Below are positions 1-64,000 of a stretch of 64,000 nucleotides of DNA, in pieces. The notes below the pieces were generated by a model that was not told the origin of the DNA, made no database searches, and saw nothing but the letters and a program-made list of their open reading frames with translations. The stretch spans positions 96,944 through 160,943 of the forward strand of contig JACPRZ010000043.1 in the NCBI GenBank assembly GCA_016193485.1, written 5' to 3'. The DNA comes from Bacteroidota bacterium. Lineage in GTDB: Bacteria; Bacteroidota; Bacteroidia; JACPRZ01. The position numbers and the translations under genes were made by a program. How positions within the stretch are numbered: the stretch's first letter is position 1; the number at the start of each line of letters is the position of its first letter.

Positions 1-57
1 TTTAAAGATTCAAACTTCCAGATACGGGCAAAGCCGAATGAGTTTAGCAATATTTAT

Positions 58-498
58 GTGGACATTAAACTTAGTAAAAAGGTATTATCAGAAATTTACA
101 TCCCTCATACCGCAATAACAAGGCACGGAGTGTTTCCTGACTATGCAATAGATAATTTTAAAACTAAAAAAACACTTTACATTGAAGTCAAAAGGCAAGA
201 TGGCTGGATAGAAGGTGGAGTGCGTTCAGATGGCAGAGAAAATGCGCATGAAAAATCTTCTAAGTTTTTTACCCCTGGTTTATTAAAAATATTACGGGCA
301 AAAGGAAATCTTGGCGAAGATGTGTTACCATTTTGGACGGTCTTTCAAGGGAATATCACCAGAGACCCTTGCCGTGTAAGAGAGATTACTTGTTGGTATG
401 ATGAATACATTGCTCACTATTATTTTTGGAGAGATTCAAAAAATCCAATCCCGTTAATGAAACACTTCAACAAACATTTAAAGCGCCTCTTGCTCTAA
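58..498 (+). CDS. putative Type II restriction endonuclease (PD-(D/E)xK-like), convergent partner of the MT-A70 methyltransferase
   Basis: ORF begins with GTG at 58; frame is open to window position 1, so the 5' end may be clipped. Candidate PD...E-x-K segment FPDYAIDN...LYIEVKRQ. Overlaps the 3' end of the methyltransferase gene (478-498). Confidence 0.35.
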   Translation: MDIKLSKKVLSEIYIPHTAITRHGVFPDYAIDNFKTKKTLYIEVKRQDGWIEGGVRSDGRENAHEKSSKFFTPGLLKILRAKGNLGEDVLPFWTVFQGNITRDPCRVREITCWYDEYIAHYYFWRDSKNPIPLMKHFNKHLKRLLL

Positions 499-1131
499 AG
501 TTTGTTCTTCGTATTCTTCTCTGACATCTAATCCCCAGACAGACCAACCTTTAGGTTTTTTACGAGCAAATAATTCAATTCGGTTTTGCGTTGGAAACAT
601 TTTTTCAATTCCTGCAAGGACTTCTTTGGGTTTTTCGCTATGCCTTCCTCTTGGACTTTTTACAAGTTGTTGAATATTTCTTGCACCTCTGGGACTTGGG
701 ATTCGTCCGCGCTTAAAAACCAAACATAATTCGCAATTAGACAATGTGTATTGCCCTGGATTATGATTCATTTTATCCCATATAAATGCAACTGTTCTGT
801 ATTCAAAATCCCATGCCTTTCCCAACTCAATAGCCTGTTCCAGGTGCGGACTTGTTGCCCACATAAATAACAGACAATCATCCTTTGCGATTTCATGAAT
901 TGGTATCTTCATGATCTCCGGAGTTTTTAAAGTAGGATACTTGAAATTTGCAGAACTGATAAAAATTTTTTTGCTTACATCAAAATTTTCAGCCCTTCCG
1001 CTTTTATCAAACTGCATTTTTCCATTGTAATCCCATGGCGGGTCGGCATAAATAATATCAAATTTTTTATCGGGCAAGTCAGGAAAGACTCGGAAGATCA
1101 TTTCTTTTAGTTCTTCTTTGCTGTTCTGCAT
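478..1131 (-). CDS. MT-A70 family N6-adenine DNA methyltransferase
   Basis: Translation contains IIYADPPWDY (DPPW catalytic motif) and LLFMWAT, typical of MT-A70-type adenine methyltransferases. Confidence 0.8.
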   Translation of the reverse strand: MQNSKEELKEMIFRVFPDLPDKKFDIIYADPPWDYNGKMQFDKSGRAENFDVSKKIFISSANFKYPTLKTPEIMKIPIHEIAKDDCLLFMWATSPHLEQAIELGKAWDFEYRTVAFIWDKMNHNPGQYTLSNCELCLVFKRGRIPSPRGARNIQQLVKSPRGRHSEKPKEVLAGIEKMFPTQNRIELFARKKPKGWSVWGLDVREEYEEQTLEQEAL

Positions 1132-1250
1132 TATAAATCGTGTAGCCGGTTAACTTACGACCATTGCCATTGTGAATCTCCAATTCAGGCGACTTCAACT
1201 CTTTGGAGAATATGTCAATTTGTATTTGTTTCATTTGCCTTGTGCTAATT

Positions 1251-1342
1251 ATATACTGATGCTGAATGATTTTGTGCTGACGCTTGGATACGGCATTCTG
1301 ACATTTATCGTCAGAACAAATCATTCAGGTCAGTATAGTATG
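1251..1342. repeat. nested palindromic element: outer hairpin ctgaatgatt/aatcattcag with an inner insert carrying gacatttatcgtc
   Basis: Inverted repeat ctgaatgatt (1262-1271) and aatcattcag (1319-1328); inner palindrome ctgacatttatcgtcag (1298-1314). A simple version of the outer hairpin recurs at 9341-9389. Confidence 0.6.
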
Positions 1343-1382
1343 CAAATATAAAATCTTTATTTTAATTACTTCTGCAGCAAAC

Positions 1383-4300
1383 TTATTTCTTCATCAACTC
1401 CTTCGCTTCGTTTACCGGTATCCTCTTTCCTTTATGGAAAGCGATGACAAACGCTTCTTTGAATCCTTTGCTTTTCATCTGGTTCTGCAGGGCGATAACA
1501 GCATCGTAATTGGTTTCACTTCCTACCGTGTATTTGTAAATCCCGCCATCCTCGTAATAACCTACACCCGTAACACCGTTGAAGTTTTCCGGGGTAAGGG
1601 ATTTAAGTTTGGTTGAGGTGGATATTTGTACTTTTAAAATTACTCCTTCGGAATATGGTATTTTTCCAGTATCGCTTTCCTCGCCAACTAATTTCACATC
1701 GCCTGCCTGCACTATGAGCATTTCCACACGCCTGTTCTTCTGCCTGCCGGCAGGAGTAGTGTTATCGGCAACAGGATATTTCTCACCGAAATATTTGAGA
1801 ACAATGCGGTCACCTGAAATTCCTTTGCTTACCAGGTACCGCTTTATCGCTTCTACCCGTTTCATTGAAAGAATAAGGTTGTATCCGTCAGGGCCGATAT
1901 TATCGGTATGGCCGCCAAGTTTTAATTTCCAGGCGGGTTTTGCAGACAGCATGGTCGCAAGGTCATTCAGGGCGCTGTACGATTCAGGGCGTATTACATC
2001 AAGCGCAATATCAAACTCCAGGTTATTGAATGCAGTGTTGAGAATATTTTTTTCATCGCTTTTCAGCACCGCTTTCACATCAGTTGCTTCAAGTAAACTC
2101 AGGTTCACGAGGTCTTCGGAAGGCAGTTTTTCATAGTGGAAATAACCGTCTTCTCCTTTAATGATTTTCCGCATCGCCTCACCCTTTGCAATTATTTTCA
2201 GTTCCCTCAGTTTTGCCGTGTCACCACCGGCAAGAAGGAAGAGAACATTTTCTTCCGGGGGAAGTTTTTCAAAAACAAAAAATCCGTCTTCATTCCGGGT
2301 ACCTATCATCAGGGTATCGCCTTCAGGGCTGATTACATAAAGTTTGACTTCCGATTCCGGCAATTTTTCAAAACGGTAATAGTTATCCGGTCCTCTCTTC
2401 GCTTTCTGGATTGATCCACCGGCAACTATGGTGATATCAGGATCATCCATCCCGGAAAGGGCAAAAAAGTAATTCGGGTGGTCGGGTAAATGTTCAAATA
2501 CGAACATGCTGTCTTCTGTCATCTCGGCAACTTCAAGAGTATCGCCTTTGGCATCTATCATATAGAGTTTTACCTTGCTTTCGGGCAGTTGCCTGTAATG
2601 GTAAAATCCGTCATCTTTCAGCACGAGCGGCACTATATTTCCTTCGCTAAGTGCGTAGATTTCATCAACTAATTTTGTGTCATCATATTTTTGAAGGTCA
2701 AAGCGGTCTTTCGGGTCCATGGGTAGTTTTTCAAATACAAAATAACCGTCCTGGCTTTGCACTACGGTGCGTACGGTGTCGCCTTTGGCTCCGATGAAAT
2801 GCAGTTTCATCGGACAACCTTTGTTGTTACGCGGGCCTGGTTCATCGGGGCACCGGTCATCTTTATCCACAATTTTATCATTGTCACGGTCGGGACATCC
2901 TCTGAGGGCGATCATTCCGGGTACGGACGGGCAATCGTCAAACTTATCAATCACTTTATCGCCATCGCTGTCGGGGCAGCCGGCAAATTCTTTGGGACCT
3001 TTTGTACTGGGGCACTCATCATCTTTATCGCGTATGCCGTCTTTATCGCGGTCGCGGTCACCGCGGCCGAAAGTGAGATTCAAACCGAACCGTACATGGG
3101 CGTTTTTTGATTTTTCCGGGAAGAAAGCACCGTAAAAATTATCAGTTACAATGTAAAACTGGAAAAATGCCAGGTTTAATGAAAGTCCGGCACCGAGGTT
3201 AAAATAACTCCTGTTAAAAATTGAATAAGAGAGCGTGCCTCCAAACCACCGGCCGAACCGGGTAAATGAAGTAACACTGAAACCCGGATAAAAATGACGT
3301 TTGAATTTTTCACCATAGAGGGAAATGGCCACATTATTTTTTTCGTTGATTTTGTAAATGCCTGTGAGGTAAATCTGCGGTGAGAGCCAGTTGGTGTATG
3401 GCTTATATGTTTTCCTGATTTTAAAGGTTCCTTCAAGCGAATCGGCAATAGGTTGAAAAACGTCAATAGTATCCGACTGCAGAGACCGGATAAAAGCGGT
3501 AACATCAACTCCTTCATATTTGAATGTTGCGCTGTCGTTGGCAAAATTGCGCACATAGTCCTTCCACCGGATAAAACCAAGGTCAATGATGGAAGCCGAA
3601 AAATCCCATTTTTCATCGAGTGTATACGTACCTCCGAGGTCAAACCCGAACCCGCGGTTTTTCATACCAAGTAAATATTTTTTTGCATCAATGGTTTCAT
3701 CGGTATCATTCATGGGACCCGAAGTATTTATCAGCCAGTCGGCATTAAAGGTGATGTCGTAGGTTCCCGTATCGGTCTGAAGAGAAAGGTCGCTTTTGGC
3801 TGTCCAGATATTGGTCATACCGTAGAGATATTTGAAACGGCCTCCGATGTTGAATTTTTCCTGGAACCTGTGCACCCAACTGAGTCCATATTCCCGGTAA
3901 TGGATGGCATCAAAACCGATATCTTTGAAGGAAGCCAGCCCGCTGGCATCATCAATAAAAGCGCCATTACCTTTCCACAGGAGTTTTACAAAATCGCGGG
4001 GGTATGTCAACCGGAGAAACACTTTTTCAGTGACATTAAGAGCGAAATAATTATTTTCTTTTACCCTGAATCCAACGGAAAGTAAATCAACCTGTGTCCC
4101 GAATGAAAGATGGTTTCTTTTGGCAAGTTTTTTAACTACATTATCCATATCAATATAGAGCGAATCGTCTCCACGGATTTTTAAAGCATCTGCAATCCGG
4201 AATCCGCTGTGACTGAATGAACCGTAAACCGAAGAAATAACAGGCAGCCCAATGTTTACCTTTGCAAACGGAAAATATGCCGGGTTGGTGTACGTGTACT

Positions 4301-4409
4301 GGGGAACGGTGTACAGGTTATGCAGTGTAAGGTCCTGCTGGGCAGATGATATCAGCGGACTGAAAAACAGAAAAAAGAAATAAAATAAAAATAAAAGACG
4401 TTTTTTCAT
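1383..4409 (-). CDS. OmpA-family outer membrane protein with thrombospondin type 3 (Asp-rich Ca-binding) repeats, OmpA-like domain and C-terminal SPOR-like domain
   Basis: Signal peptide ([25 protein letters not shown]); [17 protein letters not shown] and [17 protein letters not shown] repeats; OmpA-C-like region [28 protein letters not shown]...RRVEMLIV; four YFVFEKLP-type repeats. Confidence 0.85.
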
Positions 4410-4490
4410 CGGATATCTGGAAAAGGGAATACAAAGATAGTAATATCAGGGAGAAAGGGAGCAAGAGAGCATGTCAGAAAATAATGAGTA

Positions 4491-4676
4491 TTTGTTACTA
4501 TTCACTCCAAATTACAAATTATTATTGGTCATTGCAATTTAACTCTGTGTAACTCAGTGTACTCTGTGCTCTCTGTGTTGAAGAATTTTTCCGCCTGAGG
4601 CGGATCTGTCCTTTGGCGGATAACACAGAGTTCACTGAGATAACAGAGTTTCACAGAGGGGATGAATAGTAACGAG
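4491..4676. repeat. CACAGAG-hairpin element copy 1 with terminal inverted repeat ttgttactattcac / gtgaatagtaac
   Basis: About 130 bp identical in reverse complement to 10221-10349; contains ctctgtg/cacagag inverted repeats and a ccgcctgaggcgg hairpin; embedded mini-ORF 4471-4545 ends in PNYKLLLVIAI. Confidence 0.7.
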
Positions 4677-4696
4677 TATTTTATTAATATCGGAAG

Positions 4697-5581
4697 ATGT
4701 ATTCAAACGGTAACCGGATATTTAAGAAAAAAGACCCAAGTAACAAGCCCCAAGTCCCAAGTTCCAAGGGGTTTGTCCACGGAATTTGGTTCTTCAATGT
4801 TTCACAAAGGGAGATTGTTTTATTATCCGTTTTATTTATTATTTCAGCGATGATTATTTCGATTGAGGGTGGTGATGCTCAGAACGCTGAAAATTTCAAA
4901 GAAAAACAGATGAAATATGAACGGGTGAAGAATGCTTTCCGGGAAAAAGAGAAAACGGTAAATGAGATGCTTGCGGCAAAAAATCTCTCTGCAGTCCGGC
5001 TGGAAATTTTTGTCCGGATTTTCAAGACGGAAAAAAAGGTTGAAGTATGGGGTAAGAACCGGGAGGACTCGGTTTTTATCCCGTTAACAGATTATGATAT
5101 TTGCACATCGTCAGGTAGTGTGGGTCCTAAGCGCAAGCAAGGTGACGGGCAGGTTCCTGAGGGTTTTTACCACATCGAACGTTTTAATCCAGTAAGCAAC
5201 TTTCATCTTTCTCTTGGTATTAATTATCCTGACAAATCGGACAGAATTTTGGGCGGGGGAGGAAATTTAGGCGGGGACATATTTATTCACGGCAATTGCG
5301 TAAGCATTGGTTGTATTCCGATAACCGATGATAAGATAAAAGAACTATACATCCTTGCTGTGGAATCGCGGAACAACGGGCAGGAAAAAATTCCGGTTCA
5401 TATTTTCCCATGCCGGATGGACGGCAGTGAATTTGAAGGATTGAAAAAAGAGTATGCCACGTATAATAAACTCCTGGAATTCTGGCAAAATGTAAAGGAG
5501 GGATGGGATTATTTTGAAAACGGGAAAAAAGTACCAATAGTGTCGGTTGACGGCAGCGGAAAATACAAGTTCAGGCCTTAA
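4697..5581 (+). CDS. L,D-transpeptidase (YkuD-like) family protein
   Basis: Catalytic-type motif IFIHGNCVSIGCIPITD (His...Cys L,D-transpeptidase signature); hydrophobic N-terminal anchor. Start codon uncertain. Confidence 0.65.
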   Translation: MYSNGNRIFKKKDPSNKPQVPSSKGFVHGIWFFNVSQREIVLLSVLFIISAMIISIEGGDAQNAENFKEKQMKYERVKNAFREKEKTVNEMLAAKNLSAVRLEIFVRIFKTEKKVEVWGKNREDSVFIPLTDYDICTSSGSVGPKRKQGDGQVPEGFYHIERFNPVSNFHLSLGINYPDKSDRILGGGGNLGGDIFIHGNCVSIGCIPITDDKIKELYILAVESRNNGQEKIPVHIFPCRMDGSEFEGLKKEYATYNKLLEFWQNVKEGWDYFENGKKVPIVSVDGSGKYKFRP

Positions 5582-6522
5582 TCCGAATCCTCGCTGGTCT
5601 CTTCCCTTTTGATTTCACCCGGAATAAATTTCCCTTCCCTCAATATGTAGCGGTCTCCTTTGGAAAGAACATGTACGGTAAGATTCTGAATAGAGAGGGG
5701 GGTGCCTTCTTCAATATCAGAAATATTGGTATATTTAATATTATGTCCGTCCACGAGTATGACAAGCCCGGTGCCGAGGGTTTCGAGGTTATCGCCATTG
5801 GTTACAAGCACAGCAGTATTTTCTCCGAGCCCGATCCCTATACAGGAAGGATTACCGACAACCGCCTGCGCCAACCGGCCAAACCGTCCCCGTTTTACAA
5901 AATGAGTATCTATGATTACATCCTGTATCAGTCCCAGACCGGTTGTAATTTTCACCGATCCTTTCAATAATGCCTCGCTGGGGCTTCCTGTATAAATCAT
6001 GGTATTGGACATCGCCATTGCTCCAGCGCTGGTGCCTGCAATTACGATATGGTCATTTTTGTAACGGTATTGGAGCAATTCATGAAGTTGTGTTCCCCCC
6101 AATGTGGAACTGAGCCGCATTTGATTTCCACCGGTGAACATGATGCCATCGGCAGTTTCCAGCCGCCTGATAATATCGGGATGGTTCGCTTCTTCGCGCG
6201 AGCGTATATGCATCAGTTCAATGCGGTCGACATCAAGCCGTTTGAATGATTCTTTGTAAAGATTTCCGATTTCTTCCGGTATTGAGGAAGCGGTAGTGAT
6301 CACTTCCACATGTTCGCGTACTTCCTGTATCTCATCAATGAAACGGCTAAGAATTTCGGGTTTGAAAAATTCAAGATTTCCGGCCGGCTTAAAATTTCCT
6401 TCATGTTCAGAGCCCTTATCTTCCCTCCCCCCGATGAGAATGAGTTTTCCTACCGGTGCATCGCCATTGCCATTCCGGCCGTTACCCCATTTTTTTGAAT
6501 TTCCCTCTGAATTTCCAAACAT
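5578..6522 (-). CDS. cphB: cyanophycinase (peptidase S51)
   Basis: IMFTGGNQMRL, nucleophile motif VIAGTSAGAMAM, and IIDTHFVKRGRFGRL match the S51 cyanophycinase pattern. Confidence 0.8.
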   Translation of the reverse strand: MFGNSEGNSKKWGNGRNGNGDAPVGKLILIGGREDKGSEHEGNFKPAGNLEFFKPEILSRFIDEIQEVREHVEVITTASSIPEEIGNLYKESFKRLDVDRIELMHIRSREEANHPDIIRRLETADGIMFTGGNQMRLSSTLGGTQLHELLQYRYKNDHIVIAGTSAGAMAMSNTMIYTGSPSEALLKGSVKITTGLGLIQDVIIDTHFVKRGRFGRLAQAVVGNPSCIGIGLGENTAVLVTNGDNLETLGTGLVILVDGHNIKYTNISDIEEGTPLSIQNLTVHVLSKGDRYILREGKFIPGEIKREETSEDSD

Positions 6523-6684
6523 AAATTAAAACTAAGGCAAACGTATCATTAGTTGCGGTACAAAAACCGGAAGAAGAAGAAATTTTTTAACCGGTGATTG
6601 TTAACAATGGTTCGGTAAAAATTTACCCGAATGAATGTACCGGTATATTATGAAAAGAAACGGGGGAGAAAAAAATATCTCTTT

Positions 6685-7782
6685 TCAAATCTGCGGTTTT
6701 GTCTGGTAAAGATACCGCACGGTATCTACAAATCGCAGAGAAATTTCATAACTGCCGCGCCCGGAGGAAGCGGAACGCAGATCGGAAATATTTATGTCAT
6801 AACTGACTCCGATGGAATAGTAAGCCAACTGAAGGTGAGTTGATAAAATAACCGCATCCTTATTTCGGTAATGACCTCCGAAAGCGATGGAAGCGCCTTT
6901 CAGCCGCCCTGTATATTTTGACTCTTCTTTAAGCCGGTACCGGATCAACCCCCCCGTAAGCATTTCTGTAGCCGGTCCCTGTTGAAACCAGGCAAGGGAA
7001 GGCAGGATGGAAAGCGGGGTATTTTTTATACCGATGTTGCCGGTGGCATGCGCTGTGAATTTTCTGAATAATTTTTCATCAGGATTATTATAGAAGGAAT
7101 AATTCGGCTGATTAACATGAAACATAGCCACTCCCGCGGATAACTGCAGGTGATCATTTGCATTGATTGATTTTTCGTCCTTATCGAGATACCAGTCAAG
7201 TCCGGCTCCCACATCCGGCTGGGTGAAACTTTCATTCTGGATGGGGCTTGCAGGGGTAATTGCCGGGTTCCATTGTTTTCCGTCATACTGACTTCCCCAC
7301 TGAAGTTTTGATGCATCAATACTCCGGTTGAGCACACCGCCAAGAAGGCCGGCAGCAAATATCATTTCCTTAGTGATCATAACGTGATAAGCGAGCGAAA
7401 GGTTTGCCTGCAGGGCATGCATTGAGGCATCACCGGCATTGTCATTATACAGGGTAACACCCCAGGCAAGTCCCTGTCCGGGCGCTTTTTTGAAGAAGAA
7501 TGGGGTGCGTTTTTTATCCACATCGTCCCATTTTTTCTTGTTCATACGCATGCAATAGGATACCGAAAATGTTTTATACGGAACCGCCACACTGCGCCAT
7601 TGTTCCTTATAATTTAATTGTGCTTCCATATACCCGTTGGCTCCGGTCATGGCAGGATTCAGCAGATGAGGGGTGAAGTAATATTGGGAAAAGTGGAGGT
7701 CCTGTGCGAAAGCAAAAAGACCTGCCGCCAGGAAGTTTACGGTAATACCGGCAGTAAGTAAATAGTTGTTGTATGTTTTCAT
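6685..7782 (-). CDS. PorP/SprF family type IX secretion system membrane protein
   Basis: N-terminus AQDLHFSQYYFTPHLLNPAMTG is the PorP/SprF hallmark; beta-barrel-like composition ending in F. Confidence 0.85.
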   Translation of the reverse strand: MKTYNNYLLTAGITVNFLAAGLFAFAQDLHFSQYYFTPHLLNPAMTGANGYMEAQLNYKEQWRSVAVPYKTFSVSYCMRMNKKKWDDVDKKRTPFFFKKAPGQGLAWGVTLYNDNAGDASMHALQANLSLAYHVMITKEMIFAAGLLGGVLNRSIDASKLQWGSQYDGKQWNPAITPASPIQNESFTQPDVGAGLDWYLDKDEKSINANDHLQLSAGVAMFHVNQPNYSFYNNPDEKLFRKFTAHATGNIGIKNTPLSILPSLAWFQQGPATEMLTGGLIRYRLKEESKYTGRLKGASIAFGGHYRNKDAVILSTHLQLAYYSIGVSYDINISDLRSASSGRGSYEISLRFVDTVRYLYQTKPQI

Positions 7783-7809
7783 AGGAAGGCGGTTGGTATT
7801 AAAATCGGA

Positions 7810-8154
7810 TTATGAAATCAGGTTATTGATTATTGATGACACTTGTTCCCGTACCGAAAGATTTTCGATATAACGGGAAGGATTACCCAGGTATGGACGG
7901 ATATTTATCATGGCTTCAAAATTGATCCACTCCTCTCCTGTTTTATCCGGGAATAAATTCACACCCCACAGGTCTTCATCGCGGGAACCATCATCCATCA
8001 ATGCTTTTTCACCATCCGGATGCGTTTCAGCCCCAGCGTAAATTACCTTTCGGACAATATCCACAACCGCTTTTACCGGTTCCGGATCACCATCCCTTTC
8101 CTTATTACAATCCTTCAATTCTTGTTTTGATACAGGCGCCTTAATGAGTTTCAT
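7810..8154 (-). CDS. hypothetical protein (small acidic protein)
   Basis: Intact 114-aa ORF in a co-directional string between porP and the isoaspartyl peptidase; no motif recognised. Confidence 0.45.
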   Translation of the reverse strand: MKLIKAPVSKQELKDCNKERDGDPEPVKAVVDIVRKVIYAGAETHPDGEKALMDDGSRDEDLWGVNLFPDKTGEEWINFEAMINIRPYLGNPSRYIENLSVREQVSSIINNLIS

Positions 8155-8232
8155 AATTCTTCCCCGAGACGAAAATAAGAAAAATTATGATTCGCTATAA
8201 GACGGATACCAGGGAGGGAATGCGGATATGAA

Positions 8233-9288
8233 TTATTCCCGGTAAATAAAAACCTTTGCCTGACCATCGGTATTGATATAACCACGGTACATTCCATCCG
8301 AATTAAAAGGCATTGCAATGTTTCCGTTTTTATCAACTGCAATGAGTCCGCCTTCACCGCCCATTTTTTTCAATTTAATGTTAATAATATCCCCTGATGC
8401 CGATCCGAGAGAGGCGCCTGAATATTCCATTCTTGCGGAGACATCATAAGCGGTCACCGTGCGGATGAAATATTCCCCATGGCCGGTGCATGATACAGCG
8501 CACGTTTTATTGTTGGCGTAAGTTCCTGCTCCGATAATCGGGGAGTCACCTACCCGGCCGAATTTTTTATTGGTCATGCCACCGGTTGAAGTTCCCGCTG
8601 CAAGGTTACCGTATTTATCGAGGGCGACAGCCCCGACAGTTCCGAATTTTTTCATTTTGAATTCCATGTCAAAATTTTCCTGTATTGAACCTGAAGTATC
8701 GTCAGCGTGGTCGAGAGCCGGCTTCTCATGTTTTTTTATTTCCTGCAGTTGCCGGTAGCGGATCTCATCGTAAAAATAAGAGGTATCGACAAGTTCAATT
8801 CCATGTTCACGCGCAAATGCCTCGGCACCGCGGCCGACCATCATCACATGAGGCGACTTTTCCATTACCGCCCTTGCAGCCGTGATCGGGTTTTTAATAA
8901 TCCTGACGCTAGCCACCGCTCCGGCATTCAGTGTTTTGCCGTCCATTATTGCGGCATCCATTTCGTTTTTTCCGTCAGCCGTGAAAACCGATCCTTTGCC
9001 TGCGTTGAAAAGCGGGGAGTCCTCCATCACCCGGATTGCCGCTTCAACAGCATCCATGCCTGTGCCGCCTTTTTTCAGAATGGAATACCCTGCCATCAGC
9101 GCCTCGGTCATTTTATCCTTGTACGCTTTTTCTTTTTCAGGGGTCATGTTTTTTTTCAGGATTGTACCTGCTCCGCCATGAATTACCAATACAATTGTGT
9201 CCATCTTACCTTGATTTGATGTTGGTTGTCCCGAAATTTGAGAAAAGAATACAAATGCGAGGGGGATTAAAAACACCAGAGATTTCAT
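8233..9288 (-). CDS. iaaA: isoaspartyl peptidase / L-asparaginase (Ntn-hydrolase, plant-type asparaginase family), secreted
   Basis: Signal peptide; VIHGGAG; autoprocessing-site motif GTVGAVALD; GHGEYFIR. Confidence 0.85.
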   Translation of the reverse strand: MKSLVFLIPLAFVFFSQISGQPTSNQGKMDTIVLVIHGGAGTILKKNMTPEKEKAYKDKMTEALMAGYSILKKGGTGMDAVEAAIRVMEDSPLFNAGKGSVFTADGKNEMDAAIMDGKTLNAGAVASVRIIKNPITAARAVMEKSPHVMMVGRGAEAFAREHGIELVDTSYFYDEIRYRQLQEIKKHEKPALDHADDTSGSIQENFDMEFKMKKFGTVGAVALDKYGNLAAGTSTGGMTNKKFGRVGDSPIIGAGTYANNKTCAVSCTGHGEYFIRTVTAYDVSARMEYSGASLGSASGDIINIKLKKMGGEGGLIAVDKNGNIAMPFNSDGMYRGYINTDGQAKVFIYRE

Positions 9289-9340
9289 CCATAGGGTTTG
9301 AAACGCAAACGTAAGTAAAATTCAATTATACAGGAATATT

Positions 9341-9389
9341 ATACTAACGCTGAATGATTATGCACAATCATTCAGGTCAGCATATAGTG
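9341..9389. repeat. palindromic hairpin ctgaatgatt-atgcac-aatcattcag (simple form of the 1251-1342 element)
   Basis: Shares the outer inverted repeat and the gtcag(c/t)atatagt tail with the element at 1251-1342; lies downstream of recO. Confidence 0.6.
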
Positions 9390-9417
9390 ATGAATTTGAT
9401 TTTGCATACTTGCAAAA

Positions 9418-10140
9418 TCAAATTCCGTCAGTATACATCAATTCCAGTGACCGGATGCGGTGCATCCCCGGAAGATGTATGCGATAGTAAAGAACCAGTT
9501 TGCCGAGAAGTTCTTTTGCCATATCCGGGAAGATCATTTCTTTTGTCGGAGAATCAGATGTTTTCCCGATAACAGAGGACAAAATGCGTGATAATGGAGG
9601 ATGAATGAAATCGGGATGGCCGGCAAATGGTGTAAATTTTCCGTTACGCAGATCAAAATATTCCGAATGGGTGGAAAAATTATTCTGAGGAAAAAATCCA
9701 AGGTAACGGGAGAGTTGAATCAGGAATAAAAGGCAGAAATCACACGTAATTATTGGCGCATCATCCAACTGGTGTGTTGTCTGAACAAGGAATCCGAACA
9801 AATCCGGATTGGCCTCTTCTTCCTTTACTGCCCGCAGTATTGTTTCGGCAATAAAAAATGCAGCGCTTCTCTTATCAGGATCAAATGGAATGGAATGGAA
9901 TGGCTTTTCCGCCTCCGCTTCTTTAATCCGTTGGACATCCCTTGTCGGGCGGTGATAAACTTCCATTTTCATCAGCGACAGAGGGCGGGTTAAATAATTT
10001 CTCAATGGCTTTTTGGTTCCCTTCAATCCCTGAGAAATATATGATACCAGTCCGAAATTTTCAGTATAAATTTTAACGATAATGGCTGAATCGGAGTAGG
10101 GAATATGATGAAGGACGATGCCGCGGGTTTTGGTTAACAT
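9418..10140 (-). CDS. recO: DNA repair protein RecO
   Basis: N-terminus MLTKTRGIVLHHIPYSDSAIIVKIYTE is the typical RecO OB-fold start; length 240 aa. Confidence 0.8.
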   Translation of the reverse strand: MLTKTRGIVLHHIPYSDSAIIVKIYTENFGLVSYISQGLKGTKKPLRNYLTRPLSLMKMEVYHRPTRDVQRIKEAEAEKPFHSIPFDPDKRSAAFFIAETILRAVKEEEANPDLFGFLVQTTHQLDDAPIITCDFCLLFLIQLSRYLGFFPQNNFSTHSEYFDLRNGKFTPFAGHPDFIHPPLSRILSSVIGKTSDSPTKEMIFPDMAKELLGKLVLYYRIHLPGMHRIRSLELMYTDGI

Positions 10141-10220
10141 GGAAAAAATAGGGCTTTAATTAGTTCCCGTGTAAAATTGATATTTCTGATTGATGGTAAA
10201 ATTTACGTAAATATAAATTT

Positions 10221-10349
10221 TTTGTTACTATTCACCCCCTCTGTGAAACTCTGTTATCTCAGTGAACTCTGTGTTAAAAATTCTTCAACACAGAGAGCAC
10301 AGAGTACACTGAGTTACACAGAGTTAAATTGCAATGACCAATAATAATT
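10221..10349. repeat. CACAGAG-hairpin element copy 2 (inverted relative to copy 1); supplies the last 11 codons and stop of the 10324-12684 gene
   Basis: Reverse complement of 10266-10349 is identical to 4507-4590; ends with gtgaatagtaacaa. Confidence 0.7.
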
Positions 10350-12684
10350 TGTAATTTGGGGTAATGGTTTCGCTGCCGTCAAGGTTGGAACAAAAGATGA
10401 GATATACACCTGTGCTTGCTTTGCGGCCGGTGAAATTTTTTCCATCCCATATCGCCTGGCCTCCATCGGCTATGGTTTCAAAGATCAACCCCCCGCTGAT
10501 GTCGGTGATTTTTACCCGGGCATTGGCAACGAGTCCGTTGATGGCGATGGGTCCTTCATAATCCTCACGGATGGGATTGGGATAGACAAAAACATCAGCG
10601 AAACCGGTACCGCCCATGGTGGCTGTAGAACGATAGGAAACAATTCCCTGTGTAGTGCCGAAAAAAATTTCTCCCTCGGCCTGGTTAATTGCAATTGAAG
10701 TGATCTCGTCTGAAGGCAGAGGGCTGTTTGAAGATGTAAAATGGTGAATTTCCTGCGTTCCGTCAGGCGATACGAGAAAAACGCCTGCGCTCCGGGTTCC
10801 GATCCATTTACGGTTTGCCCCGTCAACCGCCATAGCAGTCACTTCTTCAAATTCGAGCAGGTATTGCCAATAGCCATCCTTGAAAACAAGGATCTGCTGT
10901 GCGTCAAAGATATCGCTGTCAAATACCATCCACGGAGTATAAAATACGGCAATGCCTTTTGATGTTCCTATCCAGATGTCACCGGTCAGGTCGGCAACAA
11001 TGCAGTTCAGGTAATTTGTCGGCAGATCTCCGTAACCCACACCGGTTGTCAGGTAGCGTGATCGGTCATCGGTTTCATCAGTGACAGTACCATTTTCATC
11101 AAATGCAAAAATTCCGAATCCCCCTATGATAACCCATTTGATATTATTGGAATCAACTGTAATATCAAGAACGGTTTTACCGGGAGATCCTTTTAGCGGA
11201 AAGGATTTCCAATCCCCGGATGTATCCATTACGCAAAGCGGTCTGGTAACATTAAAATTCGTGACCCACAAACGGTGGTTTCGGTCAAATACCATTGACG
11301 GTATGCGCACATATCCCTTATAAGGTATTTCAAGTTGCAATACACCGCCTGTGGTTTCTTCATCCCATTTATTGGTCAGCACTTTATTACGGAATTCCAG
11401 TACTCCGGAACCCCATGCACCGGCAAAAACCCTTTCGGAGTTCTTCGGATCAATAAGAACGCGGACAATATCGAATGACGAATCCACACCGGTAAAATTT
11501 ATGCGGTCCCAGTCATTATTCAGATAATAAAAAACGCCATCTCCGTTCCATGTGTTGCTCAGCTGGGGTGTAAGAGTGCCAGGCGCCACCCACAGGTTAC
11601 TTCCCGAAGCGTAAATATTCCAGGTGTTTTTTGAAAACGGACCATCGGGTACAATAATTTCATAACCCCAGTCACCCCAGTGTTTTACAAGGCCTTTTTC
11701 AATATCGGCAACCCACATGATTCCATCCTCATCAAGCAGGGCATCATAGGGAATGGGATTTTTATAAGAAAAATCAAAGCCAAATCCTGATATTGAATTA
11801 CCGGATGAATCGAAAACGGTCACTCCCCACGGATGAGTAACGATCAACTTTCCCGGAGAGTTCTGTATATTATAAGGGGGCGGCAGGGACATTTGCTCGA
11901 AATCAATAAAAACCGACCATGAATTCCCATCAAAGCGATACAATAAGTCCCACCATGTGTCTTTGAAATTTACAACCGGATACCCGTTAACCAGATCGGC
12001 CTCTGTGAACAAATAAAAAGTGTCATCCGGTAACACGGCATCATGCGGCAACCCGTTTACATCTCTTGACCACGATGCGTAGTCGGCAAGATTGGAGCCG
12101 GTATAATCCGCCCTGTAAACACCCTTATCGGTTGCAGCAATAATTGAAGTGCCGTCAATAACAACTTCATTTACATTCAAGGCGCTGCCATCGGAACCGA
12201 TGTACCATGTCTCGCTTATTTCTTTTTTTACAATGTCAACCACCACAATTCCGAAACTGCAGGACAGATAGGCGAACCTGCCGTAAAAATAAATTGAATT
12301 GATTGCTTTTTTCCCGACCATATTTTTTCTTTTAATATCGCTCAGGTTGGTAAGGGAAGTGCCGCTTACCATGTCGATATTGGTGTTGGTATAGGCAATT
12401 ACCAGCACATCGTAGGTTTTATTATACAGGATGCACGAGATGCCGATATCGGAGAGGCCAGTGACTTTTGAAAGAGTGGTTATGGAATTATCGGATTTAT
12501 CAAAATAAAAGAGTGAAGAAGTTGTTGCACAATATACTACATCACCGGCATCGGTAACCGATATTGCGCGGGTGTACGGAAGCATATCGCGCCAATAACC
12601 GATGGGAATGTCTTGGGCAAAGCCGGAGAAGCAAAACAGGAAAGAAATGAGATGAATAAAGGTCCTGACGCACGAAGCACTCAT
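10324..12684 (-). CDS. beta-propeller repeat protein with T9SS C-terminal sorting domain
   Basis: Signal peptide; repeated propeller-like segments; C-terminus VYPNPIRE...VKITDISGGLI...GVYLIF...KLLLVIAI resembles a T9SS type A sorting domain. Confidence 0.7.
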   Translation of the reverse strand: MSASCVRTFIHLISFLFCFSGFAQDIPIGYWRDMLPYTRAISVTDAGDVVYCATTSSLFYFDKSDNSITTLSKVTGLSDIGISCILYNKTYDVLVIAYTNTNIDMVSGTSLTNLSDIKRKNMVGKKAINSIYFYGRFAYLSCSFGIVVVDIVKKEISETWYIGSDGSALNVNEVVIDGTSIIAATDKGVYRADYTGSNLADYASWSRDVNGLPHDAVLPDDTFYLFTEADLVNGYPVVNFKDTWWDLLYRFDGNSWSVFIDFEQMSLPPPYNIQNSPGKLIVTHPWGVTVFDSSGNSISGFGFDFSYKNPIPYDALLDEDGIMWVADIEKGLVKHWGDWGYEIIVPDGPFSKNTWNIYASGSNLWVAPGTLTPQLSNTWNGDGVFYYLNNDWDRINFTGVDSSFDIVRVLIDPKNSERVFAGAWGSGVLEFRNKVLTNKWDEETTGGVLQLEIPYKGYVRIPSMVFDRNHRLWVTNFNVTRPLCVMDTSGDWKSFPLKGSPGKTVLDITVDSNNIKWVIIGGFGIFAFDENGTVTDETDDRSRYLTTGVGYGDLPTNYLNCIVADLTGDIWIGTSKGIAVFYTPWMVFDSDIFDAQQILVFKDGYWQYLLEFEEVTAMAVDGANRKWIGTRSAGVFLVSPDGTQEIHHFTSSNSPLPSDEITSIAINQAEGEIFFGTTQGIVSYRSTATMGGTGFADVFVYPNPIREDYEGPIAINGLVANARVKITDISGGLIFETIADGGQAIWDGKNFTGRKASTGVYLIFCSNLDGSETITPNYKLLLVIAI

Positions 12685-12824
12685 GAGAAACGGGTTAGGG
12701 ATGCGAAGATAATGGGTTTAATCAAAGTGAAACGAAGCAATAACGTGAGGGCAGAGGGAATATTGCTTCCGGCTGGTACCAGATAACTATTATACCAAGA
12801 CCTAACAAACTAAAAAAACAAAAA

Positions 12825-14516
12825 CTATAGCGTAGTCCTCATCTTTATTCTCATCCCTAATTTTATCAGGAGGTAATAATCGGCATAAATTTTTACTAAC
12901 TTAGCCGGAGACGGACTATAACCCGGAGTAGATAAGATTGCTTTGATGATCATCTTGTTAGCCCCTGCAACTTTTTTCACCCGTTCATCCGTTACATAAA
13001 CTTCGCTTCGTGTATGAGTGGCTTCGGATACTTTCCCGTTTGCATCTAATTTCCCCGAAAGAAGAAAATCCTGCCCGGTGGTATTCAGCGAATCAATTAT
13101 TTTGAATTTGACAGGGCTTGACGAATCGGCAAAATATACCTGCAGGTCTGCATCCATCGGGAAAAAATTCCAGCAATTGATACGGAAGCGGATATATTCC
13201 ACATCAATGTTTTCACCGGTCTCATCCGGTTCCACGACATTATCTTCCACTTCATCCAGTGTAAAATCTACGGTATCCATCAGGGTAAAAATGCCGGCAT
13301 ATCCCCAGAGGGGCAATTCAATTTCAACACCAACACTCAGGTAACTGCTGCCGGTAATGAAATTCAATGCAGGAGGTCCGGATGGATTCAACTCCCCGTT
13401 AACCTCATATACAATATAAGTGGGATGCGCCTGGAGAACATCAGTCAGGTTGCTGTTGGTTTTGTCAAACTGCATGTCGGTTATTTTTACCTGGCCAACT
13501 TCAGTCATAGCGGGATAATTTATAGTTATTCCGGGACCCGGGAACACTCCATTAAGATTGATATTCTGGTTGCCCTGCTGGGAAGTTGTTTGAAGAGCGG
13601 TAAAAATGGCCTTGACGGGCATTCCGTAGGAGTTTTCAATGTGGATTGTGATACGAGGATCTTCAAAATAAGTAGTACCTCCTGAAGTGGTATTGAAAAT
13701 CTCAAGATTAAGGTCAACCGAGTCCTTTGGCAGGGTGAGCAGCCATTTGCCGAGATAACCGTCCATGTAGGAAAATTCCAAATTCTGAAAACTCATTGTT
13801 ACACGAACTGAGTCGGCAGAGGTTGCCGGATTTCCGCTGTCGTACAGTTTAACCGTTGCGCTGAAAGGAAGGGTATTTACTGTAGTCCCCCCCTTTGTAA
13901 GGTCCATTGTATATCCGGCAAGAGAAACCGATGCAGTTGAAACCGAAGAAGCGCTGATGCCGGAAGAAACGGTCAGGGTATTTGTTCCGGAAGTCACTGA
14001 TGGAAAAGTGATGACCACGGTACCGCTGTGCTGGAAGGAATTGTCAAAAGTGAAATTCACTGTACCCGATGAAAAAATTATGGTTTTGAGTTCAATATTT
14101 TTAGGCGGAGAATCCTGGTCGGGGGGGGTAACAAAGTTGTAATCGTCCGAGTAGAGAACCGTAATACTGTCAAGGTTAAGCAGGTTGAAGATTTCGGCAT
14201 TGGTCAGCCCATACGACTCATTTGCATTTTGAGAAGGAATGGTTATCAGGGACATTCCCCGCGTAGAGTAAATAGTGTCGTTGTAAATAATAGTAAGGAA
14301 CCCGGTTTCATCTTCCACGATTACTTCGCTGGTATCATAATCCTTTAACAGGTCGCGCAGGTCAAGTTTTGAATAAGCGATGGGAAAAGCGAGGTCGGGA
14401 TTCCATTCCGTTCCTGTAAGTTTGCTCAGGTCGTATTTATCCCGGTTGCAGGAGAAAATGCAGGTAAAAAGCAGGATTGATATAAGAGTGGAAAATATTG
14501 GGAAAAATCGTTTCAT
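12825..14516 (-). CDS. hypothetical lipoprotein
   Basis: Start chosen at internal Met (MKRFFPIFSTLISILLFTCIFSC, signal peptide with lipobox-like Cys) rather than the ORF-track start at 14582; Ser/Thr-rich beta-rich body. Confidence 0.55.
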   Translation of the reverse strand: MKRFFPIFSTLISILLFTCIFSCNRDKYDLSKLTGTEWNPDLAFPIAYSKLDLRDLLKDYDTSEVIVEDETGFLTIIYNDTIYSTRGMSLITIPSQNANESYGLTNAEIFNLLNLDSITVLYSDDYNFVTPPDQDSPPKNIELKTIIFSSGTVNFTFDNSFQHSGTVVITFPSVTSGTNTLTVSSGISASSVSTASVSLAGYTMDLTKGGTTVNTLPFSATVKLYDSGNPATSADSVRVTMSFQNLEFSYMDGYLGKWLLTLPKDSVDLNLEIFNTTSGGTTYFEDPRITIHIENSYGMPVKAIFTALQTTSQQGNQNINLNGVFPGPGITINYPAMTEVGQVKITDMQFDKTNSNLTDVLQAHPTYIVYEVNGELNPSGPPALNFITGSSYLSVGVEIELPLWGYAGIFTLMDTVDFTLDEVEDNVVEPDETGENIDVEYIRFRINCWNFFPMDADLQVYFADSSSPVKFKIIDSLNTTGQDFLLSGKLDANGKVSEATHTRSEVYVTDERVKKVAGANKMIIKAILSTPGYSPSPAKLVKIYADYYLLIKLGMRIKMRTTL

Positions 14517-14584
14517 AGGGTGTAATGTGGCAACAAACATACGAAATTTTTTAATACGGTTTATATCTATGGCAGGGTTCACGC

Positions 14585-14690
14585 ACCAGAACTCTGCGCA
14601 ACTCTTTGTTTCCTCTGTGAACTCTGTGTTTAAAAATTTCTAACACAGAGAACACAGAGTTTTTTTCACAGAGAACCACAGAGAAAAAAA
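14585..14690. repeat. CACAGAG-hairpin element copy 3 (short form)
   Basis: ctctgtgaactctgtgtt-loop-aacacagagaacacagag plus cacagagaaccacagag; lies between the thioesterase stop and the lipoprotein start. Confidence 0.6.
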
Positions 14691-14714
14691 TTTCTGATGC
14701 GCGAAACCTGATAT

Positions 14715-15131
14715 CTATGGATTCTCAAACTCTTCCATTTTCTTCTTCCATTCATCCGGTATGTGAATGGTTTTTTTTGATTTGTAGTTATATGCCACAA
14801 CAGCAGTCATCCCCGAAGCCGCTTCTTCGCCTGTTTGGACTTTTTCTATCCGGTAGGAGAGATCAAAACTTTTATTGCCGAAACGCGAGCAGCGGGTGTA
14901 AACGAACAATTCTTCATCGGTAAGGAAGACAGGACTTTTAAAATCCACTTCAGCGCGGGCTATGATAATGCCGGTTTCGGACCAATCAATTTCTTTTCCA
15001 ACAACGTCATTGAAATAGTGAATGCGGGCAAGTTCCATGTAGGTCAAAAAAACCGCATGGTTCACATGGCCGATTAGGTCAATATCACCGAACCTGATCT
15101 GGATTTTTATCTGATGGCGGAAATTATTCAT
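14715..15131 (-). CDS. acyl-CoA thioesterase (hotdog fold, YbgC/4HBT family)
   Basis: IRFGDIDLIGHVNHAVFLTYMELAR matches the 4HBT thioesterase core; 4-nt overlap with the upstream phosphatase gene. Confidence 0.8.
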   Translation of the reverse strand: MNNFRHQIKIQIRFGDIDLIGHVNHAVFLTYMELARIHYFNDVVGKEIDWSETGIIIARAEVDFKSPVFLTDEELFVYTRCSRFGNKSFDLSYRIEKVQTGEEAASGMTAVVAYNYKSKKTIHIPDEWKKKMEEFENP

Positions 15132-18100
15132 ATCTCGATGCCAATCACCAGGATGTCATCCATCTGGGCAGTATTGCCTGTGGTTTTCCAGTCCTCGATG
15201 GTTTTGTCAAGCACTTCTTTTTGCCGCTCCATCGGCTGGTCAGCTACGGAGATAATCAGTTCTTTAAACCGTTTCTTCATGAATTTTTTACCATCCGGCC
15301 CTCCGAATTGGTCACCGTACCCGTCCGATGACATGATGAGTTTGTCGCCCTTTTGCAGCGGGATAGTGTGGTTGGTAAAAATCTTATAAATGCCTCCATA
15401 AATACCTATTGGCATTTTATCGGCTTTTGTTTCGAGGACTTCTCCGCCCCTCACAATGTAAAGTGGATTATTTGCGCCTGCATATTCTACGGTCATATTC
15501 TGGTAGTCAAGAGCGAGGAGAGCCATATCCATGCCGTCCTTCTGTTCGCCCGTCTGGCCGGTTTGTCCCAGCGCCCTGATGATACCCTGCCGCAGGTTTT
15601 CAAGTATAAGGGCCGGAGTAACAATTGCTTTTTCACCGACAATTTCATTGAGCAACTGGTGCCCGATCATCGACATGAAAGCGCCCGGTACGCCATGCCC
15701 GGTACAATCGGCTGCGGTGATGAGCATTTTGCCATTCTTTTCAGCGCACCAGTAAAAATCACCGCTTACAATATCACGCGGTTTGTATAGGATGAAATAA
15801 TTCCTGAACATTTTACGTATTACCGGAGGATGGGGCAGCAGGGCATCCTGTATCCGTTTGGCATAGTTGATGCTGTCGAGGATATCCCGGTTTTTCGCTT
15901 CGATTACTTCCTTCTGCTTCACAACTTCTGCAGTGCGCTCCCGGATAATTTTCTGCAATCCGCGTGTTGATACAAGGATTGATCCATAGACAAAACCGAT
16001 AAAAAATAGAACATAACCGGTATATGCCCACCAGGTGCGGTGCCAGGGGGGGAGGATGGTGAATTCATATACTGCTTCGGTGCTTTCGTTGCCGTAAATA
16101 TTCTTTGCCTTAACCCTGAAATAATAAAGTCCTTCAGGAAAGTTTGTATAGACCGCCTTGGTTTCGTTGCTCCATTCGCTCCAGTTTTTGTCGAATCCTT
16201 CGAGGTAATAGGAATAAAGTGATTTTGCCTCATCGGAATAGGATGCCGAAGAAAATTCAAAATTGAGTGAGTTGAATAGATAAGGCAGGACCACTTTCAG
16301 TTCGTGCGGCTGGATGACAGATGAGATTTTATCCTTATCATAGTACGTCCCGTTAAAAATGACCGAGTCCTCATTGATCACTTTCCGTATGATGGAATTA
16401 AAGGGAATGTCATATTTTTTAAGTACACTGTAATCGAACCGCAGTATTCCGACAGTACTGCCGAGCCATACCGTGTTGGGCTCTGGATAGATGGCATAGG
16501 GTAATTCATCCGAAAATGCGGCAAAAGGTTTTGTGATAAACTCATATTTTCCATTGCTGTTTTTCGTGGCAAAGCCGAGTTCCAGAATGCCTTCCTGCAG
16601 TGTATAGTTGGGTAGCCAGATGTTGCCGTGATCATCTTCGATAATGCGGTGCACCCCACTGGAATTGTCGATAAACTGGGTACCGAAAGATGAATCGTGA
16701 ATGAAATTTTCCCCGTCAAAATGAAATAAGTAACCGGGAGCGGCAAATATGACCTTTTCCTGTACTCTTGAAACATAAACATAATCGGAAAGAATTCCGT
16801 TTTTGGTACCGAAAGTATCAATTACAACTTGCCCGGTCATGTCACCGTTATTCACCGGCCCACCGGAATACTTCAATGTTGCCCTGAAAACCCCCCTGGG
16901 CCCTCCGAGCCATAAATTCCCGTCCGGATCTTCCGCCAAACTTTGTATCTCTTCTTCAAATTCAGGAAACGCTCCTTCGTACACCCATTTATTCCGGCTC
17001 CAGTAAAAGGAGGCGAACCCATCCACATATCCGGCAAAAACGCGGTTGGAATCTTTCTCCGACCTGTGAAGCACCCAGGTATTGGGTTTCACCAGCAATC
17101 GCGCTTTATTGTTTTCAATCTGGTAGATTCCTGTGTTCGAAGCAACGAGCAGGTGAGGAGGGGAATAATGGCGAAAGGAGAGCAACGCCCAACATTCATC
17201 CGAAAAATCTTTTATCTGCACGAAGCGGGGATATTCGGGTTTCGGGTTTTTTTCATTTACCCTCAAACTTCGCGGCACAAGATAAAACACTCCGAGGTTT
17301 GTTGCGGTATATAAAGTATCCTTAAACCTGGCGATGGACTGAACCACACCGCTCAACCCGTTGTTATCGTTGAAAATGGTAATGGGAGAAGTGATATCTA
17401 CCCGTGTTATGCCGTTATTCAGTCCAAGCCAGAGGTTATGTTCCTTGTCGAGAAATTGTGAATAAATTGTTTCATCCTGCAACCCGATTTCTTTTGAGAG
17501 GAAATCGACAAGTTGGCCTTTGCGGTTAATTACGGCAATACCTTTATTAATGGTTCCGACAGACACGGCATCGTCCTGTACCAGGATTCCATTATATATT
17601 TTATACCTGAAGAAAAAAGGATCAATCTGCGTGGGGAATGACTTCAGTACAATCAGTTCACTGCCATATTCGGATGTTTGTGATTCACCGGGTGGAAGCG
17701 CCATCGTGAAAAGGCCGCGGATGCTGGTATTGAGGAGCACAACCCGTTCATCAACAGGTGAAAAAGGAACCATGAAGTAGATATTTTCCTCGGCAAAGAG
17801 CTCACCGCCCGGCAGCCTCAGCAGCCGTTCACCTGAAAGTTCAAGCAGGCCTACCGAACGCTGTCTTACTAAAAGACGGTTATGAACATAAAACATTTTG
17901 TGAAAGGTCTGGGTTTCTTCGGCAAGCCATACCTTTATGGTTTTATCCTTATACCGGAATATTTTCTGCGATGTCTGGAAAAAAATACCTTCCCTTGTTG
18001 CGTAACAGGTCCACACATCACCGAATTCTTTGTCTTTATTATCGCTGATCAATCCGGTAAGGGAATTATACCGCATATTCCCCGAAGAATCGGACTGCAG

Positions 18101-18505
18101 GAAACCGAATTCATCCTGCGCTCCCACATAAATAACACCTGTGCTGTCCATGCACAGGGAACGAATGTTTGATTCATTGGTTACGAGTATCTGCCGCCAG
18201 TTCACCCCGTCATATTCAAGAATGCACTGGTTGTTGCTGAAATATAAAACACCTCTTTTATCCTGAACGATTGCCCAGTTCTGAGGAAGCGCCAAGTAAT
18301 CTTTGGTCGTGTAATTACGGGTCGGATAAAACCCTTTTTCAGTGGATGGCTGGGCGAAGAGTAAGGTAGAAGACAGGTTGACAATCAGAAAAAAGAAACA
18401 ACAAGCGGTAAAAAAAAGAATCCTGAATATGTAAAGTGGATTTTTCAAGGATACCTGTTTGGACACTATAGCCATTATGGTGCGAAGATAAGAATTAACG
18501 GACAT
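15128..18505 (-). CDS. periplasmic-sensor (beta-propeller + Y_Y_Y) membrane protein fused to a PP2C/SpoIIE-type serine phosphatase
   Basis: N-terminal TM segment; propeller repeats; Y_Y_Y-like YSYYLEGFDKNWSEW...YYFRVKAKN followed by a TM helix; C-terminal GDFYW...DCTGHGVPGAFMSM...DGMDMAL...SDGYGDQFGG (PP2C SpoIIE-like). Confidence 0.85.
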   Translation of the reverse strand: MSVNSYLRTIMAIVSKQVSLKNPLYIFRILFFTACCFFFLIVNLSSTLLFAQPSTEKGFYPTRNYTTKDYLALPQNWAIVQDKRGVLYFSNNQCILEYDGVNWRQILVTNESNIRSLCMDSTGVIYVGAQDEFGFLQSDSSGNMRYNSLTGLISDNKDKEFGDVWTCYATREGIFFQTSQKIFRYKDKTIKVWLAEETQTFHKMFYVHNRLLVRQRSVGLLELSGERLLRLPGGELFAEENIYFMVPFSPVDERVVLLNTSIRGLFTMALPPGESQTSEYGSELIVLKSFPTQIDPFFFRYKIYNGILVQDDAVSVGTINKGIAVINRKGQLVDFLSKEIGLQDETIYSQFLDKEHNLWLGLNNGITRVDITSPITIFNDNNGLSGVVQSIARFKDTLYTATNLGVFYLVPRSLRVNEKNPKPEYPRFVQIKDFSDECWALLSFRHYSPPHLLVASNTGIYQIENNKARLLVKPNTWVLHRSEKDSNRVFAGYVDGFASFYWSRNKWVYEGAFPEFEEEIQSLAEDPDGNLWLGGPRGVFRATLKYSGGPVNNGDMTGQVVIDTFGTKNGILSDYVYVSRVQEKVIFAAPGYLFHFDGENFIHDSSFGTQFIDNSSGVHRIIEDDHGNIWLPNYTLQEGILELGFATKNSNGKYEFITKPFAAFSDELPYAIYPEPNTVWLGSTVGILRFDYSVLKKYDIPFNSIIRKVINEDSVIFNGTYYDKDKISSVIQPHELKVVLPYLFNSLNFEFSSASYSDEAKSLYSYYLEGFDKNWSEWSNETKAVYTNFPEGLYYFRVKAKNIYGNESTEAVYEFTILPPWHRTWWAYTGYVLFFIGFVYGSILVSTRGLQKIIRERTAEVVKQKEVIEAKNRDILDSINYAKRIQDALLPHPPVIRKMFRNYFILYKPRDIVSGDFYWCAEKNGKMLITAADCTGHGVPGAFMSMIGHQLLNEIVGEKAIVTPALILENLRQGIIRALGQTGQTGEQKDGMDMALLALDYQNMTVEYAGANNPLYIVRGGEVLETKADKMPIGIYGGIYKIFTNHTIPLQKGDKLIMSSDGYGDQFGGPDGKKFMKKRFKELIISVADQPMERQKEVLDKTIEDWKTTGNTAQMDDILVIGIEI

Positions 18506-18630
18506 TCATTTGTTGCATTATTCCCCTGTGGCGTCAGCATGCAAACATATTTTTATGTTACTTTTGAAGCGAATAATCAATCGTTGTCAGCGACAATAAT
18601 GCGACATCCGAATTCATTAAAACAATATTA

Positions 18631-19149
18631 ATGAAACTATATTCAGTTCTCTTTGCAATAACGATTTTAATCCTGACGGGTTGCGACATGCATACGGAAC
18701 ATAAGAGCGGTTTTAAAACAGCACCAGGTTCCAATATGATGAAAGAGATGGATTGGCTTCTTGGTTCGTGGATAAACCGGTCATCAAACGGTCACCTTTA
18801 TGAAATATGGCGGAAAAATAATGACACTCTATTTTCGGGGGAAAGTTTTTTGATTGAACAGAACGATACAACCTTCCATGAAAAAATTTCACTGGAGTGG
18901 AAAGACGGAAATTTGTATTATATCCCGACAGTCAGAGATCAGAACAACGGTCGCCCCGTTCTTTTTAAATTAATTTCCGGGGTAAACGGTGAATATGTCT
19001 TTGAAAATAAAGAACACGACTTTCCCCATCGCATTATTTATAAAAATCCGGCTCCCGATTCTTTACATGCAAGAATTGAAGGAATTGAGAATGGCATCCT
19101 GCACAAGGAAGAATTCCCCATGAACAGAACCTCCCGGCCAGGTTTATAG
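18631..19149 (+). CDS. hypothetical lipoprotein
   Basis: Signal peptide with LTGC lipobox; no catalytic motif recognised. Confidence 0.55.
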   Translation: MKLYSVLFAITILILTGCDMHTEHKSGFKTAPGSNMMKEMDWLLGSWINRSSNGHLYEIWRKNNDTLFSGESFLIEQNDTTFHEKISLEWKDGNLYYIPTVRDQNNGRPVLFKLISGVNGEYVFENKEHDFPHRIIYKNPAPDSLHARIEGIENGILHKEEFPMNRTSRPGL

Positions 19150-19182
19150 TACGGACGATACCGGGAATTTCAAAAATTGCTG

Positions 19183-22100
19183 TTAAATTCTCACGCCCAG
19201 GAGGAGAATATCATCTAATTGTTCGAATTTTCCCATCCATTCGGTAACGGTGTGGTTGATGATGCGGAGTTGATCCTGCATGGGTTTGTCTCCGCAGTTC
19301 ATCAGCAAACTGCGCAGCCGGGATGCCTTGAATTTTTTACCCTGGGCGCCTCCGAACTGGTCTTCAATGCCGTCCGAAAAAAGATATACGGTATCGCCAC
19401 CGCACAGTTCAAATTCATAATGAGAGAAGGGAGCGCTGTTCATACTTATGGCAACGGGCTGGCGGTCGGGCATGATTTCGTAGAGGCGGAATTTTTCGTT
19501 TTTATGTTTAACGATAAAAGGTGCATCGGGAATATCGTCATTGTTTGAAACCGGCCGTAATACCCAGATGCCGTTATTGGCGCATGCCCCGCTGAGGCGC
19601 AGCCGTCCGTTGCGGGCAGGGGATAGACAGCAGAGGGCTGCATCCATTCCGTCCTGTTGTTCTCCATATTCGCCTTTTTGCTTCAGGGTAGATATAACTC
19701 CTCTTCTGACTTCATCCAGTATGGAAGCGGGTTGTACTATTTTCTTTTCCGTAACTGCTTCATTGAGCAGTGAGGAGCAGAGCATCGACATGAAAGCCCC
19801 CGGTACTCCATGACCGGTGCAGTCGCAGGCGGCAAAGAGAATAGTATTGCCGTCAGGTGAAGAAGGCGGCAGGGCGAGCCAGTAGAAATCACCGCTGACG
19901 ATGGCTTTTGGACGGTGCAGAATAAATGACTCAGGCAGGAATTTCTTCCAGTAACTTTCGGTAGGAAGCATCGCTTCCTGAATCTTTTTTGCATAGGTAA
20001 TGGAATCGGTGATGTCCTTGTTTTTTTCGGCAAGTTCCCTGTTCTTATGGGCGAGTTCCTGGGTGCGTTCCTGCACCAGGTGCTCCAGCCGCCTTTTCTC
20101 GTGGATGAGATTTCTTTCGCGGACCCGGATGACAACATAGATGAGGGAAACGACAACGGTTACGAAAACCAGATAAAACCACCACGTAAGCCAGAAGGGG
20201 GGGGTAATGGAAAATGAGAAGGTGACCGGATTCTTATTCCAGACGCCTGCATCATTGGAAGCGATGAGTTCAAAATCATAATCTCCATGAGGGATATTTG
20301 AATAGGTTACATAACCCTCGCTCACTTCGGGAGACCATCCTTCTTCAAAACCCCTGAGGCGGTATTTATATCTGACCTTTGCCGGATTGGTAAGGGATAC
20401 ACCGATAAAATACAAACTCATCGTATTCTGGTAATATTTCAGTACCGGGTTGTCGGGTAAAAAGGTATCATTCTGATTGATCCTGATCCGGTATATGGAG
20501 GTTACTGGTTCCACCCCGTTGGGCTGTTCAAGCGAAGGGTTGAATTTAAGCGCTCCCATGATCGTACCAAACCAGATATTGCCCAGCCGGTCAATGGTAA
20601 CGGCATTGGCGTTGTTTTCAATACCCATAAACCCTTCGGTACGGCCGTAATGAGTGAAGGAATTATTTTTCCTGTCATACCGGTCAATCCCGTTGCTTGA
20701 GCCGATCCACAGGTTGTCCCGCTCATCGCAGATGATGGAATAGGGCGTACGTGTGCTCAATCCGGCTTCATGCGTATAATTGGTGAAACGGGCTTTATCT
20801 CCCGATTCCGGATTGTAACTGTAAATACCCCCCCCATAAGTGCCGAACCAGATATTACCCGATTTGTCTTCGGCAATACTCAGGATGAATTTATGCAGCA
20901 GACCGTGGTTTTCGTTGAAGGTGGTGAATTTCTGGTTAAAAAAGAGGGTGAGCGATCCTCCCAGCGAACCCATCCACAGGTCACCGCGGCTGTCGCGGAA
21001 AATCCGGAATATGCTGTTCCCGCCCAGGCCGCTTATGCTGCTGAAACTATTAAATGATTTTTCGGCAGGATTATACCTTGAAGCGCCCCTCGGAGTACCG
21101 AACCAGATATTGCCGGAGGGATCTTCGCAAATGGACAAGACAGTGTTGTCGGCAATACCGTCATCAGCGGACCAGGAATTGAATTTGTTATTCCCGGGGT
21201 CGAATGCACACACCCCCCCTCCTGCTGTGCCGATCCATATTGTTCCGTTGCCATCCTCGTACAGGGAGCGAACAGAATTTGCAGGCAACCCGTTTCTGAC
21301 GGAGTAATTGGTAACCTGGTAATTGCCTGCCACTGCCGAAGTTCCGCCATCATCACCGGAAAACGGATGCAGACATGATACTCCCTTATTGGTTCCCATC
21401 CAGACATTACCTTTGGTATCGGCAAGGATGGACCATACGATATTGTCGGTAATTCCGTAACTTTCATCAAACAGTTGGAATTGCTCGCCCCTGAAACGGT
21501 TCAGCCCCAGATCGGTGGCGATCCAGATATTTCCTTCCCTGTCTTCAAAGATGTCGTTTACCCTGTTGTAATTAAGACCATGTGCAGTGCTGTAATTAGA
21601 GTACCGGCCTGGCGTGGGAAAGGAATTTTCTTTACCCCTTGTCGGTGTGAAGCAAATTACACCGGTGTCTGCCGTGGCAAGCCAGATATTCCTGCGGGAA
21701 TCACGGTAAATTTTAGATACAAATTCCGGCATCAATCCTTTACCTGGACGAATGATCGTTTGCGGCAGGTTCCTGAAGTTTTCAGCGGTAATTTTATCCG
21801 TTACGTTGACGGCAAAAACCCCTGTGCCTTCAAGGGCAATCCATATTTGTGTGCCGAGGGCCTGTTTAATGTCGTTTACAAAATCGGAAGGCAGACCGTT
21901 TGATGTGTTAAGGTAAAAGAATGCGCCTGCCGAATTCATATCTACTGAAGGGGTATAGATGGTAATACCGGCATCTGTTCCGAACCAGATATTACCGTAA
22001 GAATCCTGCATGATGCAGGTAATATTGTTGCTGCTTAATCCGTTGATCCTGTTTATCAGAAGAATTTTGTTCGTTTTATGTTCATACTTCACTACTCCCG

Positions 22101-22539
22101 AACCGTATGTGCCGGTCCAGATATTTCCTTCCTTATCTTCAAGGATGGATGATACGCTCCGGAATTCAAGAAATTCCTCTAGCCCGATGGTTTCAAAGGT
22201 ATTGGTCAGGATATTATATTTTGAGATTCCGCCTGTCCAGTGCCCGAACCAGAGGTTTCCTTTGCGGTCGCGGTATGCTGTGGTGATCCAATCTTCCGAC
22301 AGGCCGTCAAGTTTGGTAAAGGTCACAAATTCCTTTCCGTTATAGCGGGTAAGGCCTGAGAGTGTCCCCAGCCAAAGGTTTCCGGCACTATCCTGGTTGA
22401 TGGTCTGAATCTGCGACTGCGGCAGACCGCTTTCGGTGCCGAAATGGACGAAATGCGTGATTTGTCCCATGCATACTTCTGATGCAATATGAAGGTATAT
22501 AGTTATTATCGGGACAATATGTATAAAATATTTTCTCAT
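19183..22539 (-). CDS. periplasmic-sensor (beta-propeller + Y_Y_Y) PP2C/SpoIIE-type phosphatase, paralog of 15128-18505
   Basis: Same architecture: propeller repeats (NLWLGT, NIWFGT and similar), Y_Y_Y (VRYKYRLRGFEEGWS), TM helix, coiled coil, C-terminal GDFYW...DCTGHGVPGAFMSM...SDGIEDQFGG. Confidence 0.85.
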   Translation of the reverse strand: MRKYFIHIVPIITIYLHIASEVCMGQITHFVHFGTESGLPQSQIQTINQDSAGNLWLGTLSGLTRYNGKEFVTFTKLDGLSEDWITTAYRDRKGNLWFGHWTGGISKYNILTNTFETIGLEEFLEFRSVSSILEDKEGNIWTGTYGSGVVKYEHKTNKILLINRINGLSSNNITCIMQDSYGNIWFGTDAGITIYTPSVDMNSAGAFFYLNTSNGLPSDFVNDIKQALGTQIWIALEGTGVFAVNVTDKITAENFRNLPQTIIRPGKGLMPEFVSKIYRDSRRNIWLATADTGVICFTPTRGKENSFPTPGRYSNYSTAHGLNYNRVNDIFEDREGNIWIATDLGLNRFRGEQFQLFDESYGITDNIVWSILADTKGNVWMGTNKGVSCLHPFSGDDGGTSAVAGNYQVTNYSVRNGLPANSVRSLYEDGNGTIWIGTAGGGVCAFDPGNNKFNSWSADDGIADNTVLSICEDPSGNIWFGTPRGASRYNPAEKSFNSFSSISGLGGNSIFRIFRDSRGDLWMGSLGGSLTLFFNQKFTTFNENHGLLHKFILSIAEDKSGNIWFGTYGGGIYSYNPESGDKARFTNYTHEAGLSTRTPYSIICDERDNLWIGSSNGIDRYDRKNNSFTHYGRTEGFMGIENNANAVTIDRLGNIWFGTIMGALKFNPSLEQPNGVEPVTSIYRIRINQNDTFLPDNPVLKYYQNTMSLYFIGVSLTNPAKVRYKYRLRGFEEGWSPEVSEGYVTYSNIPHGDYDFELIASNDAGVWNKNPVTFSFSITPPFWLTWWFYLVFVTVVVSLIYVVIRVRERNLIHEKRRLEHLVQERTQELAHKNRELAEKNKDITDSITYAKKIQEAMLPTESYWKKFLPESFILHRPKAIVSGDFYWLALPPSSPDGNTILFAACDCTGHGVPGAFMSMLCSSLLNEAVTEKKIVQPASILDEVRRGVISTLKQKGEYGEQQDGMDAALCCLSPARNGRLRLSGACANNGIWVLRPVSNNDDIPDAPFIVKHKNEKFRLYEIMPDRQPVAISMNSAPFSHYEFELCGGDTVYLFSDGIEDQFGGAQGKKFKASRLRSLLMNCGDKPMQDQLRIINHTVTEWMGKFEQLDDILLLGVRI

Positions 22540-23954
22540 TTTCCGAATGAAAAGCGGTTTAGCTCACGTAAATAATCATCTTTTGAAATTTCTTTTCGGT
22601 TTTTAAAATAATTTTCAGCGCCCCACAGGTACGATGCTTTTTGCAGGGTATCCCTGCGGGTCGGAAAATAGATCACGGTAGTATTAACGGTTACGAGTAT
22701 TTCTTTTTTTTCGGTCTGGACCATGCGTGGAATATATTCGTATTTCGGGAATTTTGTCGCTGCAGTGGGTTTGTATATTTTTTTTTCAGAAGGATTTTTT
22801 TGGGCGGATTCCGTTTTTGCGAGACGTTCATTTTCGGCAGCCATCACCATCAGCGATCTCATCTGTCCTGAATAAATCTGCCTCCGGGTATCAGAAACAA
22901 TTTCTGCATTGCGGGATTTCATGGCATTAGTGCCGGCAATATTTTTTGTTTCGGTATCTTTTTTCATCAAATCTTCAGCGCTCTTCGCTTCGGCCGCCTT
23001 GCGCATTTCGGCAAGCCGCGCCAGTTTTTCTTTATCCGCAAGTTCTGTAGTTCCGGGTGAGATGCCGGTCAGTTTTTTCTCATCTTCGGTCTTGATTTTT
23101 TTATTGGTTCCGGCTTCCAAAGTTCTGGCTTCTTCTTCCCTTGCCTGCCGTTCTAATTCCGATTTCATAGCTTCATCGCGTTTTTTCTGCTCTTCGGTAA
23201 TGCTGGCGGCAAGCAGCCGGTCTATTTCTCCTATTTTTTCAAGAGCGTAGGTTTCATCCGGTTTTACGGCATGCGCCTGCAGATAATATGCTTTTGCATT
23301 TGCATAGTCCTCCTGCTTAAAATGAGCATCGCCTTTCGCTATCGCTTCCTTATATTTGGCTTCTGTTTCGGCTTTCTTTTTTTCTTCTTCCATCTTTTTC
23401 TTCCGGTAATCGGCAATCAGTTTGTACCGTTCATCGGCTTCGGCCCTGAGTATGGCGAAGAGCGCTTCAACGCGCGCACGTATGGAATTAAAGTAGGCCT
23501 TATCATCATAAAAATCCCTGCGTTCGGGATTATAGGAGAAACGTGAGACCGGTTTCTCAAGAATTGAGGTGAGGTCTTTATCGAGACCGGGAACCATCTC
23601 AAAAAGTTCTATGGTTGGAATATAAGTGGGATAATGAACCCCATAGTCGGGCGGGACTCTTGCAGATACATAGTGCCTGAGCGTGACGTGCCCGTATTTG
23701 GAAAGTTCAATAATATATTCATCATCTTTGACGGTAAGCGGAAGTTCTTTGAATGTGAACTTGCCGTTGTTTTGGGTAATTTCTGTGGTAATTTTAGTTC
23801 CGTTTTTATAAAGAACGGCAGTCACCCCCGGGAGGGTTTTGCCATGAAGAACCACCGTTCCTTTGATGGTCATGTATCCGAGGTCCTGCGCGTAAGCCGT
23901 TTGGAAGAGAAAAATAAAGAAGGGAATGAATAATATGCGGCAGAAAAGTTTCAT
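22536..23954 (-). CDS. secreted protein with CarboxypepD_reg-like N-terminal domain and Lys/Glu-rich coiled-coil region
   Basis: Signal peptide; IKGTVVLHGKTLPGVTAVLYKNGTK (carboxypeptidase regulatory-like beta-sandwich); long EEKKKAE-rich helix; start overlaps the stop of the upstream phosphatase. Confidence 0.55.
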   Translation of the reverse strand: MKLFCRILFIPFFIFLFQTAYAQDLGYMTIKGTVVLHGKTLPGVTAVLYKNGTKITTEITQNNGKFTFKELPLTVKDDEYIIELSKYGHVTLRHYVSARVPPDYGVHYPTYIPTIELFEMVPGLDKDLTSILEKPVSRFSYNPERRDFYDDKAYFNSIRARVEALFAILRAEADERYKLIADYRKKKMEEEKKKAETEAKYKEAIAKGDAHFKQEDYANAKAYYLQAHAVKPDETYALEKIGEIDRLLAASITEEQKKRDEAMKSELERQAREEEARTLEAGTNKKIKTEDEKKLTGISPGTTELADKEKLARLAEMRKAAEAKSAEDLMKKDTETKNIAGTNAMKSRNAEIVSDTRRQIYSGQMRSLMVMAAENERLAKTESAQKNPSEKKIYKPTAATKFPKYEYIPRMVQTEKKEILVTVNTTVIYFPTRRDTLQKASYLWGAENYFKNRKEISKDDYLRELNRFSFGK

Positions 23955-24010
23955 TGAATAGCGAAATTACGAAAATATAGGGCAGTCGGGCACAGAAGAG
24001 GGCGGAATGG

Positions 24011-24166
24011 CCTGCCTGCCGGCAGGCAAGGGCTACATTCCCATTGATCAGGTGTGAATTTTTTTGTTTTCCTGATCTGATGAAGTCCGATACTAGTCCT
24101 GACGTTTACGATCAGGATGCAGACATTTATCGTCTGCATCAGATTCATCGGACCGGCAGGCAGGGA
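24011..24166. repeat. complex palindromic region (cctgcctgccggcaggcaagg; nested insert with gatgcagacatttatcgtctgcatc; tail tcatcggaccggcaggcaggga)
   Basis: Shares gtccgatact(a/c)gtc and tcatcggaccgg(c/t)aggcaggga with 37746-37806, and the gacatttatcgtc core with 1298-1314. Confidence 0.6.
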
Positions 24167-24224
24167 TAAATGATTGCCTATGCTGCTGGAAAAAATACAA
24201 ATGTGATTACAAATGTGTTGGGGT

Positions 24225-26465
24225 TTAACCGATAATTTTCTGCACCAGATTGTCTATGTTTTTCAATTCAGATGCAAGATTGTTTTTAATGGCAACCCGC
24301 AATAGACCTAAGTAAATTGCAGTTAGTTCTTTTTGCGGTGGGTTGTTCTTTAAATATTTTGCCGTTTTGTCGTGTGCCTCTTTGCTAAGTTTTGCCAAAC
24401 GCAAATGTGTTTCATTTTCTTTGTCAAACTTTGGGTAATACATGTCAAGAATTTTTTTATGAACATCTCTTGCACCGAATAAACCTTTTGTCTGGAAATC
24501 TTTCATTAAAAGGTTTGGGGAAGTTGCATTGAGAATAGCAGTCAGATAATATGCTTCGTTTGAACTGTTGGTAACAAATGAATATCCTTTGCTTTCAACA
24601 ATAAATTCCAAATCAAAGTCCTTTCTTTTTACTACAGTTGCGTTTGCATTTTTTGCAGAAGAATTGTAGATCACTAAATAAGGCGCGTTAATATGTTGTT
24701 CAGTTAATCCTCTTTGAAAATCAAGACGGTCATTGCTTGACATGTTTTTTGATTTTGCAGTTTTTTGCAAATCCCAAATTCTTTCAGCATTTTTAAACCA
24801 TTTTGAAGCATGTAAATATCCTTCGCTTCTTAATTCATCTGCCAAGTAGATTTTGATTTCCTTTTTATTTTCATTTTGATTATATTCAACGGTAATAGGA
24901 AGAACAACTAAATCGGGTTTGAATAACGCAAAAGGTAAAATACTTTTTGATAGTGCGGTGCGGAAAAGAAAACGGCTTTCAATTTGACCAGTGAAATCAA
25001 GTCCCTTCCAAGGTTTTTTTGCGACTGCCTGAATGGAATCAGAAGTTTTTATGTTAATAATTCTACCTTCCCAATCAGGCGGATATTCTTGTGTGAGTTG
25101 AATAAAATAAAATGTGCGCGGGACAATAGTAGCGCCTTGTTTGAATAATTTTTTATATGGATTTATGTTGGTTTGTTTCTTTGATTTACGCGGTGAAAAT
25201 GCTGATGACTTTCCCTGTTTTACATAAAACCAATTTTCACTTTTTTCAACAAGATTCGGCATTGCTGATTTAAGATTGCAATTGTGTGAAGGTACATTTC
25301 CACTGAAGCTTATTCCACCGATACCGGTAGCAGGCAATGATTTTTTCCCGTTTGTTTTTTCAGCAAATAAGACACCGCTCGGAATACGGAATAAAGGGGC
25401 GACTTTATTTAAATCCCAAATATTTGTAAGGCGAAATCCTTTTGCTTTTCCGCTTCTCGTATTATCGTGATGGTCTGCGCTGAAAAAACTACGCGGTAAA
25501 ACAAAAGCAATTTTCCCGCTATCATTTAAAAAATAATTGGCACAATGGGATAAAAATATTGCGGCAATTTCAAGGTGCGGGAAGTTTGCTTTTTTGTCGG
25601 GTTTTACAAGATAGATTTCAGCAAGTTTATTTAGTATGTTCTGATATTCTTCGTTCCTGATTGAACTGTATGTGAACCAGGGAGGATTGCCTATGATGTA
25701 ATCAAATTTTCCATGCAAAAAATAGGGTTTGTAAATATTTTGCAAAATGAATTTCCAAATGCTGTCTCTGCCTTTTTCTTTTACAGATTTCAAGCCAAGA
25801 TATATTTTGTAAAATCCATTTGTAATATTGCCATTAAATCCGTTCTTCGGGAATTTTTTACATAAAATATTTTCAAAAGTTTTTTCATCTTCGGCTTTGG
25901 TATGCAATGTTTGATCTGCCAATTCTTCGCACAATTCCAAACCCTCATCAAATAATTCAATTTCTTCCAACACTTGTGTATTGAGTAAAAATACTTCTTT
26001 GTCAATTTTTAATTTGAATTCGCTGCCGAATAAACTTCCAACTCCATCGGGGGCTAATAGCGTGTTTGCAAGGATAATATTTATGTGAATAGGTTTTTTA
26101 GATTTTACAATTTCTTTTCCCAATGAAAGAAGCATTGTTGTTTTTGCAATCTGTACGGAAAGGGGATGAATGTCTATTCCGAAAATATGTTCATTGAGTT
26201 GTTCGGCAGAAGTCCCCGGATGATTTTTTTTTATCCGGTGAATGGCAGCGCGGAGAAACGAACCGCTTCCGCAAGCAGGGTCAAGGATTTTGTCAGTGGG
26301 TTTAAAATTGAATTCTTTTACAATTCTTTCGCATAACCAGTCGGGCGTATAATACTCGCCTAATGCGTGGCGCGTGTCCAAATCAATTAATTCCTGGTAA
26401 CCAGAAGAAAAAATCGTTGTCAACAAAATTGCGGATGTTGTATTTATGAAAAACAGTGCCGTCAA
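24225..26465 (-). CDS. N6-adenine DNA methyltransferase domain plus putative target-recognition region of a Type IIG (MmeI-like) restriction-modification enzyme; C-terminal part of a split gene
   Basis: SAM-binding motif ILDPACGSGSFL and catalytic motif YIIGNPPWFTYS (gamma-class N6-adenine MTase); about 450 aa C-terminal extension; overlaps the upstream ORF by 83 bp in another frame. Confidence 0.75.
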   Translation of the reverse strand: MTALFFINTTSAILLTTIFSSGYQELIDLDTRHALGEYYTPDWLCERIVKEFNFKPTDKILDPACGSGSFLRAAIHRIKKNHPGTSAEQLNEHIFGIDIHPLSVQIAKTTMLLSLGKEIVKSKKPIHINIILANTLLAPDGVGSLFGSEFKLKIDKEVFLLNTQVLEEIELFDEGLELCEELADQTLHTKAEDEKTFENILCKKFPKNGFNGNITNGFYKIYLGLKSVKEKGRDSIWKFILQNIYKPYFLHGKFDYIIGNPPWFTYSSIRNEEYQNILNKLAEIYLVKPDKKANFPHLEIAAIFLSHCANYFLNDSGKIAFVLPRSFFSADHHDNTRSGKAKGFRLTNIWDLNKVAPLFRIPSGVLFAEKTNGKKSLPATGIGGISFSGNVPSHNCNLKSAMPNLVEKSENWFYVKQGKSSAFSPRKSKKQTNINPYKKLFKQGATIVPRTFYFIQLTQEYPPDWEGRIINIKTSDSIQAVAKKPWKGLDFTGQIESRFLFRTALSKSILPFALFKPDLVVLPITVEYNQNENKKEIKIYLADELRSEGYLHASKWFKNAERIWDLQKTAKSKNMSSNDRLDFQRGLTEQHINAPYLVIYNSSAKNANATVVKRKDFDLEFIVESKGYSFVTNSSNEAYYLTAILNATSPNLLMKDFQTKGLFGARDVHKKILDMYYPKFDKENETHLRLAKLSKEAHDKTAKYLKNNPPQKELTAIYLGLLRVAIKNNLASELKNIDNLVQKIIG

Positions 26466-27288
26466 TGATTCCTTTCATTTCGTCATCGCTAATATAATCA
26501 TCATTGCTGACCACCGTATATGCCAACATTTTTGAAAAGACAGAAAGATAGGTATGAATAAGAAAATTATTTTCGCTTGCGTCATAAGAACCGTAAGCAA
26601 TGCTCAAAAACTTTTCCCATTGCGCATAAGAAACCTGAATCTCACCGTATTTTTTTACATCCCGGAAATGGTTTGACATTTCACGATAACAATCAATGAA
26701 AATACCGCTTTGATAGCCGAATGATTCTTCAATTCTCTTGAGGGTCGCTTTTTGTTTTTCTTCTTTGAAAAGAAATCTGTCAATCCAGAAATAAAAATCG
26801 TCTGCGTTATTTTCTGACAGGGTGAAAGAAGCAGAGGCGATTTCGTTCAATTTTAATTTATCTTCCGTGAGTTCTTCCAGTATATCAATTTGTGAAATGT
26901 CGGGAGCAAAAACTTTCCAATTGATAAAGTCGGAAGCAATTAGGGTGTAGTTGTAACCTTCGCCTGAATTAACCTGGCCTAAAAGATAACCCGCCAGTTG
27001 TTCTTTGGCGTGTTTCAAAGTAAATTTCAGGTCGTTTTCAAATTCAATAATGATTTTATTATAAAGGGTGTCGGCACTACCCTTGTGCATTTTGTCCTTT
27101 CGGGGAATATTCAGGACCGTTTTTTCAGCACCGCTTGTAATTTTGTCAATTATTTTTTTTATCTCTTCTTCACCGGAATATAATCGGTTGAGCAGGTCTT
27201 TGAATAATTCTTTTTTGGCGAGTTCTTTATTGGCAGTTTTTATCTTTTGCCGGTATATTTCAATCAGTTCGTTTCTGTTTTGGTCCAT
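26383..27288 (-). CDS. N-terminal (nuclease-like) domain of the Type IIG-like enzyme, separated from the methyltransferase domain by a frameshift
   Basis: 301-aa ORF ending inside the start of 24225-26465; its tail ...NDFFFWLPGIN* joins the downstream frame ...SGYQELID by a 1-nt shift near a T6 run. Confidence 0.55.
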   Translation of the reverse strand: MDQNRNELIEIYRQKIKTANKELAKKELFKDLLNRLYSGEEEIKKIIDKITSGAEKTVLNIPRKDKMHKGSADTLYNKIIIEFENDLKFTLKHAKEQLAGYLLGQVNSGEGYNYTLIASDFINWKVFAPDISQIDILEELTEDKLKLNEIASASFTLSENNADDFYFWIDRFLFKEEKQKATLKRIEESFGYQSGIFIDCYREMSNHFRDVKKYGEIQVSYAQWEKFLSIAYGSYDASENNFLIHTYLSVFSKMLAYTVVSNDDYISDDEMKGIIDGTVFHKYNIRNFVDNDFFFWLPGIN

Positions 27289-27365
27289 TGTAAATTATCT
27301 CTTTAAAACATTGTAAAAATACCATTTATTCCTGTTTGGCGGTTGCGGGCGTAACTGCCGATGAT

Positions 27366-27446
27366 CTGGAGGGAGGTGACATTGAGGGATTTGATGTAGG
27401 GGATTGAGGGGATGAGGGAATGAGGAATTAATAACATGAGGGAATT
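27366..27446. promoter_or_regulatory. purine-rich tgaggga-type short repeats upstream of the Type IIG-like gene
   Basis: ggagggagg, ttgagggat, ttgagggga, atgagggaa, tgaggaatt, atgagggaat within 80 bp; a similar ttgagggagg and G-rich tract recurs at 29680-29840. Confidence 0.35.
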
Positions 27447-27565
27447 AAAGGATCAGAAGGGAACAAGAAAAGATATTTATTGGCATAGAGTTGGTAATTT
27501 TCGTTATGGAAAAAGAAAAGGGATAGTGGAGGATTACGATACAAAGAAAGATTAGGTAAATGGCT

Positions 27566-28282
27566 TTAGTTTGTTAACGTGTGAATCAACAATCTTGCTT
27601 CCGGAATTTCTTTATAGACATTATTAATATTATCTTCGGTTAAATATGTATTAATTGTTTTGAATAACTTACCACTTCTAAATGCTTCAGGAATGGATTC
27701 AGTATCATACACCTTTTTTTTTAATTGAGGGGTTGGGTGCAAATATCTAATATTCTCTTTTGAAATATCAAATATGCAGGATGCGACAAGTATTTCTGAA
27801 CTTGGGAATAATATTAGTGGAATGAAATATGGCAATATTTCGTAATTATAACCTTGTTTAACCATTTCTTCGTAGAATTTTTCAATTGAAAAATAAATTA
27901 ATCTATTAATACTATAAGCCCATTCAGTGAAGTAATTTGAGCGGTCTTTCAGAAGTTTTTCCGTATCAGAATTGATAATTATTATTTCTTTATTTGAAAT
28001 TGCAGAATTTACCCTTAAAGTTTTTTGGTAACAAGCATAATAAATAGCAATCAAATCTTTTAATAATTTATTGGAATCATCAGAAGTAAATGAGTAATTG
28101 GATGAATTTGAAGTGTTATGCAGATATCTTGATAAAGAATTAAAAATATTCAATTGATCCAGGTCAATAAAGCAATTATCGGGTAATTCCTCCTTCCGGT
28201 GTTTTTTAAAAATGGATTGTAAAAATTTTCGGATAACATAAAAGTCACTTAGCCCGTCACGAAGTATTGCAATATTTCGCAT
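27566..28282 (-). CDS. small partner protein of the upstream ATPase; possible RloB/TOPRIM-like effector (unassigned)
   Basis: Start 3 nt after the ATPase stop; N-terminus MRNIAILRDGLSDFYV (hydrophobic strand then D-G-x-S-D) resembles the start of RloB/DUF4276-type partners; later IIIINSDTEKLL acidic patch; AT-rich. Confidence 0.5.
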   Translation of the reverse strand: MRNIAILRDGLSDFYVIRKFLQSIFKKHRKEELPDNCFIDLDQLNIFNSLSRYLHNTSNSSNYSFTSDDSNKLLKDLIAIYYACYQKTLRVNSAISNKEIIIINSDTEKLLKDRSNYFTEWAYSINRLIYFSIEKFYEEMVKQGYNYEILPYFIPLILFPSSEILVASCIFDISKENIRYLHPTPQLKKKVYDTESIPEAFRSGKLFKTINTYLTEDNINNVYKEIPEARLLIHTLTN

Positions 28283-28285
28283 AAA

Positions 28286-29581
28286 TTAAATTTCACCTAA
28301 AACACCATTATAGAAAAGTTCAACTAAATCGAATGGTTTAATAGCAATTATTTTTTTATTATTCACTGTAATTTCCTCACCCTCAACAGTACCCATATTG
28401 ACAAGGGGTTTAATTGCGTCATTTAAGTTTGTAACAAGTGTAATAAAATCTTTTTCTTTCAAATGGAAATTATAAACGGAATCGGGCCGTTGTGAGAATT
28501 CCCGAATTACGGATGGGCTGTGGCTGGTAAAAATAAACTGTGTTTTTTTTGAATTATCAGATGTATCTCTTAACCAATTAAGAAATTCATGAAGATTTTT
28601 TTGATTTATACCATTTTCTATTTCTTCAATCATAATCAATGCGGGAGGTTTGCGAATAGAGCAAAGGAGGGCAATTGCTGCAGCTCTAACTAACCCATCA
28701 GATATTTTATCAGGGTCATAGTAAGGGAAGTTTGAACCACCCATATCAAATTGCCATTTTAAACCATTTTCCTTTAAAACGAAGTTATTGAAATTTTTAA
28801 CGAACCTTTTAAGGTAACCAATAAATCGACTAAAAGTTTCTTGATCCTGCTCTTTAATAAAACAGAGTAATTCCAGAAGGTTTCCCCCTTCCTTACCGAT
28901 TGCGCTTGGTGGATATGGAAAGACATTATTTGTTTTAAAATTACCTAAAAAATCTTTTTTATAACTCGGTACTAGTTTACCTCTAATATAGGAGCCGGAA
29001 AATGCATCTCCTTTTAAAAAGGACGGTTGAAAATTATAATAATAAAAAGTTGCAAGATCGTGGAAAAATAAATTAACTATTTCTTTTTCCCGGAAATGGT
29101 TATTAGATTCATATATTTTTTTTCTTAAAAGTAATTTGGAAGAATTTATATCAAAGCCATTTTCAAATGTTATGTTATTATCAGGAAATAAAAGGGTTAA
29201 TTTCTCGGTGCTTAAAATTAAGCGATCATCTTTTATATTAGGAAAAATTGAGAGGTTATATTCTATATTGTAATTATCTTTACTCCATATGCATCGAAAA
29301 CTAATTGGTTCACCAATTTTGCACATTGAATGTTTATTTGAATTGTATTCGTATGAACGAAGGTCAGAGAAATAATATTCATCTTGACTTTCATGATCAG
29401 TTTCATGAATTGGTTCTTTAACAGGATTATATCGACTTATCAATCTAGAAAAAAAATGCAGACCCCTAAGGAAATTACTTTTACCAGAGTTATTAGAGCC
29501 GATAATTAAAGACAAATCAATGGGTTCAATGGCAGTACATTTATGGGTTCTGTAATTTTTTAGTTCTAATAATTTAAACAT
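28286..29581 (-). CDS. ABC-type (AAA_15/AAA_21, OLD/SMC-like) ATPase, defence-associated family
   Basis: Walker A LIIGSNNSGKSN near N-terminus; D-loop/Walker B ALIMIEEIENGI; H-loop FIFTSHSP; 431 aa; AT-rich. Confidence 0.75.
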   Translation of the reverse strand: MFKLLELKNYRTHKCTAIEPIDLSLIIGSNNSGKSNFLRGLHFFSRLISRYNPVKEPIHETDHESQDEYYFSDLRSYEYNSNKHSMCKIGEPISFRCIWSKDNYNIEYNLSIFPNIKDDRLILSTEKLTLLFPDNNITFENGFDINSSKLLLRKKIYESNNHFREKEIVNLFFHDLATFYYYNFQPSFLKGDAFSGSYIRGKLVPSYKKDFLGNFKTNNVFPYPPSAIGKEGGNLLELLCFIKEQDQETFSRFIGYLKRFVKNFNNFVLKENGLKWQFDMGGSNFPYYDPDKISDGLVRAAAIALLCSIRKPPALIMIEEIENGINQKNLHEFLNWLRDTSDNSKKTQFIFTSHSPSVIREFSQRPDSVYNFHLKEKDFITLVTNLNDAIKPLVNMGTVEGEEITVNNKKIIAIKPFDLVELFYNGVLGEI

Positions 29582-29861
29582 AAGAATAATATTGAGCAGT
29601 TGTTAATTTGGCGGATTTGCAAGTTTTTTTTCGAACCATTAGCGAGCAACAAAGGTAGAAATTCTTCGGGAATGATAAGGTAGTCTTCGGGATTGGGAAT
29701 GTGAAATATTTTTGATGTTGATGTTTAGTCCTGGTCGGGACCGTTGAGGGAGGCAGCCCACCCTGCCCCTTCAAAGGGGGGGGAAGTCGCGAAGGGATGG
29801 AGATAGGCGGGTGAGGTTTGTCGGGTGGAAACACACGATTGCACAAGGGAAGCATTATTCT

Positions 29862-32800
29862 TCACTTCGCCATCTGTTCCCGTGCCGTGGCGGTCTGCAT
29901 GTAGCGTGCTTGCAGTTTTTTGAACCGTTCGTCCAAATCCTTATTGAGTTCTTCCTGCTTGTAGATTTTTGTTACGGTGGATAATCGTCCCATGATGGAC
30001 ATTGAGCGCTGCATATCTTCGGCAATATGCGCTTCATATTCCCCGCCTACCGTAAAATAATAATCAAGATCATCTTCGCATACTTCGGCAAGGCGTTTTA
30101 TGATCGGGTTTGCCTTATCGTGTTTTCCTGCGCGGTAATACGCTTCGGCAATGGGCAGAATAAGGAAGTTATAGGGGACGGTTTTTTCAGGCACCACTTC
30201 CATACATTTATCCAGCACGGCAACGGCAGAGTCCTTTTTTCCCTCCATGATCAGCGCATTGGCAAGGCGGGCGAAATTATTGCGGAAGTTCATGGTCATG
30301 CGCGAAATATTTTCATCAAGCGAAAAACCGGGATGCGTCAGGTTACCCCATTTGAATTTGTTCATCAGGTTATCGTACATGATATCGGTAGCAACCCTCC
30401 CGGTTTGTCCGTCAGGGCTTTCATTGCGGATCGGAACGAGGCGGTAGGCAAGCCCTTCCAACTGGAAATAGGGCTCTAACTGAAGATATGCTTCGGAGCC
30501 GACAGTGATGGCAAAATAAACAGGACGTTTCCATTCGTTATGCGCAATCAGGTCAAGCACCATCAGGTCATTTTTCATAAGGTAGTTCTGCCTGACGGTC
30601 CACTCTATTGAAGTAACTATTTTTCCTGTATCCTGCGGTTGCACATTTCCTCTTGTCAGCATTTTGTTCAGGGATTGTCCCGGCTTTTGCGGTTCTCCCA
30701 TCATTTGTGTTTGCACATTTTCAAGGACTTTCTTTTTATCAACAGGCAGGCGGAATGACTTGGACGGATAGTAGTTGATCAGTTTACCGCTGACGGTCTG
30801 CAGTTTCGCCTGCGGGTCATCTGATCCGATGAAACTCATCAGGTCTTTGAGGTCAACCGGACCTTTGAGTTTACGGTCATAAAAGGGTGCAAAATCACGG
30901 GTGCCCTGGCGGTATCGGTCAGGGGAAAGCGTAAACGGCACAGGGTCCGAATCATAAGCCTTCCGTCTCATCTGGTCGATGTACCAGTCAGTATTAAGCA
31001 AACTCAAATTGACCACGCGCACATCGGTTCGCACGCCCTCAACTTCCTGTACGTACCAGAGGGGGAAGGTATCGTTATCGCCATTGGTGAATAAAATCGC
31101 ATTCGGTGCGCATGATTCAAGGTAATTGGCGGCAAAGTCGCGTGCCGTGTAACGCATGGAACGGTCATGGTCATCCCAACCCTCTTTTGCCATTATAGCA
31201 GGAACCGGGCTGCAGATGATTGTTGCAATTACCGGAACCATTACCGGCACAATTTTTATTTTTGATGATATCCATTCGGCAATTGCCATCACACCGAGAC
31301 CAATCCATATTGCAAAAGCGTAAAATGATCCCACGTAAGCGTAATCACGTTCACGCGGCTGGTAGGGATACTGGTTCAGGTAAACTACAATGGCTAGCCC
31401 GGTCATAATAAAAAGAATAAGAACTACAAAGGCACCCTTGTTTTCGCTCCGGAAATGATATATGAGACCGATAAGGCCAAGTATGAGAGGAAGAAGGTAA
31501 AACCTGTTACGGGCTTTACTATTTGCTAAACTTTCAGGAAGGTTCTCCTGGGGACCTGCCTGCATTTTGTCAATAAAAGGGATACCGCATATCCAGTTGC
31601 CTTCGGTGGGTCCGCCATGGCCCTGTATGTCATTCTGCCGTCCGGCAAAATTCCACATAAAATAGCGGAAGTACATCCATCCTACCTGGTATTTGAAAAA
31701 GAATTTGAGGTTCTGGCCGGATGTGGGTTTTTTGTCTTTCGGCCCGCTTATTTCACCCCATGTTTTATATGCGCTTATATGGGAGCCCTGGTCGCTCCAC
31801 ATCCTTGGAAGGACAGTGCAATATTCAGGATCATAATTAGGGATTGAACCCTTGCGGTCGTCTGTTACAACGTATATTCCTTTTTCTTTATCGGGAGCAT
31901 AAACAGGTGAACCGTCCTTGTAGGGATCGGACGGGTCAAGCGGAGCATTAAAATGTTGCCCGTATAATAATGGACGGTCGCCATATTGTTCACGGCCGAG
32001 GTAGGCGAGCAAACTGAACATGTTCTCGGGATTATTTTCATCCATCGGGGGGTTTGAAAGGGATCGGATCACGGTCACGGCAAAGGTGGAGTACCCGATG
32101 ACAATCACTGTAAAACAAAGAATGGCTGTATTGACGACCGGGTGATTTTTTTTTCTTGACCAGTGAAGGCCCCAGATGACAAGCGCTATGAGGAGAAGGA
32201 TATAAAAAATTATTCCACTGTTAAACGGAAGCCCGAATGAATTTACGAAAAGCAATTCAAATTTGGAAGCAAGAATTATCACACCCTGGATAACACCAAC
32301 CTGGATAGTACCGAGAAGAATCATAGAGATAAGTCCCGTAATAATGATCCCGTTCCGTGTTACCGGAAATTTTTTGAAATAATAGACAAATGCAATAGCC
32401 GGGAGAGCGGTGAGGTTCAGCAGGTGCACACCCACGGAAAGTCCGCACAGGTAGGCGATGAGCACCAGCCAGCGGTCGGCATATTTTTCTTCGGCAACAT
32501 TTTCCCATTTGAGGATAGCCCAGAAGACAACTGCCGTAAAAAGCGAAGAAAGCGCATATACTTCTCCTTCCACTGCCGAGAACCAGAACGAATCGCTGAA
32601 GGTGTATGCCAGCGAACCGATAATACCGCTTCCGATGACGGAAGGAATTTTTTCGCCTGGGATCTCAGCGCCATTGCGGCTGATGATTTTTTTTGCCAGT
32701 GCGGTTATGGTCCAGAAAAGAAAGAGAATGGTAAAGGCGCTGGCAATTGCCGATAACGTATTTATGCACAGTGCAACAAGAGTTTTGTCGGCAGCAAAAA

Positions 32801-32996
32801 GAGAAACAATCCTGCCGAGGAGCATGAAAAAAGGAGCGCCCGGTGGATGCCCCACTTCAAGTTTATATGCGGTGGCGATAAATTCCCCGCAGTCCCAGAA
32901 ACTTGTGGTTGGTTCAGTAGTGGAAATGTAAACGAATGCGGCAATGAGAAAAATTATCCAGCCGGTAATAATATTGGTGCGTTGGTAGAGGTTCAT
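29862..32996 (-). CDS. DUF2723-type polytopic membrane protein (putative glycosyltransferase-like) with C-terminal TPR-like region
   Basis: N-terminus TSFWDCGEFIATAYKLEVGHPPGAPFFMLLGR is characteristic of DUF2723 membrane proteins; many TM helices; helical repeat C-terminus. Confidence 0.75.
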   Translation of the reverse strand: MNLYQRTNIITGWIIFLIAAFVYISTTEPTTSFWDCGEFIATAYKLEVGHPPGAPFFMLLGRIVSLFAADKTLVALCINTLSAIASAFTILFLFWTITALAKKIISRNGAEIPGEKIPSVIGSGIIGSLAYTFSDSFWFSAVEGEVYALSSLFTAVVFWAILKWENVAEEKYADRWLVLIAYLCGLSVGVHLLNLTALPAIAFVYYFKKFPVTRNGIIITGLISMILLGTIQVGVIQGVIILASKFELLFVNSFGLPFNSGIIFYILLLIALVIWGLHWSRKKNHPVVNTAILCFTVIVIGYSTFAVTVIRSLSNPPMDENNPENMFSLLAYLGREQYGDRPLLYGQHFNAPLDPSDPYKDGSPVYAPDKEKGIYVVTDDRKGSIPNYDPEYCTVLPRMWSDQGSHISAYKTWGEISGPKDKKPTSGQNLKFFFKYQVGWMYFRYFMWNFAGRQNDIQGHGGPTEGNWICGIPFIDKMQAGPQENLPESLANSKARNRFYLLPLILGLIGLIYHFRSENKGAFVVLILFIMTGLAIVVYLNQYPYQPRERDYAYVGSFYAFAIWIGLGVMAIAEWISSKIKIVPVMVPVIATIICSPVPAIMAKEGWDDHDRSMRYTARDFAANYLESCAPNAILFTNGDNDTFPLWYVQEVEGVRTDVRVVNLSLLNTDWYIDQMRRKAYDSDPVPFTLSPDRYRQGTRDFAPFYDRKLKGPVDLKDLMSFIGSDDPQAKLQTVSGKLINYYPSKSFRLPVDKKKVLENVQTQMMGEPQKPGQSLNKMLTRGNVQPQDTGKIVTSIEWTVRQNYLMKNDLMVLDLIAHNEWKRPVYFAITVGSEAYLQLEPYFQLEGLAYRLVPIRNESPDGQTGRVATDIMYDNLMNKFKWGNLTHPGFSLDENISRMTMNFRNNFARLANALIMEGKKDSAVAVLDKCMEVVPEKTVPYNFLILPIAEAYYRAGKHDKANPIIKRLAEVCEDDLDYYFTVGGEYEAHIAEDMQRSMSIMGRLSTVTKIYKQEELNKDLDERFKKLQARYMQTATAREQMAK

Positions 32997-33011
32997 CAGG
33001 AATAATGTTTA

Positions 33012-33111
33012 CCACGTTCAATGCAAAGCATATTTAACGTGGTGAACAGGAAAAAAAGAAGTGCAAAGCCCCGCACATAAATTTCAATCAGTTATATCTT
33101 ATGTGCGGGGC
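33012..33111 (-). promoter_or_regulatory. two stable hairpins in the divergent leader region between the DUF2723 gene and aroA
   Basis: Perfect 12-bp stem ccccgcacataa (33069-33080) / ttatgtgcgggg (33099-33110), followed on the minus strand by a T-run; second hairpin accacgtt...aacgtggt at 33012-33045. Confidence 0.3.
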
Positions 33112-33186
33112 AAAGGTAACAAAATAGGGTAACGGGTATTAACGGAAATTCCAAAACAGTCGTCCTTTGGCGGAGAGATTTGAGAT

Positions 33187-34497
33187 TTGATATTTTGTTT
33201 TGCCGATTCCTGTACCTTTGATGGAAATGTGAGAGAAGTAAAACATCGCTATGTTACTCCTCCGGCCGGTAAAGTGGCAGTATCCGTCCGGTTACCTGCC
33301 TCAAAGAGTATATCTGCAAGGGTTCTGCTCATCCGGGCGCTGTGTGAAAAAAAGTTCAGGATAAAAAATCTTTCTGCATCGGATGACACGCTCTATCTTA
33401 AAAATATTCTTGAGCGGTACGGCAGAGGAGATCTCCGAATTCACCGCATCCATAAAATAAACACAGGGGATGGAGGAACTACAATGCGGTTTCTCATTGC
33501 ATTTTTTGCTATTCAAAAAGGGACAACAGTCATTCTGAACGGTTCAAAACAGATGAACAAGCGTCCGGTGGGGATCCTTGTTAGCGCCCTGAAAAAACTC
33601 GGTGCTGAAATACGGTATGTTGGAAAGAAAGGGTATCCTCCTGTCAGAATCAATGGCAAAGAAATCGTTGGAGGTAAAATAAAAATGGACGGTTCGGTAA
33701 GCAGCCAGTTCGTTTCAGCGCTTATACTTGCAGCGCCCCTGTTCAAAAGCGGACTTAAAATTGCGATACCCGGCAACATAGTATCCCTGCCCTACATAAT
33801 CATGACGGCAAAACTGATGAAATACTTTGGCATACGGGTAACCTTGAAGAAAAACCGGTCGGGAATTATTATTCATATTCCTCCGTCAGAATATCAATCC
33901 CGGGAATTTTCCGTTGAACCGGACTGGAGCGCTGCATCCTTCTGGTATGAGGCGGCAGCGCTGGCCAAAAGCGCATCCGTATTCCTGAAGGGGCTGAGGA
34001 AAGAAAGTTTGCAGGGGGATGCCGCTGTGGTTTCATTATTTAAAAATTTTGGAGTTGAAACGAAATTTACGGAGGGGGGGTGTATGGTTATTAAAAAGAA
34101 AAGACCTGTCAGGTTTTCAAAACCTGACAGGTCTTTAAGAATTGATTTCACCAATCATCCGGACCTCGCCATTCCTTTTGCCTTCACCTGTGCCGGACTG
34201 GGCAGGCGCGCTTTTTTTACCGGGTTGAATAATCTATCCATAAAAGAGAGCGACCGGGTTAATTCACTGATAACGGAAATTAATAAAATCGGAATTTCTC
34301 TTTCCTTTCATTCCCACCACGATCACCGCATTGCCATGGGCGTGGCACCCCTGGCTCTGAAGTCAGGCACAATAAAGGTGAACCACTCTGATGTTGTGAA
34401 AAAATCCTACCCTGCTTACTGGTGCGACCTGGAAAAGGCGGGGTTCCGGGTTAAAAATATACTGGGACAAAGATCAAAGATAAAGGATACAGGATAA
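33187..34497 (+). CDS. aroA: 3-phosphoshikimate 1-carboxyvinyltransferase (EPSP synthase)
   Basis: LPASKSISARVLL, SSQFVSALILAAP, DWSAASFW, KESDRVNSL, HHDHRIAMG are EPSP synthase motifs. Start may be the in-frame GTG at 33226. Confidence 0.85.
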   Translation: MIFCFADSCTFDGNVREVKHRYVTPPAGKVAVSVRLPASKSISARVLLIRALCEKKFRIKNLSASDDTLYLKNILERYGRGDLRIHRIHKINTGDGGTTMRFLIAFFAIQKGTTVILNGSKQMNKRPVGILVSALKKLGAEIRYVGKKGYPPVRINGKEIVGGKIKMDGSVSSQFVSALILAAPLFKSGLKIAIPGNIVSLPYIIMTAKLMKYFGIRVTLKKNRSGIIIHIPPSEYQSREFSVEPDWSAASFWYEAAALAKSASVFLKGLRKESLQGDAAVVSLFKNFGVETKFTEGGCMVIKKKRPVRFSKPDRSLRIDFTNHPDLAIPFAFTCAGLGRRAFFTGLNNLSIKESDRVNSLITEINKIGISLSFHSHHDHRIAMGVAPLALKSGTIKVNHSDVVKKSYPAYWCDLEKAGFRVKNILGQRSKIKDTG

Positions 34498-34571
34498 AAA
34501 TCCAAAAATCGCTGTATCCCTCATGTAGTTAGTACTCAGCAGGGGGGATAAAAAAATGAAAATTCATGCCA

Positions 34572-34589
34572 CCCCGATAGCAATCGGGG
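34572..34589. repeat. palindrome ccccgatagcaatcgggg between convergent aroA and the ABC ATPase gene
   Basis: Member of the cccgat-N-atcggg hairpin family (also 46299-46314, 57961-57976). Confidence 0.5.
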
Positions 34590-34709
34590 TCACAAAAGCA
34601 CTGAAAAACACAAAAAATTTAGTGGAATTTTGTGTTTTCGTGTTTTTGTGGCAGGAAATTACGGGGGCCTTGAGTAGTAACCTCATGCATCTTTGTCCTC
34701 TTATTATCT

Positions 34710-35336
34710 TTACAAGTTCCGGTAATTCTCCATTTTAATTACTTCCCTGCAGAACGAATATTCTTCGCCTGCTTTATTGGAAGCCACAATTACGACTCGG
34801 TTTTTACTGTGGTTCATAACGAGATTAAGGTACCATTGAACCGAATGAGTATCAAGGTTTGTGAGCGGTTCATCAAGAAGCAGGAGTCGGGTGTCGCTGA
34901 GAATAGCAAGAGCCAGTTGAAGACGTTGTTTCATCCCGGAAGAAAAATTTTTTATCTGCTGACTTTTGCGCTCCTCCATACCGAGTGCATCAATTATTGT
35001 TGCTGGTGAATAATCGTTCCGGAAGGGCTTAAGCCGGTCGTGAAAAACAATCATTTCTTCAAGGGTCATCTCTCCGGGCAATTCCATGTGAGGCGAGGAA
35101 AGGGAAAGATACCGGTATAAAAAATCGGGTTGAATAATTTTTCCGTCTAGGTTGTGCGATATTTTTCCGAAACTGGGGGGGGTGTATCCGGAAATGATTT
35201 TCAGGAGGGTTGATTTGCCTGATCCGTTGGCTCCTGTTACCGCATAGGAGTTGCCGGGCTTAAATTCAAAAGAGAGTTTATTGAAAATCCACCGGCCGTC
35301 ATATTCTTTCCCGGTATTTTCAAGCAGAATATTCAT
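34710..35336 (-). CDS. ABC transporter ATP-binding protein
   Basis: Walker A GANGSGKST, ABC signature FSSGMKQRL, Walker B LLLLDEP. Confidence 0.85.
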   Translation of the reverse strand: MNILLENTGKEYDGRWIFNKLSFEFKPGNSYAVTGANGSGKSTLLKIISGYTPPSFGKISHNLDGKIIQPDFLYRYLSLSSPHMELPGEMTLEEMIVFHDRLKPFRNDYSPATIIDALGMEERKSQQIKNFSSGMKQRLQLALAILSDTRLLLLDEPLTNLDTHSVQWYLNLVMNHSKNRVVIVASNKAGEEYSFCREVIKMENYRNL

Positions 35337-36129
35337 TGCTGAGATATGGGCCGCGGATGATTCCTTTGGTGGATTCCCGGATGAATTTCGTGATGATCTG
35401 CTTTTCGGGAGTGGCTGGAAATTCCAGTTCTATGACGCTCAGCGCCTGGGTGATATTGTTGGTGCGAAGGTAAAGCATCCTGTAAATTTCTTCTATGTGA
35501 GAAATGGTCTCTTCTGAAAAACCCCTCCTGCGCAGGCCGATGGAATTAATTCCCATATAGCAGAGCGGGTCGCGGGCGGCTCTAACAAACGGAGGCACAT
35601 TCTTTCTTACCCCTGATCCACCGGAAATAAAAGCATGCGTACCTATGCGCACAAACTGTTGCACACCCACCCAGCCCTCAAGTATAGCGTAGTCATCGAT
35701 GGTTACATGACCGGCCAGACCGCTTCCACCTGCAATTACGCAATGGTTGCCGACCATACAGTCATGCGCGATATGAACATTAGCCATAATAAGACAATTG
35801 CTTCCGACCGTGGTCTTATGATTGGCTTCAGTACCACGGTGAAGTGTGACATATTCGCGAATGACCGTATTATCACTGATTTCTGCGGTTGTTTCTTCAC
35901 CTTTGAATTTAAGATCCTGCGGTATGGCTGAAATTATTGCACCCGGAAAAATTTTACAGTTTTTTCCGATCCGGGCGCCATCCATGATTACGGCATTGGG
36001 TCCTACCCATGAACCATCACCGATTATTACATCTTTGTAAACGGTAGAGAACGGTTCAATAATCACATTTTTGCCGATACGCGCTTCGGGGTGTATGTTG
36101 GCAGGCAGTTTTGATGCGGTATATTTCAT
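35320..36129 (-). CDS. lpxA: acyl-ACP--UDP-N-acetylglucosamine O-acyltransferase
   Basis: Hexapeptide-repeat left-handed beta-helix (IHPEARIGKNVII, IGDGSWVGPNAVI, ARIGKNCKIFPGAIIS) with LpxA-like C-terminal helical domain. Confidence 0.85.
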   Translation of the reverse strand: MKYTASKLPANIHPEARIGKNVIIEPFSTVYKDVIIGDGSWVGPNAVIMDGARIGKNCKIFPGAIISAIPQDLKFKGEETTAEISDNTVIREYVTLHRGTEANHKTTVGSNCLIMANVHIAHDCMVGNHCVIAGGSGLAGHVTIDDYAILEGWVGVQQFVRIGTHAFISGGSGVRKNVPPFVRAARDPLCYMGINSIGLRRRGFSEETISHIEEIYRMLYLRTNNITQALSVIELEFPATPEKQIITKFIRESTKGIIRGPYLSNEYSA

Positions 36130-36320
36130 TTTTACGAATTACGAATGTATGCGAATTTACGAATGGTACCTCTGAAAATTATCTTTGCCATTTAACTTTT
36201 TTACGCATTACCGGATGCATACGAATTTTATAGATGTAGAACGAAAATTTACCACATAAACGGCAATAAGGGATGACATTCGTAATTTCCTTAAAATTCG
36301 CAAATGGAATACGGTCATAT
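36130..36320 (-). promoter_or_regulatory. array of TACGAAT / ATTCGTA heptamer repeats immediately upstream of lpxA
   Basis: tttacgaattacgaatgtatgcgaatttacgaatgg directly 5' of the lpxA start, with further copies (gcatacgaat, cattcgtaat, attcgcaaat) up to the lpxC/fabZ stop. Confidence 0.35.
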
Positions 36321-37720
36321 TACTTTTGCGTTTTTACCCTTTGAATAATAGCCATCATGTCGGCCTCCGTAGTCAATTTATTACCGACATAGGCGGTTCC
36401 CTTCATGTGGACAATTCCCCTGCGTATGGGTTCAATCAGTTCTAATTTGAACACCAGGGTATCACCGGGAACCACCGCCTTTTTGAACCGCACGGAATCA
36501 ATTTTCAGAAAATAGGTCTCGTAATTTTCAGGATCGGGAACCGTTTTCAGTGCAAGGACGCCACCGGTTTGCGCCATGGCTTCAATGATCAGAACACCGG
36601 GCATTATGGGATTACCCGGAAAATGCCCTTTGAAAAAATCTTCATTCATCGTAACATTTTTTAAACCCACTATATAGGTATCTGTCATTTCAATGATCTT
36701 ATCAACCAGGAGAAATGGCGGGCGGTGGGGCAGGAGTTGCATTATACCCTTTACATCAACTACGGCTGGCGCATGGATGTTGTAATAGGGGATGCCGTTT
36801 TTCAGGTCGGTCTTAATCAGTTGCCTGATCTTTTTTGCGAATTCAACATTTAAAGTATGCCCCGGCTTTTTAGCGATTATGTGCCCTTTGATTGGCATAC
36901 CCACTAGAGCAAGATCACCGATAATATCAATTAACTTATGTCGGGCAGGTTCATTGTGGCATTTCAGTTTTTCATTGTTGATAATTCCCTGCCGGTTCAC
37001 ATCGGTTTTGGGCTTATTGAAGAGTTTGGCAAGATGATCCAGTTCTTCATCGGTAACCTGGCGGTCCGAAATCAGGATGGCATTGCTCAGGTCCCCTCCT
37101 TTGATCAATCCGCTTTGCAGTAATCCTTCAATTTCATCGATAAAAACGAATGTCCTGCAAACCGAAAAATGATCTTTGAAATCGGTGATATGCTCCAGAA
37201 CGGCATGCTGCGGTCCGAGCACCGATGAATTGTAATCAATCAGCACTGTAACCTTGAAATCGTCAGCCGGCATGGCGAGAATTTCATGTTCTCCGTTATT
37301 GCTTGAATATACCACATTCGATTTTATCTCATAATATTTTCTTTCCTGGTTTTGTTCTTTTATTCCGGCAGAGAGAATGGAATCCACGAAGGGCCGGGCG
37401 CTTCCATCCATGATTGGCACCTCCGGACCGTTCAGTTCAATAGTTATATTATCTATACCAAGGCCGCTGAGCGCTGCTAATACATGTTCAACCGTATTGA
37501 CGCAGACACCATTCTGCGAAAGGTTTGTTCCTCTGGCAGTACTATACACATTATCAATATCGGCCGGAACAGGAGGCATATTTTCAATGTCGGTACGGAC
37601 AAAGACAATGCCGCTGTTGACCGGTGCCGGTTTTAAAGTAAGATTTATTTGCTTGCCGGTATGGAGGCCGATACCGGACAATTTAACCGGTTTATCAATG
37701 GTTTTTTGTTTCTCTGTCAT
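36320..37720 (-). CDS. lpxC/fabZ: bifunctional UDP-3-O-acyl-N-acetylglucosamine deacetylase / 3-hydroxyacyl-ACP dehydratase
   Basis: LpxC N-terminal half (VKLSGIGLHTGKQINLTLKPA, HNEPARHKLIDIIGDLAL) fused to FabZ hotdog (FFKGHFPGNPIMPGVLIIEAMAQ). Start set at internal MTEKQ (37720) because the ORF-track extension to 37849 runs through a palindromic repeat. Confidence 0.85.
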   Translation of the reverse strand: MTEKQKTIDKPVKLSGIGLHTGKQINLTLKPAPVNSGIVFVRTDIENMPPVPADIDNVYSTARGTNLSQNGVCVNTVEHVLAALSGLGIDNITIELNGPEVPIMDGSARPFVDSILSAGIKEQNQERKYYEIKSNVVYSSNNGEHEILAMPADDFKVTVLIDYNSSVLGPQHAVLEHITDFKDHFSVCRTFVFIDEIEGLLQSGLIKGGDLSNAILISDRQVTDEELDHLAKLFNKPKTDVNRQGIINNEKLKCHNEPARHKLIDIIGDLALVGMPIKGHIIAKKPGHTLNVEFAKKIRQLIKTDLKNGIPYYNIHAPAVVDVKGIMQLLPHRPPFLLVDKIIEMTDTYIVGLKNVTMNEDFFKGHFPGNPIMPGVLIIEAMAQTGGVLALKTVPDPENYETYFLKIDSVRFKKAVVPGDTLVFKLELIEPIRRGIVHMKGTAYVGNKLTTEADMMAIIQRVKTQK

Positions 37721-37745
37721 AACAGGGGTGGTTTTCTGCCGAAGG

Positions 37746-37806
37746 GCACCTGCCTGCTCTGACGGAGTCCGATACTCGTCAGAGTCATCGGACCGGTAGG
37801 CAGGGA
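37746..37806. repeat. palindromic element (ctctgacg...cgtcagag; tcatcggaccggtaggcaggga), simple form of the 24071-24166 element
   Basis: Shares gtccgatact and tcatcggaccggNaggcaggga with 24080-24166 but lacks the inner gacatttatcgtc insert. Confidence 0.6.
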
Positions 37807-37880
37807 TTCGTCTTCTGGCGGATTGGGGGAGCAAAAATAGAAAATCCACGAAAATCAGGATATTTGCACGTTCTTACTAT

Positions 37881-38879
37881 ATGAACTTCGACCAGATCAT
37901 AAAAAACATTAAGAACAAGGTCTATCATCCCGTATACCTGCTTACGGGCGATGAGCCCTATTTTATTGACTTCATCAGCGGGACTATCGAAAAAAATATT
38001 CTGACGGAAGAAGAAAAAGAGTTTAACCTGAGCATCCTCTACGGGCTTGAGACAGACCCGGTCACAGTGATGAACTATGCTAAGAGATATCCTATGATGT
38101 CGAACTACCAGGTCATAATAGTAAGGGAAGCGCAGAACCTGGATGATATTGACCAGATGGTATCCTATGTTGAAAATCCGCTAAAATCAACTATCCTCGT
38201 AATCTGTTATAAATACAAGTCGGTTGACAAGCGGAAAAAATTTTACAAGGCAATTGACAGGCATGGTGTTGTTTTTGAATCAAAACCTGTATATGAATCG
38301 CAGATCCCCGCATGGATAACCGGTTATCTCAAAGAAAAAGGATACCCGATACAGCCCCAGGCATCGGCTTTGCTTGCTGATTATTTGGGGAATGACCTCT
38401 CACGAATTGTGAATGAATTTGAAAAGTTGACGCTGAATATTCCTGCCCGAACTGCAATAACACCTGCGCACATTGAAAAATTCATCGGAATCAGCAAGGA
38501 TTTTAACACCTTTGAACTCCAGAAGGCGCTTGCCCAGCGCGATATCAGGAAAGCAAACAGTATCATCAATTACCTCAATGCGAATCAAAAAAGCAACCCA
38601 TTGATACTGACCCTGGCCAACCTCTTCTCATTTTTCAGTAAGGTATTTACCTACCATTATCTTAAAGACAAATCAAAAAACAATGTTGCCGCAGCGCTTA
38701 AAATTAATCCCTGGTTTGTCCAGGAGTATGAAATGGCATCGCGCAAATACAATACGGAAAAACTTAAAACGGTAATTACGGATATAAGGGAATATGATGC
38801 CCGGCTAAAGGGAATTAACCGCGGTGCAATAACAGATGGTGAATTATTAAGGGAACTGGTATGGAAGATACTGCATTGA
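37881..38879 (+). CDS. holA: DNA polymerase III subunit delta
   Basis: N-terminus VYLLTGDEPYFID, QVIIVREAQNL, and size 332 aa match the HolA pattern. Confidence 0.8.
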   Translation: MNFDQIIKNIKNKVYHPVYLLTGDEPYFIDFISGTIEKNILTEEEKEFNLSILYGLETDPVTVMNYAKRYPMMSNYQVIIVREAQNLDDIDQMVSYVENPLKSTILVICYKYKSVDKRKKFYKAIDRHGVVFESKPVYESQIPAWITGYLKEKGYPIQPQASALLADYLGNDLSRIVNEFEKLTLNIPARTAITPAHIEKFIGISKDFNTFELQKALAQRDIRKANSIINYLNANQKSNPLILTLANLFSFFSKVFTYHYLKDKSKNNVAAALKINPWFVQEYEMASRKYNTEKLKTVITDIREYDARLKGINRGAITDGELLRELVWKILH

Positions 38880-38947
38880 GAGGGATAGAGGGATAGAAGG
38901 AAATTCCCTATACCTTAATACCTTATTTCTTATACCTTCATACTCCA

Positions 38948-39508
38948 TTACTTCAACCCCAACTCTTTGATAACATCTCTGTAAATATCAACTGCATCGC
39001 TGCTGTAGAGGACAATTCCCTGGCTGCGGTCCAGAACAACAGAATAACCCTTTGCCACCGCCACTTTTTTAATTGCCTTTTGTACCGTATCCATTACCGG
39101 CTTAAAAAGTTCGCTCTGCTTATTGCGGTAATCCTGCTGCGCCTTTACCTGGAAATCGGAAATCCGTTGCCGCAGGTCATTTAATTCTTTCAGTTTGGTG
39201 TCTTTTATTAAAGGAGAATAGGAGGCGCTGTCTTTAATAAATTCTTCCGCCTTACGGTTGTACTCCTCCTGCATTTTTCCGACTTCATTCTCAAGTTGGC
39301 TCAGGTAATCCTGTGCCGATTTCTGCGCTGCCTGAACCGAAGGCATCTGCAAAAGAATTGAGTCAACATGAACCACCGCCACCTTCTGGGCAAAAAGGAG
39401 GTTGGAAACCGGAAAAAGTGTAAAAATGAAACATTTAACTAAAAAAGCAGTATAACTACCCGTTGGTGTAATTAATACGTCATTAAAAAATTTCCTAATG
39501 GTTGTCAT
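38948..39508 (-). CDS. OmpH/Skp-family periplasmic chaperone
   Basis: Hydrophobic N-terminus, long coiled-coil (KELNDLRQRISDFQVKAQQDY), C-terminal AVAKGYSVVLD. Confidence 0.7.
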   Translation of the reverse strand: MTTIRKFFNDVLITPTGSYTAFLVKCFIFTLFPVSNLLFAQKVAVVHVDSILLQMPSVQAAQKSAQDYLSQLENEVGKMQEEYNRKAEEFIKDSASYSPLIKDTKLKELNDLRQRISDFQVKAQQDYRNKQSELFKPVMDTVQKAIKKVAVAKGYSVVLDRSQGIVLYSSDAVDIYRDVIKELGLK

Positions 39509-39695
39509 TTGAATTAAAATTAGTATATTTGGGGCGGTTAATAATTATATCCGGGTAAACCCGGAGTGTTGATTTTCGCAAAGGTACTGTTTTTCACCTT
39601 GTCATTTTTTTATGAATATTTCAGAAGCAAAAATAAAAATCACTTAAATCACCACTGTTGACAGGATTTTCTGTCTACTTAAATGAAATTTTTTT

Positions 39696-41339
39696 ATGAG
39701 AACATTTTTACTCCTGCAAAGGTATCGGGATATTCCTTATTCCCTGTACATTATTCCTTTTATTTTTTTCATCTTCTGTCCGTACCTTTTTTCGCAGGGT
39801 ATTTACAACAACGGTGCGTACATTGTGATCCAGACAGGCGCTTATGTTTATATTGACGGAGACGGCAGTGGCGACTACCGCAATGAAACAAGTACCTCAA
39901 ACGGCTCCATTGACCTTGACGGGGAACTCATTCTTGAGGGCGACTGGACCAATAATGCAACTGGCGGTAACGTCTTTATCAACATTGAAGGCGCTCCTGA
40001 CGGGTGGACAAGATTCAAAGGAACTACCAACCAGACCATAGGCGGGACAAGAGATACTTACTTTGAAAAATTTGAAGTTAATAATACGGCTGCGGGAACA
40101 TCGGTTACCCTGAACCGTGATGTCAATGTCTTTGGCTCCTGCGCCATGACAGACGGAGTGATATCCACAGGAGCAAATTATTTCATTCTGAGAAGTACAA
40201 CCGCAGCAGATCTCTCCGGTTTCAGCAGCGGCAGTTTTGTATATGGAAACCTGAGGCGCTATATTGCTTCCAACACCAGCACTTATGATTTTCCGGTGGG
40301 CAGCAATAATGCTTCAACAAATTATTACCGCAGTGATTTTATCAACGGTAACCTGACCGGTGTATCTTACCTTACCGCTTCGGTCGGCATCCTGGCGGAA
40401 GGAGGTAATAATGTGGATGCAAGAGTTATCAGCAATCCTAATGCTTTTGAGGGTGGGCAGCAATACCAGAATGTTGTAGGCCCGGCTGCCGGCCAGGCGA
40501 CAGAATGGACTTTTATTCCTGATGCCCCAGTCGGAACCGGCAACTATAACTTGAACCTTTATGTAGCCAATATTAGCGAACTATCGGCAGCAGATGATGA
40601 TAAATTCAATATTTTAAAACGACCTGACGGGTCATCGGATTATAACGACTGGGATGCCCTGGATGCAACCACATCCATACCGGCCAATGGCGGTGCCGGC
40701 AGAATATACAGCGCAGGTGCCGGTTATGCGCAGAAGAACGGCTTTACCTCATTCTCCAAATTCGTCATTGCCAAGGCGGACAATCCGCTTCCCGTTGAAT
40801 TACTCTATTTTTCCGGAGTATGCGAGGGGGGGGTGGTAAAATTATCATGGGCGACTGCATCCGAAACAAATTCGGATTATTTTACGGTTGAGAAAAGTGA
40901 AGACGGCATTACTTTCCGGCCCATTGGAGAAATTCCGGCACAGGGAAACAGCCATTCAGTGGTTTTATATAATTATTCAGATGCTGTATTGCCTGAAAAC
41001 GTATCGTATTACATCCTGAAACAAACCGACATTGACGGTAAAACCGAACAATTTGCAACCATAGCGGTTGATGCTTGCGCTGAAACAACCACTGGCGATG
41101 AAATCAATGCCTGGTCCGCTGGTGACGGATTTATCGTGATACGGATTATTAAAAATTCTGGCGGTGAAGAAAATTACCCTGTCACCCTTTTTGATATGGT
41201 TGCAAGGGAGGTCTTATCCGCTGCCATTCATGTTGATGAAGGCGCAAATCATGCGGTGCTTAACACCGGAAATCTTGCACCTGCCTTGTATATTCTCAAT
41301 GTCAATAATTCATATAAACGGAAGTTGGCGCTTTATTAA
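39696..41339 (+). CDS. secreted repeat protein sharing a beta-sandwich module with the 47324-51808 adhesin; divergent T9SS-like C-terminus
   Basis: Signal/anchor; segment PLPVELLYFSGVCEGGVVKLSWATASETNSDYFTVEKS...YYILKQTDIDGK is paralogous to 51210-51540 of the giant adhesin. Confidence 0.6.
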   Translation: MRTFLLLQRYRDIPYSLYIIPFIFFIFCPYLFSQGIYNNGAYIVIQTGAYVYIDGDGSGDYRNETSTSNGSIDLDGELILEGDWTNNATGGNVFINIEGAPDGWTRFKGTTNQTIGGTRDTYFEKFEVNNTAAGTSVTLNRDVNVFGSCAMTDGVISTGANYFILRSTTAADLSGFSSGSFVYGNLRRYIASNTSTYDFPVGSNNASTNYYRSDFINGNLTGVSYLTASVGILAEGGNNVDARVISNPNAFEGGQQYQNVVGPAAGQATEWTFIPDAPVGTGNYNLNLYVANISELSAADDDKFNILKRPDGSSDYNDWDALDATTSIPANGGAGRIYSAGAGYAQKNGFTSFSKFVIAKADNPLPVELLYFSGVCEGGVVKLSWATASETNSDYFTVEKSEDGITFRPIGEIPAQGNSHSVVLYNYSDAVLPENVSYYILKQTDIDGKTEQFATIAVDACAETTTGDEINAWSAGDGFIVIRIIKNSGGEENYPVTLFDMVAREVLSAAIHVDEGANHAVLNTGNLAPALYILNVNNSYKRKLALY

Positions 41340-41341
41340 AT

Positions 41342-42151
41342 ATGAGCAAACCGGTTTTTAATATCAAAATCACATCGCCTGATGCAATGACAGCGGAAGT
41401 GCCTGCGCTTTTTGACTCAGGCGCATATTATACATTAATAAGGGAAGATAAATTGCCTTCAAAAAATTTTTTAATTTACAAAGTGCCGGAAATATTGGAC
41501 ACCGCAACAAAAGGAGGCGCACTCAAAGTAATTGGTTCATTAGAAATAATTATTGAACACCTGGATAAAAAAATAAAGACGCTCGCATTAGTGTCGCCCG
41601 ATATGACAAGGGAAATGATAGTGGGTGCCATAACCATGCAGGAATGGGATATTGTAATAAAAAATAAAAACGGAAGCGCCAAAGTAAATATCGGCAGGGA
41701 TATGCGCGACCCGGAAATTACGGAAGTTTGTTATGTCAGGGAGATTATTACCCCTGAAAATCTGCTTCATGAAGCCGTTTCCCTGCAGTTATTCCTGACA
41801 TATTGTGCCGAATGCGAAGATGATATTGATTACAAGATAAAACTGATTTCATTTATTGAACGCGCCAAACAAATTCATGCACTGCTGAAAGAACAATACA
41901 AAATAAAAAAAGAAAAACAGCCGGCAATTGAAGAAATTCGCGCTTTTTATGATAAGAATTGGCCCGGCTATATGAGACGCGGCTATAATTCCCTTTCGCA
42001 TGCTTTCGGTATTTTCGGCTGGTTGGGCGGAGATATGGAAGGCGGACCTCCCGTTGAAAAATATACTTTATCAATAATGGAAATGCTCAGGCACGACATA
42101 TTATCTCTCTTGCATGAATGGCAAAATAAAAAACGTCATCTGAAAAAATAG
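41342..42151 (+). CDS. retropepsin-like (clan AA) aspartic protease domain protein with unknown C-terminal domain
   Basis: N-terminal VPALFDSGAYYTLI (hydrophobic-hydrophobic-D-S-G-A active-site loop) and IVGAITMQEWDIVI closing strand; about 150-aa extra C-terminal domain. Confidence 0.6.
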   Translation: MSKPVFNIKITSPDAMTAEVPALFDSGAYYTLIREDKLPSKNFLIYKVPEILDTATKGGALKVIGSLEIIIEHLDKKIKTLALVSPDMTREMIVGAITMQEWDIVIKNKNGSAKVNIGRDMRDPEITEVCYVREIITPENLLHEAVSLQLFLTYCAECEDDIDYKIKLISFIERAKQIHALLKEQYKIKKEKQPAIEEIRAFYDKNWPGYMRRGYNSLSHAFGIFGWLGGDMEGGPPVEKYTLSIMEMLRHDILSLLHEWQNKKRHLKK

Positions 42152-42185
42152 TTATTGTAGAATTTTAAACAACATCAGTTTAAAA

Positions 42186-42791
42186 ATGAGGACGCAAAAC
42201 ATAAGGATAGACCCGAACTGGGTAAATAAAAATAAAGACATAGTAGAGAAATATGCCGGCAAATGGATAGCCATTAACCCGGAAAAAGGAATTATCGGAT
42301 TTAGCGATTCCATAAAAAAATTATCAGAACAATGCGATGCATTAAACATTCCGTATATTTTTTATCATGTTCCTTTATATTCTGGTGTTTTAAGATTTAT
42401 CCCCATTTATTTTAAAAGTGCGGTTACCAATAACTGGCGCCCTGTTTATCCTGCTCAACTCCGCAATAATAAAAATATAATAAAAGGATTTTTCTTAATA
42501 GACAGTGGCGCTGATTCCTCATTGATCAGCAAAGAAGCCGGAAAGCAACTCGGTTTTATCAAACAAACAGACGATGCCGTTTTAACTGCCTTTGGAATTG
42601 GGGGAACAGTTGAATACATATTGAAAATGGTTGATTGCACCATTGACGGACATACGCTCAAAATACCGGTTGCATGGATACAAACCGATGATATAGATGA
42701 TATGATAATAGGCAGAGATGTTGTTTTTGATTATTTTGATATTGAATTTAAACAAAAGACAAAAAAAATAGTTTTTAAACCTGTAAAATAA
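42186..42791 (+). CDS. two-domain protein: small N-terminal domain plus C-terminal retropepsin-like aspartic protease
   Basis: C-terminal FFLIDSGADSSLIS (D-S-G-A) and IIGRDVVFDYFDIEF; N-terminal 90 aa (KYAGKWIAINPEKGIIGFSDSIKKL) resembles small antitoxin-like DUF5678-type domains (uncertain). Confidence 0.6.
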   Translation: MRTQNIRIDPNWVNKNKDIVEKYAGKWIAINPEKGIIGFSDSIKKLSEQCDALNIPYIFYHVPLYSGVLRFIPIYFKSAVTNNWRPVYPAQLRNNKNIIKGFFLIDSGADSSLISKEAGKQLGFIKQTDDAVLTAFGIGGTVEYILKMVDCTIDGHTLKIPVAWIQTDDIDDMIIGRDVVFDYFDIEFKQKTKKIVFKPVK

Positions 42792-42868
42792 ACCACAGAC
42801 AAGAGCAAACGAAAATCAGAAGCAACCAAAAAAGTTTTCATACAGATAAACAAAATATCCCCAAACCC

Positions 42869-45082
42869 ATGAAAAAAATATTATTTTCATGCGCAGTTGT
42901 TCTTTGCGCTCTCACCGCAAGGGCGCAGAATGTTGGAGTGAATACCGATGGCACCGCACCTACAGAACTCCTGCATGTTAAAAGCAACCAGGCAACTGAT
43001 AACACGTTGCTATTAGAGCACACCAATGGCGCGCAGGAATTAGCGCTTCGCTTCCTTACTCCGACTGCAAGCGCTGACTGGAAATTATATATTCCCGCAT
43101 CCTCTTCCAACCTGCGGCTGTACAATACTGCCGACAGGGTTACTTTTCTCTCTACCGGAACAGTGCAATTTAATGCATACACCACTAACGGCATTGTGCG
43201 CACTACTGGCGGAACAGGAACTCTATCAAGCACCGGGGGCGCAATAAGTTTAACAACAGAAGTTACAGGAACTTTGCCCGTTGGCAATGGTGGTACGGGC
43301 CTTACTGCAATTCCCCTAGGTATTCTCAGAGGCGATGGCGCTTCTGCAATTACTGGTACCACAGGTACGCAATATGGTGTTCCTTATTGGGCTACCACCA
43401 GCACACTCGGTTCTACTGCTGCCGGTACAACCACAACTCTATTGCACGGCAATGCAGCCGGAGCGCCAACTTTTGGCGCAGTAAGTTTAACAGCAGATGT
43501 TACAGGTGTTTTGCCCTTTGCCAATGGTGGAACGAATGCAAACTTAACTGCAGTAAACGGAGGTATGATTTGGAGCAATGCATCGCAAATGCAGATTACG
43601 CCTGTGGGTACTGCCGGACAATTTCTGCAGAGCAATGGAGCAGCCGCTCCTACATGGGCAACAGGAGGGCTGCTCAGCGGTGGAACGGCTAATTATAATA
43701 CTTATTGGACAGGAGCAACTACTGTCGGAGCGGAGCAATATGTTGCCATAAGCCGTGGAGGAACAAATATCGGAACCATCGGTGCAATTGGCTCTGTAAT
43801 ATATTCCAACGGAACACAGCATGCTTCAACTGCGGTAGGTACGGCAGGACAGGTATTAATATCAAACGGAGGCGCAGCGCCAACCTTTGGCGCTGTACCG
43901 GGTGGAGGGAATAACTGGGGAATATTAGGCAATGCAGGAACGGCTGTTGCCACAAACTTCGTTGGAACTACCGATGCTGTTGCACTTGCATTCAGAACTA
44001 ATAATACTGAAAAAATGAGAATACAATCTGCTGATGGAGAAGTAATTATTGGAGCTGTTGCTTCTCCATATGCGGGAGATTTGCTTTCTGGTAGAGGTAC
44101 TGCAGCACTTCCATTTGCCGTAAATGGATATACTGACCAAAATGGTTCTGGTACTTGGGGTGAAGTTCTCGGAGGGGCGACCAATTTTTCCGCTATTCAA
44201 GGTGTGTATAGTGGAACCGGAGTTGGAGCAGGAGCTTTAGGCAACTACAATGGAACCAATACGGCTAACACGCGTGCAGGAGTTGTTGGGGTAATGTCCA
44301 CACCTGCTGCTACTAACAATGGAACTGGGGTTTTGGGAAATCATACTACAGCATCAGGTAATGCCCATATGGGAGTTTTAGGAATTTATGCCGGCACCTC
44401 TTATGGTATAGGTGCTTATGGTATTGGATTTGGTGGGGGTATTGTTGCAGGAAATTTTGATTTTGGAGTAGTGGGATGGAGAGCAAATAATGCAAATTAT
44501 AGTGGATATTATAACGGGAACCATGTTATTGCTAATGGAACTAAAACTGCCAGCGTTGGTACAAGCAAAGGAAATCAGCTTCTTTATTGTATGGAGAGCA
44601 CTGAAATTTGGTTTGAAGATGTAGGAAGGGCTAAATTAACAAATGGTTATATTGAAGTTAAATTAGATGAATTATTTTTAGAAACTGTATTTATAGACGA
44701 TACACATCCTATGCATATATTTGTTCAGGAAGAAGGGGAGTCAAATGGCTTAATAGTGATTCCCGGCAAAGATGGTTTTATTGTGAGAGAAAAAAACAAC
44801 GGAACATCAAACATCAGTTTTTCATACAGAATAATGGCTAAACGGCTTAATTTTCAAGACCACCGATTTGGTAATGATCCGGTCTGGGGTTCCGGTGATA
44901 CTCGAAAGTATTCACAGTATGCGCCTCCTCCTCCAGTAGATTATTATGAAAATGTAAAATTTCAGGAAGACAAAAAGAAAAATTGGAAACCTACACCTAT
45001 GCCTGAAGGATTTGTAGATTATCTTACACTTATGCGTGAACTCGGAGAAAAAAAGGTTACAAAGGATAATCCAACAAAATAA
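42869..45082 (+). CDS. secreted Gly/Thr/Ala-rich repeat protein with phage tail-fibre-like repeats
   Basis: Signal peptide; recurring units ISLTTEVTGTLPVGNGGTGLTA / VSLTADVTGVLPFANGGTNANLTA and AAPTFGAV / AAPTWATG; no T9SS tail recognised. Confidence 0.55.
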   Translation: MKKILFSCAVVLCALTARAQNVGVNTDGTAPTELLHVKSNQATDNTLLLEHTNGAQELALRFLTPTASADWKLYIPASSSNLRLYNTADRVTFLSTGTVQFNAYTTNGIVRTTGGTGTLSSTGGAISLTTEVTGTLPVGNGGTGLTAIPLGILRGDGASAITGTTGTQYGVPYWATTSTLGSTAAGTTTTLLHGNAAGAPTFGAVSLTADVTGVLPFANGGTNANLTAVNGGMIWSNASQMQITPVGTAGQFLQSNGAAAPTWATGGLLSGGTANYNTYWTGATTVGAEQYVAISRGGTNIGTIGAIGSVIYSNGTQHASTAVGTAGQVLISNGGAAPTFGAVPGGGNNWGILGNAGTAVATNFVGTTDAVALAFRTNNTEKMRIQSADGEVIIGAVASPYAGDLLSGRGTAALPFAVNGYTDQNGSGTWGEVLGGATNFSAIQGVYSGTGVGAGALGNYNGTNTANTRAGVVGVMSTPAATNNGTGVLGNHTTASGNAHMGVLGIYAGTSYGIGAYGIGFGGGIVAGNFDFGVVGWRANNANYSGYYNGNHVIANGTKTASVGTSKGNQLLYCMESTEIWFEDVGRAKLTNGYIEVKLDELFLETVFIDDTHPMHIFVQEEGESNGLIVIPGKDGFIVREKNNGTSNISFSYRIMAKRLNFQDHRFGNDPVWGSGDTRKYSQYAPPPPVDYYENVKFQEDKKKNWKPTPMPEGFVDYLTLMRELGEKKVTKDNPTK

Positions 45083-45194
45083 AAAAAAAGAAAATAAATC
45101 GTTCCTCAACGAAAAGAAGAGTTTAATAATAAAAAACCGTACACAGGAGACAATAAAAAAATAAGCAGCAGCGGCAGAAAAAGAAGTAAACACA

Positions 45195-45446
45195 ATGAAA
45201 CTATCTGATCATGCAAAAAACAAACTTGAAATATACAATATAAATGAGGATGAAGTTATCAGCAAATGCAACAAGCAGATTTATGAATTTTACGATACAA
45301 AGGAGGAGTCGCACATAAAAATAATTGAACTGCAGGAAATACTTTTTGCAGTAGTTTATAACAATAAAGCGCAAATGATAGTAACGGTGTACAGAACAGA
45401 CCGAAGAACAATAAACAACAGGCAAAAAAATAAAAGATGGATTTAA
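45195..45446 (+). CDS. DUF4258-like small toxin-like protein
   Basis: 83 aa; LSDHAKNKLEIYNINEDEV...MIVTVYRTD pattern resembles DUF4258; overlaps the next ORF by 10 nt. Confidence 0.45.
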   Translation: MKLSDHAKNKLEIYNINEDEVISKCNKQIYEFYDTKEESHIKIIELQEILFAVVYNNKAQMIVTVYRTDRRTINNRQKNKRWI

Positions 45447-45661
45447 AACTTAAATACGGAACATTTAAAAAGCGTGTTGACAGCGAAACCGGCAGCATCC
45501 TTTTTTACAGAGATGATATTAAAGGGCTGCCTGATAAGGTTTATCAGGGGGATGGATTTACTGTTGAAGTAAAAAACAGCCAAATATATCTCATTGACAT
45601 TTTTAATGCCGAAAAAGTACTGAACAACTTGCTGAAAAGCGTAAAAAAAGAAGTTGCGTAA
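45437..45661 (+). CDS. DUF2283-like small antitoxin-like protein
   Basis: 74 aa; ...GDGFTVEVKNSQIYLIDIFNAEKVL resembles the DUF2283 C-terminal beta hairpin; translationally coupled to the preceding ORF. Confidence 0.45.
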   Translation: MDLKLKYGTFKKRVDSETGSILFYRDDIKGLPDKVYQGDGFTVEVKNSQIYLIDIFNAEKVLNNLLKSVKKEVA

Positions 45662-45719
45662 AAAAGAGAAAGTCCCGCTGTGCAGAATTTTGGTGCTCAC
45701 TATAATTTTCGTGATGTTG

Positions 45720-45744
45720 GGTGCCTGCCGGACAGGCAGGCACC
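45720..45744. repeat. perfect palindrome ggtgcctgccggacaggcaggcacc
   Basis: 10-bp stem; shares the caggcagg/cctgcctg core with 24011-24031 and 37746-37806. Confidence 0.55.
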
Positions 45745-46298
45745 TGACGCCACGTGAACACTCATAATCACTTACCTCGCATAACAGGAAAAGAAAAGGA
45801 AAAACAAACATCCCATGGGCAAAATAAAACAACATATAGAAATAGGCGAAAAAAAGTACCGGGCGCTATTTGACCCCGAATCCGCAAGTATACAATGAAG
45901 CACATCATTTATTTGAGTGAATCGTTTCAAAGTGAACATGCGGATACGGGGTTTGATACCGGTGCGCGCAATAATTAAGCACGCCAAACCAACTCCGGTT
46001 TCAGGAAATATCTGCTGAATTGAATAAGTTTATACCATTGCGTATAATACCAAATGGTATAAAACATGAAAGATTCCCCATTTATTTATGGTTCTACAGT
46101 AAGCGGACATTCATTTGCCTAAAGGCAAACTTGAAATGGACAAACTAAAAATTTGTAACTGCCTCCCGTGCAAAGTTTGCAGATTCCTCCAGGATGGTCT
46201 CCTCTTCATTTAATACGTAACGGACTTTGATTTGTCCACAGCGGCCATGCTGGCAAGTATACGGATCAGCCCATTATCCGGCAAATTGCTTTTGGCAT

Positions 46299-46314
46299 CC
46301 CGATATCTATCGGG
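46299..46314. repeat. palindrome cccgatatctatcggg
   Basis: Identical core to 57961-57976; related to 34572-34589; preceded by ggcat as in the element at 1291-1314. Confidence 0.55.
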
Positions 46315-46615
46315 GTCAAACACCATCAGTATTGAAAACATCACTGCCGGTATTATTCTGTCTTTTACCATGTAAAAAGTGTCCTGCAATCCGCAAAAAG
46401 CATATAAATGAAACATTTGGCAATAATAACCGTATAACCAGAGGTTGGTGCTTATTTCGTCAGCACTAAATTTAAAAGGGTTGTCATTTTAATAAATATT
46501 GTTATATTTGCCACGATGATAATTCTGGATTTTTTTAATAGCACACTGAAATAATCACGAACCTTGATTTTAAAGAAAAAGATTTTTATTCCGGTCGCAC
46601 ACAATTAAGATCTTT

Positions 46616-47314
46616 TTGTATCACAATCCTTCAACCCCGATATTTCCAATGAAAAATTCTGTTCGGATTTTTATGGTATTTGTTTTATTTTATACGGGTC
46701 AGATTATTTTTGCCCAGGAAAGAAGCGTTGAAAGTATTAATACCTCAACCACAAAAGATGTCATTAAACCTGAAAGCGTAAAATATCTTCAAATGGAAAA
46801 AAGAACAGCCGGTGATTATCCATTCCCTGAAAACAGTAAAAAATCCGGAGTTCAAAAAGAAGAAAAAACAGGTTCTGCCTCCCGCCAGGAAGTTTTTATT
46901 GACGTATCCGTAAGGGAATGTGATATTTTTAAAAGCCCGGTTGTTGCAAAATATGTTTCGCCCGAAAAACTTAATAATATCCGGTTAAAAAATCCCGGTA
47001 ACCTGAACCATATTGATTACTATTTTAATAAATCGTTCCTGTTTGAACTTATCCCCGGAACCGTGTGCGACCAGAAGATTATAAATGAGTTCATCGCAAA
47101 TTTCGACCCCTATAAATATGAACCGCAACGAAAAGAAACGGAAAAAGCCGTTATTGAATTTTCCGAATACGGAGTAAAAGTAATTCTGTTACCCAAAAGT
47201 GAAATGCCTGTTGAAGTTCAGAAGTACATTGCTAAACGGGAAAAGGGTGGCTGTATCGGTTGTATTAACGGCAGGCCAATGCCGCAAAAAGCCGGTAGCA
47301 TAAAAAATAAGTAA
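46616..47314 (+). CDS. hypothetical secreted protein
   Basis: Signal peptide (MKNSVRIFMVFVLFYTGQIIFAQ from the internal Met); ends 10 bp before the giant adhesin gene. Confidence 0.5.
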   Translation: MYHNPSTPIFPMKNSVRIFMVFVLFYTGQIIFAQERSVESINTSTTKDVIKPESVKYLQMEKRTAGDYPFPENSKKSGVQKEEKTGSASRQEVFIDVSVRECDIFKSPVVAKYVSPEKLNNIRLKNPGNLNHIDYYFNKSFLFELIPGTVCDQKIINEFIANFDPYKYEPQRKETEKAVIEFSEYGVKVILLPKSEMPVEVQKYIAKREKGGCIGCINGRPMPQKAGSIKNK

Positions 47315-47323
47315 CAAGGTATT

Positions 47324-50300
47324 ATGAGGCGATATTTACTTTTTTGTTTATCTGTTCTCAGCACATTTTTGCCCCGTTTTGTATTGGCGCAGGCGGATAA
47401 TTGCAATACCCCCGCCACTACATTAACAGTTTATCCTGCTGTTTGCACTCCTTATTCCGGTTCTACTACTGGCGCAACACCTTCTTCGGGCCCTGCCTCT
47501 ACTTGCGGAAGCACTGATGACGATGTTTGGTTCAGGTACACTACTGCAGCCGGAAGCAGTTACGCATTTTTATATGTTGATCCTGCAAGTTCCGGTTTTG
47601 ATCCTGCTTTCCAGGCATTATCAGGCGCTTGTGGCTCTCAGGCAGTTCAGGCATGTGTTGACGCCTATGCCGGAGGCCAGGGTGAATCAGTAACATTAAC
47701 CGGATTAAGCGGAAGCACTACTTATTATATCCGTGTTTTCAGTTATGGTTCCGGCAGCGGAACAGACGGCTCTTTTACCGCGTGTGTTTTCAATGGAGCG
47801 CCTCCTGCCAATGATGTTTGCGGAGTTGCTACATCAGTTACTCTTACACAAAACGCTACTTGCTCGCCTACAGCCGGAACAACTGCCTGGGCGACTACTT
47901 CTGCAGGCATTCCCGCATGTGTGGGTACTGCCGATGATGATGTTTGGTATAAATTTACCACAGGTGCAGGAGTTACTTATGAAAGAATTGTGGTAGACCC
48001 AACCGGAAGTGGCGGAGCCGATTTAGAGTTTGACCCTGTAGTTCAGGTATTTTCCGGAACATGTGGCGCCTTTGTCAGCATTGCCTGCCAGAATGCAGTT
48101 GGTGCCGGTGGGACTGAAGATTTTTTTGTTAGCGGATTAACAGGCAGTACCACTTATTATGTCAGAGTTTATCACTATGGCTCATGGTATGCGAATAGAA
48201 CCGATGGAGGAAGTTTTGATATTTGTGTGATGGGCGGTTCTCCTCCTGCCAATGATAATTGTGCAGGCGCTCTGGCTCTTCCAACTAATCCCGGTTGTGT
48301 TGTTTTTGGAGGTTCTTCTACCACAACTTTTGCAACACAATCCTCTACGGGTACTCCTTGTTCCGGCTATAGCATTGATGACGATGTATGGTACAGTTTT
48401 GTGGCTATTAATTATACCCATACTCTTACGGTTGACCCAAATTCTGCAATGAATGTGCAGATTCAGGTGTTATCTGGCGCCTGCGGTTCTATTCTCTCTG
48501 AACAATGCCAGGATAATGCAGGGATAGATGGTACCGAAACAATGGTAGTGACCGGATTGACCATCGGCAATACTTATTATGTGAGAATAAGCCATAATGG
48601 AACTTTTTATGGCAGCAATGGTTCTTTTACTATTTGCAATGTGGCGAGCGCTCCCGTTGGAGGTGACGACCTTTGCAATGCAGTTGCATTACCGGCAGTA
48701 ACCTCTGCCTGCACTTATGGAACTTATGATAATTCTTCTATGCCCACCGGCTCAGGCGCGCTACCTGCAGGATGCAGCGAAAGGGCTAATGGATTCAGGA
48801 GACACATGTGGTTTAAGTTTGTTGTTCCAACCGGTGGAAAAGTCAGCATAAATGTAAAAGGTCTTACCGGGAATATTACAAACCCCACTGTGGCCGCTTT
48901 CTCATGGAATGGAGGGGCCTGTGGCACCCTTACTAATTTTACATTACTTTCCTGCAATAATGATTTTTGCAATGTTAATGGGGATTGTAATTACCATTCC
49001 GTACTGAATTTATCCGGATTATCGGTAGGGGCGACCACCTATTTCAAAGTATCTTCCGCTTCAACAGATAATGGAGCCGGAACATTTAAAATATGTGTTT
49101 CAGCGCCACTCAATGACGGTTGTCCTGCACCTCTTTTTGTTTGTGATTTAAATGGTTTTGAAGGCACCACCAGCGCAGGTTATACAATTGATAATGGAGG
49201 TCTTGAAGGATGGAGCGGAGGACCCTATGGTACGGGAGGAACAACCATTGAAAATAATTCATGGCTGCAATTTGAGGCATCTGATGTGAATGCATCCATT
49301 ACAATTACGGTATCTGATTGTTATTTGGATGATGGTGGTGCCGGGGAATATCAATATAATTGTTGTGGCGGTCCAGCCGGTTTTAACGGTGGAGGGCTTC
49401 AGGCGCAAATACTTGCCATGAATGGCGGAAATTGTTCGGGTTCTGCGGGATGGACTGCTATGTCTGTATTTCTAAATGGCATCAATGGTCCTAATTTCGG
49501 ATTAAACGGAACTTATACTGTTACCAACACCTCTGCTCTGACTGTTGGTCAGATTTACTATATTATGTTTGACGGCTTTGCAGGCGATGTTTGTAATTAC
49601 AAAATCAATGCGGCTACAGGTGTCGGCACTACTGTTATTGTAACCCCCCCGAGCAGCACCACTAATATCTGCAGCGGCAGTACGGCTACATTGGCAATTA
49701 ATCCGGTTGGTTCGGGAGGTACGGTAAACTGGAGTTCCTCTCCTTCCGGGTATGTATGCAATAATTGCGGTTCATCAGTGGTTGTTGACCCTGCTGCTTC
49801 TCCTGGCGTTACGGATGGTACAGTAACTTATTATGCTACGGTATCCGGCAATTGCATCACACCGCAAACAGTATCGGCAACTGTGAATGTAGAGCCAACT
49901 CCACCCACTCCAACGGTTGTTGCCGATCCACCCGGTTTTTGCGGGGTTACCAGCGTTTCCATGACCGCCTCTGCTGCCAACGCTACCGATTACGAATGGT
50001 TTGATGCCCTTGTCGGAGGCAATTCATTAGATGTTGGTCCGGTCTTCACTCCGGCAATAACAGATAATCAAATCGGTTCCTATACCGTTTATGTTGCTGC
50101 ATATAACACATCAGGTTCTCCCACTTGTACCACAGTAACGCGAGCCACGAAAACAGTAACCATTAATGCCTGGGATGGAAAAATAAAGTGGACAGGAAAT
50201 GCCCCTGCTGCTACTCCCAACTGGACAAATACTCTTAATTGGGCAGGTTGCACTCCGGGTTGCGCTGATGCCGTTGGTGTAATTATTCCTGACCAAACCA

Positions 50301-51808
50301 CGGTTCCCGGTCCGAATGACTGGCCTGTTATCAGCAGCAGCGTGACCACCGACAGTTTAAAATTAGAACCAAACGGAAAACTGGAATTCATTGGAGGCGC
50401 ATTGAGCATCTGCGGTTCATTCGGACACTTTGGAATAATAACTATTTCAGGTGGTGTGCCGACAATCACTTTTAACGGTACGACAAAACAATTTTATATA
50501 AAAACATCTACCGGCACGGGTGATTTACCTAATGTTGTTATCAACAATGCAGCGGGAGTCAGAGTAGTGGATGGTGCAGGTAATAAGGATATGGATATTG
50601 GAACCGCATACATTTTAACTTTAACAAATGGGATTTTAACTTCCACAAACACCCGGACGGTAAATGTTAAAAACAGCGCTGTTGGCGCAGTTACCGGATT
50701 CGGAACATCTTCTTATGTTGCAGGTCGCCTACAAAGGGCTATTACGGGAGGATTTCCAAAATCTTATGATTTTCCTGTTGGGACTTCCAGCGGTTACGAG
50801 TTGATGAATATTAATTTTACGGCAGGCACCACCATTACAAGCGCAACCGTCTATTTTGAGAAACCATCAAACGCACTGGGCACGGGACTAAGTGCCCTAT
50901 CCGAAGGCGGTGCATCTTTTATTACTACCGTTCCCGGTATTGTCGATGCAGGGGGTGGCACAAACGGAGGATTATGGACGGTATTGGCAAGCGGAGGAGT
51001 TGCCAATTATGATATGACTTTGTATGGCAGAATATATTCTAATGCAGGCGGATTTACCCACACCATTGTAAAAAGGGACCCGTTTTGCCCAGGCAACTGG
51101 ACCCTGTCGGGAACTTATGGCGGCAGTTCGGTTGGCGGAGGAATCATTACCGTAACACGAACCGGAATGAACGGCTTTTCGCAGTTTGGCATTGGCAGGC
51201 ACGATGCGGTATTTCCTATATCCCTGTTATTCTTTAATGCCGTATGCACGAGCAGGGGAATTGAATTATCATGGATAACCGCCAGTGAAATCAATAACGA
51301 TTATTTTACAATTGAAAGAGCAGCCCCCTCCCAACTTCCCCCATCAGGGGAGGGGATGAATTGGACTGTTATCGGAACAGTTAAGGGAGCAGGCAATAGT
51401 TCTACGATTCGCAAATATGAATTTACCGATCCCCTCCCCGATAGGGAGGGTAATGGAGGGGCTTTCTATTATCGCCTTAAACAAACCGACTTTGACGGTA
51501 CCCATGAGTACTTTGATGCCGTACCTGCCGATTGCAATTCGGAAAATGAATTCAAGGTCATTAACATAATACCTAACCCGGCCAAAGACAATATTTACAT
51601 CCTCTTTAGTTCAGGGAAGAAACTCACCGATGTGACAATTGTATTATTTGACGTGCTGGGTAATTATGTGATTAAAGAAAAATTTTTACCTATTGAGGGC
51701 TTTAACAGCAGGGAGGTTGACTTAAGTTTCCTGAATAACGGGGTGTACGTAGTGAATGTAAATAACGGAACAACCAATTTTATTCAGAGAATAGTGAGAC
51801 AGGATTAA
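47324..51808 (+). CDS. giant secreted repeat protein (adhesin-like) with T9SS type A C-terminal sorting domain
   Basis: Signal peptide; about four N-terminal repeats with PPAND(N/V)C...DDDVW(Y/F)...TYY(I/V)RV; C-terminus KVINIIPNPAKDNIYILF...GVYVVNVNNGTTNFIQRIV is a T9SS tail. Confidence 0.8.
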   Translation: MRRYLLFCLSVLSTFLPRFVLAQADNCNTPATTLTVYPAVCTPYSGSTTGATPSSGPASTCGSTDDDVWFRYTTAAGSSYAFLYVDPASSGFDPAFQALSGACGSQAVQACVDAYAGGQGESVTLTGLSGSTTYYIRVFSYGSGSGTDGSFTACVFNGAPPANDVCGVATSVTLTQNATCSPTAGTTAWATTSAGIPACVGTADDDVWYKFTTGAGVTYERIVVDPTGSGGADLEFDPVVQVFSGTCGAFVSIACQNAVGAGGTEDFFVSGLTGSTTYYVRVYHYGSWYANRTDGGSFDICVMGGSPPANDNCAGALALPTNPGCVVFGGSSTTTFATQSSTGTPCSGYSIDDDVWYSFVAINYTHTLTVDPNSAMNVQIQVLSGACGSILSEQCQDNAGIDGTETMVVTGLTIGNTYYVRISHNGTFYGSNGSFTICNVASAPVGGDDLCNAVALPAVTSACTYGTYDNSSMPTGSGALPAGCSERANGFRRHMWFKFVVPTGGKVSINVKGLTGNITNPTVAAFSWNGGACGTLTNFTLLSCNNDFCNVNGDCNYHSVLNLSGLSVGATTYFKVSSASTDNGAGTFKICVSAPLNDGCPAPLFVCDLNGFEGTTSAGYTIDNGGLEGWSGGPYGTGGTTIENNSWLQFEASDVNASITITVSDCYLDDGGAGEYQYNCCGGPAGFNGGGLQAQILAMNGGNCSGSAGWTAMSVFLNGINGPNFGLNGTYTVTNTSALTVGQIYYIMFDGFAGDVCNYKINAATGVGTTVIVTPPSSTTNICSGSTATLAINPVGSGGTVNWSSSPSGYVCNNCGSSVVVDPAASPGVTDGTVTYYATVSGNCITPQTVSATVNVEPTPPTPTVVADPPGFCGVTSVSMTASAANATDYEWFDALVGGNSLDVGPVFTPAITDNQIGSYTVYVAAYNTSGSPTCTTVTRATKTVTINAWDGKIKWTGNAPAATPNWTNTLNWAGCTPGCADAVGVIIPDQTTVPGPNDWPVISSSVTTDSLKLEPNGKLEFIGGALSICGSFGHFGIITISGGVPTITFNGTTKQFYIKTSTGTGDLPNVVINNAAGVRVVDGAGNKDMDIGTAYILTLTNGILTSTNTRTVNVKNSAVGAVTGFGTSSYVAGRLQRAITGGFPKSYDFPVGTSSGYELMNINFTAGTTITSATVYFEKPSNALGTGLSALSEGGASFITTVPGIVDAGGGTNGGLWTVLASGGVANYDMTLYGRIYSNAGGFTHTIVKRDPFCPGNWTLSGTYGGSSVGGGIITVTRTGMNGFSQFGIGRHDAVFPISLLFFNAVCTSRGIELSWITASEINNDYFTIERAAPSQLPPSGEGMNWTVIGTVKGAGNSSTIRKYEFTDPLPDREGNGGAFYYRLKQTDFDGTHEYFDAVPADCNSENEFKVINIIPNPAKDNIYILFSSGKKLTDVTIVLFDVLGNYVIKEKFLPIEGFNSREVDLSFLNNGVYVVNVNNGTTNFIQRIVRQD
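51321..51465 (+). repeat. two GC-rich palindromic mini-insertions lying in-frame inside the adhesin gene
   Basis: ccccctcccaacttcccccatcaggggagggg (51321-51354) and cccctccccgatagggagggtaatggagggg (51429-51465) encode extra residues (APSQLPPSGEGM; PDREGNGGAF) absent from the paralogous module in 39696-41339. Confidence 0.5.
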
Positions 51809-52604
51809 ATGAAACGGATACCATACATAACTATCATTTTACTAACCGCAGCAGGGTTGTGCAGCAATTTCATCATGGCACAAACTTACCTAATTTCTCC
51901 GACTGGCGATGGGGGATTTGAAACCGGAACCACTTTTGCAGCCAACGGATGGACTGCTGTAAATGGTGGTTCAGATAATTGGCAGGTTGGTGGTGCGGCA
52001 GGCGTTCAGGGTGGGGCACGTGCATCTAAATTCCACAACATATACTGCTTCAGGTGCGGCTACTGTGGTGCATTATTACCGTGATATAGCCATTCCTGCA
52101 GGTGCAAATTATGTATATCTTAATTATTACCTGAAATATCCCACCATAGATAACACTTATGATTATTTCTATGTTTATAGAACTACTACAGGCAATACAC
52201 CTGTAGCCGGTACTGTCCCTGGAGCCGGATACACAAACTTGTTTACTAATACAGCCACAACCTATGCTGGTTATACAGCAATGCCACAAGTTGACCTCAC
52301 CGCACTGGCAGGCACAACAGTTCGTTTGGTTTTTACTTTTAAAAATGACGGAGCATCACCATATGCCGACCCTGCTGTTGATAATATCTCACTGACTTAT
52401 TGTAATCCTACTACTTCACTTTCCCCTACGGGTGATGGGGGATTTGAAACCGGAACCACTTTTGCAGCCAACGGATGGACTGCTGTAAATGGTGGTTCAG
52501 ATAATTGGCAGCGCTCCCACCGACCCTGCAAACGGAACTTCCTACACTGCCAATGCCGCTTATGGTTCAGGAACAGCCGTAGGAGGAGGATTTTGCGTGT
52601 ATAA
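51809..52604 (+). pseudogene. 5' part of a giant GEVED-domain adhesin gene disrupted by frameshifts (signal peptide plus MAM/choice-of-anchor-J-like domain)
   Basis: Three overlapping ORFs in different frames; peptide SPTGDGGFETGTTFAANGWTAVNGGSDNWQ encoded twice by a direct repeat (51908-51985 and 52434-52511). Confidence 0.5.
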
Positions 52605-55600
52605 TAGTACAGGCACTTCGGTTGCCATTACTGCATTAACTGCGGGTACTACCTATTATTACAATATCTACGAATATGCCACTGCCGGCACGTGTTATAA
52701 TCTTACCGAGTTAGCCGGCAATGCTGCCACATCAGCCCTTCCTTCAGCAGCAGGGGCAATTTCAGGAACTGCCACTGTTTGCCAGGGAGCAAGTGGTGTG
52801 GCTTATTCCGTAGGAGCAGTCGGGGGCGCCACAAGTTATGGATGGGCATACTCTGGCGCAGGGTACTCTTGTGCGTCTGGTTGTGCTACAAATTCCATCA
52901 CTGCTAATTTTTCCGGTGCTGCTACCTCCGGCAACCTCACCGTTTATGGAATCAATGCCTGCGGCAACGGAACAGCATCAGCCAATTATGCAATCACAGT
53001 AAATTCAATTCCCGGCACAGCCGGAATATCATCGCCTTCCAACGGAGCCACCAATCAATGCTCTGCAAACCCAATCACCTCTTTGAATTGGACTGCCGCA
53101 TCGGGTTCTCCAACGGGTTATAAACTTTATTTCGGAACAGATAATCCGCCAACAAATATTGTAAATGGCACAAATCTGGGAGCAGTATTAACCTATACGC
53201 CTGCCTCATTAAATTCCAACACACTTTATTATTGGAAAATTGTGCCTACCAATGCCTGCGGAGATGCCACAGGCGCTTCTGTTTGGAATTTCACTACCGG
53301 AACGCCATGTTATTGCGCTTCAAACGGTGGTACTTGGACCGATGAATGGCTTGCACGAGTACAAATGAATACAAGTCCGGCACTGGATAATAACAGCGGA
53401 GGACCTCCGGCATCCGGATACACTAATTTTACAGGACTGGGTCCGTACACAGTGAACCCCGGCAGCACTTATAATTTTACAGGAACTGTCGGGTCTTCAG
53501 GTTCATGGAGTGAATATATAAGGGTTTATATTGACTGGAACCAAGATGGCGACTTTATTGACGCGAATGAATCTTACGACATTGGCTCAAGAACAGGCGC
53601 AGGAACAATAGTCAATACAATACTGGTACCCGCAGGCGCAACAGTTGGCGCAACAAGAATGAGAGTTATAGAAAAATATAGCGGATATGCTACGTCATGC
53701 GAACTGTATAGCTATGGCGAAACCGAAGATTATACTATCACAGTTGCAACCGCCTGCACCCCCCCCACCACACAGGCATCCGCATACACTTCAAGTAACC
53801 TTGCCAACACCACTATGACTATTGGCTGGACAAGAGGCAATGGAAACAATATAATGGTAATAGCCCGTGCCGGCAGCGCACCCACCGACCCTACAAACGG
53901 AACATCCTATACTGCTAATGCCAATTATGGTTCCGGAACAGCCGTTGGAGGAGGGTTTTGTGTATATAATGGAACGGGAACTTCTGTAAACCTCACCGGA
54001 CTCACGGCAAATACAATGTACTATTTTGCCCTGTATGAATATAACACAGCAGGCACTTGTTATTATATGACTGAATTAACCGGCAGTACTCAAACAGCCA
54101 ATAACGGTAATGATGTAAATCATCCCGGAGATGGCGGTACTGCTACCTATTACCAATGCTCCGGTAATTATTACGACCCGGGAGGACCGGGGGCGGGAAA
54201 TTATGCCGATAATATTACTGTTTCAACAACTACTTTTTATCCCTCCACTTCCGGAAGCAAAGTATCGCTCTTCTTTACTGTTTTTGATACCGAAAATAAT
54301 TATGACGGACTGATGATATATGACGGACCAAATACCGGCTCACCCCTTATTTCATCAGGATTAGGTGTCGGAAGCAATGCCACCACTTGTCCTGCGGGCT
54401 CATGGCGCGGCACCGGGTCGCCAGGCACCGTAACTTCCACCCATGCCACAGGCGCTTTAACTCTTGTTTTTAGATCCGATGCTTCGGTTAATTCTACCGG
54501 ATGGGCGGCATCTATTTCCTGTATTTCCTCCTGCACCCCGCCCACCACCCAGGCAACCTCCTTTACCTCAAGTTCCATTGCTCAAACTACTATGACCGTT
54601 GGCTGGACAAGGGGCAATGGCAATAATGTAATGGTAATAGCCAAAGCAGGTAGCGCACCCACCGACCCTACAAGCGGTACTTCCTACGCAGCCAATGCCG
54701 CTTATGGTTCAGGAGCAGCAGTAGGCGGTGGATTTTGCGTGTATAACGGTACAGGCACTTCGGTAAATCTCACTGCGCTTAGTTGTCTCAATACCTATTA
54801 TTTTGCTATTTATGAATATGCCACGGCCGGTACTTGTTACAATTTAACAGAATTAACCGGTAGTGCAGCCACCGTTCCTCCCGGTAACCAAACTACTTAC
54901 GGAGCAGGTACATGGATAGGATATGTTTATACATGGTCCGGTTCTCCGGATTTTACACCTGGTAACTATAAGGGATATGTTACCCAGGCAACTACTTTTG
55001 ACAGGAACCCGGCAGATGTAGCGGCTGGAGGAAACATTTGTGGCGGTCCTTATACTGATAATTTCACGATTCGATTTAAAATGAATTATAATTTCCCTGC
55101 AAACAATTATGTTTTCACTATCGGTGGTGATGATGGAGTAAGGTTGAGCGTAGATGGAGGTAGCACATGGATTATTGATGGATGGTCAGACCATGGTTAT
55201 ACTACGTACTCAAATAATCCTTGTGTTATTTTGAATGGTTCTACCAATCTTGTTTTTGAATACTATGAAAATGGTGGAGGCGCCCGTGTTTCCTTTTCAT
55301 ACACAACTGTCGGGGGTAGTTGTTATTGCGCTGCTGATGGCGCTACCTGCGATGAATACATTGGTAATGTAACGGTTGGAAGCATCAATAACAGCACTGC
55401 CTGTACCACTACTCCACAGGGATATGGCGACTATACAGGACAATCTACCGCAATGAATATTGGAACAGGATATTCAATAACTGTTACAAATGGGAATGGT
55501 TATGCAGATGATCAATGCGGCATCTGGGTTGACTGGAACCAGGATGGTGATTTTGCAGATGCCGGTGAAACAATCAGTGTTACGGGTACTCCCGGCTATG

Positions 55601-56619
55601 GTCCCTATACCGCCACCATAACACCTCCCGGAACTGCAACAGCGGGTAATACAAGAATGAGGGTTAGAATCCACTATAATGATGAATCTTCTTCTTCCTG
55701 CGGTTCGGCTGTTTGGGGCGAAGTGGAGGATTATACCATTAATGTTCTTGGTTGCGTGGCTCCAACCACTTCTGCAACTTCCATTACTTTTCCAAGTGTA
55801 CAATGCACGCAAATGAATGTAAGTTGGACAAACGGAAACGGAGGCAGAAGAATAGTGGTTGCCAAAGCAGGAGCAGCGGTTGCCGGAAATCCGGTTGACG
55901 GTACTGATTATGCCGAAAATTCTTCCTTTGGCACGGGAGGTACAATTGCAGCAGGTGAATATGTTGTTTATGACGGCACCGGCTCAGGTTTTACGCTTAC
56001 CAATCTTGCAAGCGGTACAACTTATTATTTCAAAGTGTTTGAGTATAATTGCACAGGGGCAAATATAAAATACCGCACTACTTCTCCGCCCTCTGCCAGT
56101 CAGGCGACCAACTCCCTGCCTGGAACTCCAAGTGTAATTAGCGGTTTGCAAGGTGTTTGTATTTATCAAACCGGAGTTTCTTATTCGGTAACTATTGCCG
56201 GAGCAACGAGTTATACATGGTCGTATTCCGGAACCGGATTCACCAATACATCCGGCAATGTAAATCCTATTGCTGCCGATTTTTCCGCCACGGCCACTTC
56301 AGGCAATTTAACAGTATATGGTACCAGCGCTTGCGGCAACGGACCAACCTCCGCTGCATTGGCAATAACTGTAAATACCACCCCCCCCACCTCTGTTGAT
56401 GCAGGCGAAGACCAGTATATCTGTGCAAATCCCGTTACAATGGCTGCAACCGGCACAGGAACCTGGACTGTATTGAATGGAACCGGTACCATCACTACTC
56501 CGTCAAATCCGACAACTACGGTAACAGTTACCAATCCTTCTACCTCTGTTACTTTCCGGTGGGGAGCCACCAACGGCTGCGGCACATCCTACGATGAAGT
56601 GGTAATTAACAGGCAGTAA
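52489..56619 (+). CDS. giant secreted repeat protein with FN3-like repeats and GEVED domains (main body of the disrupted adhesin gene)
   Basis: Three repeats of GSAPTDP(T)NGTSYTANAxYGSGTAVGGGFCVYNGTGTSV; GEVED-type modules ending YGETEDYTITV and WGEVEDYTINV; ends abruptly (VVINRQ*) without a T9SS tail. Confidence 0.65.
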   Translation: MVVQIIGSAPTDPANGTSYTANAAYGSGTAVGGGFCVYNSTGTSVAITALTAGTTYYYNIYEYATAGTCYNLTELAGNAATSALPSAAGAISGTATVCQGASGVAYSVGAVGGATSYGWAYSGAGYSCASGCATNSITANFSGAATSGNLTVYGINACGNGTASANYAITVNSIPGTAGISSPSNGATNQCSANPITSLNWTAASGSPTGYKLYFGTDNPPTNIVNGTNLGAVLTYTPASLNSNTLYYWKIVPTNACGDATGASVWNFTTGTPCYCASNGGTWTDEWLARVQMNTSPALDNNSGGPPASGYTNFTGLGPYTVNPGSTYNFTGTVGSSGSWSEYIRVYIDWNQDGDFIDANESYDIGSRTGAGTIVNTILVPAGATVGATRMRVIEKYSGYATSCELYSYGETEDYTITVATACTPPTTQASAYTSSNLANTTMTIGWTRGNGNNIMVIARAGSAPTDPTNGTSYTANANYGSGTAVGGGFCVYNGTGTSVNLTGLTANTMYYFALYEYNTAGTCYYMTELTGSTQTANNGNDVNHPGDGGTATYYQCSGNYYDPGGPGAGNYADNITVSTTTFYPSTSGSKVSLFFTVFDTENNYDGLMIYDGPNTGSPLISSGLGVGSNATTCPAGSWRGTGSPGTVTSTHATGALTLVFRSDASVNSTGWAASISCISSCTPPTTQATSFTSSSIAQTTMTVGWTRGNGNNVMVIAKAGSAPTDPTSGTSYAANAAYGSGAAVGGGFCVYNGTGTSVNLTALSCLNTYYFAIYEYATAGTCYNLTELTGSAATVPPGNQTTYGAGTWIGYVYTWSGSPDFTPGNYKGYVTQATTFDRNPADVAAGGNICGGPYTDNFTIRFKMNYNFPANNYVFTIGGDDGVRLSVDGGSTWIIDGWSDHGYTTYSNNPCVILNGSTNLVFEYYENGGGARVSFSYTTVGGSCYCAADGATCDEYIGNVTVGSINNSTACTTTPQGYGDYTGQSTAMNIGTGYSITVTNGNGYADDQCGIWVDWNQDGDFADAGETISVTGTPGYGPYTATITPPGTATAGNTRMRVRIHYNDESSSSCGSAVWGEVEDYTINVLGCVAPTTSATSITFPSVQCTQMNVSWTNGNGGRRIVVAKAGAAVAGNPVDGTDYAENSSFGTGGTIAAGEYVVYDGTGSGFTLTNLASGTTYYFKVFEYNCTGANIKYRTTSPPSASQATNSLPGTPSVISGLQGVCIYQTGVSYSVTIAGATSYTWSYSGTGFTNTSGNVNPIAADFSATATSGNLTVYGTSACGNGPTSAALAITVNTTPPTSVDAGEDQYICANPVTMAATGTGTWTVLNGTGTITTPSNPTTTVTVTNPSTSVTFRWGATNGCGTSYDEVVINRQ

Positions 56620-56656
56620 TTTTGTTTTAAAAAAAGCGATTGATTTAAGTTTATTT

Positions 56657-57682
56657 TTGCAACCTTCCAATCCCAATATGGGCGCTTACATCAAAGCCAT
56701 AAGTTATTACCTGCCTGAAGAAGTTCTTACCAATGCTGATTTAGTGAGGATTTTTCCTCAATTAACTGAAGTTGAAATTTTCAGGGCGACAGGGATTAGG
56801 AAAAGGCATATCACTCCACACGGCATCATTGGTTCTGATCTGGCATATCTAAGCGCCATTAAATTTTTTGATGAACATCCAATAAAAAAAAAAGAGATTG
56901 ATTTTTTACTTTTTTGCACCCATGGATCAGATTATAATGGGCCCTCTTCCGCCTGCATTTTACAAGATAGAATCGGATTGCCGAACCATTGCGGTGCAAT
57001 GGACATTCCTTATGGTTGTACCGGCTTTGTTTATGGAACCGCCATAGCGAAATCATTAATAGAAAGTAACCTCGCAAAAAATGTTTTACTGCTTACCTCA
57101 GATATTCCCACAACGGTTATTCGTCCGGAAAATCATGAGTTAAGGGCAATTTTCGGTGATGGAGCTGCCTGTACCCTTTTTTCCATTTCAAAAAATAATT
57201 CCTCAATAGGTGATTTTGTTTTTGGAACAGATGGCAGGGGTGCGAAAAACCTCATAGTCAGAAATTCAGGAAGACGGGAACCGGTAACTATGGAATATCT
57301 TGAAAAAAATTCGGATGCCGGGGGAATGTTAAACGGAACAATGGAAATGAATGGTGCTGAAATATTTATCTTCGCGGTTAAAGTGGTTCCGACCATGGTA
57401 AAACAGGTGCTGGAAAAAAACAATCTGCAACAGGATGATATTGATTTATTCATATTTCACCAGGCAAGCGGATTTTTATTGGAAATCCTCAGGAAAAAAT
57501 TAAAAATTCCGAAAGAAAATTTTTTTGTTTATCTTGAAAATGTAGGGAATACCGTTTCGGCAACAATACCGATCGCCCTGAAGGAAGCGATTAAGGAAGG
57601 AAAAGCGAAAACGGGCGATAAAATCCTTCTTGCCGGTTTCGGAATCGGATATTCATGGGCAGGAACGGTAATACAATTGTAA
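56657..57682 (+). CDS. 3-oxoacyl-ACP synthase III (FabH-like, KAS III) family protein
   Basis: Active-site Cys context DIPYGCTGFVYG, His in LFIFHQASGF, Asn in LENVGNTVSATIP. Confidence 0.8.
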   Translation: MQPSNPNMGAYIKAISYYLPEEVLTNADLVRIFPQLTEVEIFRATGIRKRHITPHGIIGSDLAYLSAIKFFDEHPIKKKEIDFLLFCTHGSDYNGPSSACILQDRIGLPNHCGAMDIPYGCTGFVYGTAIAKSLIESNLAKNVLLLTSDIPTTVIRPENHELRAIFGDGAACTLFSISKNNSSIGDFVFGTDGRGAKNLIVRNSGRREPVTMEYLEKNSDAGGMLNGTMEMNGAEIFIFAVKVVPTMVKQVLEKNNLQQDDIDLFIFHQASGFLLEILRKKLKIPKENFFVYLENVGNTVSATIPIALKEAIKEGKAKTGDKILLAGFGIGYSWAGTVIQL

Positions 57683-57687
57683 TTCAG

Positions 57688-57945
57688 ATGTCGGACATCA
57701 ATGATTTTATTAAAAAAATTGAAGCGGAATTTGAAGAAATTTCCCCGGGTTCGCTTAACCCGGGAACTAATTTCCGTGAGATGAAGGATTGGAGTTCCAT
57801 GCACGCGCTTATCATCATCGCCCTCATTGATACTGAATATGGCATCTCGCTCAATGGTGAACATATGCGTTCTGTTTCCACCATAAAAGAATTATTTGAT
57901 TTAATCGGTAAAAAAAAAGTAACCCAGCAACATATTAATGACTGA
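57688..57945 (+). CDS. acyl carrier protein-like
   Basis: 85-aa acidic protein; helix II-like region MKDWSSMHALIIIALIDTEYGISL with candidate phosphopantetheine Ser; start taken at internal ATG 5 nt after the KAS III stop. Confidence 0.55.
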   Translation: MSDINDFIKKIEAEFEEISPGSLNPGTNFREMKDWSSMHALIIIALIDTEYGISLNGEHMRSVSTIKELFDLIGKKKVTQQHIND

Positions 57946-57960
57946 AAACTTGCCACTGAT

Positions 57961-57976
57961 CCCGATATCTATCGGG
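57961..57976. repeat. palindrome cccgatatctatcggg just after the ACP gene
   Basis: Identical to 46299-46314. Confidence 0.55.
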
Positions 57977-58203
57977 ACAGATTAAAAACAAAATAGATAT
58001 ATGTCTGAATTGTTATTCAAAGTGGAAACTCACAAAATAATGCGAACCCTAAATTATCTTGCTGCTTCCAAACTAAAAGTCGGATTAATCGTAAATTTCG
58101 GGAAAGATTTTTTAGAATGGAAAAGATTAGTATTATAAAAAATAATCCGTGCAATCAGTGGCTGCATTTTTTTTCTACTGAGTAGGCACAAAAAAAATCC
58201 TGA

Positions 58204-59265
58204 ATGGCGGTTTTTTCAATACCCGGTGCAAAAATTTCTGGAATATCCGCCTGTGTTCCTTCTGAAATCAGGTATACGAAAAATTACGACAGGATGAGCG
58301 AAAATGAAAAGAATCTCTTTATTAAAACGGTAGGAGTTGAAAGCCGAAGAGTAACCGGAAAGGGAATGACAACGCTTGATTTATGCGTAACAGCAGCCGA
58401 AAAACTTATTACTGAATTGGGATGGAACAGGAATGAAATTGAACTGTTGGTTTTTATCACTCAATCAAAAGATTATTACCTGCCCGGTAACGGCACCATT
58501 GCTCAGGATAAATTACGGCTAAGCAGGAATTGCATGGCATTTGATATTGGTCTTGGTTGTTCGGGATATATCTACGGGTTATCAGTGGCTGCAAGTATTT
58601 TGCGGGCTGCCGGAATTAAAAAAGCATTGCTGCTGGCAGGAGATATTTCCACCGTTAACACTTCGTACGAAGATAAAAGCGTATTTCCTTTATTTGGCGA
58701 TGCCGGCACTGCAACAGCCATTGAAAATAGTTCTGATTCCGGGAAATGGAGTTTTAATCTTTTCAGCGATGGTTCAGGGTTTGAATCCATCATGATCCCC
58801 GATGGCGGAATGAGAAACCGGATTTCGCAGGATTCATCGTTTGTTTACCGCACTTTTGAAAATGGAAATTCGCGGACTCCCTTGCATCTGGCGCTAAAAG
58901 GGATTGACATTTTTAATTTTTCCATCGGTGAAGTTCCCCGTTCTGTCAGAGAACTTTTGGCCTTTGAAAACAGAACTATCGGAGATTTTGATTATTTTAT
59001 CCTTCACCAGGCAAATAAACTGATGAATGAAACCATTCGTAAAAAACTCGGTATTGAAAAAAATAAAGTTCCGTATTCAATTCAAAAATTCGGAAATACA
59101 AGTTCTGCATCTATTCCTCTTACTGTAGTTACTGAACTGGGTCAGAAGGCAAGAGAAAATAATCTCTCGCTGTTTTTGAGCGGTTTTGGCGTTGGATTAT
59201 CATGGGGAAATGTATCGTTGAATACAAATCATATTGTTTGTCCTGAAATAATTAATGCCGGCTGA
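58204..59265 (+). CDS. 3-oxoacyl-ACP synthase III-like (KAS III family) protein, second copy
   Basis: Active-site Cys context FDIGLGCSGYIYG, His in FILHQANKL, Asn in QKFGNTSSASIP. Confidence 0.8.
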   Translation: MAVFSIPGAKISGISACVPSEIRYTKNYDRMSENEKNLFIKTVGVESRRVTGKGMTTLDLCVTAAEKLITELGWNRNEIELLVFITQSKDYYLPGNGTIAQDKLRLSRNCMAFDIGLGCSGYIYGLSVAASILRAAGIKKALLLAGDISTVNTSYEDKSVFPLFGDAGTATAIENSSDSGKWSFNLFSDGSGFESIMIPDGGMRNRISQDSSFVYRTFENGNSRTPLHLALKGIDIFNFSIGEVPRSVRELLAFENRTIGDFDYFILHQANKLMNETIRKKLGIEKNKVPYSIQKFGNTSSASIPLTVVTELGQKARENNLSLFLSGFGVGLSWGNVSLNTNHIVCPEIINAG

Positions 59266-60005
59266 TGATTGATTTAACCGGAAAAAATATTTTGATAACC
59301 GGTGCATCGTCCGGTATTGGAAGGGAAACGGCTATTCTGGCCGGTAACCTTGGTGCCGTGGTAACGGTGACGGGGAGAAATAAGAACCGCCTGGATGAGA
59401 CATTTCAGCGGCTTAAAGGGAAAAATAACCTGCAGTTTGTTGCCGATTTATCGGAAGAAAAAAATATCGTTGAACTTACCGGGCATCTTCCGGAATTTGA
59501 CGGGATTGTTCATTGTGCCGGAATAACCAGTCCGATGCCGGTAAAATTCATCAGGGAAAAGCATTTGCAGGAAGTTTTTAAAATAAATTATTTCGCGTCT
59601 GTTTTACTGACCGGATCTCTTTTGAGCAAAGGGAAAATCAAAAATGCTTCTTCCATTATCTTTGTATCATCCGTATCCACTCAACTGCCTTATTTCGGGG
59701 GAACAGCATACATTGCTTCAAAAGCGGCAACCGAATCCTATTGTAAGACATTGGCTTTTGAATTGGCCCCGCAAAAAATAAGGGTGAATTGCATTTCACC
59801 GGGATTGGTAAGGACCGCAGTATATGAAGAGATGAGAACCGGTTACGGAGACGAAAAAATGGAGGAATACGAAAAAAAATACCCGCTCGGGTTTGGCAAA
59901 CCGGCTGATGTTGCCAATGCCGTTGTTTTTTTACTTTCGGATGCTTCCGGTTGGATTACCGGCACCATAATCAATCTTGACGGAGGATTATTACTTGGCA
60001 GATGA
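59265..60005 (+). CDS. SDR-family oxidoreductase (ketoreductase-like)
   Basis: Rossmann motif ILITGASSGIGRE; catalytic YIASKAA (YxxxK); 1-nt overlap with the upstream gene. Confidence 0.85.
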   Translation: MIDLTGKNILITGASSGIGRETAILAGNLGAVVTVTGRNKNRLDETFQRLKGKNNLQFVADLSEEKNIVELTGHLPEFDGIVHCAGITSPMPVKFIREKHLQEVFKINYFASVLLTGSLLSKGKIKNASSIIFVSSVSTQLPYFGGTAYIASKAATESYCKTLAFELAPQKIRVNCISPGLVRTAVYEEMRTGYGDEKMEEYEKKYPLGFGKPADVANAVVFLLSDASGWITGTIINLDGGLLLGR

Positions 60006-60922
60006 AACCCGCAGCGTATTCCATTATCATTCCCGTTTATAATGGCGGAAAATTTTTGCCTGAACTTTTCCATCGGTTACTGACCATATGCAAAAATTAT
60101 GAAAAAACCGAAATAATTTTTGTGGATGACGGAAGTTATGATGACAGTTGGAAGGTAATTGAGAAAATCAAGGAAGAAAACAGCGATTTGGTTACCGGAA
60201 TAAAACTCTCCAGAAATTTCGGACAGCATAACGCCACTATGTGCGGGTTTTACCATTGCACCGGTGATTTTATTATTACCATTGATGATGACCTTGAGAT
60301 GCTGCCGGAAGATATTCCTCTTCTCATTGAAAAGCAAAAAGAGAATAATGCCGATCTGACTTATGGCATCAATGATAATTTTTCACACATTTCGCTTCGC
60401 GGGCTGCTTACCGCCACCTACAAACGTGCATCCTTACTGGAGGGGAGGTACAGGGGGAAAGGATCAGGTTTCCGGCTTTTAAAAAAATCTCTTGTTGAAA
60501 ACATTAAGAACAATACGGGGAATTTTGTTTTTATTGATGAATTTTGCATGTGGTACACTTCCAATATTGATTATGTAAATGTTCAATCTTCTTTTTCAGG
60601 AAAAAAGAAAAGTTCGGGTTACACCCTGGCTAAATTATCCGCGCTTACAAGAAAATTAATTGTCATATCCACTGTTATTCCCCTGAGAGTAATTACTAAT
60701 CTCGGCTTGATTGTGGCTGTAATAAATTTATTGCTGGGAATGAGAATTATCATTAAAAAACTCTTTTTCAACGTTCCCCTCGGGTACACTTCTATTATTG
60801 TGGGCATCTTATTTTCCACCGGGTTAATTATGTTCAGCATCGGTATTTTGGGAGAATACCTTGGCATTGTCGTTCGCTCCGTTACAAAAATGCCGCCATT
60901 CAATATTGATAAAAAAATATGA
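60002..60922 (+). CDS. GT2-family polyprenyl-phosphate glycosyltransferase (GtrB/ArnC/DPM1-like)
   Basis: YSIIIPVYNGG...IIFVDDGSYDDS...ITIDDDLE (GT-A DxD fold) with two C-terminal TM helices. Confidence 0.8.
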   Translation: MKPAAYSIIIPVYNGGKFLPELFHRLLTICKNYEKTEIIFVDDGSYDDSWKVIEKIKEENSDLVTGIKLSRNFGQHNATMCGFYHCTGDFIITIDDDLEMLPEDIPLLIEKQKENNADLTYGINDNFSHISLRGLLTATYKRASLLEGRYRGKGSGFRLLKKSLVENIKNNTGNFVFIDEFCMWYTSNIDYVNVQSSFSGKKKSSGYTLAKLSALTRKLIVISTVIPLRVITNLGLIVAVINLLLGMRIIIKKLFFNVPLGYTSIIVGILFSTGLIMFSIGILGEYLGIVVRSVTKMPPFNIDKKI

Positions 60923-61527
60923 AACTGGAACAGTACGGAATAACCCTTTCAAGAATTACATCCGATGATATTGAATTGGTGAGAAACATGAGAAATGCAC
61001 CGCACGTCAGAAGCACAATGGCTTACCGGAGGTATATTACGAAATCAATGCAAAAAAAGTGGTTTGAACGTGTAAATAATCCGCTGAATTATTATTTGCT
61101 CATCTCGTATCGGAATGAAAAAATCGGAGTTATCAACATTAAAAATATCCGCTTGGATGAAAAATGGGGCGAAGGAGGTATTTTTATTCATGAAAAAAAT
61201 TACTGGAACACTCCTGTTCCGGTGTTGGCTTCACTGTGCCTGCTGAATTTTATTTTTTTTCAGTTAAAAATAACCGATAAATCATTCATAAAAATTTTAA
61301 AAGATAATTTGCCTTCCATCCGTTACAATAAAATACTTGGCTATGTTTTGGTCCCTTATCAGGAAAAAAAGAAGAATCAGCTCTATGTGCTCACTAAAGA
61401 TGCGTACATTGAAAAAACCGAAAAACTCCGTAAAGCCGCAACCATCTTTTCTGGTGATACTGAATTACCGAGATTAACCGGGGTAAAAAGTCCGTTGAAT
61501 CTTGAACAAATGAACATCATGCTTTAA
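60919..61527 (+). CDS. GNAT-like N-acetyltransferase (PseH-like), tentative
   Basis: LSRITSDDIELVRNMRNAPHVRSTM...WFERVNNPLNYYLLISYRNEKIGVINIKNI resembles the PseH/sugar N-acetyltransferase pattern; 4-nt overlap with the GT2 gene. Confidence 0.45.
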   Translation: MKLEQYGITLSRITSDDIELVRNMRNAPHVRSTMAYRRYITKSMQKKWFERVNNPLNYYLLISYRNEKIGVINIKNIRLDEKWGEGGIFIHEKNYWNTPVPVLASLCLLNFIFFQLKITDKSFIKILKDNLPSIRYNKILGYVLVPYQEKKKNQLYVLTKDAYIEKTEKLRKAATIFSGDTELPRLTGVKSPLNLEQMNIML

Positions 61528-61576
61528 AAATATCCTGACGTTCTACCCCTGGGGTATTTATTCACAAGTATAAATA

Positions 61577-62809
61577 TTACTTAAGCACATCTGCCAAACA
61601 CACAGGAATAAGTTTATTATCTTTTATTGTTACGTCAGGACAATTTAAACAATATTCAATTTCGCCATCATAAGTAACATTTGGCCCTTGCTGAAAGATC
61701 ATCGTTTTAAAATTCAGTGTAGAACCTGGTTTTAACAAGTTGGACAGAAATAATATTGTCTTCATTATTGTTAAAGGATTTAAACTGAACAATGCATACA
61801 ACAAACACTTGTAAAATATTTTTTTCTTGTTCCAGATAATATCAAAAGGATACTTTCCCGTTTTTTTTATATGCAACTGATTTCCAACTTTTGCAATATG
61901 TTTAAAATCAATATTCGTATGCAATAGTTTTGTTTTGCAATTTTTTAATTGGATAACAAATGTTAAATAAAATATCCATCTTTTCTCGGATATATTTTTA
62001 GTTGATGGGATATAACCATATGGTAATAAATTAAACTGATGATTTAAATATGCAATAACTTCTTCATTCAAAACAACTTCATTGTCTAAAATTGTAGGTA
62101 CAAGCCGGTTAGGCAGGATTGAGGATTTCGGGATATTGTTTGCAATTAATTCAAAATCCGTACAGCAGGTAACCAATAATGATTGATGCATTTTATTGTT
62201 AAAGAAGCAAGAAATAAATTCGCTAAAATTCGCCAAATCGCTTTTATACAAAGTTATTTCAAGTGCACACCGTATTCCGTTTTTAATAATCTTGTTTGAT
62301 ATATTTGTGCGTAATTCTATCAGATCCTTTCTGTCGAAATTTTCTTTCAAATCCGGTCTTTTTTGGTGCTCATCAATATGAAGAAAAATCTTATTTATTT
62401 TTGATTTTTTATACTCGGCAAGCTTTTTATCAGTTAATGCAAAACCGTTACTTAATACATCAACCAAAATCCCTTTATTTGAAATATATTTAATGACTTC
62501 TGATAATTCCGGGTGTAAAGTGGGTTCTCCGCCAGCAAGTGTTATCAAATGTAAATTTCTCTTTGTTATAATAAAATCAATTTCATTTTTGATGATTTCC
62601 AGAGGTTTTGTATAGTCAGATTGGTCTTTGTAACATGCTTTACAGGAGATATTGCATTTTTGATTTACTTCAATTACGGCATGAGGAATATTTTTCCCGC
62701 TAAATGGCATTTTATAGAGTTTATTTACTGCCACTGTATTTTTAATCTTAGGATTCATAATTATACAATAATAAAACAAACTTATTAATAACTTTATGAC
62801 ATAGGTCAT
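61577..62809 (-). CDS. radical SAM protein with Cys-rich C-terminal (SPASM/twitch-like) region
   Basis: CNISCKACY (CxxxCxxC) followed by a GGEP-type motif (LAGGEPTLHP); C-terminal cysteines (VTCC, EYCLNCPD...PVC); AT-rich. Confidence 0.7.
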   Translation of the reverse strand: MTYVIKLLISLFYYCIIMNPKIKNTVAVNKLYKMPFSGKNIPHAVIEVNQKCNISCKACYKDQSDYTKPLEIIKNEIDFIITKRNLHLITLAGGEPTLHPELSEVIKYISNKGILVDVLSNGFALTDKKLAEYKKSKINKIFLHIDEHQKRPDLKENFDRKDLIELRTNISNKIIKNGIRCALEITLYKSDLANFSEFISCFFNNKMHQSLLVTCCTDFELIANNIPKSSILPNRLVPTILDNEVVLNEEVIAYLNHQFNLLPYGYIPSTKNISEKRWIFYLTFVIQLKNCKTKLLHTNIDFKHIAKVGNQLHIKKTGKYPFDIIWNKKKIFYKCLLYALFSLNPLTIMKTILFLSNLLKPGSTLNFKTMIFQQGPNVTYDGEIEYCLNCPDVTIKDNKLIPVCLADVLK

Positions 62810-62893
62810 GTATTTTGAGTGCCTTTTTATTGAATTTTGGTTTTAAGTAAAATTTGTAGTAAACATTCATATTTTTGGGGGTAACTATATACA

Positions 62894-63343
62894 ATGGACG
62901 ACAATACTTTTAATACTGGAATTTACTTAGCTGAGAAAAGCTTTCAGAATATTTATAAAAAGCATAATTATTTTATGGAAAAGTATTTTAACCATTCCAT
63001 ACCAAAAAAAGGATTATCCACAGGGTTCATTCCATATAATATTGATTTTTCTAAATTAGCGCAACGGAATATTATTTTGACCGGGGATGCCGCTGGCCTT
63101 TGCGATAAAATGTTTGGTCATGGAGTTGATAATGCCATAATATCCGGATATCTTGCCATTGAAAGTATTTGTAATGCTGAAAATACAAATAACACATACC
63201 CGCTTAATGAAATTTACCGTTATAAATTAGGAAAGTATCTTAATAAATCACTTTCTTACGCTATAAAAACCTACGAAACTTTAAAGGAAAATAAAGTAAA
63301 TTATTTGGATTCATTGGAAGCGCTTATAAAACCAGGTGTCTAA
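62894..63343 (+). CDS. truncated FAD-dependent oxidoreductase (geranylgeranyl reductase/halogenase-like C-terminal fragment)
   Basis: IILTGDAAGLCDKMFGHGVDNAIISGYLA is the second FAD-binding motif of this family, but the N-terminal Rossmann part is missing (only 149 aa). Confidence 0.4.
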   Translation: MDDNTFNTGIYLAEKSFQNIYKKHNYFMEKYFNHSIPKKGLSTGFIPYNIDFSKLAQRNIILTGDAAGLCDKMFGHGVDNAIISGYLAIESICNAENTNNTYPLNEIYRYKLGKYLNKSLSYAIKTYETLKENKVNYLDSLEALIKPGV

Positions 63344-63354
63344 TTTGTTCTACT

Positions 63355-64000
63355 ATGAAATTTGCAGATCAATTTGATACAATTTTTTATTCTTCAAAAG
63401 TTAATGAAAATGTCAGGTTGATATTAAACGAGGGTTCTGCCCATGACTTATTTATCAACTATTTTGGAGTTAATTATAATGAAACAGACATTGTTTCGGT
63501 TAAGTTATATTTTTCTTTTTTTGAAAGACCATCCGAAAATATTTTAAGTGAATTTGGCATAAATGAAAAGCACAGAGGGCTTATCTTTACTAACTGGATG
63601 CCTTCAAAAAGGTATGATTTTATCCACCAGGGATTAACCCTTGGGTTAAAATGTTACCTTAAAAATAATGAGATAATAATTAATAAATACATCCATTTTA
63701 GAACAACAGAATTTGCATTAGGGTTTCCGGATGAAATAAAATTACTAAAGGAAGATAGAAACTGCCCCGGCATTTGCCTTGAATTTCATGAGGAGGTAAC
63801 CGAAGTAAAAAAATACTATTATATTACCTCTGCTGAAAATAAATCAAAAATCATTAAAAATTTTGGAATAGAAGCAATTGTTAAACATAACGATATAAGC
63901 ATGATAGAATACACAGAAAGCGAATTAGGGAGAAAAATAAACCTGGCGGTTAACAGGGCGGATACTGTTAAAACTATTTTAATGAAAGAAAATAATAAAT
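63355..64000 (+). CDS. hypothetical protein, 3' end beyond window
   Basis: Open frame from ATG at 63355 to the window end (215 codons, no stop); AT-rich; no motif recognised. Confidence 0.4.
   Translation, partial: MKFADQFDTIFYSSKVNENVRLILNEGSAHDLFINYFGVNYNETDIVSVKLYFSFFERPSENILSEFGINEKHRGLIFTNWMPSKRYDFIHQGLTLGLKCYLKNNEIIINKYIHFRTTEFALGFPDEIKLLKEDRNCPGICLEFHEEVTEVKKYYYITSAENKSKIIKNFGIEAIVKHNDISMIEYTESELGRKINLAVNRADTVKTILMKENNK

Follow-up and report, generated by a model that had tools for sequence, protein, structure and literature searches.

The 64-kb stretch of DNA analysed here, called the window throughout, comes from a MAG whose RecO is 44% identical to its nearest relative. Besides the genes named below, it encodes an LpxC/FabZ fusion, PorZ, PorP and T9SS-sorting domains, which mark it as a Bacteroidota chromosome. 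A 92-nt direct repeat (51894-51985 and 52420-52511, 96% identity) and several repeats of 219-247 nt (52507-54867) lie within or adjoin very large T9SS-cargo-like genes (47324-51808 and 52489-56619), and these are probably repeated protein domains. Two adjacent ORFs at 41342-42791 carry retroviral-type aspartyl protease domains (RVP and Asp_protease_2), one of them with DUF5678, which is unusual in a bacterial chromosome.

Four intergenic sites in the window, at 1251-1342, 9341-9389, 24071-24166 and 37746-37806, are palindromic, and all four are as an earlier sequence-only reading had described them. They represent two host palindromes, each present once with an insert and once without. The filled copy of host palindrome 1 (1252-1339) has arms at about 1252-1274 and 1317-1339, reading TATACTGA..CTGAATGATT and AATCATTCAG..TCAGTATA, and its neighbours are the stop of an OmpA/DUF5723 gene (1383) on one side and a minus-strand small ORF with an MT-A70 methylase gene on the other. 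A 51-codon ORF (1079-1234) overlaps the start of the methylase gene, where a frameshift is possible. The insert-free copy (9341-9389) is placed between the recO stop and the start of an asparaginase gene and contains a hairpin at 9350-9375 with the 6-nt loop ATGCAC. In a search of the window, the arms CTGAATGATT and AATCATTCAG are found only at 1262-1271/1319-1328 and 9350-9359/9366-9375.

Host palindrome 2 is unrelated to the first. Its filled copy (24071-24166, GTCCGAT...ATCGGACCGGCAGGCAGGGA) is located downstream of an Eco57I/MmeI-like methyltransferase gene and possibly has a more distant outer arm, as 24011-24020 (CCTGCCTGCC) is complementary to 24155-24164 when read directly. The insert-free copy (37746-37806) is flanked by the divergently oriented genes lpxC/fabZ, which starts at 37720 on the minus strand, and holA, at 37881 on the plus strand, and occupies the spacer that separates them. 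The 22-mer TCATCGGACCGGNAGGCAGGGA, from the 3' half of this host, occurs in the window only at 24145-24166 and 37785-37806 and in none of 100 shuffles. In each of the four regions, folding is far stronger than in shuffled sequence, with z scores from -3.4 to -6.1, the latter for 1252-1339. Three additional intergenic hairpins of the form (A/C)(T/C)CCCGAT-NNNN-ATCGGG(G/A), with 8-bp stems and 4-nt loops, are located at 34570-34592, 46295-46318 and 57957-57979. The GTCCGAT...ATCGGAC stem of host 2 looks related to these hairpins, whose geometry is that of CGTC-1-type REPs, and CCCGAT-N4-ATCGGG hairpins are also present in foreign loci (30 pattern matches, both strands counted).

Small inserts in the loops of larger palindromes

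Alignment of each filled palindrome with its insert-free counterpart reveals a single block, of 41 nt in host 1 (1251-1342 against 9341-9389) and of 42 nt in host 2 (24071-24166 against 37746-37806). Both alignments were made with a cheap gap extension, which was used instead of pairwise MAFFT alignments of filled and empty hosts, where the gap was scattered. A clean block with a junction ambiguity of no more than 2 nt separates the paralogous hosts; at the junction of the filled copy of host 2, a shared TC leaves an ambiguity of 1-2 nt. In the T...A frame of the inserts, and with this ambiguity of 1-2 nt, the best-supported limits are 1275-1316 and 24097-24138. The insert proposed earlier is thus present, but its size is 42 nt rather than about 40 bp, and it is not one palindrome but two tandem 21-nt hairpins.

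Copy 1 (1275-1316, plus strand) begins with hairpin 1 (H1, 1275-1295), which reads T GCT GAC GCTTGGA TAC GGC A and is degenerate, with 5 of 7 pairs formed, and ends with hairpin 2 (H2, 1296-1316), which reads T TCT GAC ATTTATC GTC AGA A. The corresponding hairpins of copy 2 (24097-24138, plus strand) are T CCT GAC GTTTACG ATC AGG A (H1, 24097-24117) and T GCA GAC ATTTATC GTC TGC A (H2, 24118-24138). Read directly, the two units align without gaps and match at 27 of 39 positions. The 13-mer said to be common to both inserts, GACATTTATCGTC, has just two exact matches in the window, 1300-1312 and 24122-24134, and each is on the plus strand. The stems that flank this core do differ while remaining complementary, as had been observed, with two compensatory changes in the ATTTATC-loop stems (ttctgac/gtcagaa versus (a)tgcagac/gtctgca(t)).

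It could be argued that no insertion took place, that the long and short forms of each palindrome arose independently, their loops differing in length through local slippage or template switching, and that the shared 13-mer is due to chance. This explanation is consistent with the presence of only two unit copies in the 64-kb window and with the lack of enrichment of the 13-mer, for which 3 occurrences with up to two mismatches were found and 1.9 are expected. However, when a covariance model was trained on 24 units from other organisms, excluding all window sequence, it matched the window in two places only and in each case over the whole 42-nt unit: 24094-24143, with 48.4 bits and E 2.7e-17, and 1272-1321, with 34.2 bits and E 1.5e-11. 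Moreover, the inserts align gapless over 39 nt, and the 42-nt unit is found in more than 100 foreign contigs. Variation of the loops alone is considered extremely improbable.

A third nested case involves a different insert, of 31 nt (4590-4620, plus strand), which is unrelated to the 42-nt unit but likewise comprises two T...A-clamped hairpins (T CCGCC TGA GGCGG A + T CTGTCC TTT GGCGG A). It sits in the apical loop of host palindrome 3, a long CTCTGTG.../...CACAGAG palindrome at 4497-4685, which recurs without the insert and in the opposite orientation at 10201-10345. Aligned to each other, 4503-4685 and 10201-10345 (reverse-complemented) are identical at 149 of 150 positions, which indicates a recent duplication, and the insert stands out as a single 31-nt block with a junction ambiguity of 1 nt. 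The first hairpin of this insert, TCCGCCTGAGGCGGA, is identical in a Cytophagales genome (L010/L241), where it is again located within another hairpin, 20 nt from a unit of the 42-nt type. All three host palindromes are lineage-specific, and searches of 243 foreign loci for them returned 0 occurrences. A shorter relative of the CTCTGTG family is present at 14604-14680. The CTCTGTG/CACAGAG motif resembles REPs listed for the Cytophaga hutchinsonii RAYT of subclass 2.6 (GTGGTCTGTGGCACACAGAAC; PMC6006769 supplement) as well as repeats in a Chitinophagaceae spacer (L244).

A family of double hairpins in Bacteroidota

Species-representative genomes were scanned for CNGACATTTATCGTC, which has 14 specified bases, and the matches were mostly chance occurrences in the coding DNA of many phyla. 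Among the matches listed, the core is accompanied by covarying palindromic flanks in at least about 30 places, all in Bacteroidota, while the core matches listed from other phyla are non-palindromic and chance-like. The genomes that carry the palindromic form belong to the Cytophagales, Chitinophagales, Flavobacteriales, Bacteroidales, Sphingobacteriales and Saprospiraceae, and the upstream hairpin of the window copies recurs at several foreign copies of the core. A two-hairpin pattern with 19 specified bases, run on metagenome contigs, matched at least 120 of them, and 85 distinct palindromic units are included among the matches listed. Together, genome and metagenome contigs hold more than 100 copies of the unit, and every copy that can be assigned to a taxon is from Bacteroidota, where several classes are represented. 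The worry that only the two occurrences in the window might exist is dispelled by the far larger number in other genomes. The related worry, that the core might occur without palindromic context, does not apply to the Bacteroidota core matches listed, which have palindromic flanks.

The unit is 41-42 nt long and has the form T-NNN-GAC-[GCTnnnG]-GTC-NNN-A followed by T-NNN-GAC-[ATTTATC]-GTC-NNN-A. T...A clamps close both of its hairpins; the GCTnnnG loop is 6-7 nt long and the ATTTATC loop 7 nt, the invariance of the latter being imposed by the search pattern. Across 24 diverse foreign units, 92% of stem cells are paired, compared to 21-45% when the partners are slid. Covariation is also pronounced, with 54 double-change cells compared to 16.7 +/- 3.3 after shuffling, and 0 of 500 shuffles reach the observed value. 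At the level of sequence, the structure of the unit is demonstrably under selection, and the units make up a discrete family. The wobble pairs, when counted by strand, give a mixed outcome, with an excess of T.G in hairpin 2 and of A.C in hairpin 1.

The units are largely intergenic. Like both copies in the window, 31 of the 33 Bacteroidota genome instances overlap no ORF of at least 100 aa; the remaining two are covered by short ORFs that are probably spurious. Among the matches listed from metagenomes, 68 of 85 units are outside ORFs of at least 100 aa. Extra unit copies occur in foreign loci at about 1 per 80 kb. Rfam gave 0 matches in the window at the gathering threshold, and relaxing the cutoff to E <= 10 added none at the four sites; at the motif in 18 foreign loci there was no match either. 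Searching the literature with the core and with hairpin 1 turned up unrelated primers only, and the 42-nt double hairpin appears to be previously undescribed.

Several other readings of the sites were tried and rejected. A riboswitch or leader RNA was dismissed, as the downstream genes are unrelated (methylase, asparaginase, unknown protein and LpxC/FabZ) and Rfam yields no match. A hammerhead-like core, CTGATGA, is present in the filled host 2, but GAAA is absent and the insert-free host 2 (37746-37806) has CTGACGG. An association with phages was also dropped, the viral scan having produced 3 matches, 2 of them non-palindromic. In one Bacteroidales genome, the core is present in three loci within a multi-copy group II intron (L040 1030-3040, L051), which encodes a 420-aa reverse transcriptase/maturase and has D1D4-2 and domain V matches. 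Here CTGACGATAAATGTCAG, the reverse complement of the core, is located in the 5' region of the intron just before the D1D4-2 match (L040, L051). The unit was not taken for a group II intron fragment, since the core in the intron has a flank extension of only 2 bp and there is no intron near the other copies; the occurrence in the intron may be either chance or a link. Additionally, a gut species variant, TTTGACGTTTTTTGTCCTATATGGACATTTATCGTCC, matched the pattern but may not be a true unit, as its flanks are non-palindromic and a second GACATTTAT lies 60 nt upstream. This variant is carried by the human-gut contigs L126, L129, L142, L146, L158, L168, L171, L175, L181, L190 and L202.

Insertion context, nesting and turnover of sites

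The proposal that the element targets existing hairpins is borne out by this genome, whereas the family as a whole does not show such targeting. In the window, all three small inserts (1275-1316, 24097-24138 and 4590-4620) are found in the apical loops of larger palindromes. Across 79 foreign units, in contrast, the complementarity of the flanks is no higher than in mismatched-flank controls. The bases that flank the unit in 55 distinct contexts show a weak preference, with a purine before it in 71% and a pyrimidine after it in 73%, and TAG^T occurs in 4 of the 55. A fixed target, GT^, was an early impression that was lost when these contexts were counted. Relative to the unit, the flanking genes are oriented (+,+) in 10 cases, (-,-) in 16, divergently in 9 and convergently in 9, and therefore there is neither a strand bias nor a 3'-end bias. 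The genes that adjoin foreign units are unrelated housekeeping genes with metabolic and envelope functions.

The identity of the neighbouring genes bears on a further explanation, namely that the units are attachment sites or integration scars that mark the borders of acquired restriction-modification or defence islands. In the window, copy 1 abuts a MunI-like nuclease and the MT-A70 methylase (58-1131), copy 2 abuts a cluster of the Eco57I/MmeI-like methyltransferase and an AAA_21/AbiEii-like ATPase (24225-29855), and the insert-free hosts are found between core genes (recO/asparaginase and lpxC/holA). These are two cases only, however, and may be coincidence. Units in other genomes adjoin ordinary genes for metabolism and the envelope, and the window contains no integrase or recombinase. 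A role as island borders is judged very improbable. Within the second cluster, unannotated ORFs separate the methyltransferase from the ATPase.

Units occur within units, and sites turn over between close relatives. Among the matches listed, 17 metagenome contigs have one unit within the GTC arm of another, in the opposite orientation, with a junction ambiguity of 1 nt. When the inner 42 nt are taken out, 3 of the 17 regain a unit that matches the strict pattern. Turnover is seen in a Chitinophagaceae 'type A' contig (L150), in which the spacer after a DUF1501 gene holds a 42-nt unit. Relatives with 96%, 93% and 91% protein identity have different palindromic repeats in this spacer, and in one with 88% identity it is just 28 nt long. 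In L248, the orthologous DUF1501 spacer (2947-3328) is taken up by a palindromic repeat of about 98 nt, CACAGATAAAC...GTTCATCTGTG, in four tandem copies. The sequence-only reading had spoken of a small mobile palindromic element. The analysis bears this out as far as a discrete nested unit is concerned, and the block indels, self-nesting, occurrence in both orientations and turnover of sites amount to mobile-like behaviour.

Stability at a site has also been observed. The unit is kept at the same position in four contig pairs whose flanks are 71-83% identical, which weighs against pure selfishness. At positions that are not fixed by the pattern, pairwise identity is 74-96% in the units and 55-91% in the flanks, a difference that is partly due to ascertainment, since a single pattern was used to retrieve the two contigs of a pair. 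L150 and L176 share about 100 nt of homologous flanks and have identical stems, with the loops GATAAAT and CGAAAGC or GCTTCG and ATTTATC. More generally, units of 'type A' and 'type F' have loops that are swapped and reverse-complemented, and their middle arms are not inverted. The difference between the types is a flip-flop-like rearrangement, for which simple inversion does not fully account.

The conservation of the units invites the explanation that they are chiefly a functional signal, such as a binding site or a structured RNA or ssDNA motif, with GCTnnnG and ATTTATC loops that are read by a conserved Bacteroidota factor. Selection would then maintain the unit, and its spread and nesting would be secondary. 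Such a role is suggested by the invariance of the loops and of the GAC/GTC closing pairs while the stems covary across classes, by the retention of units at orthologous sites (at the identities given above) and by two units, at L095 and L115, whose hairpins, with their A and T runs, are perfect terminator-like structures in both directions. Additionally, the type A and type F repeats keep their two loops in the same 5'-to-3' order even though the host is inverted. Against this, there is no orientation bias with respect to neighbouring genes, divergent spacers being as frequent as convergent ones, and no Rfam family matches the unit. The two window copies run antisense to their flanking genes and lack a downstream U run. 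The clean block indels, the self-nesting and the loss or replacement of the unit at an orthologous site within 88-96% protein identity are also difficult to reconcile with a signal maintained by selection. A chiefly functional role is viewed as rather unlikely. Similar considerations apply to intrinsic terminators and REP-type mRNA stabilisers, which resemble the unit in being GC-clamped hairpins in spacers. However, the window copies lack the T run of intrinsic terminators on either strand, and the family lacks their sense-orientation or 3'-end bias. From its sequence and placement, the unit does not appear to be a strand-specific RNA signal.

Affinities of the unit and a possible mechanism of spread

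REP-like repeats are common. To our knowledge, their spread is understood for one class only, the GTAG REPs that are moved by RAYT, and we know of no enzyme for the CGTC-type REP families. A generic REP is a short (20-40 bp), imperfect, hairpin-forming palindrome with an extragenic location, and the 42-nt unit agrees in both its form and its location. Generic REPs also have a high copy number within one genome; for the unit, the figures are two copies in the 64-kb window and about 1 extra copy per 80 kb in foreign loci. REPs nested in larger palindromes and REP families without a dedicated transposase are documented in other phyla (Di Nocera, De Gregorio & Rocco 2013, PMC3733652). The CGTC-tagged REPs described there are, like the unit, short extragenic palindromes with CGTC/GACG motifs and no dedicated transposase; they come from several phyla, including one Bacteroidetes species (Gramella forsetii), and some of their families are found inside larger palindromes (PMC3733652).

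The stems of the CGTC-tagged REPs are 8-9 bp long and almost always start with A-T (PMC3733652). Among 27 copies of the 42-nt unit, 20 have A at position -5 and 22 have T at -4, while 10 form the outermost pair, and the stem is better described as a 7-bp, T...A-clamped one. Other features differ. The CGTC of the tagged REPs is an unpaired 5' tag (also TGTC or CCTC), their loops are 4-5 nt long, and their dimers are head-to-head with negligible tandem arrangement (PMC3733652). In the unit, by comparison, CGTC/GACG straddles the loop-stem junction, the loops are 6-7 nt and sequence-invariant, and the hairpins are a tandem pair. In the window copies, the bases at the place of the CGTC tag, just ahead of the ATTTATC hairpin's A-T, are CGGC and CAGG; the only copy with a true CGTC-AT is that of L036, which reads CGTC-AT-CCCGAC...GAT-CCC. 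Because it has neither the unpaired tag nor the 4-5-nt loop nor the head-to-head dimer, the unit was provisionally classified, on these described features, as REP-like but outside the CGTC-tagged family.

The REPIN/RAYT system shares with the unit the properties of non-autonomous hairpin repeats of tens of bases, which are intergenic and persist in lineages, and its repeats are thought to move as single-stranded hairpins (Bertels & Rainey 2011; Quentin et al. 2018, PMC6006769). The Bacteroidetes have their own RAYT subclass, 2.6, with atypical REPs (PMC6006769), and the unit bears no resemblance to any REP that the supplement of PMC6006769 lists for it. A REPIN consists of two inverted REPs that form one long hairpin with a 5' GTAG-type tag, whereas the unit has direct tandem hairpins without a tag. 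RAYT genes are single-copy and flanked by their REPs. For the unit, a crude regular-expression test of 1.7 Mb around about 240 unit loci revealed no Y1 gene, that is, no ORF with the HUH...Y signature of Y1-HUH enzymes. Known REP/RAYT sequences also normally differ between genera, while the loops of the unit are constant across classes.

The ends of IS200/IS605 elements and their miniature derivatives, known as palindrome-associated transposable elements, offer another parallel. They have a hairpin at each end and no target duplication, as does the unit, for which the junction ambiguity is 0-2 nt overall, and IS200/IS605 transposition uses single-stranded DNA. However, IS200/IS605 elements insert 3' of a fixed 4-5-nt target, whereas the unit has only the weak purine^pyrimidine preference; the unit is also shorter than known IS200/IS605 ends, and a search for a full-length parent with tnpA or tnpB found none. 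The unit differs from a classical MITE, which has terminal inverted repeats and a target-site duplication, in that its ends are the outer arms of two separate hairpins and any duplication is confined to 0-2 ambiguous bases. Small palindromic repeats within other repeats or palindromes have been described as Rickettsia palindromic elements, Neisseria dRS3/Correia mosaics and Anabaena GTAG-15 dimers (PMC3733652), but these have other sequences and belong to other phyla. A. variabilis and H. neapolitanus are reported to have no empty target palindromes (PMC3733652), whereas here filled and empty hosts are found in one 64-kb window.

Based on this evidence, it seems reasonably likely that the two inserts are copies of a mobile, REP-like, non-autonomous miniature DNA element. 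In this scenario, two unrelated, lineage-specific palindromes would have gained a copy at their single-stranded tips by insertion of DNA, or a copy would later have been precisely lost there. Mobilisation would depend on an enzyme that acts in trans and recognises the tops of the hairpins (GAC-loop-GTC), and the element itself would move as single-stranded hairpin DNA. Apical loops would be hit because they are single-stranded when palindromes extrude or when they are on the lagging-strand template. This interpretation as single-stranded DNA is drawn from the two hairpins, the lack of target duplication, the insertion into loops and the self-nesting. The known enzymes that move single-stranded hairpin DNA are the Y1/HUH transposases. 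By analogy, the mobilising enzyme might tentatively be sought among single-strand-specific HUH/Y1-type transposases (RAYT or IS200-like), although this assignment is rather doubtful; no transposase of any kind, integrase or recombinase is encoded in the 64-kb window.

Several other features go against the mobile REP-like reading. Loops that are constant across classes are a better fit to a conserved host function than to a selfish repeat, units persist at orthologous sites whose flanks are only 71-83% identical, the flank preference is weak, the genes that adjoin units are unrelated housekeeping genes, and only two copies are visible in the window. A conserved host factor is the main rival to the mobile element, but the two explanations are not exclusive, and a domesticated REP could be both. 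A broader and more speculative proposal, which is thought unlikely, is that the 42-nt units, the 31-nt CCGCC units and perhaps other T...A-clamped hairpins form an ancient Bacteroidota system, in which a conserved enzyme, different from any known RAYT or IS200 transposase, would write modules into the single-stranded loops of palindromes, and the loop sequences would have been constant since the classes diverged. If this were true, the loops would be far more conserved than in any known REP/REPIN system, and a testable mobilisation mechanism would be available for the 'orphan' CGTC-like REPs.

Overall, what is new is a 42-nt double hairpin that is conserved in several classes of Bacteroidota and has no name, Rfam model or known enzyme. 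It gives handles on the spread of REPs, as a defined element with invariant loops in at least six Bacteroidota orders, with filled and empty sites in one genome, self-nesting and turnover between close relatives. These are sufficient for a search model and for profiling of copy number against gene content, by which the enzyme or host factor could be found. On a practical level, nested palindromes of this kind break assemblies, create spurious ORFs and can pass for regulatory RNAs.

Follow-up and report, generated by a model that had tools for sequence, protein, structure and literature searches.

Two inverted copies of a small mobile repeat and a probable MITE-derived porZ end in a Bacteroidota metagenome-assembled genome

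Described small transposons and the window repeat

Prokaryotic miniature transposons (MITEs) that fuse in frame to host genes include the Rickettsia palindromic elements, Coxiella QMITE1, intragenic ERIC/RU, and the Neisseria Correia elements (PMC10969869; PMC5896051; PMC2759123). The repeat analyzed here occurs as two inverted copies in the window, i.e., the whole 64-kb stretch of DNA under analysis, and is reminiscent of these elements in its size (∼150 bp), its hairpin, its lack of a transposase, its terminal inverted repeats and target-site duplications, its mostly intergenic location, and an internal ORF that can join a host protein; the Rickettsia and Coxiella elements are likened to it by features. 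In contrast to the described cases, fusion at this locus would have come about by a later 74-bp deletion toward a downstream MITE, not by insertion into the gene. Correia elements duplicate a TA target site, and both their terminal repeat and their duplication are unlike the GTTACTATTCAC repeat and 8-bp duplication found here.

MITEs have also been described from Porphyromonas gingivalis (BrickBuilt, MITEPgRS/MITE464, MITE239, and MITE700; PMC4596501), which like the window repeat belong to Bacteroidota, are intergenic, and contain short repeat units enclosed by terminal repeats, with possible effects on transcription (PMC4596501). However, GTTACTATTCAC is unrelated to their terminal repeats (GAGACC... 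and ACGTCAG...), which match IS5-family elements, and inside them units of 23 or 41 nt are repeated directly in tandem, whereas the internal repeats in the window form an inverted hairpin. Two inverted mobile-element copies bracketing ordinary genes, as in the window, are also a feature of composite transposons whose ends are insertion sequences or MITEs, but these carry one duplication around the whole unit, as is true of a metagenomic locus discussed below and not of the window. REP/BIME sequences, mobilized by RAYT, are likewise extragenic palindromic hairpins, at times in arrays; these are palindromes of 20 to 40 nt without a duplication and with a Y1 RAYT, whereas the window copies are 149 to 180 bp long and exhibit both terminal repeats and duplications.

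Boundaries and independent insertion of the two copies

The copies correspond in two blocks. Positions 4507 to 4590 are an exact match to the reverse complement of 10276 to 10359 (84 nt), and positions 4622 to 4673 equal 10224 to 10275 at 51/52 sites; between these blocks, 31 additional nt (4591–4621) lie in the hairpin loop of copy 1 and are absent from copy 2, giving a total of two substitutions and one 31-nt indel. The preliminary description was right about the 84-nt identity but placed the copy 2 stretch at 10266 to 10349, a shift of 10 nt, and its statement that similarity continues with indels through the hairpin agrees with the second block and the intervening indel. A 37-nt core pattern allowing up to three mismatches recovered two copies only, which are the copies present within the 64 kb, as compared to zero in shuffled sequence, i.e., far above chance. 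Three parts make up the element: its 12-bp terminal inverted repeat (GTTACTATTCAC), a left segment of 37 nt, and a long, imperfect hairpin composed of CTCTGTG/CACAGAG units. Its reconstructed basic form is 149 bp, while copy 1 reaches 180 bp because of the 31 extra nt in the loop.

Copy 1 is complete (4494–4673, plus strand) and is located between a divergent DUF5723/OmpA gene (start 4409, minus strand) and a YkuD gene (start 4697). It is bounded by the terminal repeats GTTACTATTCAC (4494–4505) and ATGAATAGTAAC (4662–4673, one mismatch), both given on the plus strand, and an identical 8-mer target-site duplication, GAGTATTT, abuts both element ends (4486–4493 and 4674–4681). A terminal inverted repeat had been recognized earlier in this copy, but its length is 12 bp rather than 14, since the two added T's are part of the 8-bp direct repeat GAGTATTT. 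The mismatched A at 4662 is private to copy 1; Logan contigs L002 and L003 begin exactly 30 nt ahead of this base, and the insertion site is also filled in these two contigs and in L250. The hairpin core (4543–4658, plus strand) consists of arms at 4543 to 4579 and 4622 to 4658 built of ∼10-nt CTCTGTG/CACAGAG units, with a loop that includes 4591 to 4621, and the copy folds as a long hairpin (−76.1 kcal/mol, z = −8.25).

Copy 2 (10224–10362, minus strand; −52.9 kcal/mol, z = −7.45) lies between porZ and recO and retains 139 of 149 bp, its left terminal repeat lacking the first 10 nt. The right target-site duplication, AAAAAATT on the minus strand, is at 10216 to 10223; its partner is lost in the window and present at 3562 to 3569 of Logan contig L001, followed by the intact left end of the element (L001 3570–3596). 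Only this other assembly shows copy 2 with its left end and left target-site duplication. With the left end taken from L001, the terminal repeats GTTACTATTCAC/GTGAATAGTAAC are perfect in copy 2, as compared to 11/12 in copy 1.

All six frames of the element are broken by stops or hold short ORFs only, and no transposase ORF was found within the 149- or 180-bp element or among the long ORFs of the window. No autonomous partner or insertion sequence with matching terminal repeats was detected in the window or in 120 related loci, and the exact left-end 21-mer had zero occurrences in genome and metagenome collections. Logan contigs break inside the element, two of them sooner than a two-copy model predicts. 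The target-site duplication is different in each copy (GAGTATTT versus AAAAAATT, one half of the latter from L001), which shows two independent transpositions. Each copy is thus a separate insertion of a small non-autonomous transposon. A transposase encoded elsewhere would recognize the terminal repeats and insert the element by way of an 8-bp staggered cut; two insertions, a step demonstrated by the distinct duplications, account for a copy that precedes the YkuD gene and for a second, oppositely oriented one in the porZ–recO spacer.

The same type of ends is found widely in metagenomes. The pattern GTTACTATTCAY-N(120-150)-RTGAATAGTAAC matched at least 120 metagenome loci; among 119 elements for which both flanks were available, 62 are bordered by exact 8-bp duplications and 24 by one with a single mismatch, while a shifted control yielded 0 elements with fewer than three mismatches. 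The GTTACTATTCAC repeat with its 8-bp duplication accounts for at least 107 distinct insertion sites, and this recurring signature, together with the terminal inverted repeats and the separate 8-bp duplications of the window copies, supports the earlier suggestion of a mobile MITE-like element. It defines a large family, common in gut metagenomes, with sources in gut, rumen, termite, and fermentation samples; three sampled loci are from Lachnospiraceae. The terminal repeat sequence was not found in the searchable literature, and the family is unnamed. Like the window element, its members have identical 12-nt terminal repeats at both ends and 8-bp duplications, the latter A/T-rich and often ending in T, and they measure 144 to 174 bp versus 149 and 180 bp here. 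In contrast, they show no internal similarity to the window element (the CTCTGTG/CACAGAG core is present in 0/119), many carry a sub-terminal hairpin which is absent from the window element, and their host phylum is Bacillota as compared to the Bacteroidota MAG of the window. We infer a transposase family common to these metagenomic elements and the window element.

The probable MITE-derived C terminus of PorZ

The gene at 10324 to 12684 (minus strand; NCBI MBI2968029.1) encodes PorZ, a type IX secretion system component of 786 aa with a chimeric C terminus. Its product, the same in sequence as P0121, matched Pfam PF21544 (1.9e-41), and 403 homologues were collected, one of them named PorZ by NCBI; full-length PorZ homology and the N-terminal beta-propeller domains (PF21544) are both present in the window protein, for which AlphaFold2 gave a model with pLDDT 87.7. 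As the preliminary description had it, this ORF ends within copy 2, although the repeat supplies 12 codons and a stop rather than 11: the MITE-encoded end, TPNYKLLLVIAI followed by TAA, occupies 10324 to 10362 (minus strand), and the hairpin core begins at the next base. The mini-ORF at 4471 to 4545 indeed closes with the same codons as porZ in the window.

This tail is not shared with other PorZ proteins. All 119 of the listed more distant homologues end in a conserved ...VAKIMIIN* / K-[ILV]-[LMV]-x-x-x, as does the 99%-identical P0001, whose C terminus reads ...SETIVAKIMIIN versus ...SETITPNYKLLLVIAI in the window protein; set against these orthologous gene ends, of the VAKIMIIN type, the window tail is not the native one. 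Since copy 1 repeats the 11 closing codons of the window porZ together with their stop, it could be taken for a duplicated porZ 3′ end plus terminator, or the reverse, arising by segmental duplication instead of transposition, as the preliminary description had offered. We consider this exceedingly unlikely: natively, porZ ends not in PNYKLLLVIAI but in VAKIMIIN, as seen in the near-identical relative, and the 119 listed more distant homologues conserve this end; the similarity ends at the terminal repeat, not inside porZ; the 8-bp duplications that flank the two copies differ from each other; and a large family elsewhere shares the terminal repeat and the duplication length.

The origin of the tail is suggested by an otherwise identical contig. 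Positions 1 to 3505 of L001 (Logan SRR12113425) are 100% identical to window positions 13867 to 10363 and diverge beyond, where L001 continues with the native porZ end, a 45-nt spacer, and an intact MITE left end, so that 45 nt separate the native porZ stop codon from the element that follows it. At the junction (10362/10363, minus strand), the window is 74 bp shorter relative to L001 3506 to 3579; the missing stretch holds the last eight porZ codons with their stop, then 37 nt of spacer, the left target-site duplication, and the first 10 nt of the terminal repeat. The fusion junction reads ...GAAACCATT joined directly to ACCCCAAATTAC... and is without clean microhomology (ACCATT versus ACTATTC, a C also being lost). 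The idea that the element can itself replace gene 3′ ends hence misstated the mechanism, as the intact MITE sits past the porZ stop and a secondary deletion removed that stop along with the element's left end. Based on the comparison with L001, the 74-bp deletion would have occurred later, in the lineage or sub-population of the window, taking the porZ end, spacer, duplication, and 10 nt of the MITE; porZ would then have been left reading in frame into the element through the 12 codons of TPNYKLLLVIAI up to the TAA ahead of the hairpin, such that the MITE supplies the last 12 codons because the deletion joined gene to element. Two independent MITE insertions followed by a 74-bp deletion joining porZ in frame to the MITE are, with good confidence, the best explanation for the locus, and fused and unfused porZ alleles appear to have been caught in one population.

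An assembly or curation artefact of the MAG at the fusion junction, with a true genome carrying the native porZ end and an intact downstream MITE, is improbable, though it is the alternative to which we give most weight. The independent assembly with 100% identical flanks has the unfused version, the fused protein is recorded only from the NCBI MAG, and the junction lies at a strong-hairpin repeat of the kind at which assemblies are fragile and at which all Logan contigs break. However, junction k-mers are not something that de Bruijn assemblers make up, the reading frame is kept across the junction, the resulting tail is plausible, and population polymorphism accounts for both assemblies equally well; the fused allele would appear in Logan as a truncated gene call only, which renders its absence there uninformative.

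In the type IX secretion signal domain, a last strand with a conserved lysine is required for secretion (PMC11285876), and a C-terminal extension is tolerated while the swapping of the last residues of PorZ or PorU for histidines is not (PMC11285876). In a MAFFT alignment, the invariant lysine column is held by the MITE-encoded K779. The native last strand is predicted at E773 to 780 (pLDDT 94 then 82), and the chimeric one, in the AlphaFold2 model, is shorter and less confident (E779–782, pLDDT 69 then 53), from which the fused PorZ may be impaired. Conversely, hydrophobic residues still follow a lysine in the tail, as they do in the final beta-strand of the native protein, and the fused allele may therefore be tolerated, which is the weakest step of the explanation. 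A K-plus-hydrophobic tail is also encoded in a second reading frame of the AT-rich MITE segment, such that the likeness to the native strand may be chance.

The odd C terminus of MBI2968029.1, an essential secretion component, is better read as a MITE-derived chimera than as a lineage-specific signal sequence, and the mining of secretion-signal motifs should be preceded by a check for gene ends that stem from repeats in this way. The two-step route to a MITE–gene fusion, downstream insertion and then a small deletion, is not the one usually pictured, in which the element inserts in frame. The case is instructive but represents fairly ordinary mobile-DNA tinkering, and the understanding of MITEs is unchanged by it.

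Hairpin core and the genes between the copies

A related but distinct MITE of 138 bp is found at 14573 to 14710 (plus strand), with the same kind of CTCTGTG/CACAGAG core and different ends, namely a 19-bp terminal repeat (CAGGGTTCACGCACCAGAA, 16/19 matching) and a 10-bp target-site duplication (ATATCTATGG; 14563–14572 and 14711–14720). The hairpin core is a separate, widespread motif. As a long hairpin of a type present in many genomes, and with 136/139 such hairpins elsewhere being without terminal repeat plus flanking duplication, the core would also suit REP/BIME extragenic palindromes spread by RAYT or plain conserved terminator hairpins, and copy 2 is directly 3′ of a stop codon; CTCTGTG hairpins in L014, L045, and L077 do look REP-like, with duplications absent. 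For the window elements, either reading in place of cut-and-paste MITEs is nonetheless very improbable. To our knowledge, REPs make no target-site duplications, while the window copies have exact 8-bp duplications and the third element a 10-bp one; a Y1 transposase (RAYT, PF01797) was not found among the window ORFs; no U-tract lies 3′ of the hairpin, and a terminator scan gave nothing at copy 2; and there was no Rfam match.

A more far-reaching joint reading, which we regard as doubtful, would make the MITE peptide a working replacement for the last strand of the type IX signal, the fused porZ being functional and kept beside the native allele in a natural groundwater population, and the CTCTGTG/CACAGAG hairpin a portable module. 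If true, two MITE backbones that are unrelated (one with a 12-bp repeat and an 8-bp duplication, the other with a 19-bp repeat and a 10-bp duplication) would have captured the hairpin independently in one genome, the hairpin would also occur in several phyla as a REP-like repeat outside transposons, and the fused porZ would constitute a natural experiment on the sequence needs of the type IX secretion signal.

The 5.5-kb block between the copies (4682–10215) contains genes for YkuD (4697–5581, plus strand) and, all on the minus strand, peptidase S51 (5578–6522), PorP/SprF (6685–7782), DUF5674 (7810–8154), Asparaginase_2 (8233–9288), and RecO (9418–10140), in agreement with the gene content first reported. 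In distant relatives, recO follows porZ and the spacer is without such an element, consistent with a lineage-specific MITE insertion; the porZ–recO adjacency itself is ancestral. The block genes are bystanders, not composite-transposon cargo, and their inverted bracketing is a by-product of two insertions instead of a functional unit. The preliminary description had raised inversion of the block, of which no sign was found; it is mechanistically possible, as the identical inverted stretches of 84 and 40 nt, 5.5 kb apart, are of adequate length for homologous recombination. Yet a functional invertible segment, in which flipping of the block from YkuD to RecO would act as a switch for regulation or phase variation, is very unlikely: the separate target-site duplications indicate that the copies arose by two insertions, a domain search of the window ORFs revealed no recombinase or invertase in or beside the block, the single orientation seen (porZ then recO) is the ancestral one, and the genes of the block are housekeeping genes, lacking any promoter logic that inversion would switch.

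Movement of both copies and the genes between them as one 5.9-kb MITE-bounded composite transposon is likewise exceedingly improbable. The outer flanks are unlike (GAGTATTT versus AATTTTTT, plus strand), and either copy has a duplication of its own at its two ends, so that movement of the block as one piece is contradicted; RecO beside porZ is ancestral synteny. Such a unit does exist for the GTTACTATTCAC terminal-repeat family: at L134 4298 to 7762, two inverted family copies bracket a decarboxylase gene, and the whole is enclosed by one 8-bp duplication, CATGGATG, indicating that the family is able to form cargo-carrying composite transposons.

The inverted MITE copies and the genes around them

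The repeat pair noticed in the preliminary description is real and consists of two inverted copies of a MITE around the YkuD-to-RecO gene block. Positions 4507–4590 are the exact reverse complement of 10276–10359, 10 nt away from the copy 2 coordinates first proposed (10266–10349). A second block (4622–4673 versus 10224–10275) matches at 51 of 52 positions, and an extra 31 nt in copy 1 (4591–4621) lies between both matching blocks; besides this loop indel, the copies differ by two substitutions. When a 37-nt core pattern was searched with up to three mismatches, the two copies were its sole occurrences in the window, and shuffled sequence gave none. Copy 1 spans 180 bp (4494–4673). Its left and right ends, GTTACTATTCAC and ATGAATAGTAAC, make up a 12-bp terminal inverted repeat with a single mismatch, and the target-site duplication GAGTATTT directly abuts both (4486–4493 and 4674–4681). 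Copy 2 retains its right end on the minus strand (GTGAATAGTAAC, 10224–10235), flanked there by the 8-mer AAAAAATT (10216–10223, minus strand), while its other end is absent from the window.

Both copies comprise a 37-nt left segment followed by a long imperfect hairpin, the arms of which are runs of ∼10-nt CTCTGTG/CACAGAG units. Predicted folds were −76.1 kcal/mol for copy 1 (z = −8.25) and −52.9 kcal/mol for copy 2 (z = −7.45). The loop insert of copy 1, CCGCCTGAGGCGGATCTGTCCTTTGGCGGAT, has its own GC-rich stem, then a T-rich run, and contains a 7-nt direct repeat, GGCGGAT. With respect to a possible terminator function, the hairpin of copy 2 is not followed by a U-tract and a consensus terminator scan was blank there; the sole terminator-like match was a small CCGCC/GGCGG stem within the copy 1 loop insert, on the plus strand. 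Copy 1 ends 23 nt from the YkuD ATG, and the YkuD promoter must lie within the MITE or beyond it. Rfam models returned no match at gathering thresholds across the whole window, and below threshold a single weak chance snoRNA match (E = 0.028).

The genes previously listed between the copies were borne out (YkuD, peptidase S51, PorP/SprF, DUF5674, Asparaginase_2, and RecO), and the gene described as T9SS-tailed at 10324–12684 (minus strand) was identified as porZ (PF21544, 1.9e-41), a type IX secretion component. Programmed inversion of this block between the copies finds no support, as no recombinase is encoded nearby, and relatives whose PorZ is 44 to 46% identical conserve the porZ–recO order with a spacer free of such an element. 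Occasional RecA-mediated inversion across the 84-nt identical stretches is possible. Several other features of the region were recorded. A perfect 15-bp palindrome (GAATTTGATTTTGCA / TGCAAAATCAAATTC) lies at 9392–9425, between the isoaspartyl-peptidase gene and recO, and L002, a Logan contig of this locus, stops within it. In a distant relative (contigs L004, 4196–4654, and L005, 3493–3951), a Y1 (IS200/RAYT-type) transposase gene is found ∼5.3 kb upstream of porZ, at a locus devoid of CTCTGTG hairpins. Defense-type genes of the window encode a MunI-like restriction enzyme with an MT-A70 methyltransferase (58–1131), an Eco57I/MmeI-like methyltransferase (24225–26465), and an AbiEii-like AAA ATPase (28286–29581). 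Two neighboring ORFs at 41342–42791 carry retropepsin-like aspartyl protease domains (RVP; Asp_protease_2 with DUF5678), which look unusual in a bacterial chromosome.

Probable replacement of the native PorZ end by MITE sequence

A homologue search with the window PorZ found 403 proteins. In all 119 of the more distant homologues listed, the C-terminal strand consists of a conserved lysine and hydrophobic residues, typically VTKILFIN. The same type of end (...SETIVAKIMIIN) is present in P0001, a PorZ 99% identical to that of the window and encoded on L001, a Logan contig of the same locus assembled from SRR12113425. The window PorZ ends differently (...SETITPNYKLLLVIAI). L001 is 100% identical to the window across 3,505 nt, as far as 10363; beyond the equivalent of this position come the last eight native codons with their TAA, 37 nt of spacer, AAAAAATT, and finally GTTACTATTCACCCCAAATTACAAATT at the contig end. 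The MITE is thus intact there and begins 45 nt after the porZ stop. As AAAAAATT is found to the left of the MITE in L001 and to its right in the window, the element was inserted in a single event that duplicated an 8-bp target site. The window lacks L001 3506–3579 (74 bp), a stretch that contains the native end of porZ and the spacer as well as one duplication and 10 nt of terminal repeat. By this comparison, the MITE inserted downstream of the porZ stop, creating the 8-bp duplication, and a secondary 74-bp deletion then made the porZ reading frame run on into 12 codons of the MITE. The junction joins GAAACCATT to ACCCCAAATTAC with imperfect microhomology (ACCATT versus ACTATTC); the MITE-coded tail, TPNYKLLLVIAI, stands in place of the last eight native residues, and the TAA that ends it directly precedes the hairpin.

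Two origins had been suggested for the repeat, a MITE-like element and duplication of a gene 3′ end; the latter, here that of porZ, can be excluded because the native terminus differs and the two copies have separate target-site duplications. Homology of the left 37 nt of the MITE to the native porZ end was also ruled out, the DNA likeness being AT-rich and out of frame.

The last strand of type IX secretion signal domains has a conserved lysine, and a C-terminal extension is tolerated, whereas substituting histidines for the final residues of PorZ or PorU abolishes function (PMC11285876, section 2.2). The MITE-coded tail retains a lysine, K779, which falls in the invariant column of a MAFFT alignment and is followed by LLLVIAI. 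K and then hydrophobic residues are encoded in a second frame of this AT-rich segment as well, so the likeness of the tail to the native strand may be due to chance. In AlphaFold2 models built from matched alignments, the last strand of native PorZ (P0001) is E773–780, with pLDDT of 94 for residues 771 to 780 and 82 from 781 to the C terminus; that of the chimeric PorZ is E779–782, with corresponding values of 69 and 53. PorZ may tolerate the fused tail or may be crippled by it.

The fused PorZ has exactly the sequence of NCBI MBI2968029.1 (locus tag HYY40_09475, from the MAG “Bacteroidetes bacterium”). Stretches of 3.5 kb and 4.8 kb of the window are matched at 100% by Logan contigs of three runs, which break inside the MITE, consistent with both alleles coming from essentially one population. 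By exact-protein look-up in sister assemblies, RecO and the fused PorZ are not on record. The fused allele comes from a single assembly, and we consider it improbable that its junction is an assembly artefact. L002 and L003, a second contig of the locus, begin exactly 30 nt ahead of a private A at 4662, as predicted by a k = 31 graph. L250 (also from this locus) and L001 stop at MITE positions 26 and 27, 16 to 17 nt sooner than a two-copy model predicts; assuming k = 31 for Logan, these early breaks hint at further MITE copies in that metagenome.

It is well documented that MITEs can add coding sequence to host genes, as in the case of Rickettsia palindromic elements, Coxiella QMITE1, and intragenic ERIC/RU elements (PMC10969869, PMC5896051, PMC2759123), which the window MITE resembles in its coding contribution. 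The MITEs of Porphyromonas gingivalis, likewise of the Bacteroidota, have unrelated terminal repeats (PMC4596501). In the searchable literature, the terminal-repeat strings occurred in no relevant paper, and “CACAGAG” only as primer noise. Modestly unusual here are fusion via a secondary deletion rather than via insertion and the sampling of fused and unfused alleles together.

The terminal-repeat family and the hairpin core elsewhere

The exact left end, GTTACTATTCACNCCAAATTAC, had no match in GTDB representative genomes or JGI metagenomes, which places the genome of the window and its close relatives outside both collections. The terminal-repeat pair alone (GTTACTATTCAY, 120–150 nt, RTGAATAGTAAC) occurred at 120 or more metagenome loci, representing at least 107 distinct sites. 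Among the matches listed, 62 of the 119 elements with both flanks had a perfect 8-bp duplication around them, and in 24 of 119 the duplication contained a single mismatch; a shifted control yielded no element at fewer than three mismatches. Flanking housekeeping proteins on record assign three loci (L153, L184, and L200) to [Clostridium] symbiosum, Blautia/Oliverpabstia, and Lachnospiraceae. MITEs with GTTACTATTCAC and 8-bp duplications abound in metagenomes of the human and woodrat gut, of rumen/fermentation, and possibly of the termite gut, and a sub-terminal hairpin (GTTACTATTCACAGCC...GGCTGTGATAGTAAC) is present in many of these metagenome members. Since the ends are of the same kind but nothing internal is common to the metagenome and window elements, the latter is regarded as a new subfamily. 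Related transposases presumably recognize the ends of both.

Neither the window nor the 120 metagenome loci listed yielded an autonomous partner. Six-frame MITE peptides, searched against 5.8 billion proteins for ORFs called across other copies, gave no match, nor did blastn of PLSDB plasmids with the window MITE and one Lachnospiraceae MITE. Solitary terminal repeats in the metagenome loci were degenerate MITEs. A search of the 120 loci for terminal-repeat pairs 600 to 3500 bp apart with a flanking duplication gave a single result, L134 4298–7762 (JGI metagenome contig Ga0183011_10394), where two inverted GTTACTATTCAC-type copies, 93% identical, surround a 786-aa PLP-dependent, tyrosine-decarboxylase-like gene and no transposase. 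The whole unit (3,465 bp) is enclosed by a single 8-bp duplication, CATGGATG, and is a MITE-bounded composite transposon with a metabolic gene. The family can thus form such units, but this reading is excluded for the window pair and its block, the outer flanks of which differ.

A third MITE of the window (14573–14710, 138 bp) is bounded by a 19-bp terminal repeat, CAGGGTTCACGCACCAGAA, matching at 16 of 19 positions, and is flanked by a 10-bp duplication, ATATCTATGG (outer limits 14563–14720). Its insertion point coincides with the stop codon of a thioesterase gene (14715–15131); the stop lies in the duplication and was regenerated by it. Its ends are unrelated to those of copies 1 and 2, whereas its CTCTGTG/CACAGAG hairpin core is of the same kind; the core is a motif separate from MITE ends. 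Among 139 such hairpins elsewhere, 136 lacked a terminal repeat and target-site duplication. These hairpins, similar to the window core over 70 to 95 nt (72–84% identity), occur in Acidobacteriota (many in one Pyrinomonadaceae MAG), Planctomycetota, Bacteroidota, Chlamydiota, and other phyla. Examples lie at L014 6196–6476, L045 40–190, and L077 2796–3011, on three of the matching genome contigs, and some of the hairpins form tandem arrays.

Follow-up and report, generated by a model that had tools for sequence, protein, structure and literature searches.

A putative defence islet in a deep Bacteroidota genome, probably assembled from two separately acquired modules, pairs a decayed Type IIG gene with an ABC-type ATPase operon

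ABC ATPases encoded with varied effectors are a recurrent defence architecture (Payne et al., 10.1101/2024.01.29.577857). HEC-01 and PDC-M31, described in that 2024 preprint and included in PADLOC-DB v2, each couple a FAM_00005 ABC ATPase to a different partner; the HEC candidates were selected from an Hma-embedded context, HEC-01 failed to protect in the assays reported, and the PDC systems were untested there (10.1101/2024.01.29.577857). The PDC-M31 cassette is FAM_00005>>FAM_00304, and FAM_00005 is also the first component of HEC-01, PDC-M07, and PDC-M25. PARIS joins the ABC ATPase AriA to the TOPRIM nuclease AriB, whereas PrrC carries its anticodon nuclease fused within one protein. Type IIG restriction-modification enzymes (Eco57I/MmeI-like; PADLOC REase_MTase_IIG, PDLC03630) are represented among intact relatives of the gene described here by a single polypeptide of ~1050 aa.

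The window analysed here is a 64-kb stretch from the metagenome-assembled genome (MAG) of an uncultured, deep Bacteroidota lineage, and it contains a segment of ~5.5 kb that is probably a horizontally acquired defence islet whose two modules arrived independently. Both modules are on the minus strand, adjacent and co-oriented. Module 1 (24225-27288) is a split Type IIG gene, and module 2 (27566-29581) is an intact two-gene operon in which the ATPase gene is followed 3 nt later by that of a smaller partner. The genes and the regions between them are as follows.

23955-24224, no strand: left intergenic region, from the Type IIG stop to the start of a 472-aa gene; GC 0.46, host-like
24225-26465, minus strand: Type IIG putative pseudogene, C-terminal ORF, with methyltransferase motifs DPACGSG and NPPW and the C-terminal region
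26383-27288, minus strand: Type IIG putative pseudogene, N-terminal ORF, aligning to positions 25-315 of the 1100 in PADLOC REase_MTase_IIG
26398-26400, minus strand: deletion point, with 110 nt of the intact homologs missing, from protein- and nucleotide-level alignment
27289-27565, no strand: inter-module spacer, 64.6% purine
27566-28282, minus strand: 238-aa partner, a rare family without a Pfam match
28286-29581, minus strand: 431-aa ABC-type ATPase with AAA_15 and AAA_21 matches and Walker A GSNNSGKS
29582-29861, no strand: right intergenic region, with an AT-rich part by the ATPase start and a G+C-rich part by the DUF2723 stop

The low GC content reported in the initial annotation is borne out. 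Positions 24167-29861 have a GC content of 0.339 against 0.428 for the rest of the window, the lowest of all 5.7-kb windows in the 64 kb. The island genes have GC contents of 0.28 to 0.36 and GC3 values of 0.23 to 0.38, compared with a GC3 of 0.42 +/- 0.07 for the other genes of the window, and tetranucleotide usage deviates too, a composition of the kind that marks genomic islands. The two modules are also distinct from each other, with GC contents of 0.35 to 0.36 for the Type IIG halves and 0.28 to 0.30 for the ATPase pair, and they differ in GC3 as well. A 93-aa ORF (29574-29855) is probably spurious, being a proline-rich reading of a C-rich strand without a family match.

The islet appears, from gene order, to sit at a synteny breakpoint, with a DUF2723/TMEM260-like gene on one side and the 472-aa gene with its Reg_prop/SpoIIE neighbor on the other. 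Only this latter pair is kept in the nearest relative (locus L083), where nusA lies upstream. Of the two flank labels proposed earlier, DUF2723 holds, as DUF2723/TMEM260-like (E 3.6e-75), but 'CarboxypepD_reg-like' is a sub-threshold match (E 0.0054; 17.5 bits, with the cutoff at 32.3). These host flanks have only 34 to 58% identity to any relative (58% for DUF2723 and 34 to 46% for the 472-aa gene), and neither module is carried at any of 80 DUF2723 loci, which are at most 58% identical and not syntenic. The order DUF2723, ATPase, partner, and spacer recurs at 100% identity in an independent Logan assembly (L081); the left junction, from Type IIG to the 472-aa gene, and the deletion are seen in the single MAG assembly.

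It could be argued that the segment is not foreign but an old resident, AT-rich through gene-specific constraints. In other hosts, too, the same modules have a lower GC content than the DNA around them (0.305 versus 0.42, 0.349 versus 0.429, and 0.328 versus 0.403), so low GC may be a family trait. There are no mobility genes, with neither integrase nor transposase found in the window or among the island ORFs, no tRNA in the 64-kb window, and no flanking att-like direct repeats, the best left-right match (16 of 19 nt) being at chance level. Comparison with relatives found no empty site, because this MAG has no close relative. We nonetheless consider long residence very improbable: the Type IIG gene is 79% identical in amino acids and 80 to 86% in nucleotides to its closest counterpart, in another Bacteroidota MAG, against 34 to 58% for the host flanks, the modules are patchily distributed across phyla in unrelated contexts, and the island lies exactly at the synteny break.

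The proposal that module 1 is a split Type IIG gene is upheld by domain and PADLOC matches (N6_Mtase, 4.5e-19; Eco57I, 1.1e-16; PADLOC REase_MTase_IIG, 2.5e-61). Its methyltransferase domain contains both the SAM-binding motif I DPACGSG and the catalytic motif IV NPPW, and the gene resembles Type IIG enzymes in its gamma-type N6-adenine methyltransferase motifs, its long C-terminal region, the lack of a separate methylase, and an N-terminal region that matches the nuclease part of the IIG model. The N-terminal ORF, a candidate nuclease region, matches that PADLOC model at only 2.4e-7 and has no Pfam match; its GSADTLYNKIIIEFENDLK segment is strictly conserved across homologs. Other differences from the described enzymes are a weak MmeI_Mtase Pfam match (7.7e-8) and the lack of a close solved structure, PDB matches being limited to the methyltransferase motif region.

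The family to which this gene belongs is large, with more than 2,000 homologs, and moves as a solitary gene. Full-length members (~1055 aa) are 64 to 79% identical over 100% of the query, with intact relatives in Bacteroidota and Ignavibacteria, and at the loci inspected the intact homologs are solitary genes amid housekeeping genes. Unlike these, the copy in the window does not have a single uninterrupted frame: the 110-nt deletion takes out 37 codons (IKNEKSF...EDILKGV) where the methyltransferase domain begins and throws what follows out of frame. As judged from these alignments it is a pseudogene of the Type IIG family, and the deletion would abolish restriction and, most likely, methylation too. 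It is conceivable that the split arose in assembly or consensus calling, or represents a population variant, and that the organism carries an intact, active enzyme, since the sequence is a short-read MAG, the junction is present in a single MAG assembly (the independent assembly L081 ends at 27258), no other stop interrupts 1020 codons, and neither ORF product is recorded elsewhere. However, a clean 110-nt loss with the rest collinear at 80 to 86% identity is atypical of consensus error, and the NCBI annotation of the same contig likewise has only the C-terminal product, of 733 aa. We regard an intact enzyme as quite improbable and a pseudogene as the better reading.

The ATPase-partner pair is likewise recovered by domain and PADLOC searches. 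With AAA_21 (3.1e-24) and AAA_15 (5.6e-16) matches and an intact Walker A, the larger protein is an ABC-type ATPase, and its matches to AriA (4.5e-24), to several HEC-01A, PDC-M07A, and PDC-M25A models place it, at the level of profile similarity, in the HEC-01A/PDC-M07A/AriA-like group. Module 2 shares with PARIS the arrangement of an ATPase gene followed by that of a smaller partner, and its occurrence in mobile or defence contexts. However, no AriB/DUF4435 model and no TOPRIM model matches the partner, which is 238 aa long, whereas AriB is reported to be about 35 kDa. Gene order is identical to that of PDC-M31, the B component of which spans about 241 positions, and 18 of 52 partner-family members weakly match PDC-M31B, but these align over the N-terminal ~30 residues only, with E values of at least 5e-4, and the partner in the window has no PDC-M31B match. 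HEC-01B is a TOPRIM protein, which the partner is not detectably, although one partner-family member is embedded in an Hma system.

The partner in the window has no match in Pfam, NCBIfam, PADLOC (even at E values up to 10), or PDB. Its family is rare, with 32 proteins in a search of 5.8 billion and 106 representatives in 1.84 billion, and all members are standalone proteins of about 240 aa. The fold is Rossmann-like alpha/beta, with Argonaute MID domains as the best structural neighbors, and residues G10, D13, D106, P151, P160, and K188 are invariant in the family. Effector HMMs returned no match to the family apart from 1 of 52 members with OLD-like_TOPRIM (E 0.068). The motifs include DGxxD after beta-1 and DxE after a central strand, which were likened to the TOPRIM EGxxD and DxD by reading the motifs alone. 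Because these conserved acidic residues sit after beta-strands, the sequence suggests a metal-dependent, possibly Toprim-like, nuclease.

The ATPase-then-partner order is kept in every context that has upstream DNA (loci L085 to L090, L106 to L111, and L112; in L088 the contig end cuts the ATPase). The pair thus has a conserved, co-oriented, adjacent partner, as is typical of ABC-ATPase/effector two-gene systems. At locus L087 it comes directly after the hsdR gene of a Type I R-M operon in the same orientation (hsdM-hsdS-(PDDEXK)-hsdR), an arrangement reminiscent of PrrC, although PrrC is one protein where here there are two genes, and the neighbor in the window is a dead Type IIG gene. Elsewhere the pair has a nucleotidyltransferase toxin-antitoxin pair as its neighbor, follows an IS1595 transposase in a phage-like contig, or, on a Planktothrix plasmid, lies between HmaA (4.4e-157) and HmaB (5.3e-127).

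From these contexts and the ATPase family we infer a defence activity for the pair; the ATPase would sense an infection cue and then release or activate the partner, as in the PARIS, AbiL, and HEC-01 pairs. That the pair is not anti-phage at all, and acts either as a toxin-antitoxin-like addiction module or as a DNA-repair or housekeeping ATPase pair, seems unlikely. In favor of that reading, the annotations of AAA_21 include a putative AbiEii toxin domain, the ATPase has a weak similarity to RecF/SMC heads, HEC-01, of the same ATPase family, did not protect (10.1101/2024.01.29.577857), and the defence role is a prediction. Against it, the pair is found repeatedly within or beside defence systems and mobile elements (a toxin-antitoxin pair, Type I R-M, Type IIG, Hma, and an IS/phage-like contig), and its rare, patchy distribution is not what a housekeeping function would show.

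There is good support for separate horizontal acquisition of the two modules, as the initial annotation envisaged. The deviant composition, the homology of the cargo (64 to 79% identity of the Type IIG gene to homologs that include Ignavibacteria, against the much lower values of the host genes), and the patchy contexts all point to acquisition, and at the loci inspected in other genomes each module occurs without the other, in unrelated surroundings. Clustered transfer is common among defence genes, and the adjacency, shared orientation, and AT-richness of the two modules could also reflect a single transfer of one pre-assembled island. We think this unlikely, as the modules differ in GC content and GC3, homologs of the two modules do not share any of the inspected loci, and similarity to the nearest Type IIG locus extends no further than the gene itself. 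Two arrivals remain our preferred reading.

Four repeat-like or skewed elements lie in or near the intergenic regions.

24011-24166, minus strand: nested palindromic element with 12- to 13-nt inverted arms CCTGCCTGCCGG / CCGGCAGGCAGG
37749-37806, minus strand: compact 58-nt second palindromic copy with the same arms and core
27360-27460, minus strand: C-rich, G-poor tract with 34 C versus 2 G in 80 nt, the strongest C/G skew
29730-29852, minus strand: second C-rich tract with 37 C versus 9 G in 80 nt, the third-strongest skew

The dense palindrome cluster at the left is real, but the suggestion that it borders the island is not sustained. Nested hairpins lie between the arm CCTGCCTGCCGG (24011-24022) and its complement (24153-24164); the motif has 5 matches against 0.11 expected, and the region folds with a z-score of -5.1 on both strands. 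The second copy occupies the divergent gap between lpxC-fabZ and holA, 29 to 86 nt before the lpxC-fabZ start near 37720. Two copies with the same arms and core are thus present in the 64-kb window, the extent of the search, making this a candidate REP/MITE-like element, and a 20-nt arm pattern searched in metagenomes matched unrelated coding sequences only. With normal GC content and a second copy at lpxC-fabZ, away from any island, the element was rejected as an island boundary; it is a host intergenic repeat.

The purine-rich tracts were also proposed as borders carrying common short repeats. As composition they stand: the two tracts are the first and third C/G-skew peaks of the 64 kb, and outliers among 21 intergenic gaps (0.48 and 0.43, against at most 0.28 for the others). 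They are, however, neither a shared repeat nor island borders. The 10-mer ttgagggagg, reported in both, has a single exact occurrence, at 29744, the spacer sequence at 27367 being TGGAGGGAGG; TGAGGGA is not enriched across the window (10 found, 6.9 expected); and aligning the tracts to each other gives a score of 19, no higher than that of shuffles (mean 19.3). The border role was rejected, as the tracts are not copies of each other and flank the ATPase-partner module only. The first, just downstream of the partner gene, contains 3.9 copies of the 8-nt unit GATGAGGG on the plus strand, and the second lies upstream of the ATPase gene, right after the DUF2723 stop. Such C-rich, G-poor stretches of ~80 nt after the partner and DUF2723 stops have a rut-type composition, and it is a speculation from composition that on the sense strand they may act as Rho-type insulating terminators. 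They are not a common feature of the window's intergenic gaps, nor of DUF2723 orthologs. Skewed flanks of module 2 are seen in the window and at loci L085 and L086, weakly at L087, and not at L088, L089, or L106 to L111.

On balance, the defence islet is of an ordinary kind, its one uncharacterised component being the partner family. A more novel reading, which we hold to be unlikely, is that the 238-aa partner represents an undescribed class of ABC-ATPase effector (~106 clusters worldwide) and that the extremely skewed CCCTC/GAGGG tracts, found on both sides of the module at two or more independent loci, are functional parts of the unit. If so, these tracts would be transcriptional insulators, or recombination hot spots that aid insertion of the module.

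The AT-richness of the segment is borne out, in that 24167-29861 has a GC content of 0.339 compared to 0.428 elsewhere in the window, the minimum among all 5.7-kb windows. The four island open reading frames (ORFs) have GC contents of 0.28 to 0.36 and GC3 values of 0.23 to 0.38, compared to a GC3 of 0.42 +/- 0.07 for the remaining 33 ORFs. Every gene between 19183 and 32996 is on the minus strand, and the layout, listed in the order of transcription, is as follows:

29862-32996, minus strand: DUF2723/TMEM260-like gene (E 3.6e-75), the right host flank
28286-29581, minus strand: AAA_15/AAA_21 ATPase, from domain matches (module 2)
27566-28282, minus strand: 238-aa partner without a family match (module 2)
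27289-27565: 277-nt spacer between the modules
26383-27288 and 24225-26465, minus strand: Type IIG restriction-modification gene as two overlapping ORFs, from domain and PADLOC matches (module 1)
23955-24224: 270-nt gap
22536-23954, minus strand: 472-aa gene with a sub-threshold CarboxypepD_reg match only, the left host flank

The DUF2723 label in the initial annotation is therefore secure, but the sub-threshold match does not sustain a CarboxypepD_reg-like label for the 472-aa gene. No tRNAs were found in the window, and Rfam searches of the whole window gave nothing at gathering thresholds, with one chance-level match only in the island region. Composition also departs from the norm elsewhere. 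The stretch at 61000-64000 is strongly AT-rich (GC 0.29 to 0.32), includes a radical-SAM gene (61577-62809, minus strand; GC 0.289), and may be a further acquired segment. Two very large genes (1,494 and 1,376 aa) at 47324-56619 have GC2 values (0.53 to 0.60) far above their GC3 (0.36 to 0.37) and a tetranucleotide deviation as large as the island's; a 1.5-kb gap at 45083-46615 has no ORF of at least 180 aa and a low GC of 0.34 to 0.37, and close to it, at about 44404, is a strong peak of G-rich skew.

The source is a 292-kb contig of an NCBI metagenome-assembled genome named 'Bacteroidetes bacterium', with locus tags HYY40_, and this genome has no close relative in the collections searched, GTDB species representatives and metagenomes among them. 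The closest DUF2723 ortholog among GTDB species representatives has 58% identity, and the closest relative of the 472-aa gene has 34% identity overall and 46% in the best segment; a metagenome scan with the latter gene found no relatives. Neither module is present at any of 80 DUF2723 loci. The nearest relative, locus L083, keeps the 472-aa gene followed by a Reg_prop/SpoIIE gene (46% and 45% identity), with nusA-infB upstream of this pair, which places the island exactly at a synteny breakpoint. We note that the window has tandem Reg_prop/Y_Y_Y/SpoIIE paralogs (15128-18505 and 19183-22539; 1,125 and 1,118 aa) whose identities to the one ortholog in L083 are 29% and 45%.

The Type IIG cargo gene has a homolog at 79% identity, whereas no relative of the flanking genes exceeds 34 to 58%, a contrast that argues well for transfer. 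Composition, synteny, patchy distribution, and the higher identity of cargo than of core genes support a horizontal origin as two independent modules. The repeats proposed to delimit the island do not do so, and the initial annotation as a whole stands in part. The order DUF2723, ATPase, partner, and spacer is reproduced at 100% identity in an independent Logan assembly contig (L081). A second Logan contig, L082, stops at the right border, as an empty site or strain variant might, but its terminal bases (4999-5017) are CTGTCTCTTATACACATCT, which we take to be a Nextera adapter; the stop is therefore an artifact, and contig ends in the Logan collection can mimic breakpoints. No empty site turned up among the relatives compared, and no insertion mechanism is visible at the island. 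The best att-like direct repeat between the borders is 16/19 nt, a score matched by 3.7% of shuffles, and one of its copies falls within the palindromic element at the left border.

That palindrome cluster (24011-24166) is real, but it does not mark an island border, as it has a host-like GC content (0.46) and a second copy beside a core gene. This copy, a compact 58 nt at 37749-37806, is not near any island and lies 29 to 86 nt upstream of the lpxC-fabZ fusion gene, in the divergent gap common to lpxC-fabZ and holA. The inner stem ATCTGATG/CATCAGAT of one copy is CTCTGACG/CGTCAGAG in the other, which we read as two paired changes. A metagenome scan with a 20-nt arm gave eight matches, all coincidental and within coding sequences of unrelated high-GC organisms. 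The element is a host intergenic element, and may be a shared operator or 5'-UTR structure. The case shows that eye-catching 'border repeats' can be host DNA with no relation to an island.

The purine-rich tracts in the spacer (27360-27460) and at the right border (29730-29852) are indeed unusual in composition, but they are not copies of one repeat, and only one has an exact copy of the ttgagggagg 10-mer reported for both. Read on the sense strand, the tracts contain 34 C versus 2 G and 37 C versus 9 G in 80 nt, the most C-rich and G-poor sequences downstream of any gene, and they rank first and third among the window's skew peaks. What they enclose is the ATPase-partner module rather than the whole island. 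A genome-wide intergenic style is not significant, and both tracts are outliers among 21 intergenic gaps; a conserved 3' feature of DUF2723 genes is likewise rejected, with 0 of 73 orthologous loci reaching 0.30. In L085/L086, which also have the pair, the module is likewise bracketed by the locus's two strongest skew peaks, the upstream one inverted, and in L087 a weaker tract follows the partner gene; there are no skewed tracts in L088, L089, and L106 to L111. In L085, an unrelated 242-kb contig, the extreme C/G-skew tracts are at 5525-5605 and 7768-7847 in inverted orientation, and a called 189-aa ORF without a family match overlaps the downstream one. The tract composition fits Rho-utilization sites, which could insulate foreign genes; G-quadruplex or i-motif structures and recombination scars are possible alternatives. 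Apart from the two tracts around the ATPase pair, G-runs form a G4-like cluster on the plus strand at just one place, 2892-2931, inside a 1,008-aa gene (1383-4409).

The Type IIG gene does occupy two overlapping ORFs, but it is dead rather than merely split. Domains found in the C-terminal ORF are N6_Mtase, Eco57I, and, weakly, MmeI_Mtase. This ORF also matches PADLOC REase_MTase_IIG at 2.5e-61, a model whose first 315 positions are matched by the N-terminal ORF. Removing one T from a T6 tract yields a 1,020-codon ORF, as expected of a one-base slip, but alignment to intact homologs shows that the true lesion is a 110-nt deletion, and phase variation is rejected. Relative to locus L091, nucleotide identity is 85.6% for 27242-26398 (L091 4365-5209) and 79.4% for 26400-24229 (L091 5317-7500), with 110 nt missing at the 26398/26400 junction. 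Thirty-seven residues (IKNEKSF...EDILKGV) that lie between '...DNDFFxW' and 'YQELIDLD...' in intact homologs are absent. The start of the methyltransferase domain is deleted and the Pfam N6_Mtase match in the C-terminal ORF starts only at model position 24, from which we infer that restriction and methylation are probably both lost. The family is large (>2,000 proteins at E <= 1e-20), and Bacteroidota, Chitinophagales, Pedobacter, and Ignavibacteria have full-length homologs at 64 to 79% identity. Where the gene is intact, it stands alone amid housekeeping genes at unrelated sites, and homology to the window ends at the gene's own ends.

In the ATPase of module 2 the Walker A motif (GSNNSGKS) is intact. 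The protein matches the AriA, AbiLi, HEC-01A, MADS3, and PDC-M07A/M25A models (1e-14 to 1e-24) without reaching a curated equivalog cutoff for any of them. The partner has no match in Pfam, NCBIfam, PADLOC, PDB sequences, or a phage collection, and its family is rare (32 proteins in 5.8 billion; 106 representatives in 1.84 billion), with all members standalone and about 230 to 250 aa long. A 52-member alignment has invariant G10, D13, D106, P151, P160, and K188, and nearly invariant D9, D99, E108, S161, Y192, and P227-E228-x-R230. A confident AlphaFold model (pLDDT 87.5, pTM 0.86) has a Rossmann-like alpha/beta fold with acidic residues after beta-strands. To our reading, the DGxxD and DxE sequence motifs may recall the EGxxD and DxD of TOPRIM, but assignment to TOPRIM, DUF4276, or AriB is unsupported by HMM and PDB sequence searches, and structural support is weak. 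PDC-M31B is weakly matched by 18 of the 52 family members over the first ~30 residues only, and not by the window protein. We treat module 2 as a pair that would work like an ABC-ATPase/effector defense system, and do not assign it to PDC-M31, PARIS, or HEC-01.

ATPase-then-partner order is kept in every locus with upstream DNA. The pair is directly 3' of a Type I restriction-modification operon in L087, adjoins a nucleotidyltransferase toxin-antitoxin pair in L089, and directly follows an IS1595 transposase among a phage-like run of small ORFs in L106 and L109. In these phage-like JGI contigs (L106 2534-5508, L109 342-3316, and L107 1355-5182) the IS1595-family transposase is 12 nt upstream of the pair, and a tRNA-Glu is ~650 nt downstream. 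On the cyanobacterial Planktothrix pseudagardhii plasmid p1 (L112; NZ_LR882968.1) the pair (4689-6708), with a distant partner family member (27% identity), sits inside an Hma system, between HmaA (4.4e-157) and HmaB (5.3e-127). Genes located within Hma systems were the source of the HEC candidates, and 145 untested 'PDC' candidates were predicted by the same guilt-by-embedding logic (Payne et al., 10.1101/2024.01.29.577857); the FAM_00005 ATPase occurs with alternative partners in HEC-01, PDC-M07, -M25, -M29, and -M31 (10.1101/2024.01.29.577857). PDC-M31 is not mentioned in the searchable paper texts and is named in one supplementary table only.

The locus adds one more example to a familiar class, being a routine small defense islet, and the main value of the islet as a whole is its correct annotation, with a Type IIG gene that is neither phase-variable nor simply split. 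It is of modest interest for an unannotated partner family with a consistent defense or mobile context, and for its skewed flanks. With the partner family found in five kinds of such context, it is a reasonable candidate for experimental testing; the ATPase pair is intact, and this rare family could be tested beside the untested PDC and HEC candidates.

Follow-up and report, generated by a model that had tools for sequence, protein, structure and literature searches.

A Type IIG-like restriction-modification gene of a Bacteroidota bacterium, probably inactivated by a 110-bp internal deletion

The sequence analysed here, hereafter the window, is a 64,000-nucleotide stretch of contig JACPRZ010000043.1 from the genome assembly of a Bacteroidota bacterium (GCA_016193485.1). 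Two ORFs on its minus strand, the N-ORF and the C-ORF, overlap by 83 nt in frames that differ by +1, and an earlier note on this DNA had given their coordinates, overlap and one-nucleotide offset correctly. The pair is listed in public records as a "hypothetical protein" (MBI2968037.1) and a "SAM-dependent DNA methyltransferase" (MBI2968036.1), the latter being the NCBI entry for the C-ORF product at 733 aa. The features of the locus are as follows.

26383-27288, minus strand: N-ORF, 301 aa; 5' remnant of a Type IIG-like gene
27037-27072, minus strand: nuclease motif D73-X8-E82-F-E84, DTLYNKIIIEFE, with Glu at the canonical Lys position
24225-26465, minus strand: C-ORF as called mechanically, 746 aa; its upstream limit is a TTG at 26465
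26449-26453, minus strand: T5 run, of the same length as in the closest intact homologue (L001)
26408-26413, minus strand: T6 run, GATTTTTTC, encoding D-F-F; not the lesion
26400-26401, minus strand: deletion junction, blunt, TTCTTCTGG followed by TTACCAGG (TGG/TTACC)
24225-26400, minus strand: 3' remnant in the +1 frame; remainder of the gamma-class N6-adenine methyltransferase, followed by the putative target-recognition region and the C-terminal helices
26343-26354, minus strand: YYTP, in the methyltransferase domain of the C-ORF
26262-26282, minus strand: DPACGSG (motif I), in the C-ORF upstream of motif IV
25677-25688, minus strand: NPPW (motif IV), in the C-ORF downstream of motif I

The two ORFs are the halves of one ordinary stand-alone Type IIG-like restriction-modification gene. 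Both fall on a single PADLOC Type IIG profile with their order kept, the N-ORF on positions 25-315 (E 2.4e-7) and the C-ORF on positions 356-712 (E 2.5e-61), a match that lies far beyond chance and that bears out the relatedness on which the earlier note had made its reading depend. Homologues number >2000, and the full-length ones span both halves at 60-80% identity; those of 1053-1067 aa align to 99-100% of the spliced query at 65-80% identity. Residues 1-296 of the N-ORF are genuine and form a PD-(D/E)XK nuclease domain with a helical connector; its final five codons (LPGIN, then a stop) are out-of-frame read-through beyond the deletion junction. The C-ORF matches the Pfam families N6_Mtase (E 4.5e-19), Eco57I (E 1.1e-16) and MmeI_Mtase (E 7.7e-8). 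An N-terminal PD-(D/E)XK endonuclease domain and a gamma-class N6-adenine methyltransferase are therefore both present in the one polypeptide, as in Type IIG enzymes, and the proposed arrangement of nuclease, gamma-class methyltransferase and putative C-terminal recognition region agrees with the profile, homologue and fold matches.

The nuclease motif lies where it had previously been placed and its Lys is indeed replaced by Glu, however, the replacement is not specific to this copy. Among 67 diverse family members D73, E82 and D120 are invariant and E55 is nearly so, while the third motif position is E in all close homologues examined and K, alternating with E, in many distant members. Since all close homologues examined share Glu and distant ones carry E-X-K, the exchange is a trait of the clade and not a lesion. 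A first full-length model had pLDDT <50 over the catalytic strands, which a more diverse alignment resolved, and the N-domain is predicted to have a fold (pLDDT 92) most like that of two Type IIG enzymes, BpuSI and DrdV. The label "restriction enzyme" is applied to this clade as a prediction from sequence and structural models.

What separates the two frames is a 110-base internal deletion and not slippage in a T-run. Aligned at the DNA level with its closest intact homologue, the window is 110 nt shorter with T6 unchanged, and protein alignment to homologues places a 37-residue gap precisely at the ORF switch. The 37 conserved residues concerned, located between DNDFFxW and YQELIDLD, are present in intact relatives and absent from the window. 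The deletion starts 7 nt downstream of T6, at the boundary of the helical connector and the methyltransferase domain, moves the frame by +1 and costs 37 codons, 13 of them family-invariant, from a segment that aligns with the N-terminal part of HsdM-type methyltransferase domains. The missing 110 nt run from ATAAAAAATGAG to AAAAGGCGT and encode IKNERSFKALKNVFRFIAQEISTFDFHNVDEDILKGV; the string that spans the junction in the deletion allele is TTCTTCTGGTTACCAGG, and in the intact allele the left flank TTCTTCTGG continues as ATAAAAAATG. Comparison of the window with an intact allele (L084, described below) revealed no microhomology or repeat at the junction. All 75 traceable homologue loci hold one continuous ORF (4 reach a contig end and the rest measure 1054-1077 aa), and the 37-aa spacing is kept in each of the 52 loci where it was measurable. 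Beyond the deletion the window departs from 1 of 258 family-invariant positions, where intact homologues do so at 1.6 positions on average and at 5 at most.

The earlier note had traced the frame change to a one-nucleotide shift near T6 or T5 and had offered a pseudogene, a phase-variable switch or a sequencing error as explanations. On the second or third of these, a change at the T-runs would toggle a functional 1020-aa enzyme. The arithmetic behind this is sound: removal of one T from T6 does join both frames as a single ORF of 1020 aa, close to the ~1020 aa that had been estimated. However, both T-runs have the lengths found in the closest intact homologue, and T6 keeps its length in the intact allele L084 too, so that a simple homopolymer sequencing error is excluded. 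The fused 1020-aa product would still lack the 37 residues common to intact relatives, including the 13 invariant ones. The alleles do not differ in the length of a simple-sequence tract, they differ by a 110-nt non-repeat deletion, and with neither repeat nor microhomology present slippage could not revert the change, which excludes a phase-variable switch. T6 also falls far short of the tracts that toggle restriction-modification genes known to be phase-variable, the poly-G tract of C. jejuni cj0031 being an example. We regard a switch or error at these runs as very nearly incredible. Programmed frameshifting and transcriptional slippage were likewise rejected, as the intact allele requires neither and a fused product would miss conserved residues.

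An intact form of the gene is found in a Logan contig (L084) from an independent single-run assembly (SRR12113431). It is 100% identical to window positions 29749-26401 and 26400-25901 and retains the 110 nt that the window lacks; joined to the rest of the window it yields a single 1057-aa ORF, the one continuous reading frame that is broken in the window copy. The account that we consider probable is that a stand-alone Type IIG-type gene, of 1057 aa when intact, was inactivated by a blunt 110-bp internal deletion, making the window copy an irreversible loss-of-function allele. A less likely reading, doubtful but deserving of consideration, is that the organism has only the intact 1057-aa gene and that the gap was introduced when the MAG was assembled, scaffolded or automatically error-corrected. 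Only one assembly, the NCBI MAG, documents the deletion allele, the sole other contig across the site is the intact and otherwise 100% identical L084, and the gene is otherwise free of decay, all of which would suit an artefact. Nevertheless, de Bruijn assemblers seldom make a new blunt junction unless a repeat of k-mer length or longer is available, and the site has none, so the k-mers of the junction should occur in the reads. Disrupted copies of this family are also common and real elsewhere, with one split allele recorded on 18 contigs. A metagenome scan with the 40-nt left flank returned only the contig of a homologue (P0001) and did not meet the window locus again, and exact-product look-ups with the 733-aa C-ORF product and the downstream 472-aa protein returned no record. 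A homologue search with the 499-aa fragment of the intact allele brought up no additional 100%-identical fragment apart from the N-ORF of the MAG itself. Another Logan contig (L085) stops 21 nt short of the junction; a graph branch was considered as the cause, and the contig was set aside as uninformative, as a branch would stop at the junction.

If the deletion is real, the 3' fragment could still serve as an orphan adenine methyltransferase that has lost its nuclease and kept methylation. No damage or decay is seen in motif I, motif IV, the YYTP region or any part of the recognition region, and NCBI annotates the product as a methyltransferase of 733 aa. However, the 13 invariant residues are gone from the N-terminal helices of the methyltransferase domain, and Pfam N6_Mtase coverage begins at profile position 24 vs position 4 in an intact homologue. 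TTG alone is available as a start codon upstream of motif I in this frame, the first ATG coming after the motif, and a recent deletion accounts equally well for the missing decay. A functional orphan methyltransferase is thus a poor prospect in our judgement. Under the preferred account of inactivation by deletion, the intact protein would carry, in order, a PD-(D/E)XK nuclease (D-X8-E-X-E), a helical connector, a gamma-class N6-adenine methyltransferase, and a target-recognition region with C-terminal helices. If it works like BpuSI, DrdV, MmeI and Eco57I, its C-terminal region would bind an asymmetric site, an adenine of the bound site would be methylated using AdoMet, and the N-terminal nuclease would swing round to cleave DNA that lacks the modification, at a fixed distance. 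The deletion would leave a 301-aa nuclease/connector fragment devoid of the DNA-recognition part, plus a downstream frame in which no ATG precedes the AdoMet-binding motif.

The gene displays no other decay, and a sister assembly contains an intact allele that is otherwise identical; the deletion therefore appears to be of very recent origin, and it most likely segregates within a natural population as an allele locked irreversibly "off". Across genomes of Bacteroidota, Ignavibacteriota, Acidobacteriota and Desulfobacterota, the wider clade shares 60-80% identity along the full length of the protein. Other members are also split, one into three fragments (368 + 502 + 155 aa, on 18 contigs) and another into two (622 + 423 aa, on a 6.4-Mb contig). 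Naturally disrupted genes of the MmeI family, namely NmeAIII, DraRI and ApyPI, have been verified as real (PMC2731913). A scenario in which deleted and intact alleles coexist in one groundwater population as an irreversible on/off polymorphism, the clade is a highly mobile Type IIG of single specificity that cuts via a BamHI-like D…E-X-E active site in place of E-X-K, and the 733-746-aa remnant might retain methylation as an orphan enzyme is improbable.

The neighbourhood holds no conserved partner. Clusters of flanking ORFs from 81 loci reach at most 4 loci, and the adjacent ATPase and 238-aa genes, considered as parts of the same system, were rejected as both are missing from 82/82 related loci. 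Direct repeats flanking a low-GC island (24045 and 30101; 77% over 30 nt) were dismissed as chance and lie partly inside a housekeeping gene. There are no tRNA genes in the window, and a sigma-70 promoter and terminator scan, a method ill-suited to Bacteroidota, performed no better than on shuffled sequence.

The importance of the locus is chiefly one of annotation. MBI2968037.1 and MBI2968036.1 together represent a single broken restriction-modification gene, one half each, and hence neither methylation nor restriction via this locus should be predicted for the strain. An apparent one-nucleotide frameshift beside a homopolymer can conceal a larger in-gene deletion, for which length relative to intact relatives is the decisive check. 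Of modest interest are the intact and deleted alleles in otherwise identical sequence, the repeated splitting of family genes in other genomes, and a large uncharacterised Type IIG clade with Glu replacing the catalytic Lys.

Compared with known systems, the window gene shares its stand-alone character with the MmeI family (Type IIL), whose members are fusion genes that lack both a companion methyltransferase and conserved neighbours (PMC2731913). The nuclease motif also occupies the same place, D-X8/9-E-X-(K/E), and in both families natural copies are often disrupted and otherwise undecayed. The likeness does not extend over the whole length, however. Pfam MmeI_Mtase scores 32 bits vs a cut-off of 27, whereas MmeI_N, MmeI_hel, MmeI_TRD and MmeI_C are unmatched by the window protein; among 44 distant relatives, MmeI_N is found in 3/44 and MmeI_hel, MmeI_TRD and MmeI_C in 0. 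MmeI has 919 aa, so the intact window protein is ~140 aa longer. The MmeI nuclease motif is D70-X9-E80-X-K82 with Lys invariant in the family (Morgan et al., 2009, PMC2731913), and Lys82 corresponds to Glu in the window protein, where the motif reads D-X8-E-F-E. Because the methyltransferase domain alone matches MmeI, the gene is Type IIG-like and no strict member of the MmeI family. The earlier designation as MmeI-like consequently holds for the methyltransferase domain, and fails for the N-terminal, helical, recognition and C-terminal families.

The same note had also proposed an alignment of the spliced protein to PglX. The closest full-length Foldseek match of a homologue model is the BREX methyltransferase PglX/BrxX (9ewz, 8c45, E ~3e-13), whose methyltransferase and recognition architecture is similar. 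However, NCBIfam PglX models score 25-29 bits vs cut-offs of 400-900. BREX partner genes (brxA/B/C, pglZ, brxL) were found near the gene neither in the window nor in the 81 loci, and PglX lacks the conserved nuclease motif of the window family. The methylase domain of Eco57I-type Type IIG enzymes (PF07669) is matched at E 1e-16 and was found in all 44 family members tested, but Eco57I requires a separate companion methyltransferase (PMC2731913) and the window family has no such gene at 81 loci. TRD Pfam families matched neither the window protein nor the 44 distant relatives, and a PDB sequence search gave no match outside the methyltransferase core. The full-length homologue model (pLDDT 73, moderate) matches BrxX/PglX, CamA, M.BseCI, DrdV and LlaBIII by Foldseek, covering ~760 columns of CamA and M.BseCI (TM ~0.53 on target) and aligning along its whole length to PglX and DrdV. 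The structurally characterised Type IIG enzymes BpuSI (PDB 3S1S) and DrdV (PDB 7LO5) are only ~10% identical in sequence to the window protein, and the third catalytic residue of the window clade is Glu and not Lys. Overall, the case is an ordinary one.

The earlier note proposed that two overlapping open reading frames (ORFs) form one broken Type IIG restriction-modification gene, and the overlapping frames, the quoted motifs and the T6 and T5 runs were all found in the window.

Features of the disrupted Type IIG gene (window positions)
26383-27288, reverse strand: N-terminal ORF (N-ORF), 301 aa, ATG start
24225-26465, reverse strand: C-terminal ORF (C-ORF), 746 aa counted from a TTG
27037-27072, reverse strand: nuclease motif DTLYNKIIIEFE, in the N-ORF
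26449-26453, reverse strand: T5 run
26408-26413, reverse strand: T6 run
26343-26354, reverse strand: YYTP
26262-26282, reverse strand: DPACGSG (motif I)
25677-25688, reverse strand: NPPW

The ORFs overlap by 83 nt, with the C-ORF in the +1 frame relative to the N-ORF. Their assignment to one gene is borne out by a single PADLOC profile, REase_MTase_IIG (PDLC03630, 1100 positions), matched in order by the N-ORF (positions 25-315, E 2.4e-7) and the C-ORF (positions 356-712, E 2.5e-61). In Pfam, the C-ORF matches N6_Mtase, Eco57I and MmeI_Mtase, and a search with the N-ORF gave no match. Public annotation holds two separate genes, MBI2968037.1 and MBI2968036.1, which should be annotated as a single disrupted gene.

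The cause of the disruption is a 110-nt deletion and not, as had been suggested, a 1-nt frameshift near the T6 and T5 runs. The spliced 1020-aa query has >2000 homologues, and the full-length proteins among the best 120 (1049-1101 aa, mostly 1053-1067; 65-80% identity across 99-100% of the query) consistently exceed it by about 37 residues. All the missing residues form one block in the protein alignment, located exactly at the frame switch, with the consensus IKxERSFxxLKKVFRLIAQEISxFDFxxVDEDILKGV flanked by DNDFFxW and YQELIDLD. The closest intact homologue (P0001, locus L001) carries 110 additional nt between …TTCTATTGG and TTATCAGG…, and its GATTTTTTC and T5 runs equal the window's in length. 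Among 82 related loci, 75 were traceable and the gene is one continuous ORF in every one of these (1054-1077 aa, apart from four in which it reaches the contig end), the 37-residue spacing being kept in 52 of 52 measurable loci. The window junction falls between 26401 and 26400, 7 nt 3' of the T6 run, and no microhomology was found there. The 238-aa protein encoded next to the gene is also present on four Logan single-run contigs, one of which (L084, run SRR12113431) spans the site. This contig matches the window with 100% identity over both 29749-26401 and 26400-25901, and between the two stretches has 110 nt (ATAAAAAATGAG…AAAAGGCGT) translating to IKNERSFKALKNVFRFIAQEISTFDFHNVDEDILKGV; joined to the remaining window it gives a single 1057-aa ORF. 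The T6 run is identical in this intact allele, and a hypothetical slip from T6 to T5, while joining the two frames, would yield a 1020-aa protein still without the 37 residues; we therefore reject both phase variation and homopolymer error.

In the window, the first frame reaches a stop five codons past the junction, leaving a nuclease/connector fragment without the DNA-recognition part, and the downstream frame has only TTG codons ahead of motif I, its first ATG following DPACGSG. The deleted segment contains 13 family-invariant residues and aligned, in a PDB sequence search, to the N-terminal helices of the HsdM-type methyltransferase domain. Outside the deletion the copy is undecayed, with 1 of 258 family-invariant positions changed, as expected of an intact homologue (mean 1.6, maximum 5); the deletion thus either happened very recently or is an artefact. 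We consider it probable that the deletion is a real allele. An error of metagenome assembly or curation would fit the record of the deletion in the MAG only and the intact state of the sole independent contig across the site, L084, but is rather unlikely: a blunt, repeat-free junction would not be expected as the invention of a de Bruijn assembler, the same family is split in other genomes, and MmeI-family genes that are naturally disrupted yet undecayed have been verified by experiment (PMC2731913). Inactivation recurs in this Type IIG family.

Split family members in other genomes
L087/L088, 4001-7195: Ignavibacteria lineage, fragments of 368 + 502 + 155 aa, on 18 contigs
L089, 4001-7168: 6.4-Mb long-read contig, fragments of 622 + 423 aa

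No family recurs among the flanking genes of 81 loci (maximum 4 loci), nor does any companion methyltransferase, BREX or Type I partner; the gene is therefore a stand-alone, single-gene module. A small DUF559 gene (Vsr-like endonuclease fold) lies just downstream of it in 4 of 81 loci, with positions 9240-9647 in locus L050 and 7527-7919 in L087. The window clade (80 genome loci, L003-L082) shares 60-72% identity with the query along the full length of ~1055 aa, which takes in the recognition region. Its genomes are labeled Bacteroidota, Ignavibacteriota, Acidobacteriota, Desulfobacterota and Alphaproteobacteria, and the genomic context differs at each locus, a distribution suggesting that one specificity has spread widely by horizontal transfer.

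GC content is 29-37% in 24.0-29.6 kb vs 44-50% in both flanks, which points to a small acquired island. This stretch (about 24000-29600) holds the broken gene and an ATPase/238-aa pair, and has a 472-aa gene on one side and a DUF2723/TMEM260-like gene on the other; searches for a tRNA, an integrase and convincing flanking repeats found none at it.

Other features of the low-GC island
27566-29581, reverse strand: two-gene cassette, 431-aa AAA_15/AAA_21 (SMC_N-like) ATPase, then the 238-aa protein 3 nt later
29574-29855, reverse strand: 93-aa proline-rich ORF, island edge
23951-24148, reverse strand: 65-aa ORF, island edge

The two edge ORFs have no family matches and are probably not genes. Searches of Pfam, PHROGs, PADLOC, NCBIfam and PDB sequences gave nothing significant for the 238-aa protein. 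It has 32 homologues, also about 238 aa long and 40-59% identical, and in three genomic contexts unrelated to one another it again comes directly after a same-type ATPase of 410-431 aa. The ATPase resembles those of AriA, AbiLi, HEC-01A and MADS3. These upstream genes are absent from all related Type IIG loci and form a conserved pair of their own elsewhere. The pair is a unit separate from the Type IIG gene, and may represent a defence system of ATPase plus partner that has yet to be described.

The N-ORF model from a diverse alignment is confident (pLDDT 91.8, pTM 0.87) and comprises three helices, a four-stranded sheet, a helix, a beta-hairpin and a helical bundle. Its lower-ranked structural matches are many PD-(D/E)XK nucleases (NucC, PfoI, Cas4, HsdR, PspGI, Cfr10I), and Foldseek agreed weakly (DrdV, E 0.045). 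Among 1.8 billion representative proteins searched, the domain occurs in 585 clusters, and is the N-terminus of ~1050-1100-aa proteins in most full-length matches listed. Members with as little as about 25% identity still keep D73, E82 and D120 without exception, and E55 is nearly invariant. The third motif residue is Glu (EFE) in the window and every close homologue examined, but many distant members have Lys there (EFK or EVK); thus the motif is the classical MmeI-type D-Xn-E-X-K (D70, E80 and K82 in MmeI; PMC2731913) with a clade-wide K-to-E replacement. The suspected loss of the lysine is therefore present, as a trait of the close homologues and not a lesion of this copy. The clade's Glu motif resembles the active site of BamHI, formed by Asp94, Glu111 and Glu113.

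All 44 distant members match N6_Mtase and Eco57I, and 3 of the 44 reach Pfam MmeI_N (best E 6.6e-6). A PDB sequence search returned HsdM-type methyltransferases only, and a model of a full-length homologue (pLDDT 73) matches BrxX/PglX, CamA, M.BseCI, DrdV and LlaBIII; judged from this model, the matched module would be the methyltransferase and recognition unit common to Type IIG/IIL, Type ISP and BREX enzymes. The description "MmeI-like" holds for the methyltransferase domain, the only one matched, but the protein falls outside the strict MmeI family, whose catalytic Lys is replaced. It is not a PglX either, scoring 25-29 bits with NCBIfam PglX models vs cut-offs of 400-900. By its tested features, the locus is a broken copy of the broad Type IIG restriction-modification fusion class. 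In the intact enzyme, the C-terminal region would read an asymmetric site, the methyltransferase domain would methylate adenine and protect the host, and the nuclease at the N-terminus, carried on a helical arm, would cleave at a fixed distance where the DNA is unmodified, following the pattern of BpuSI, DrdV and MmeI.
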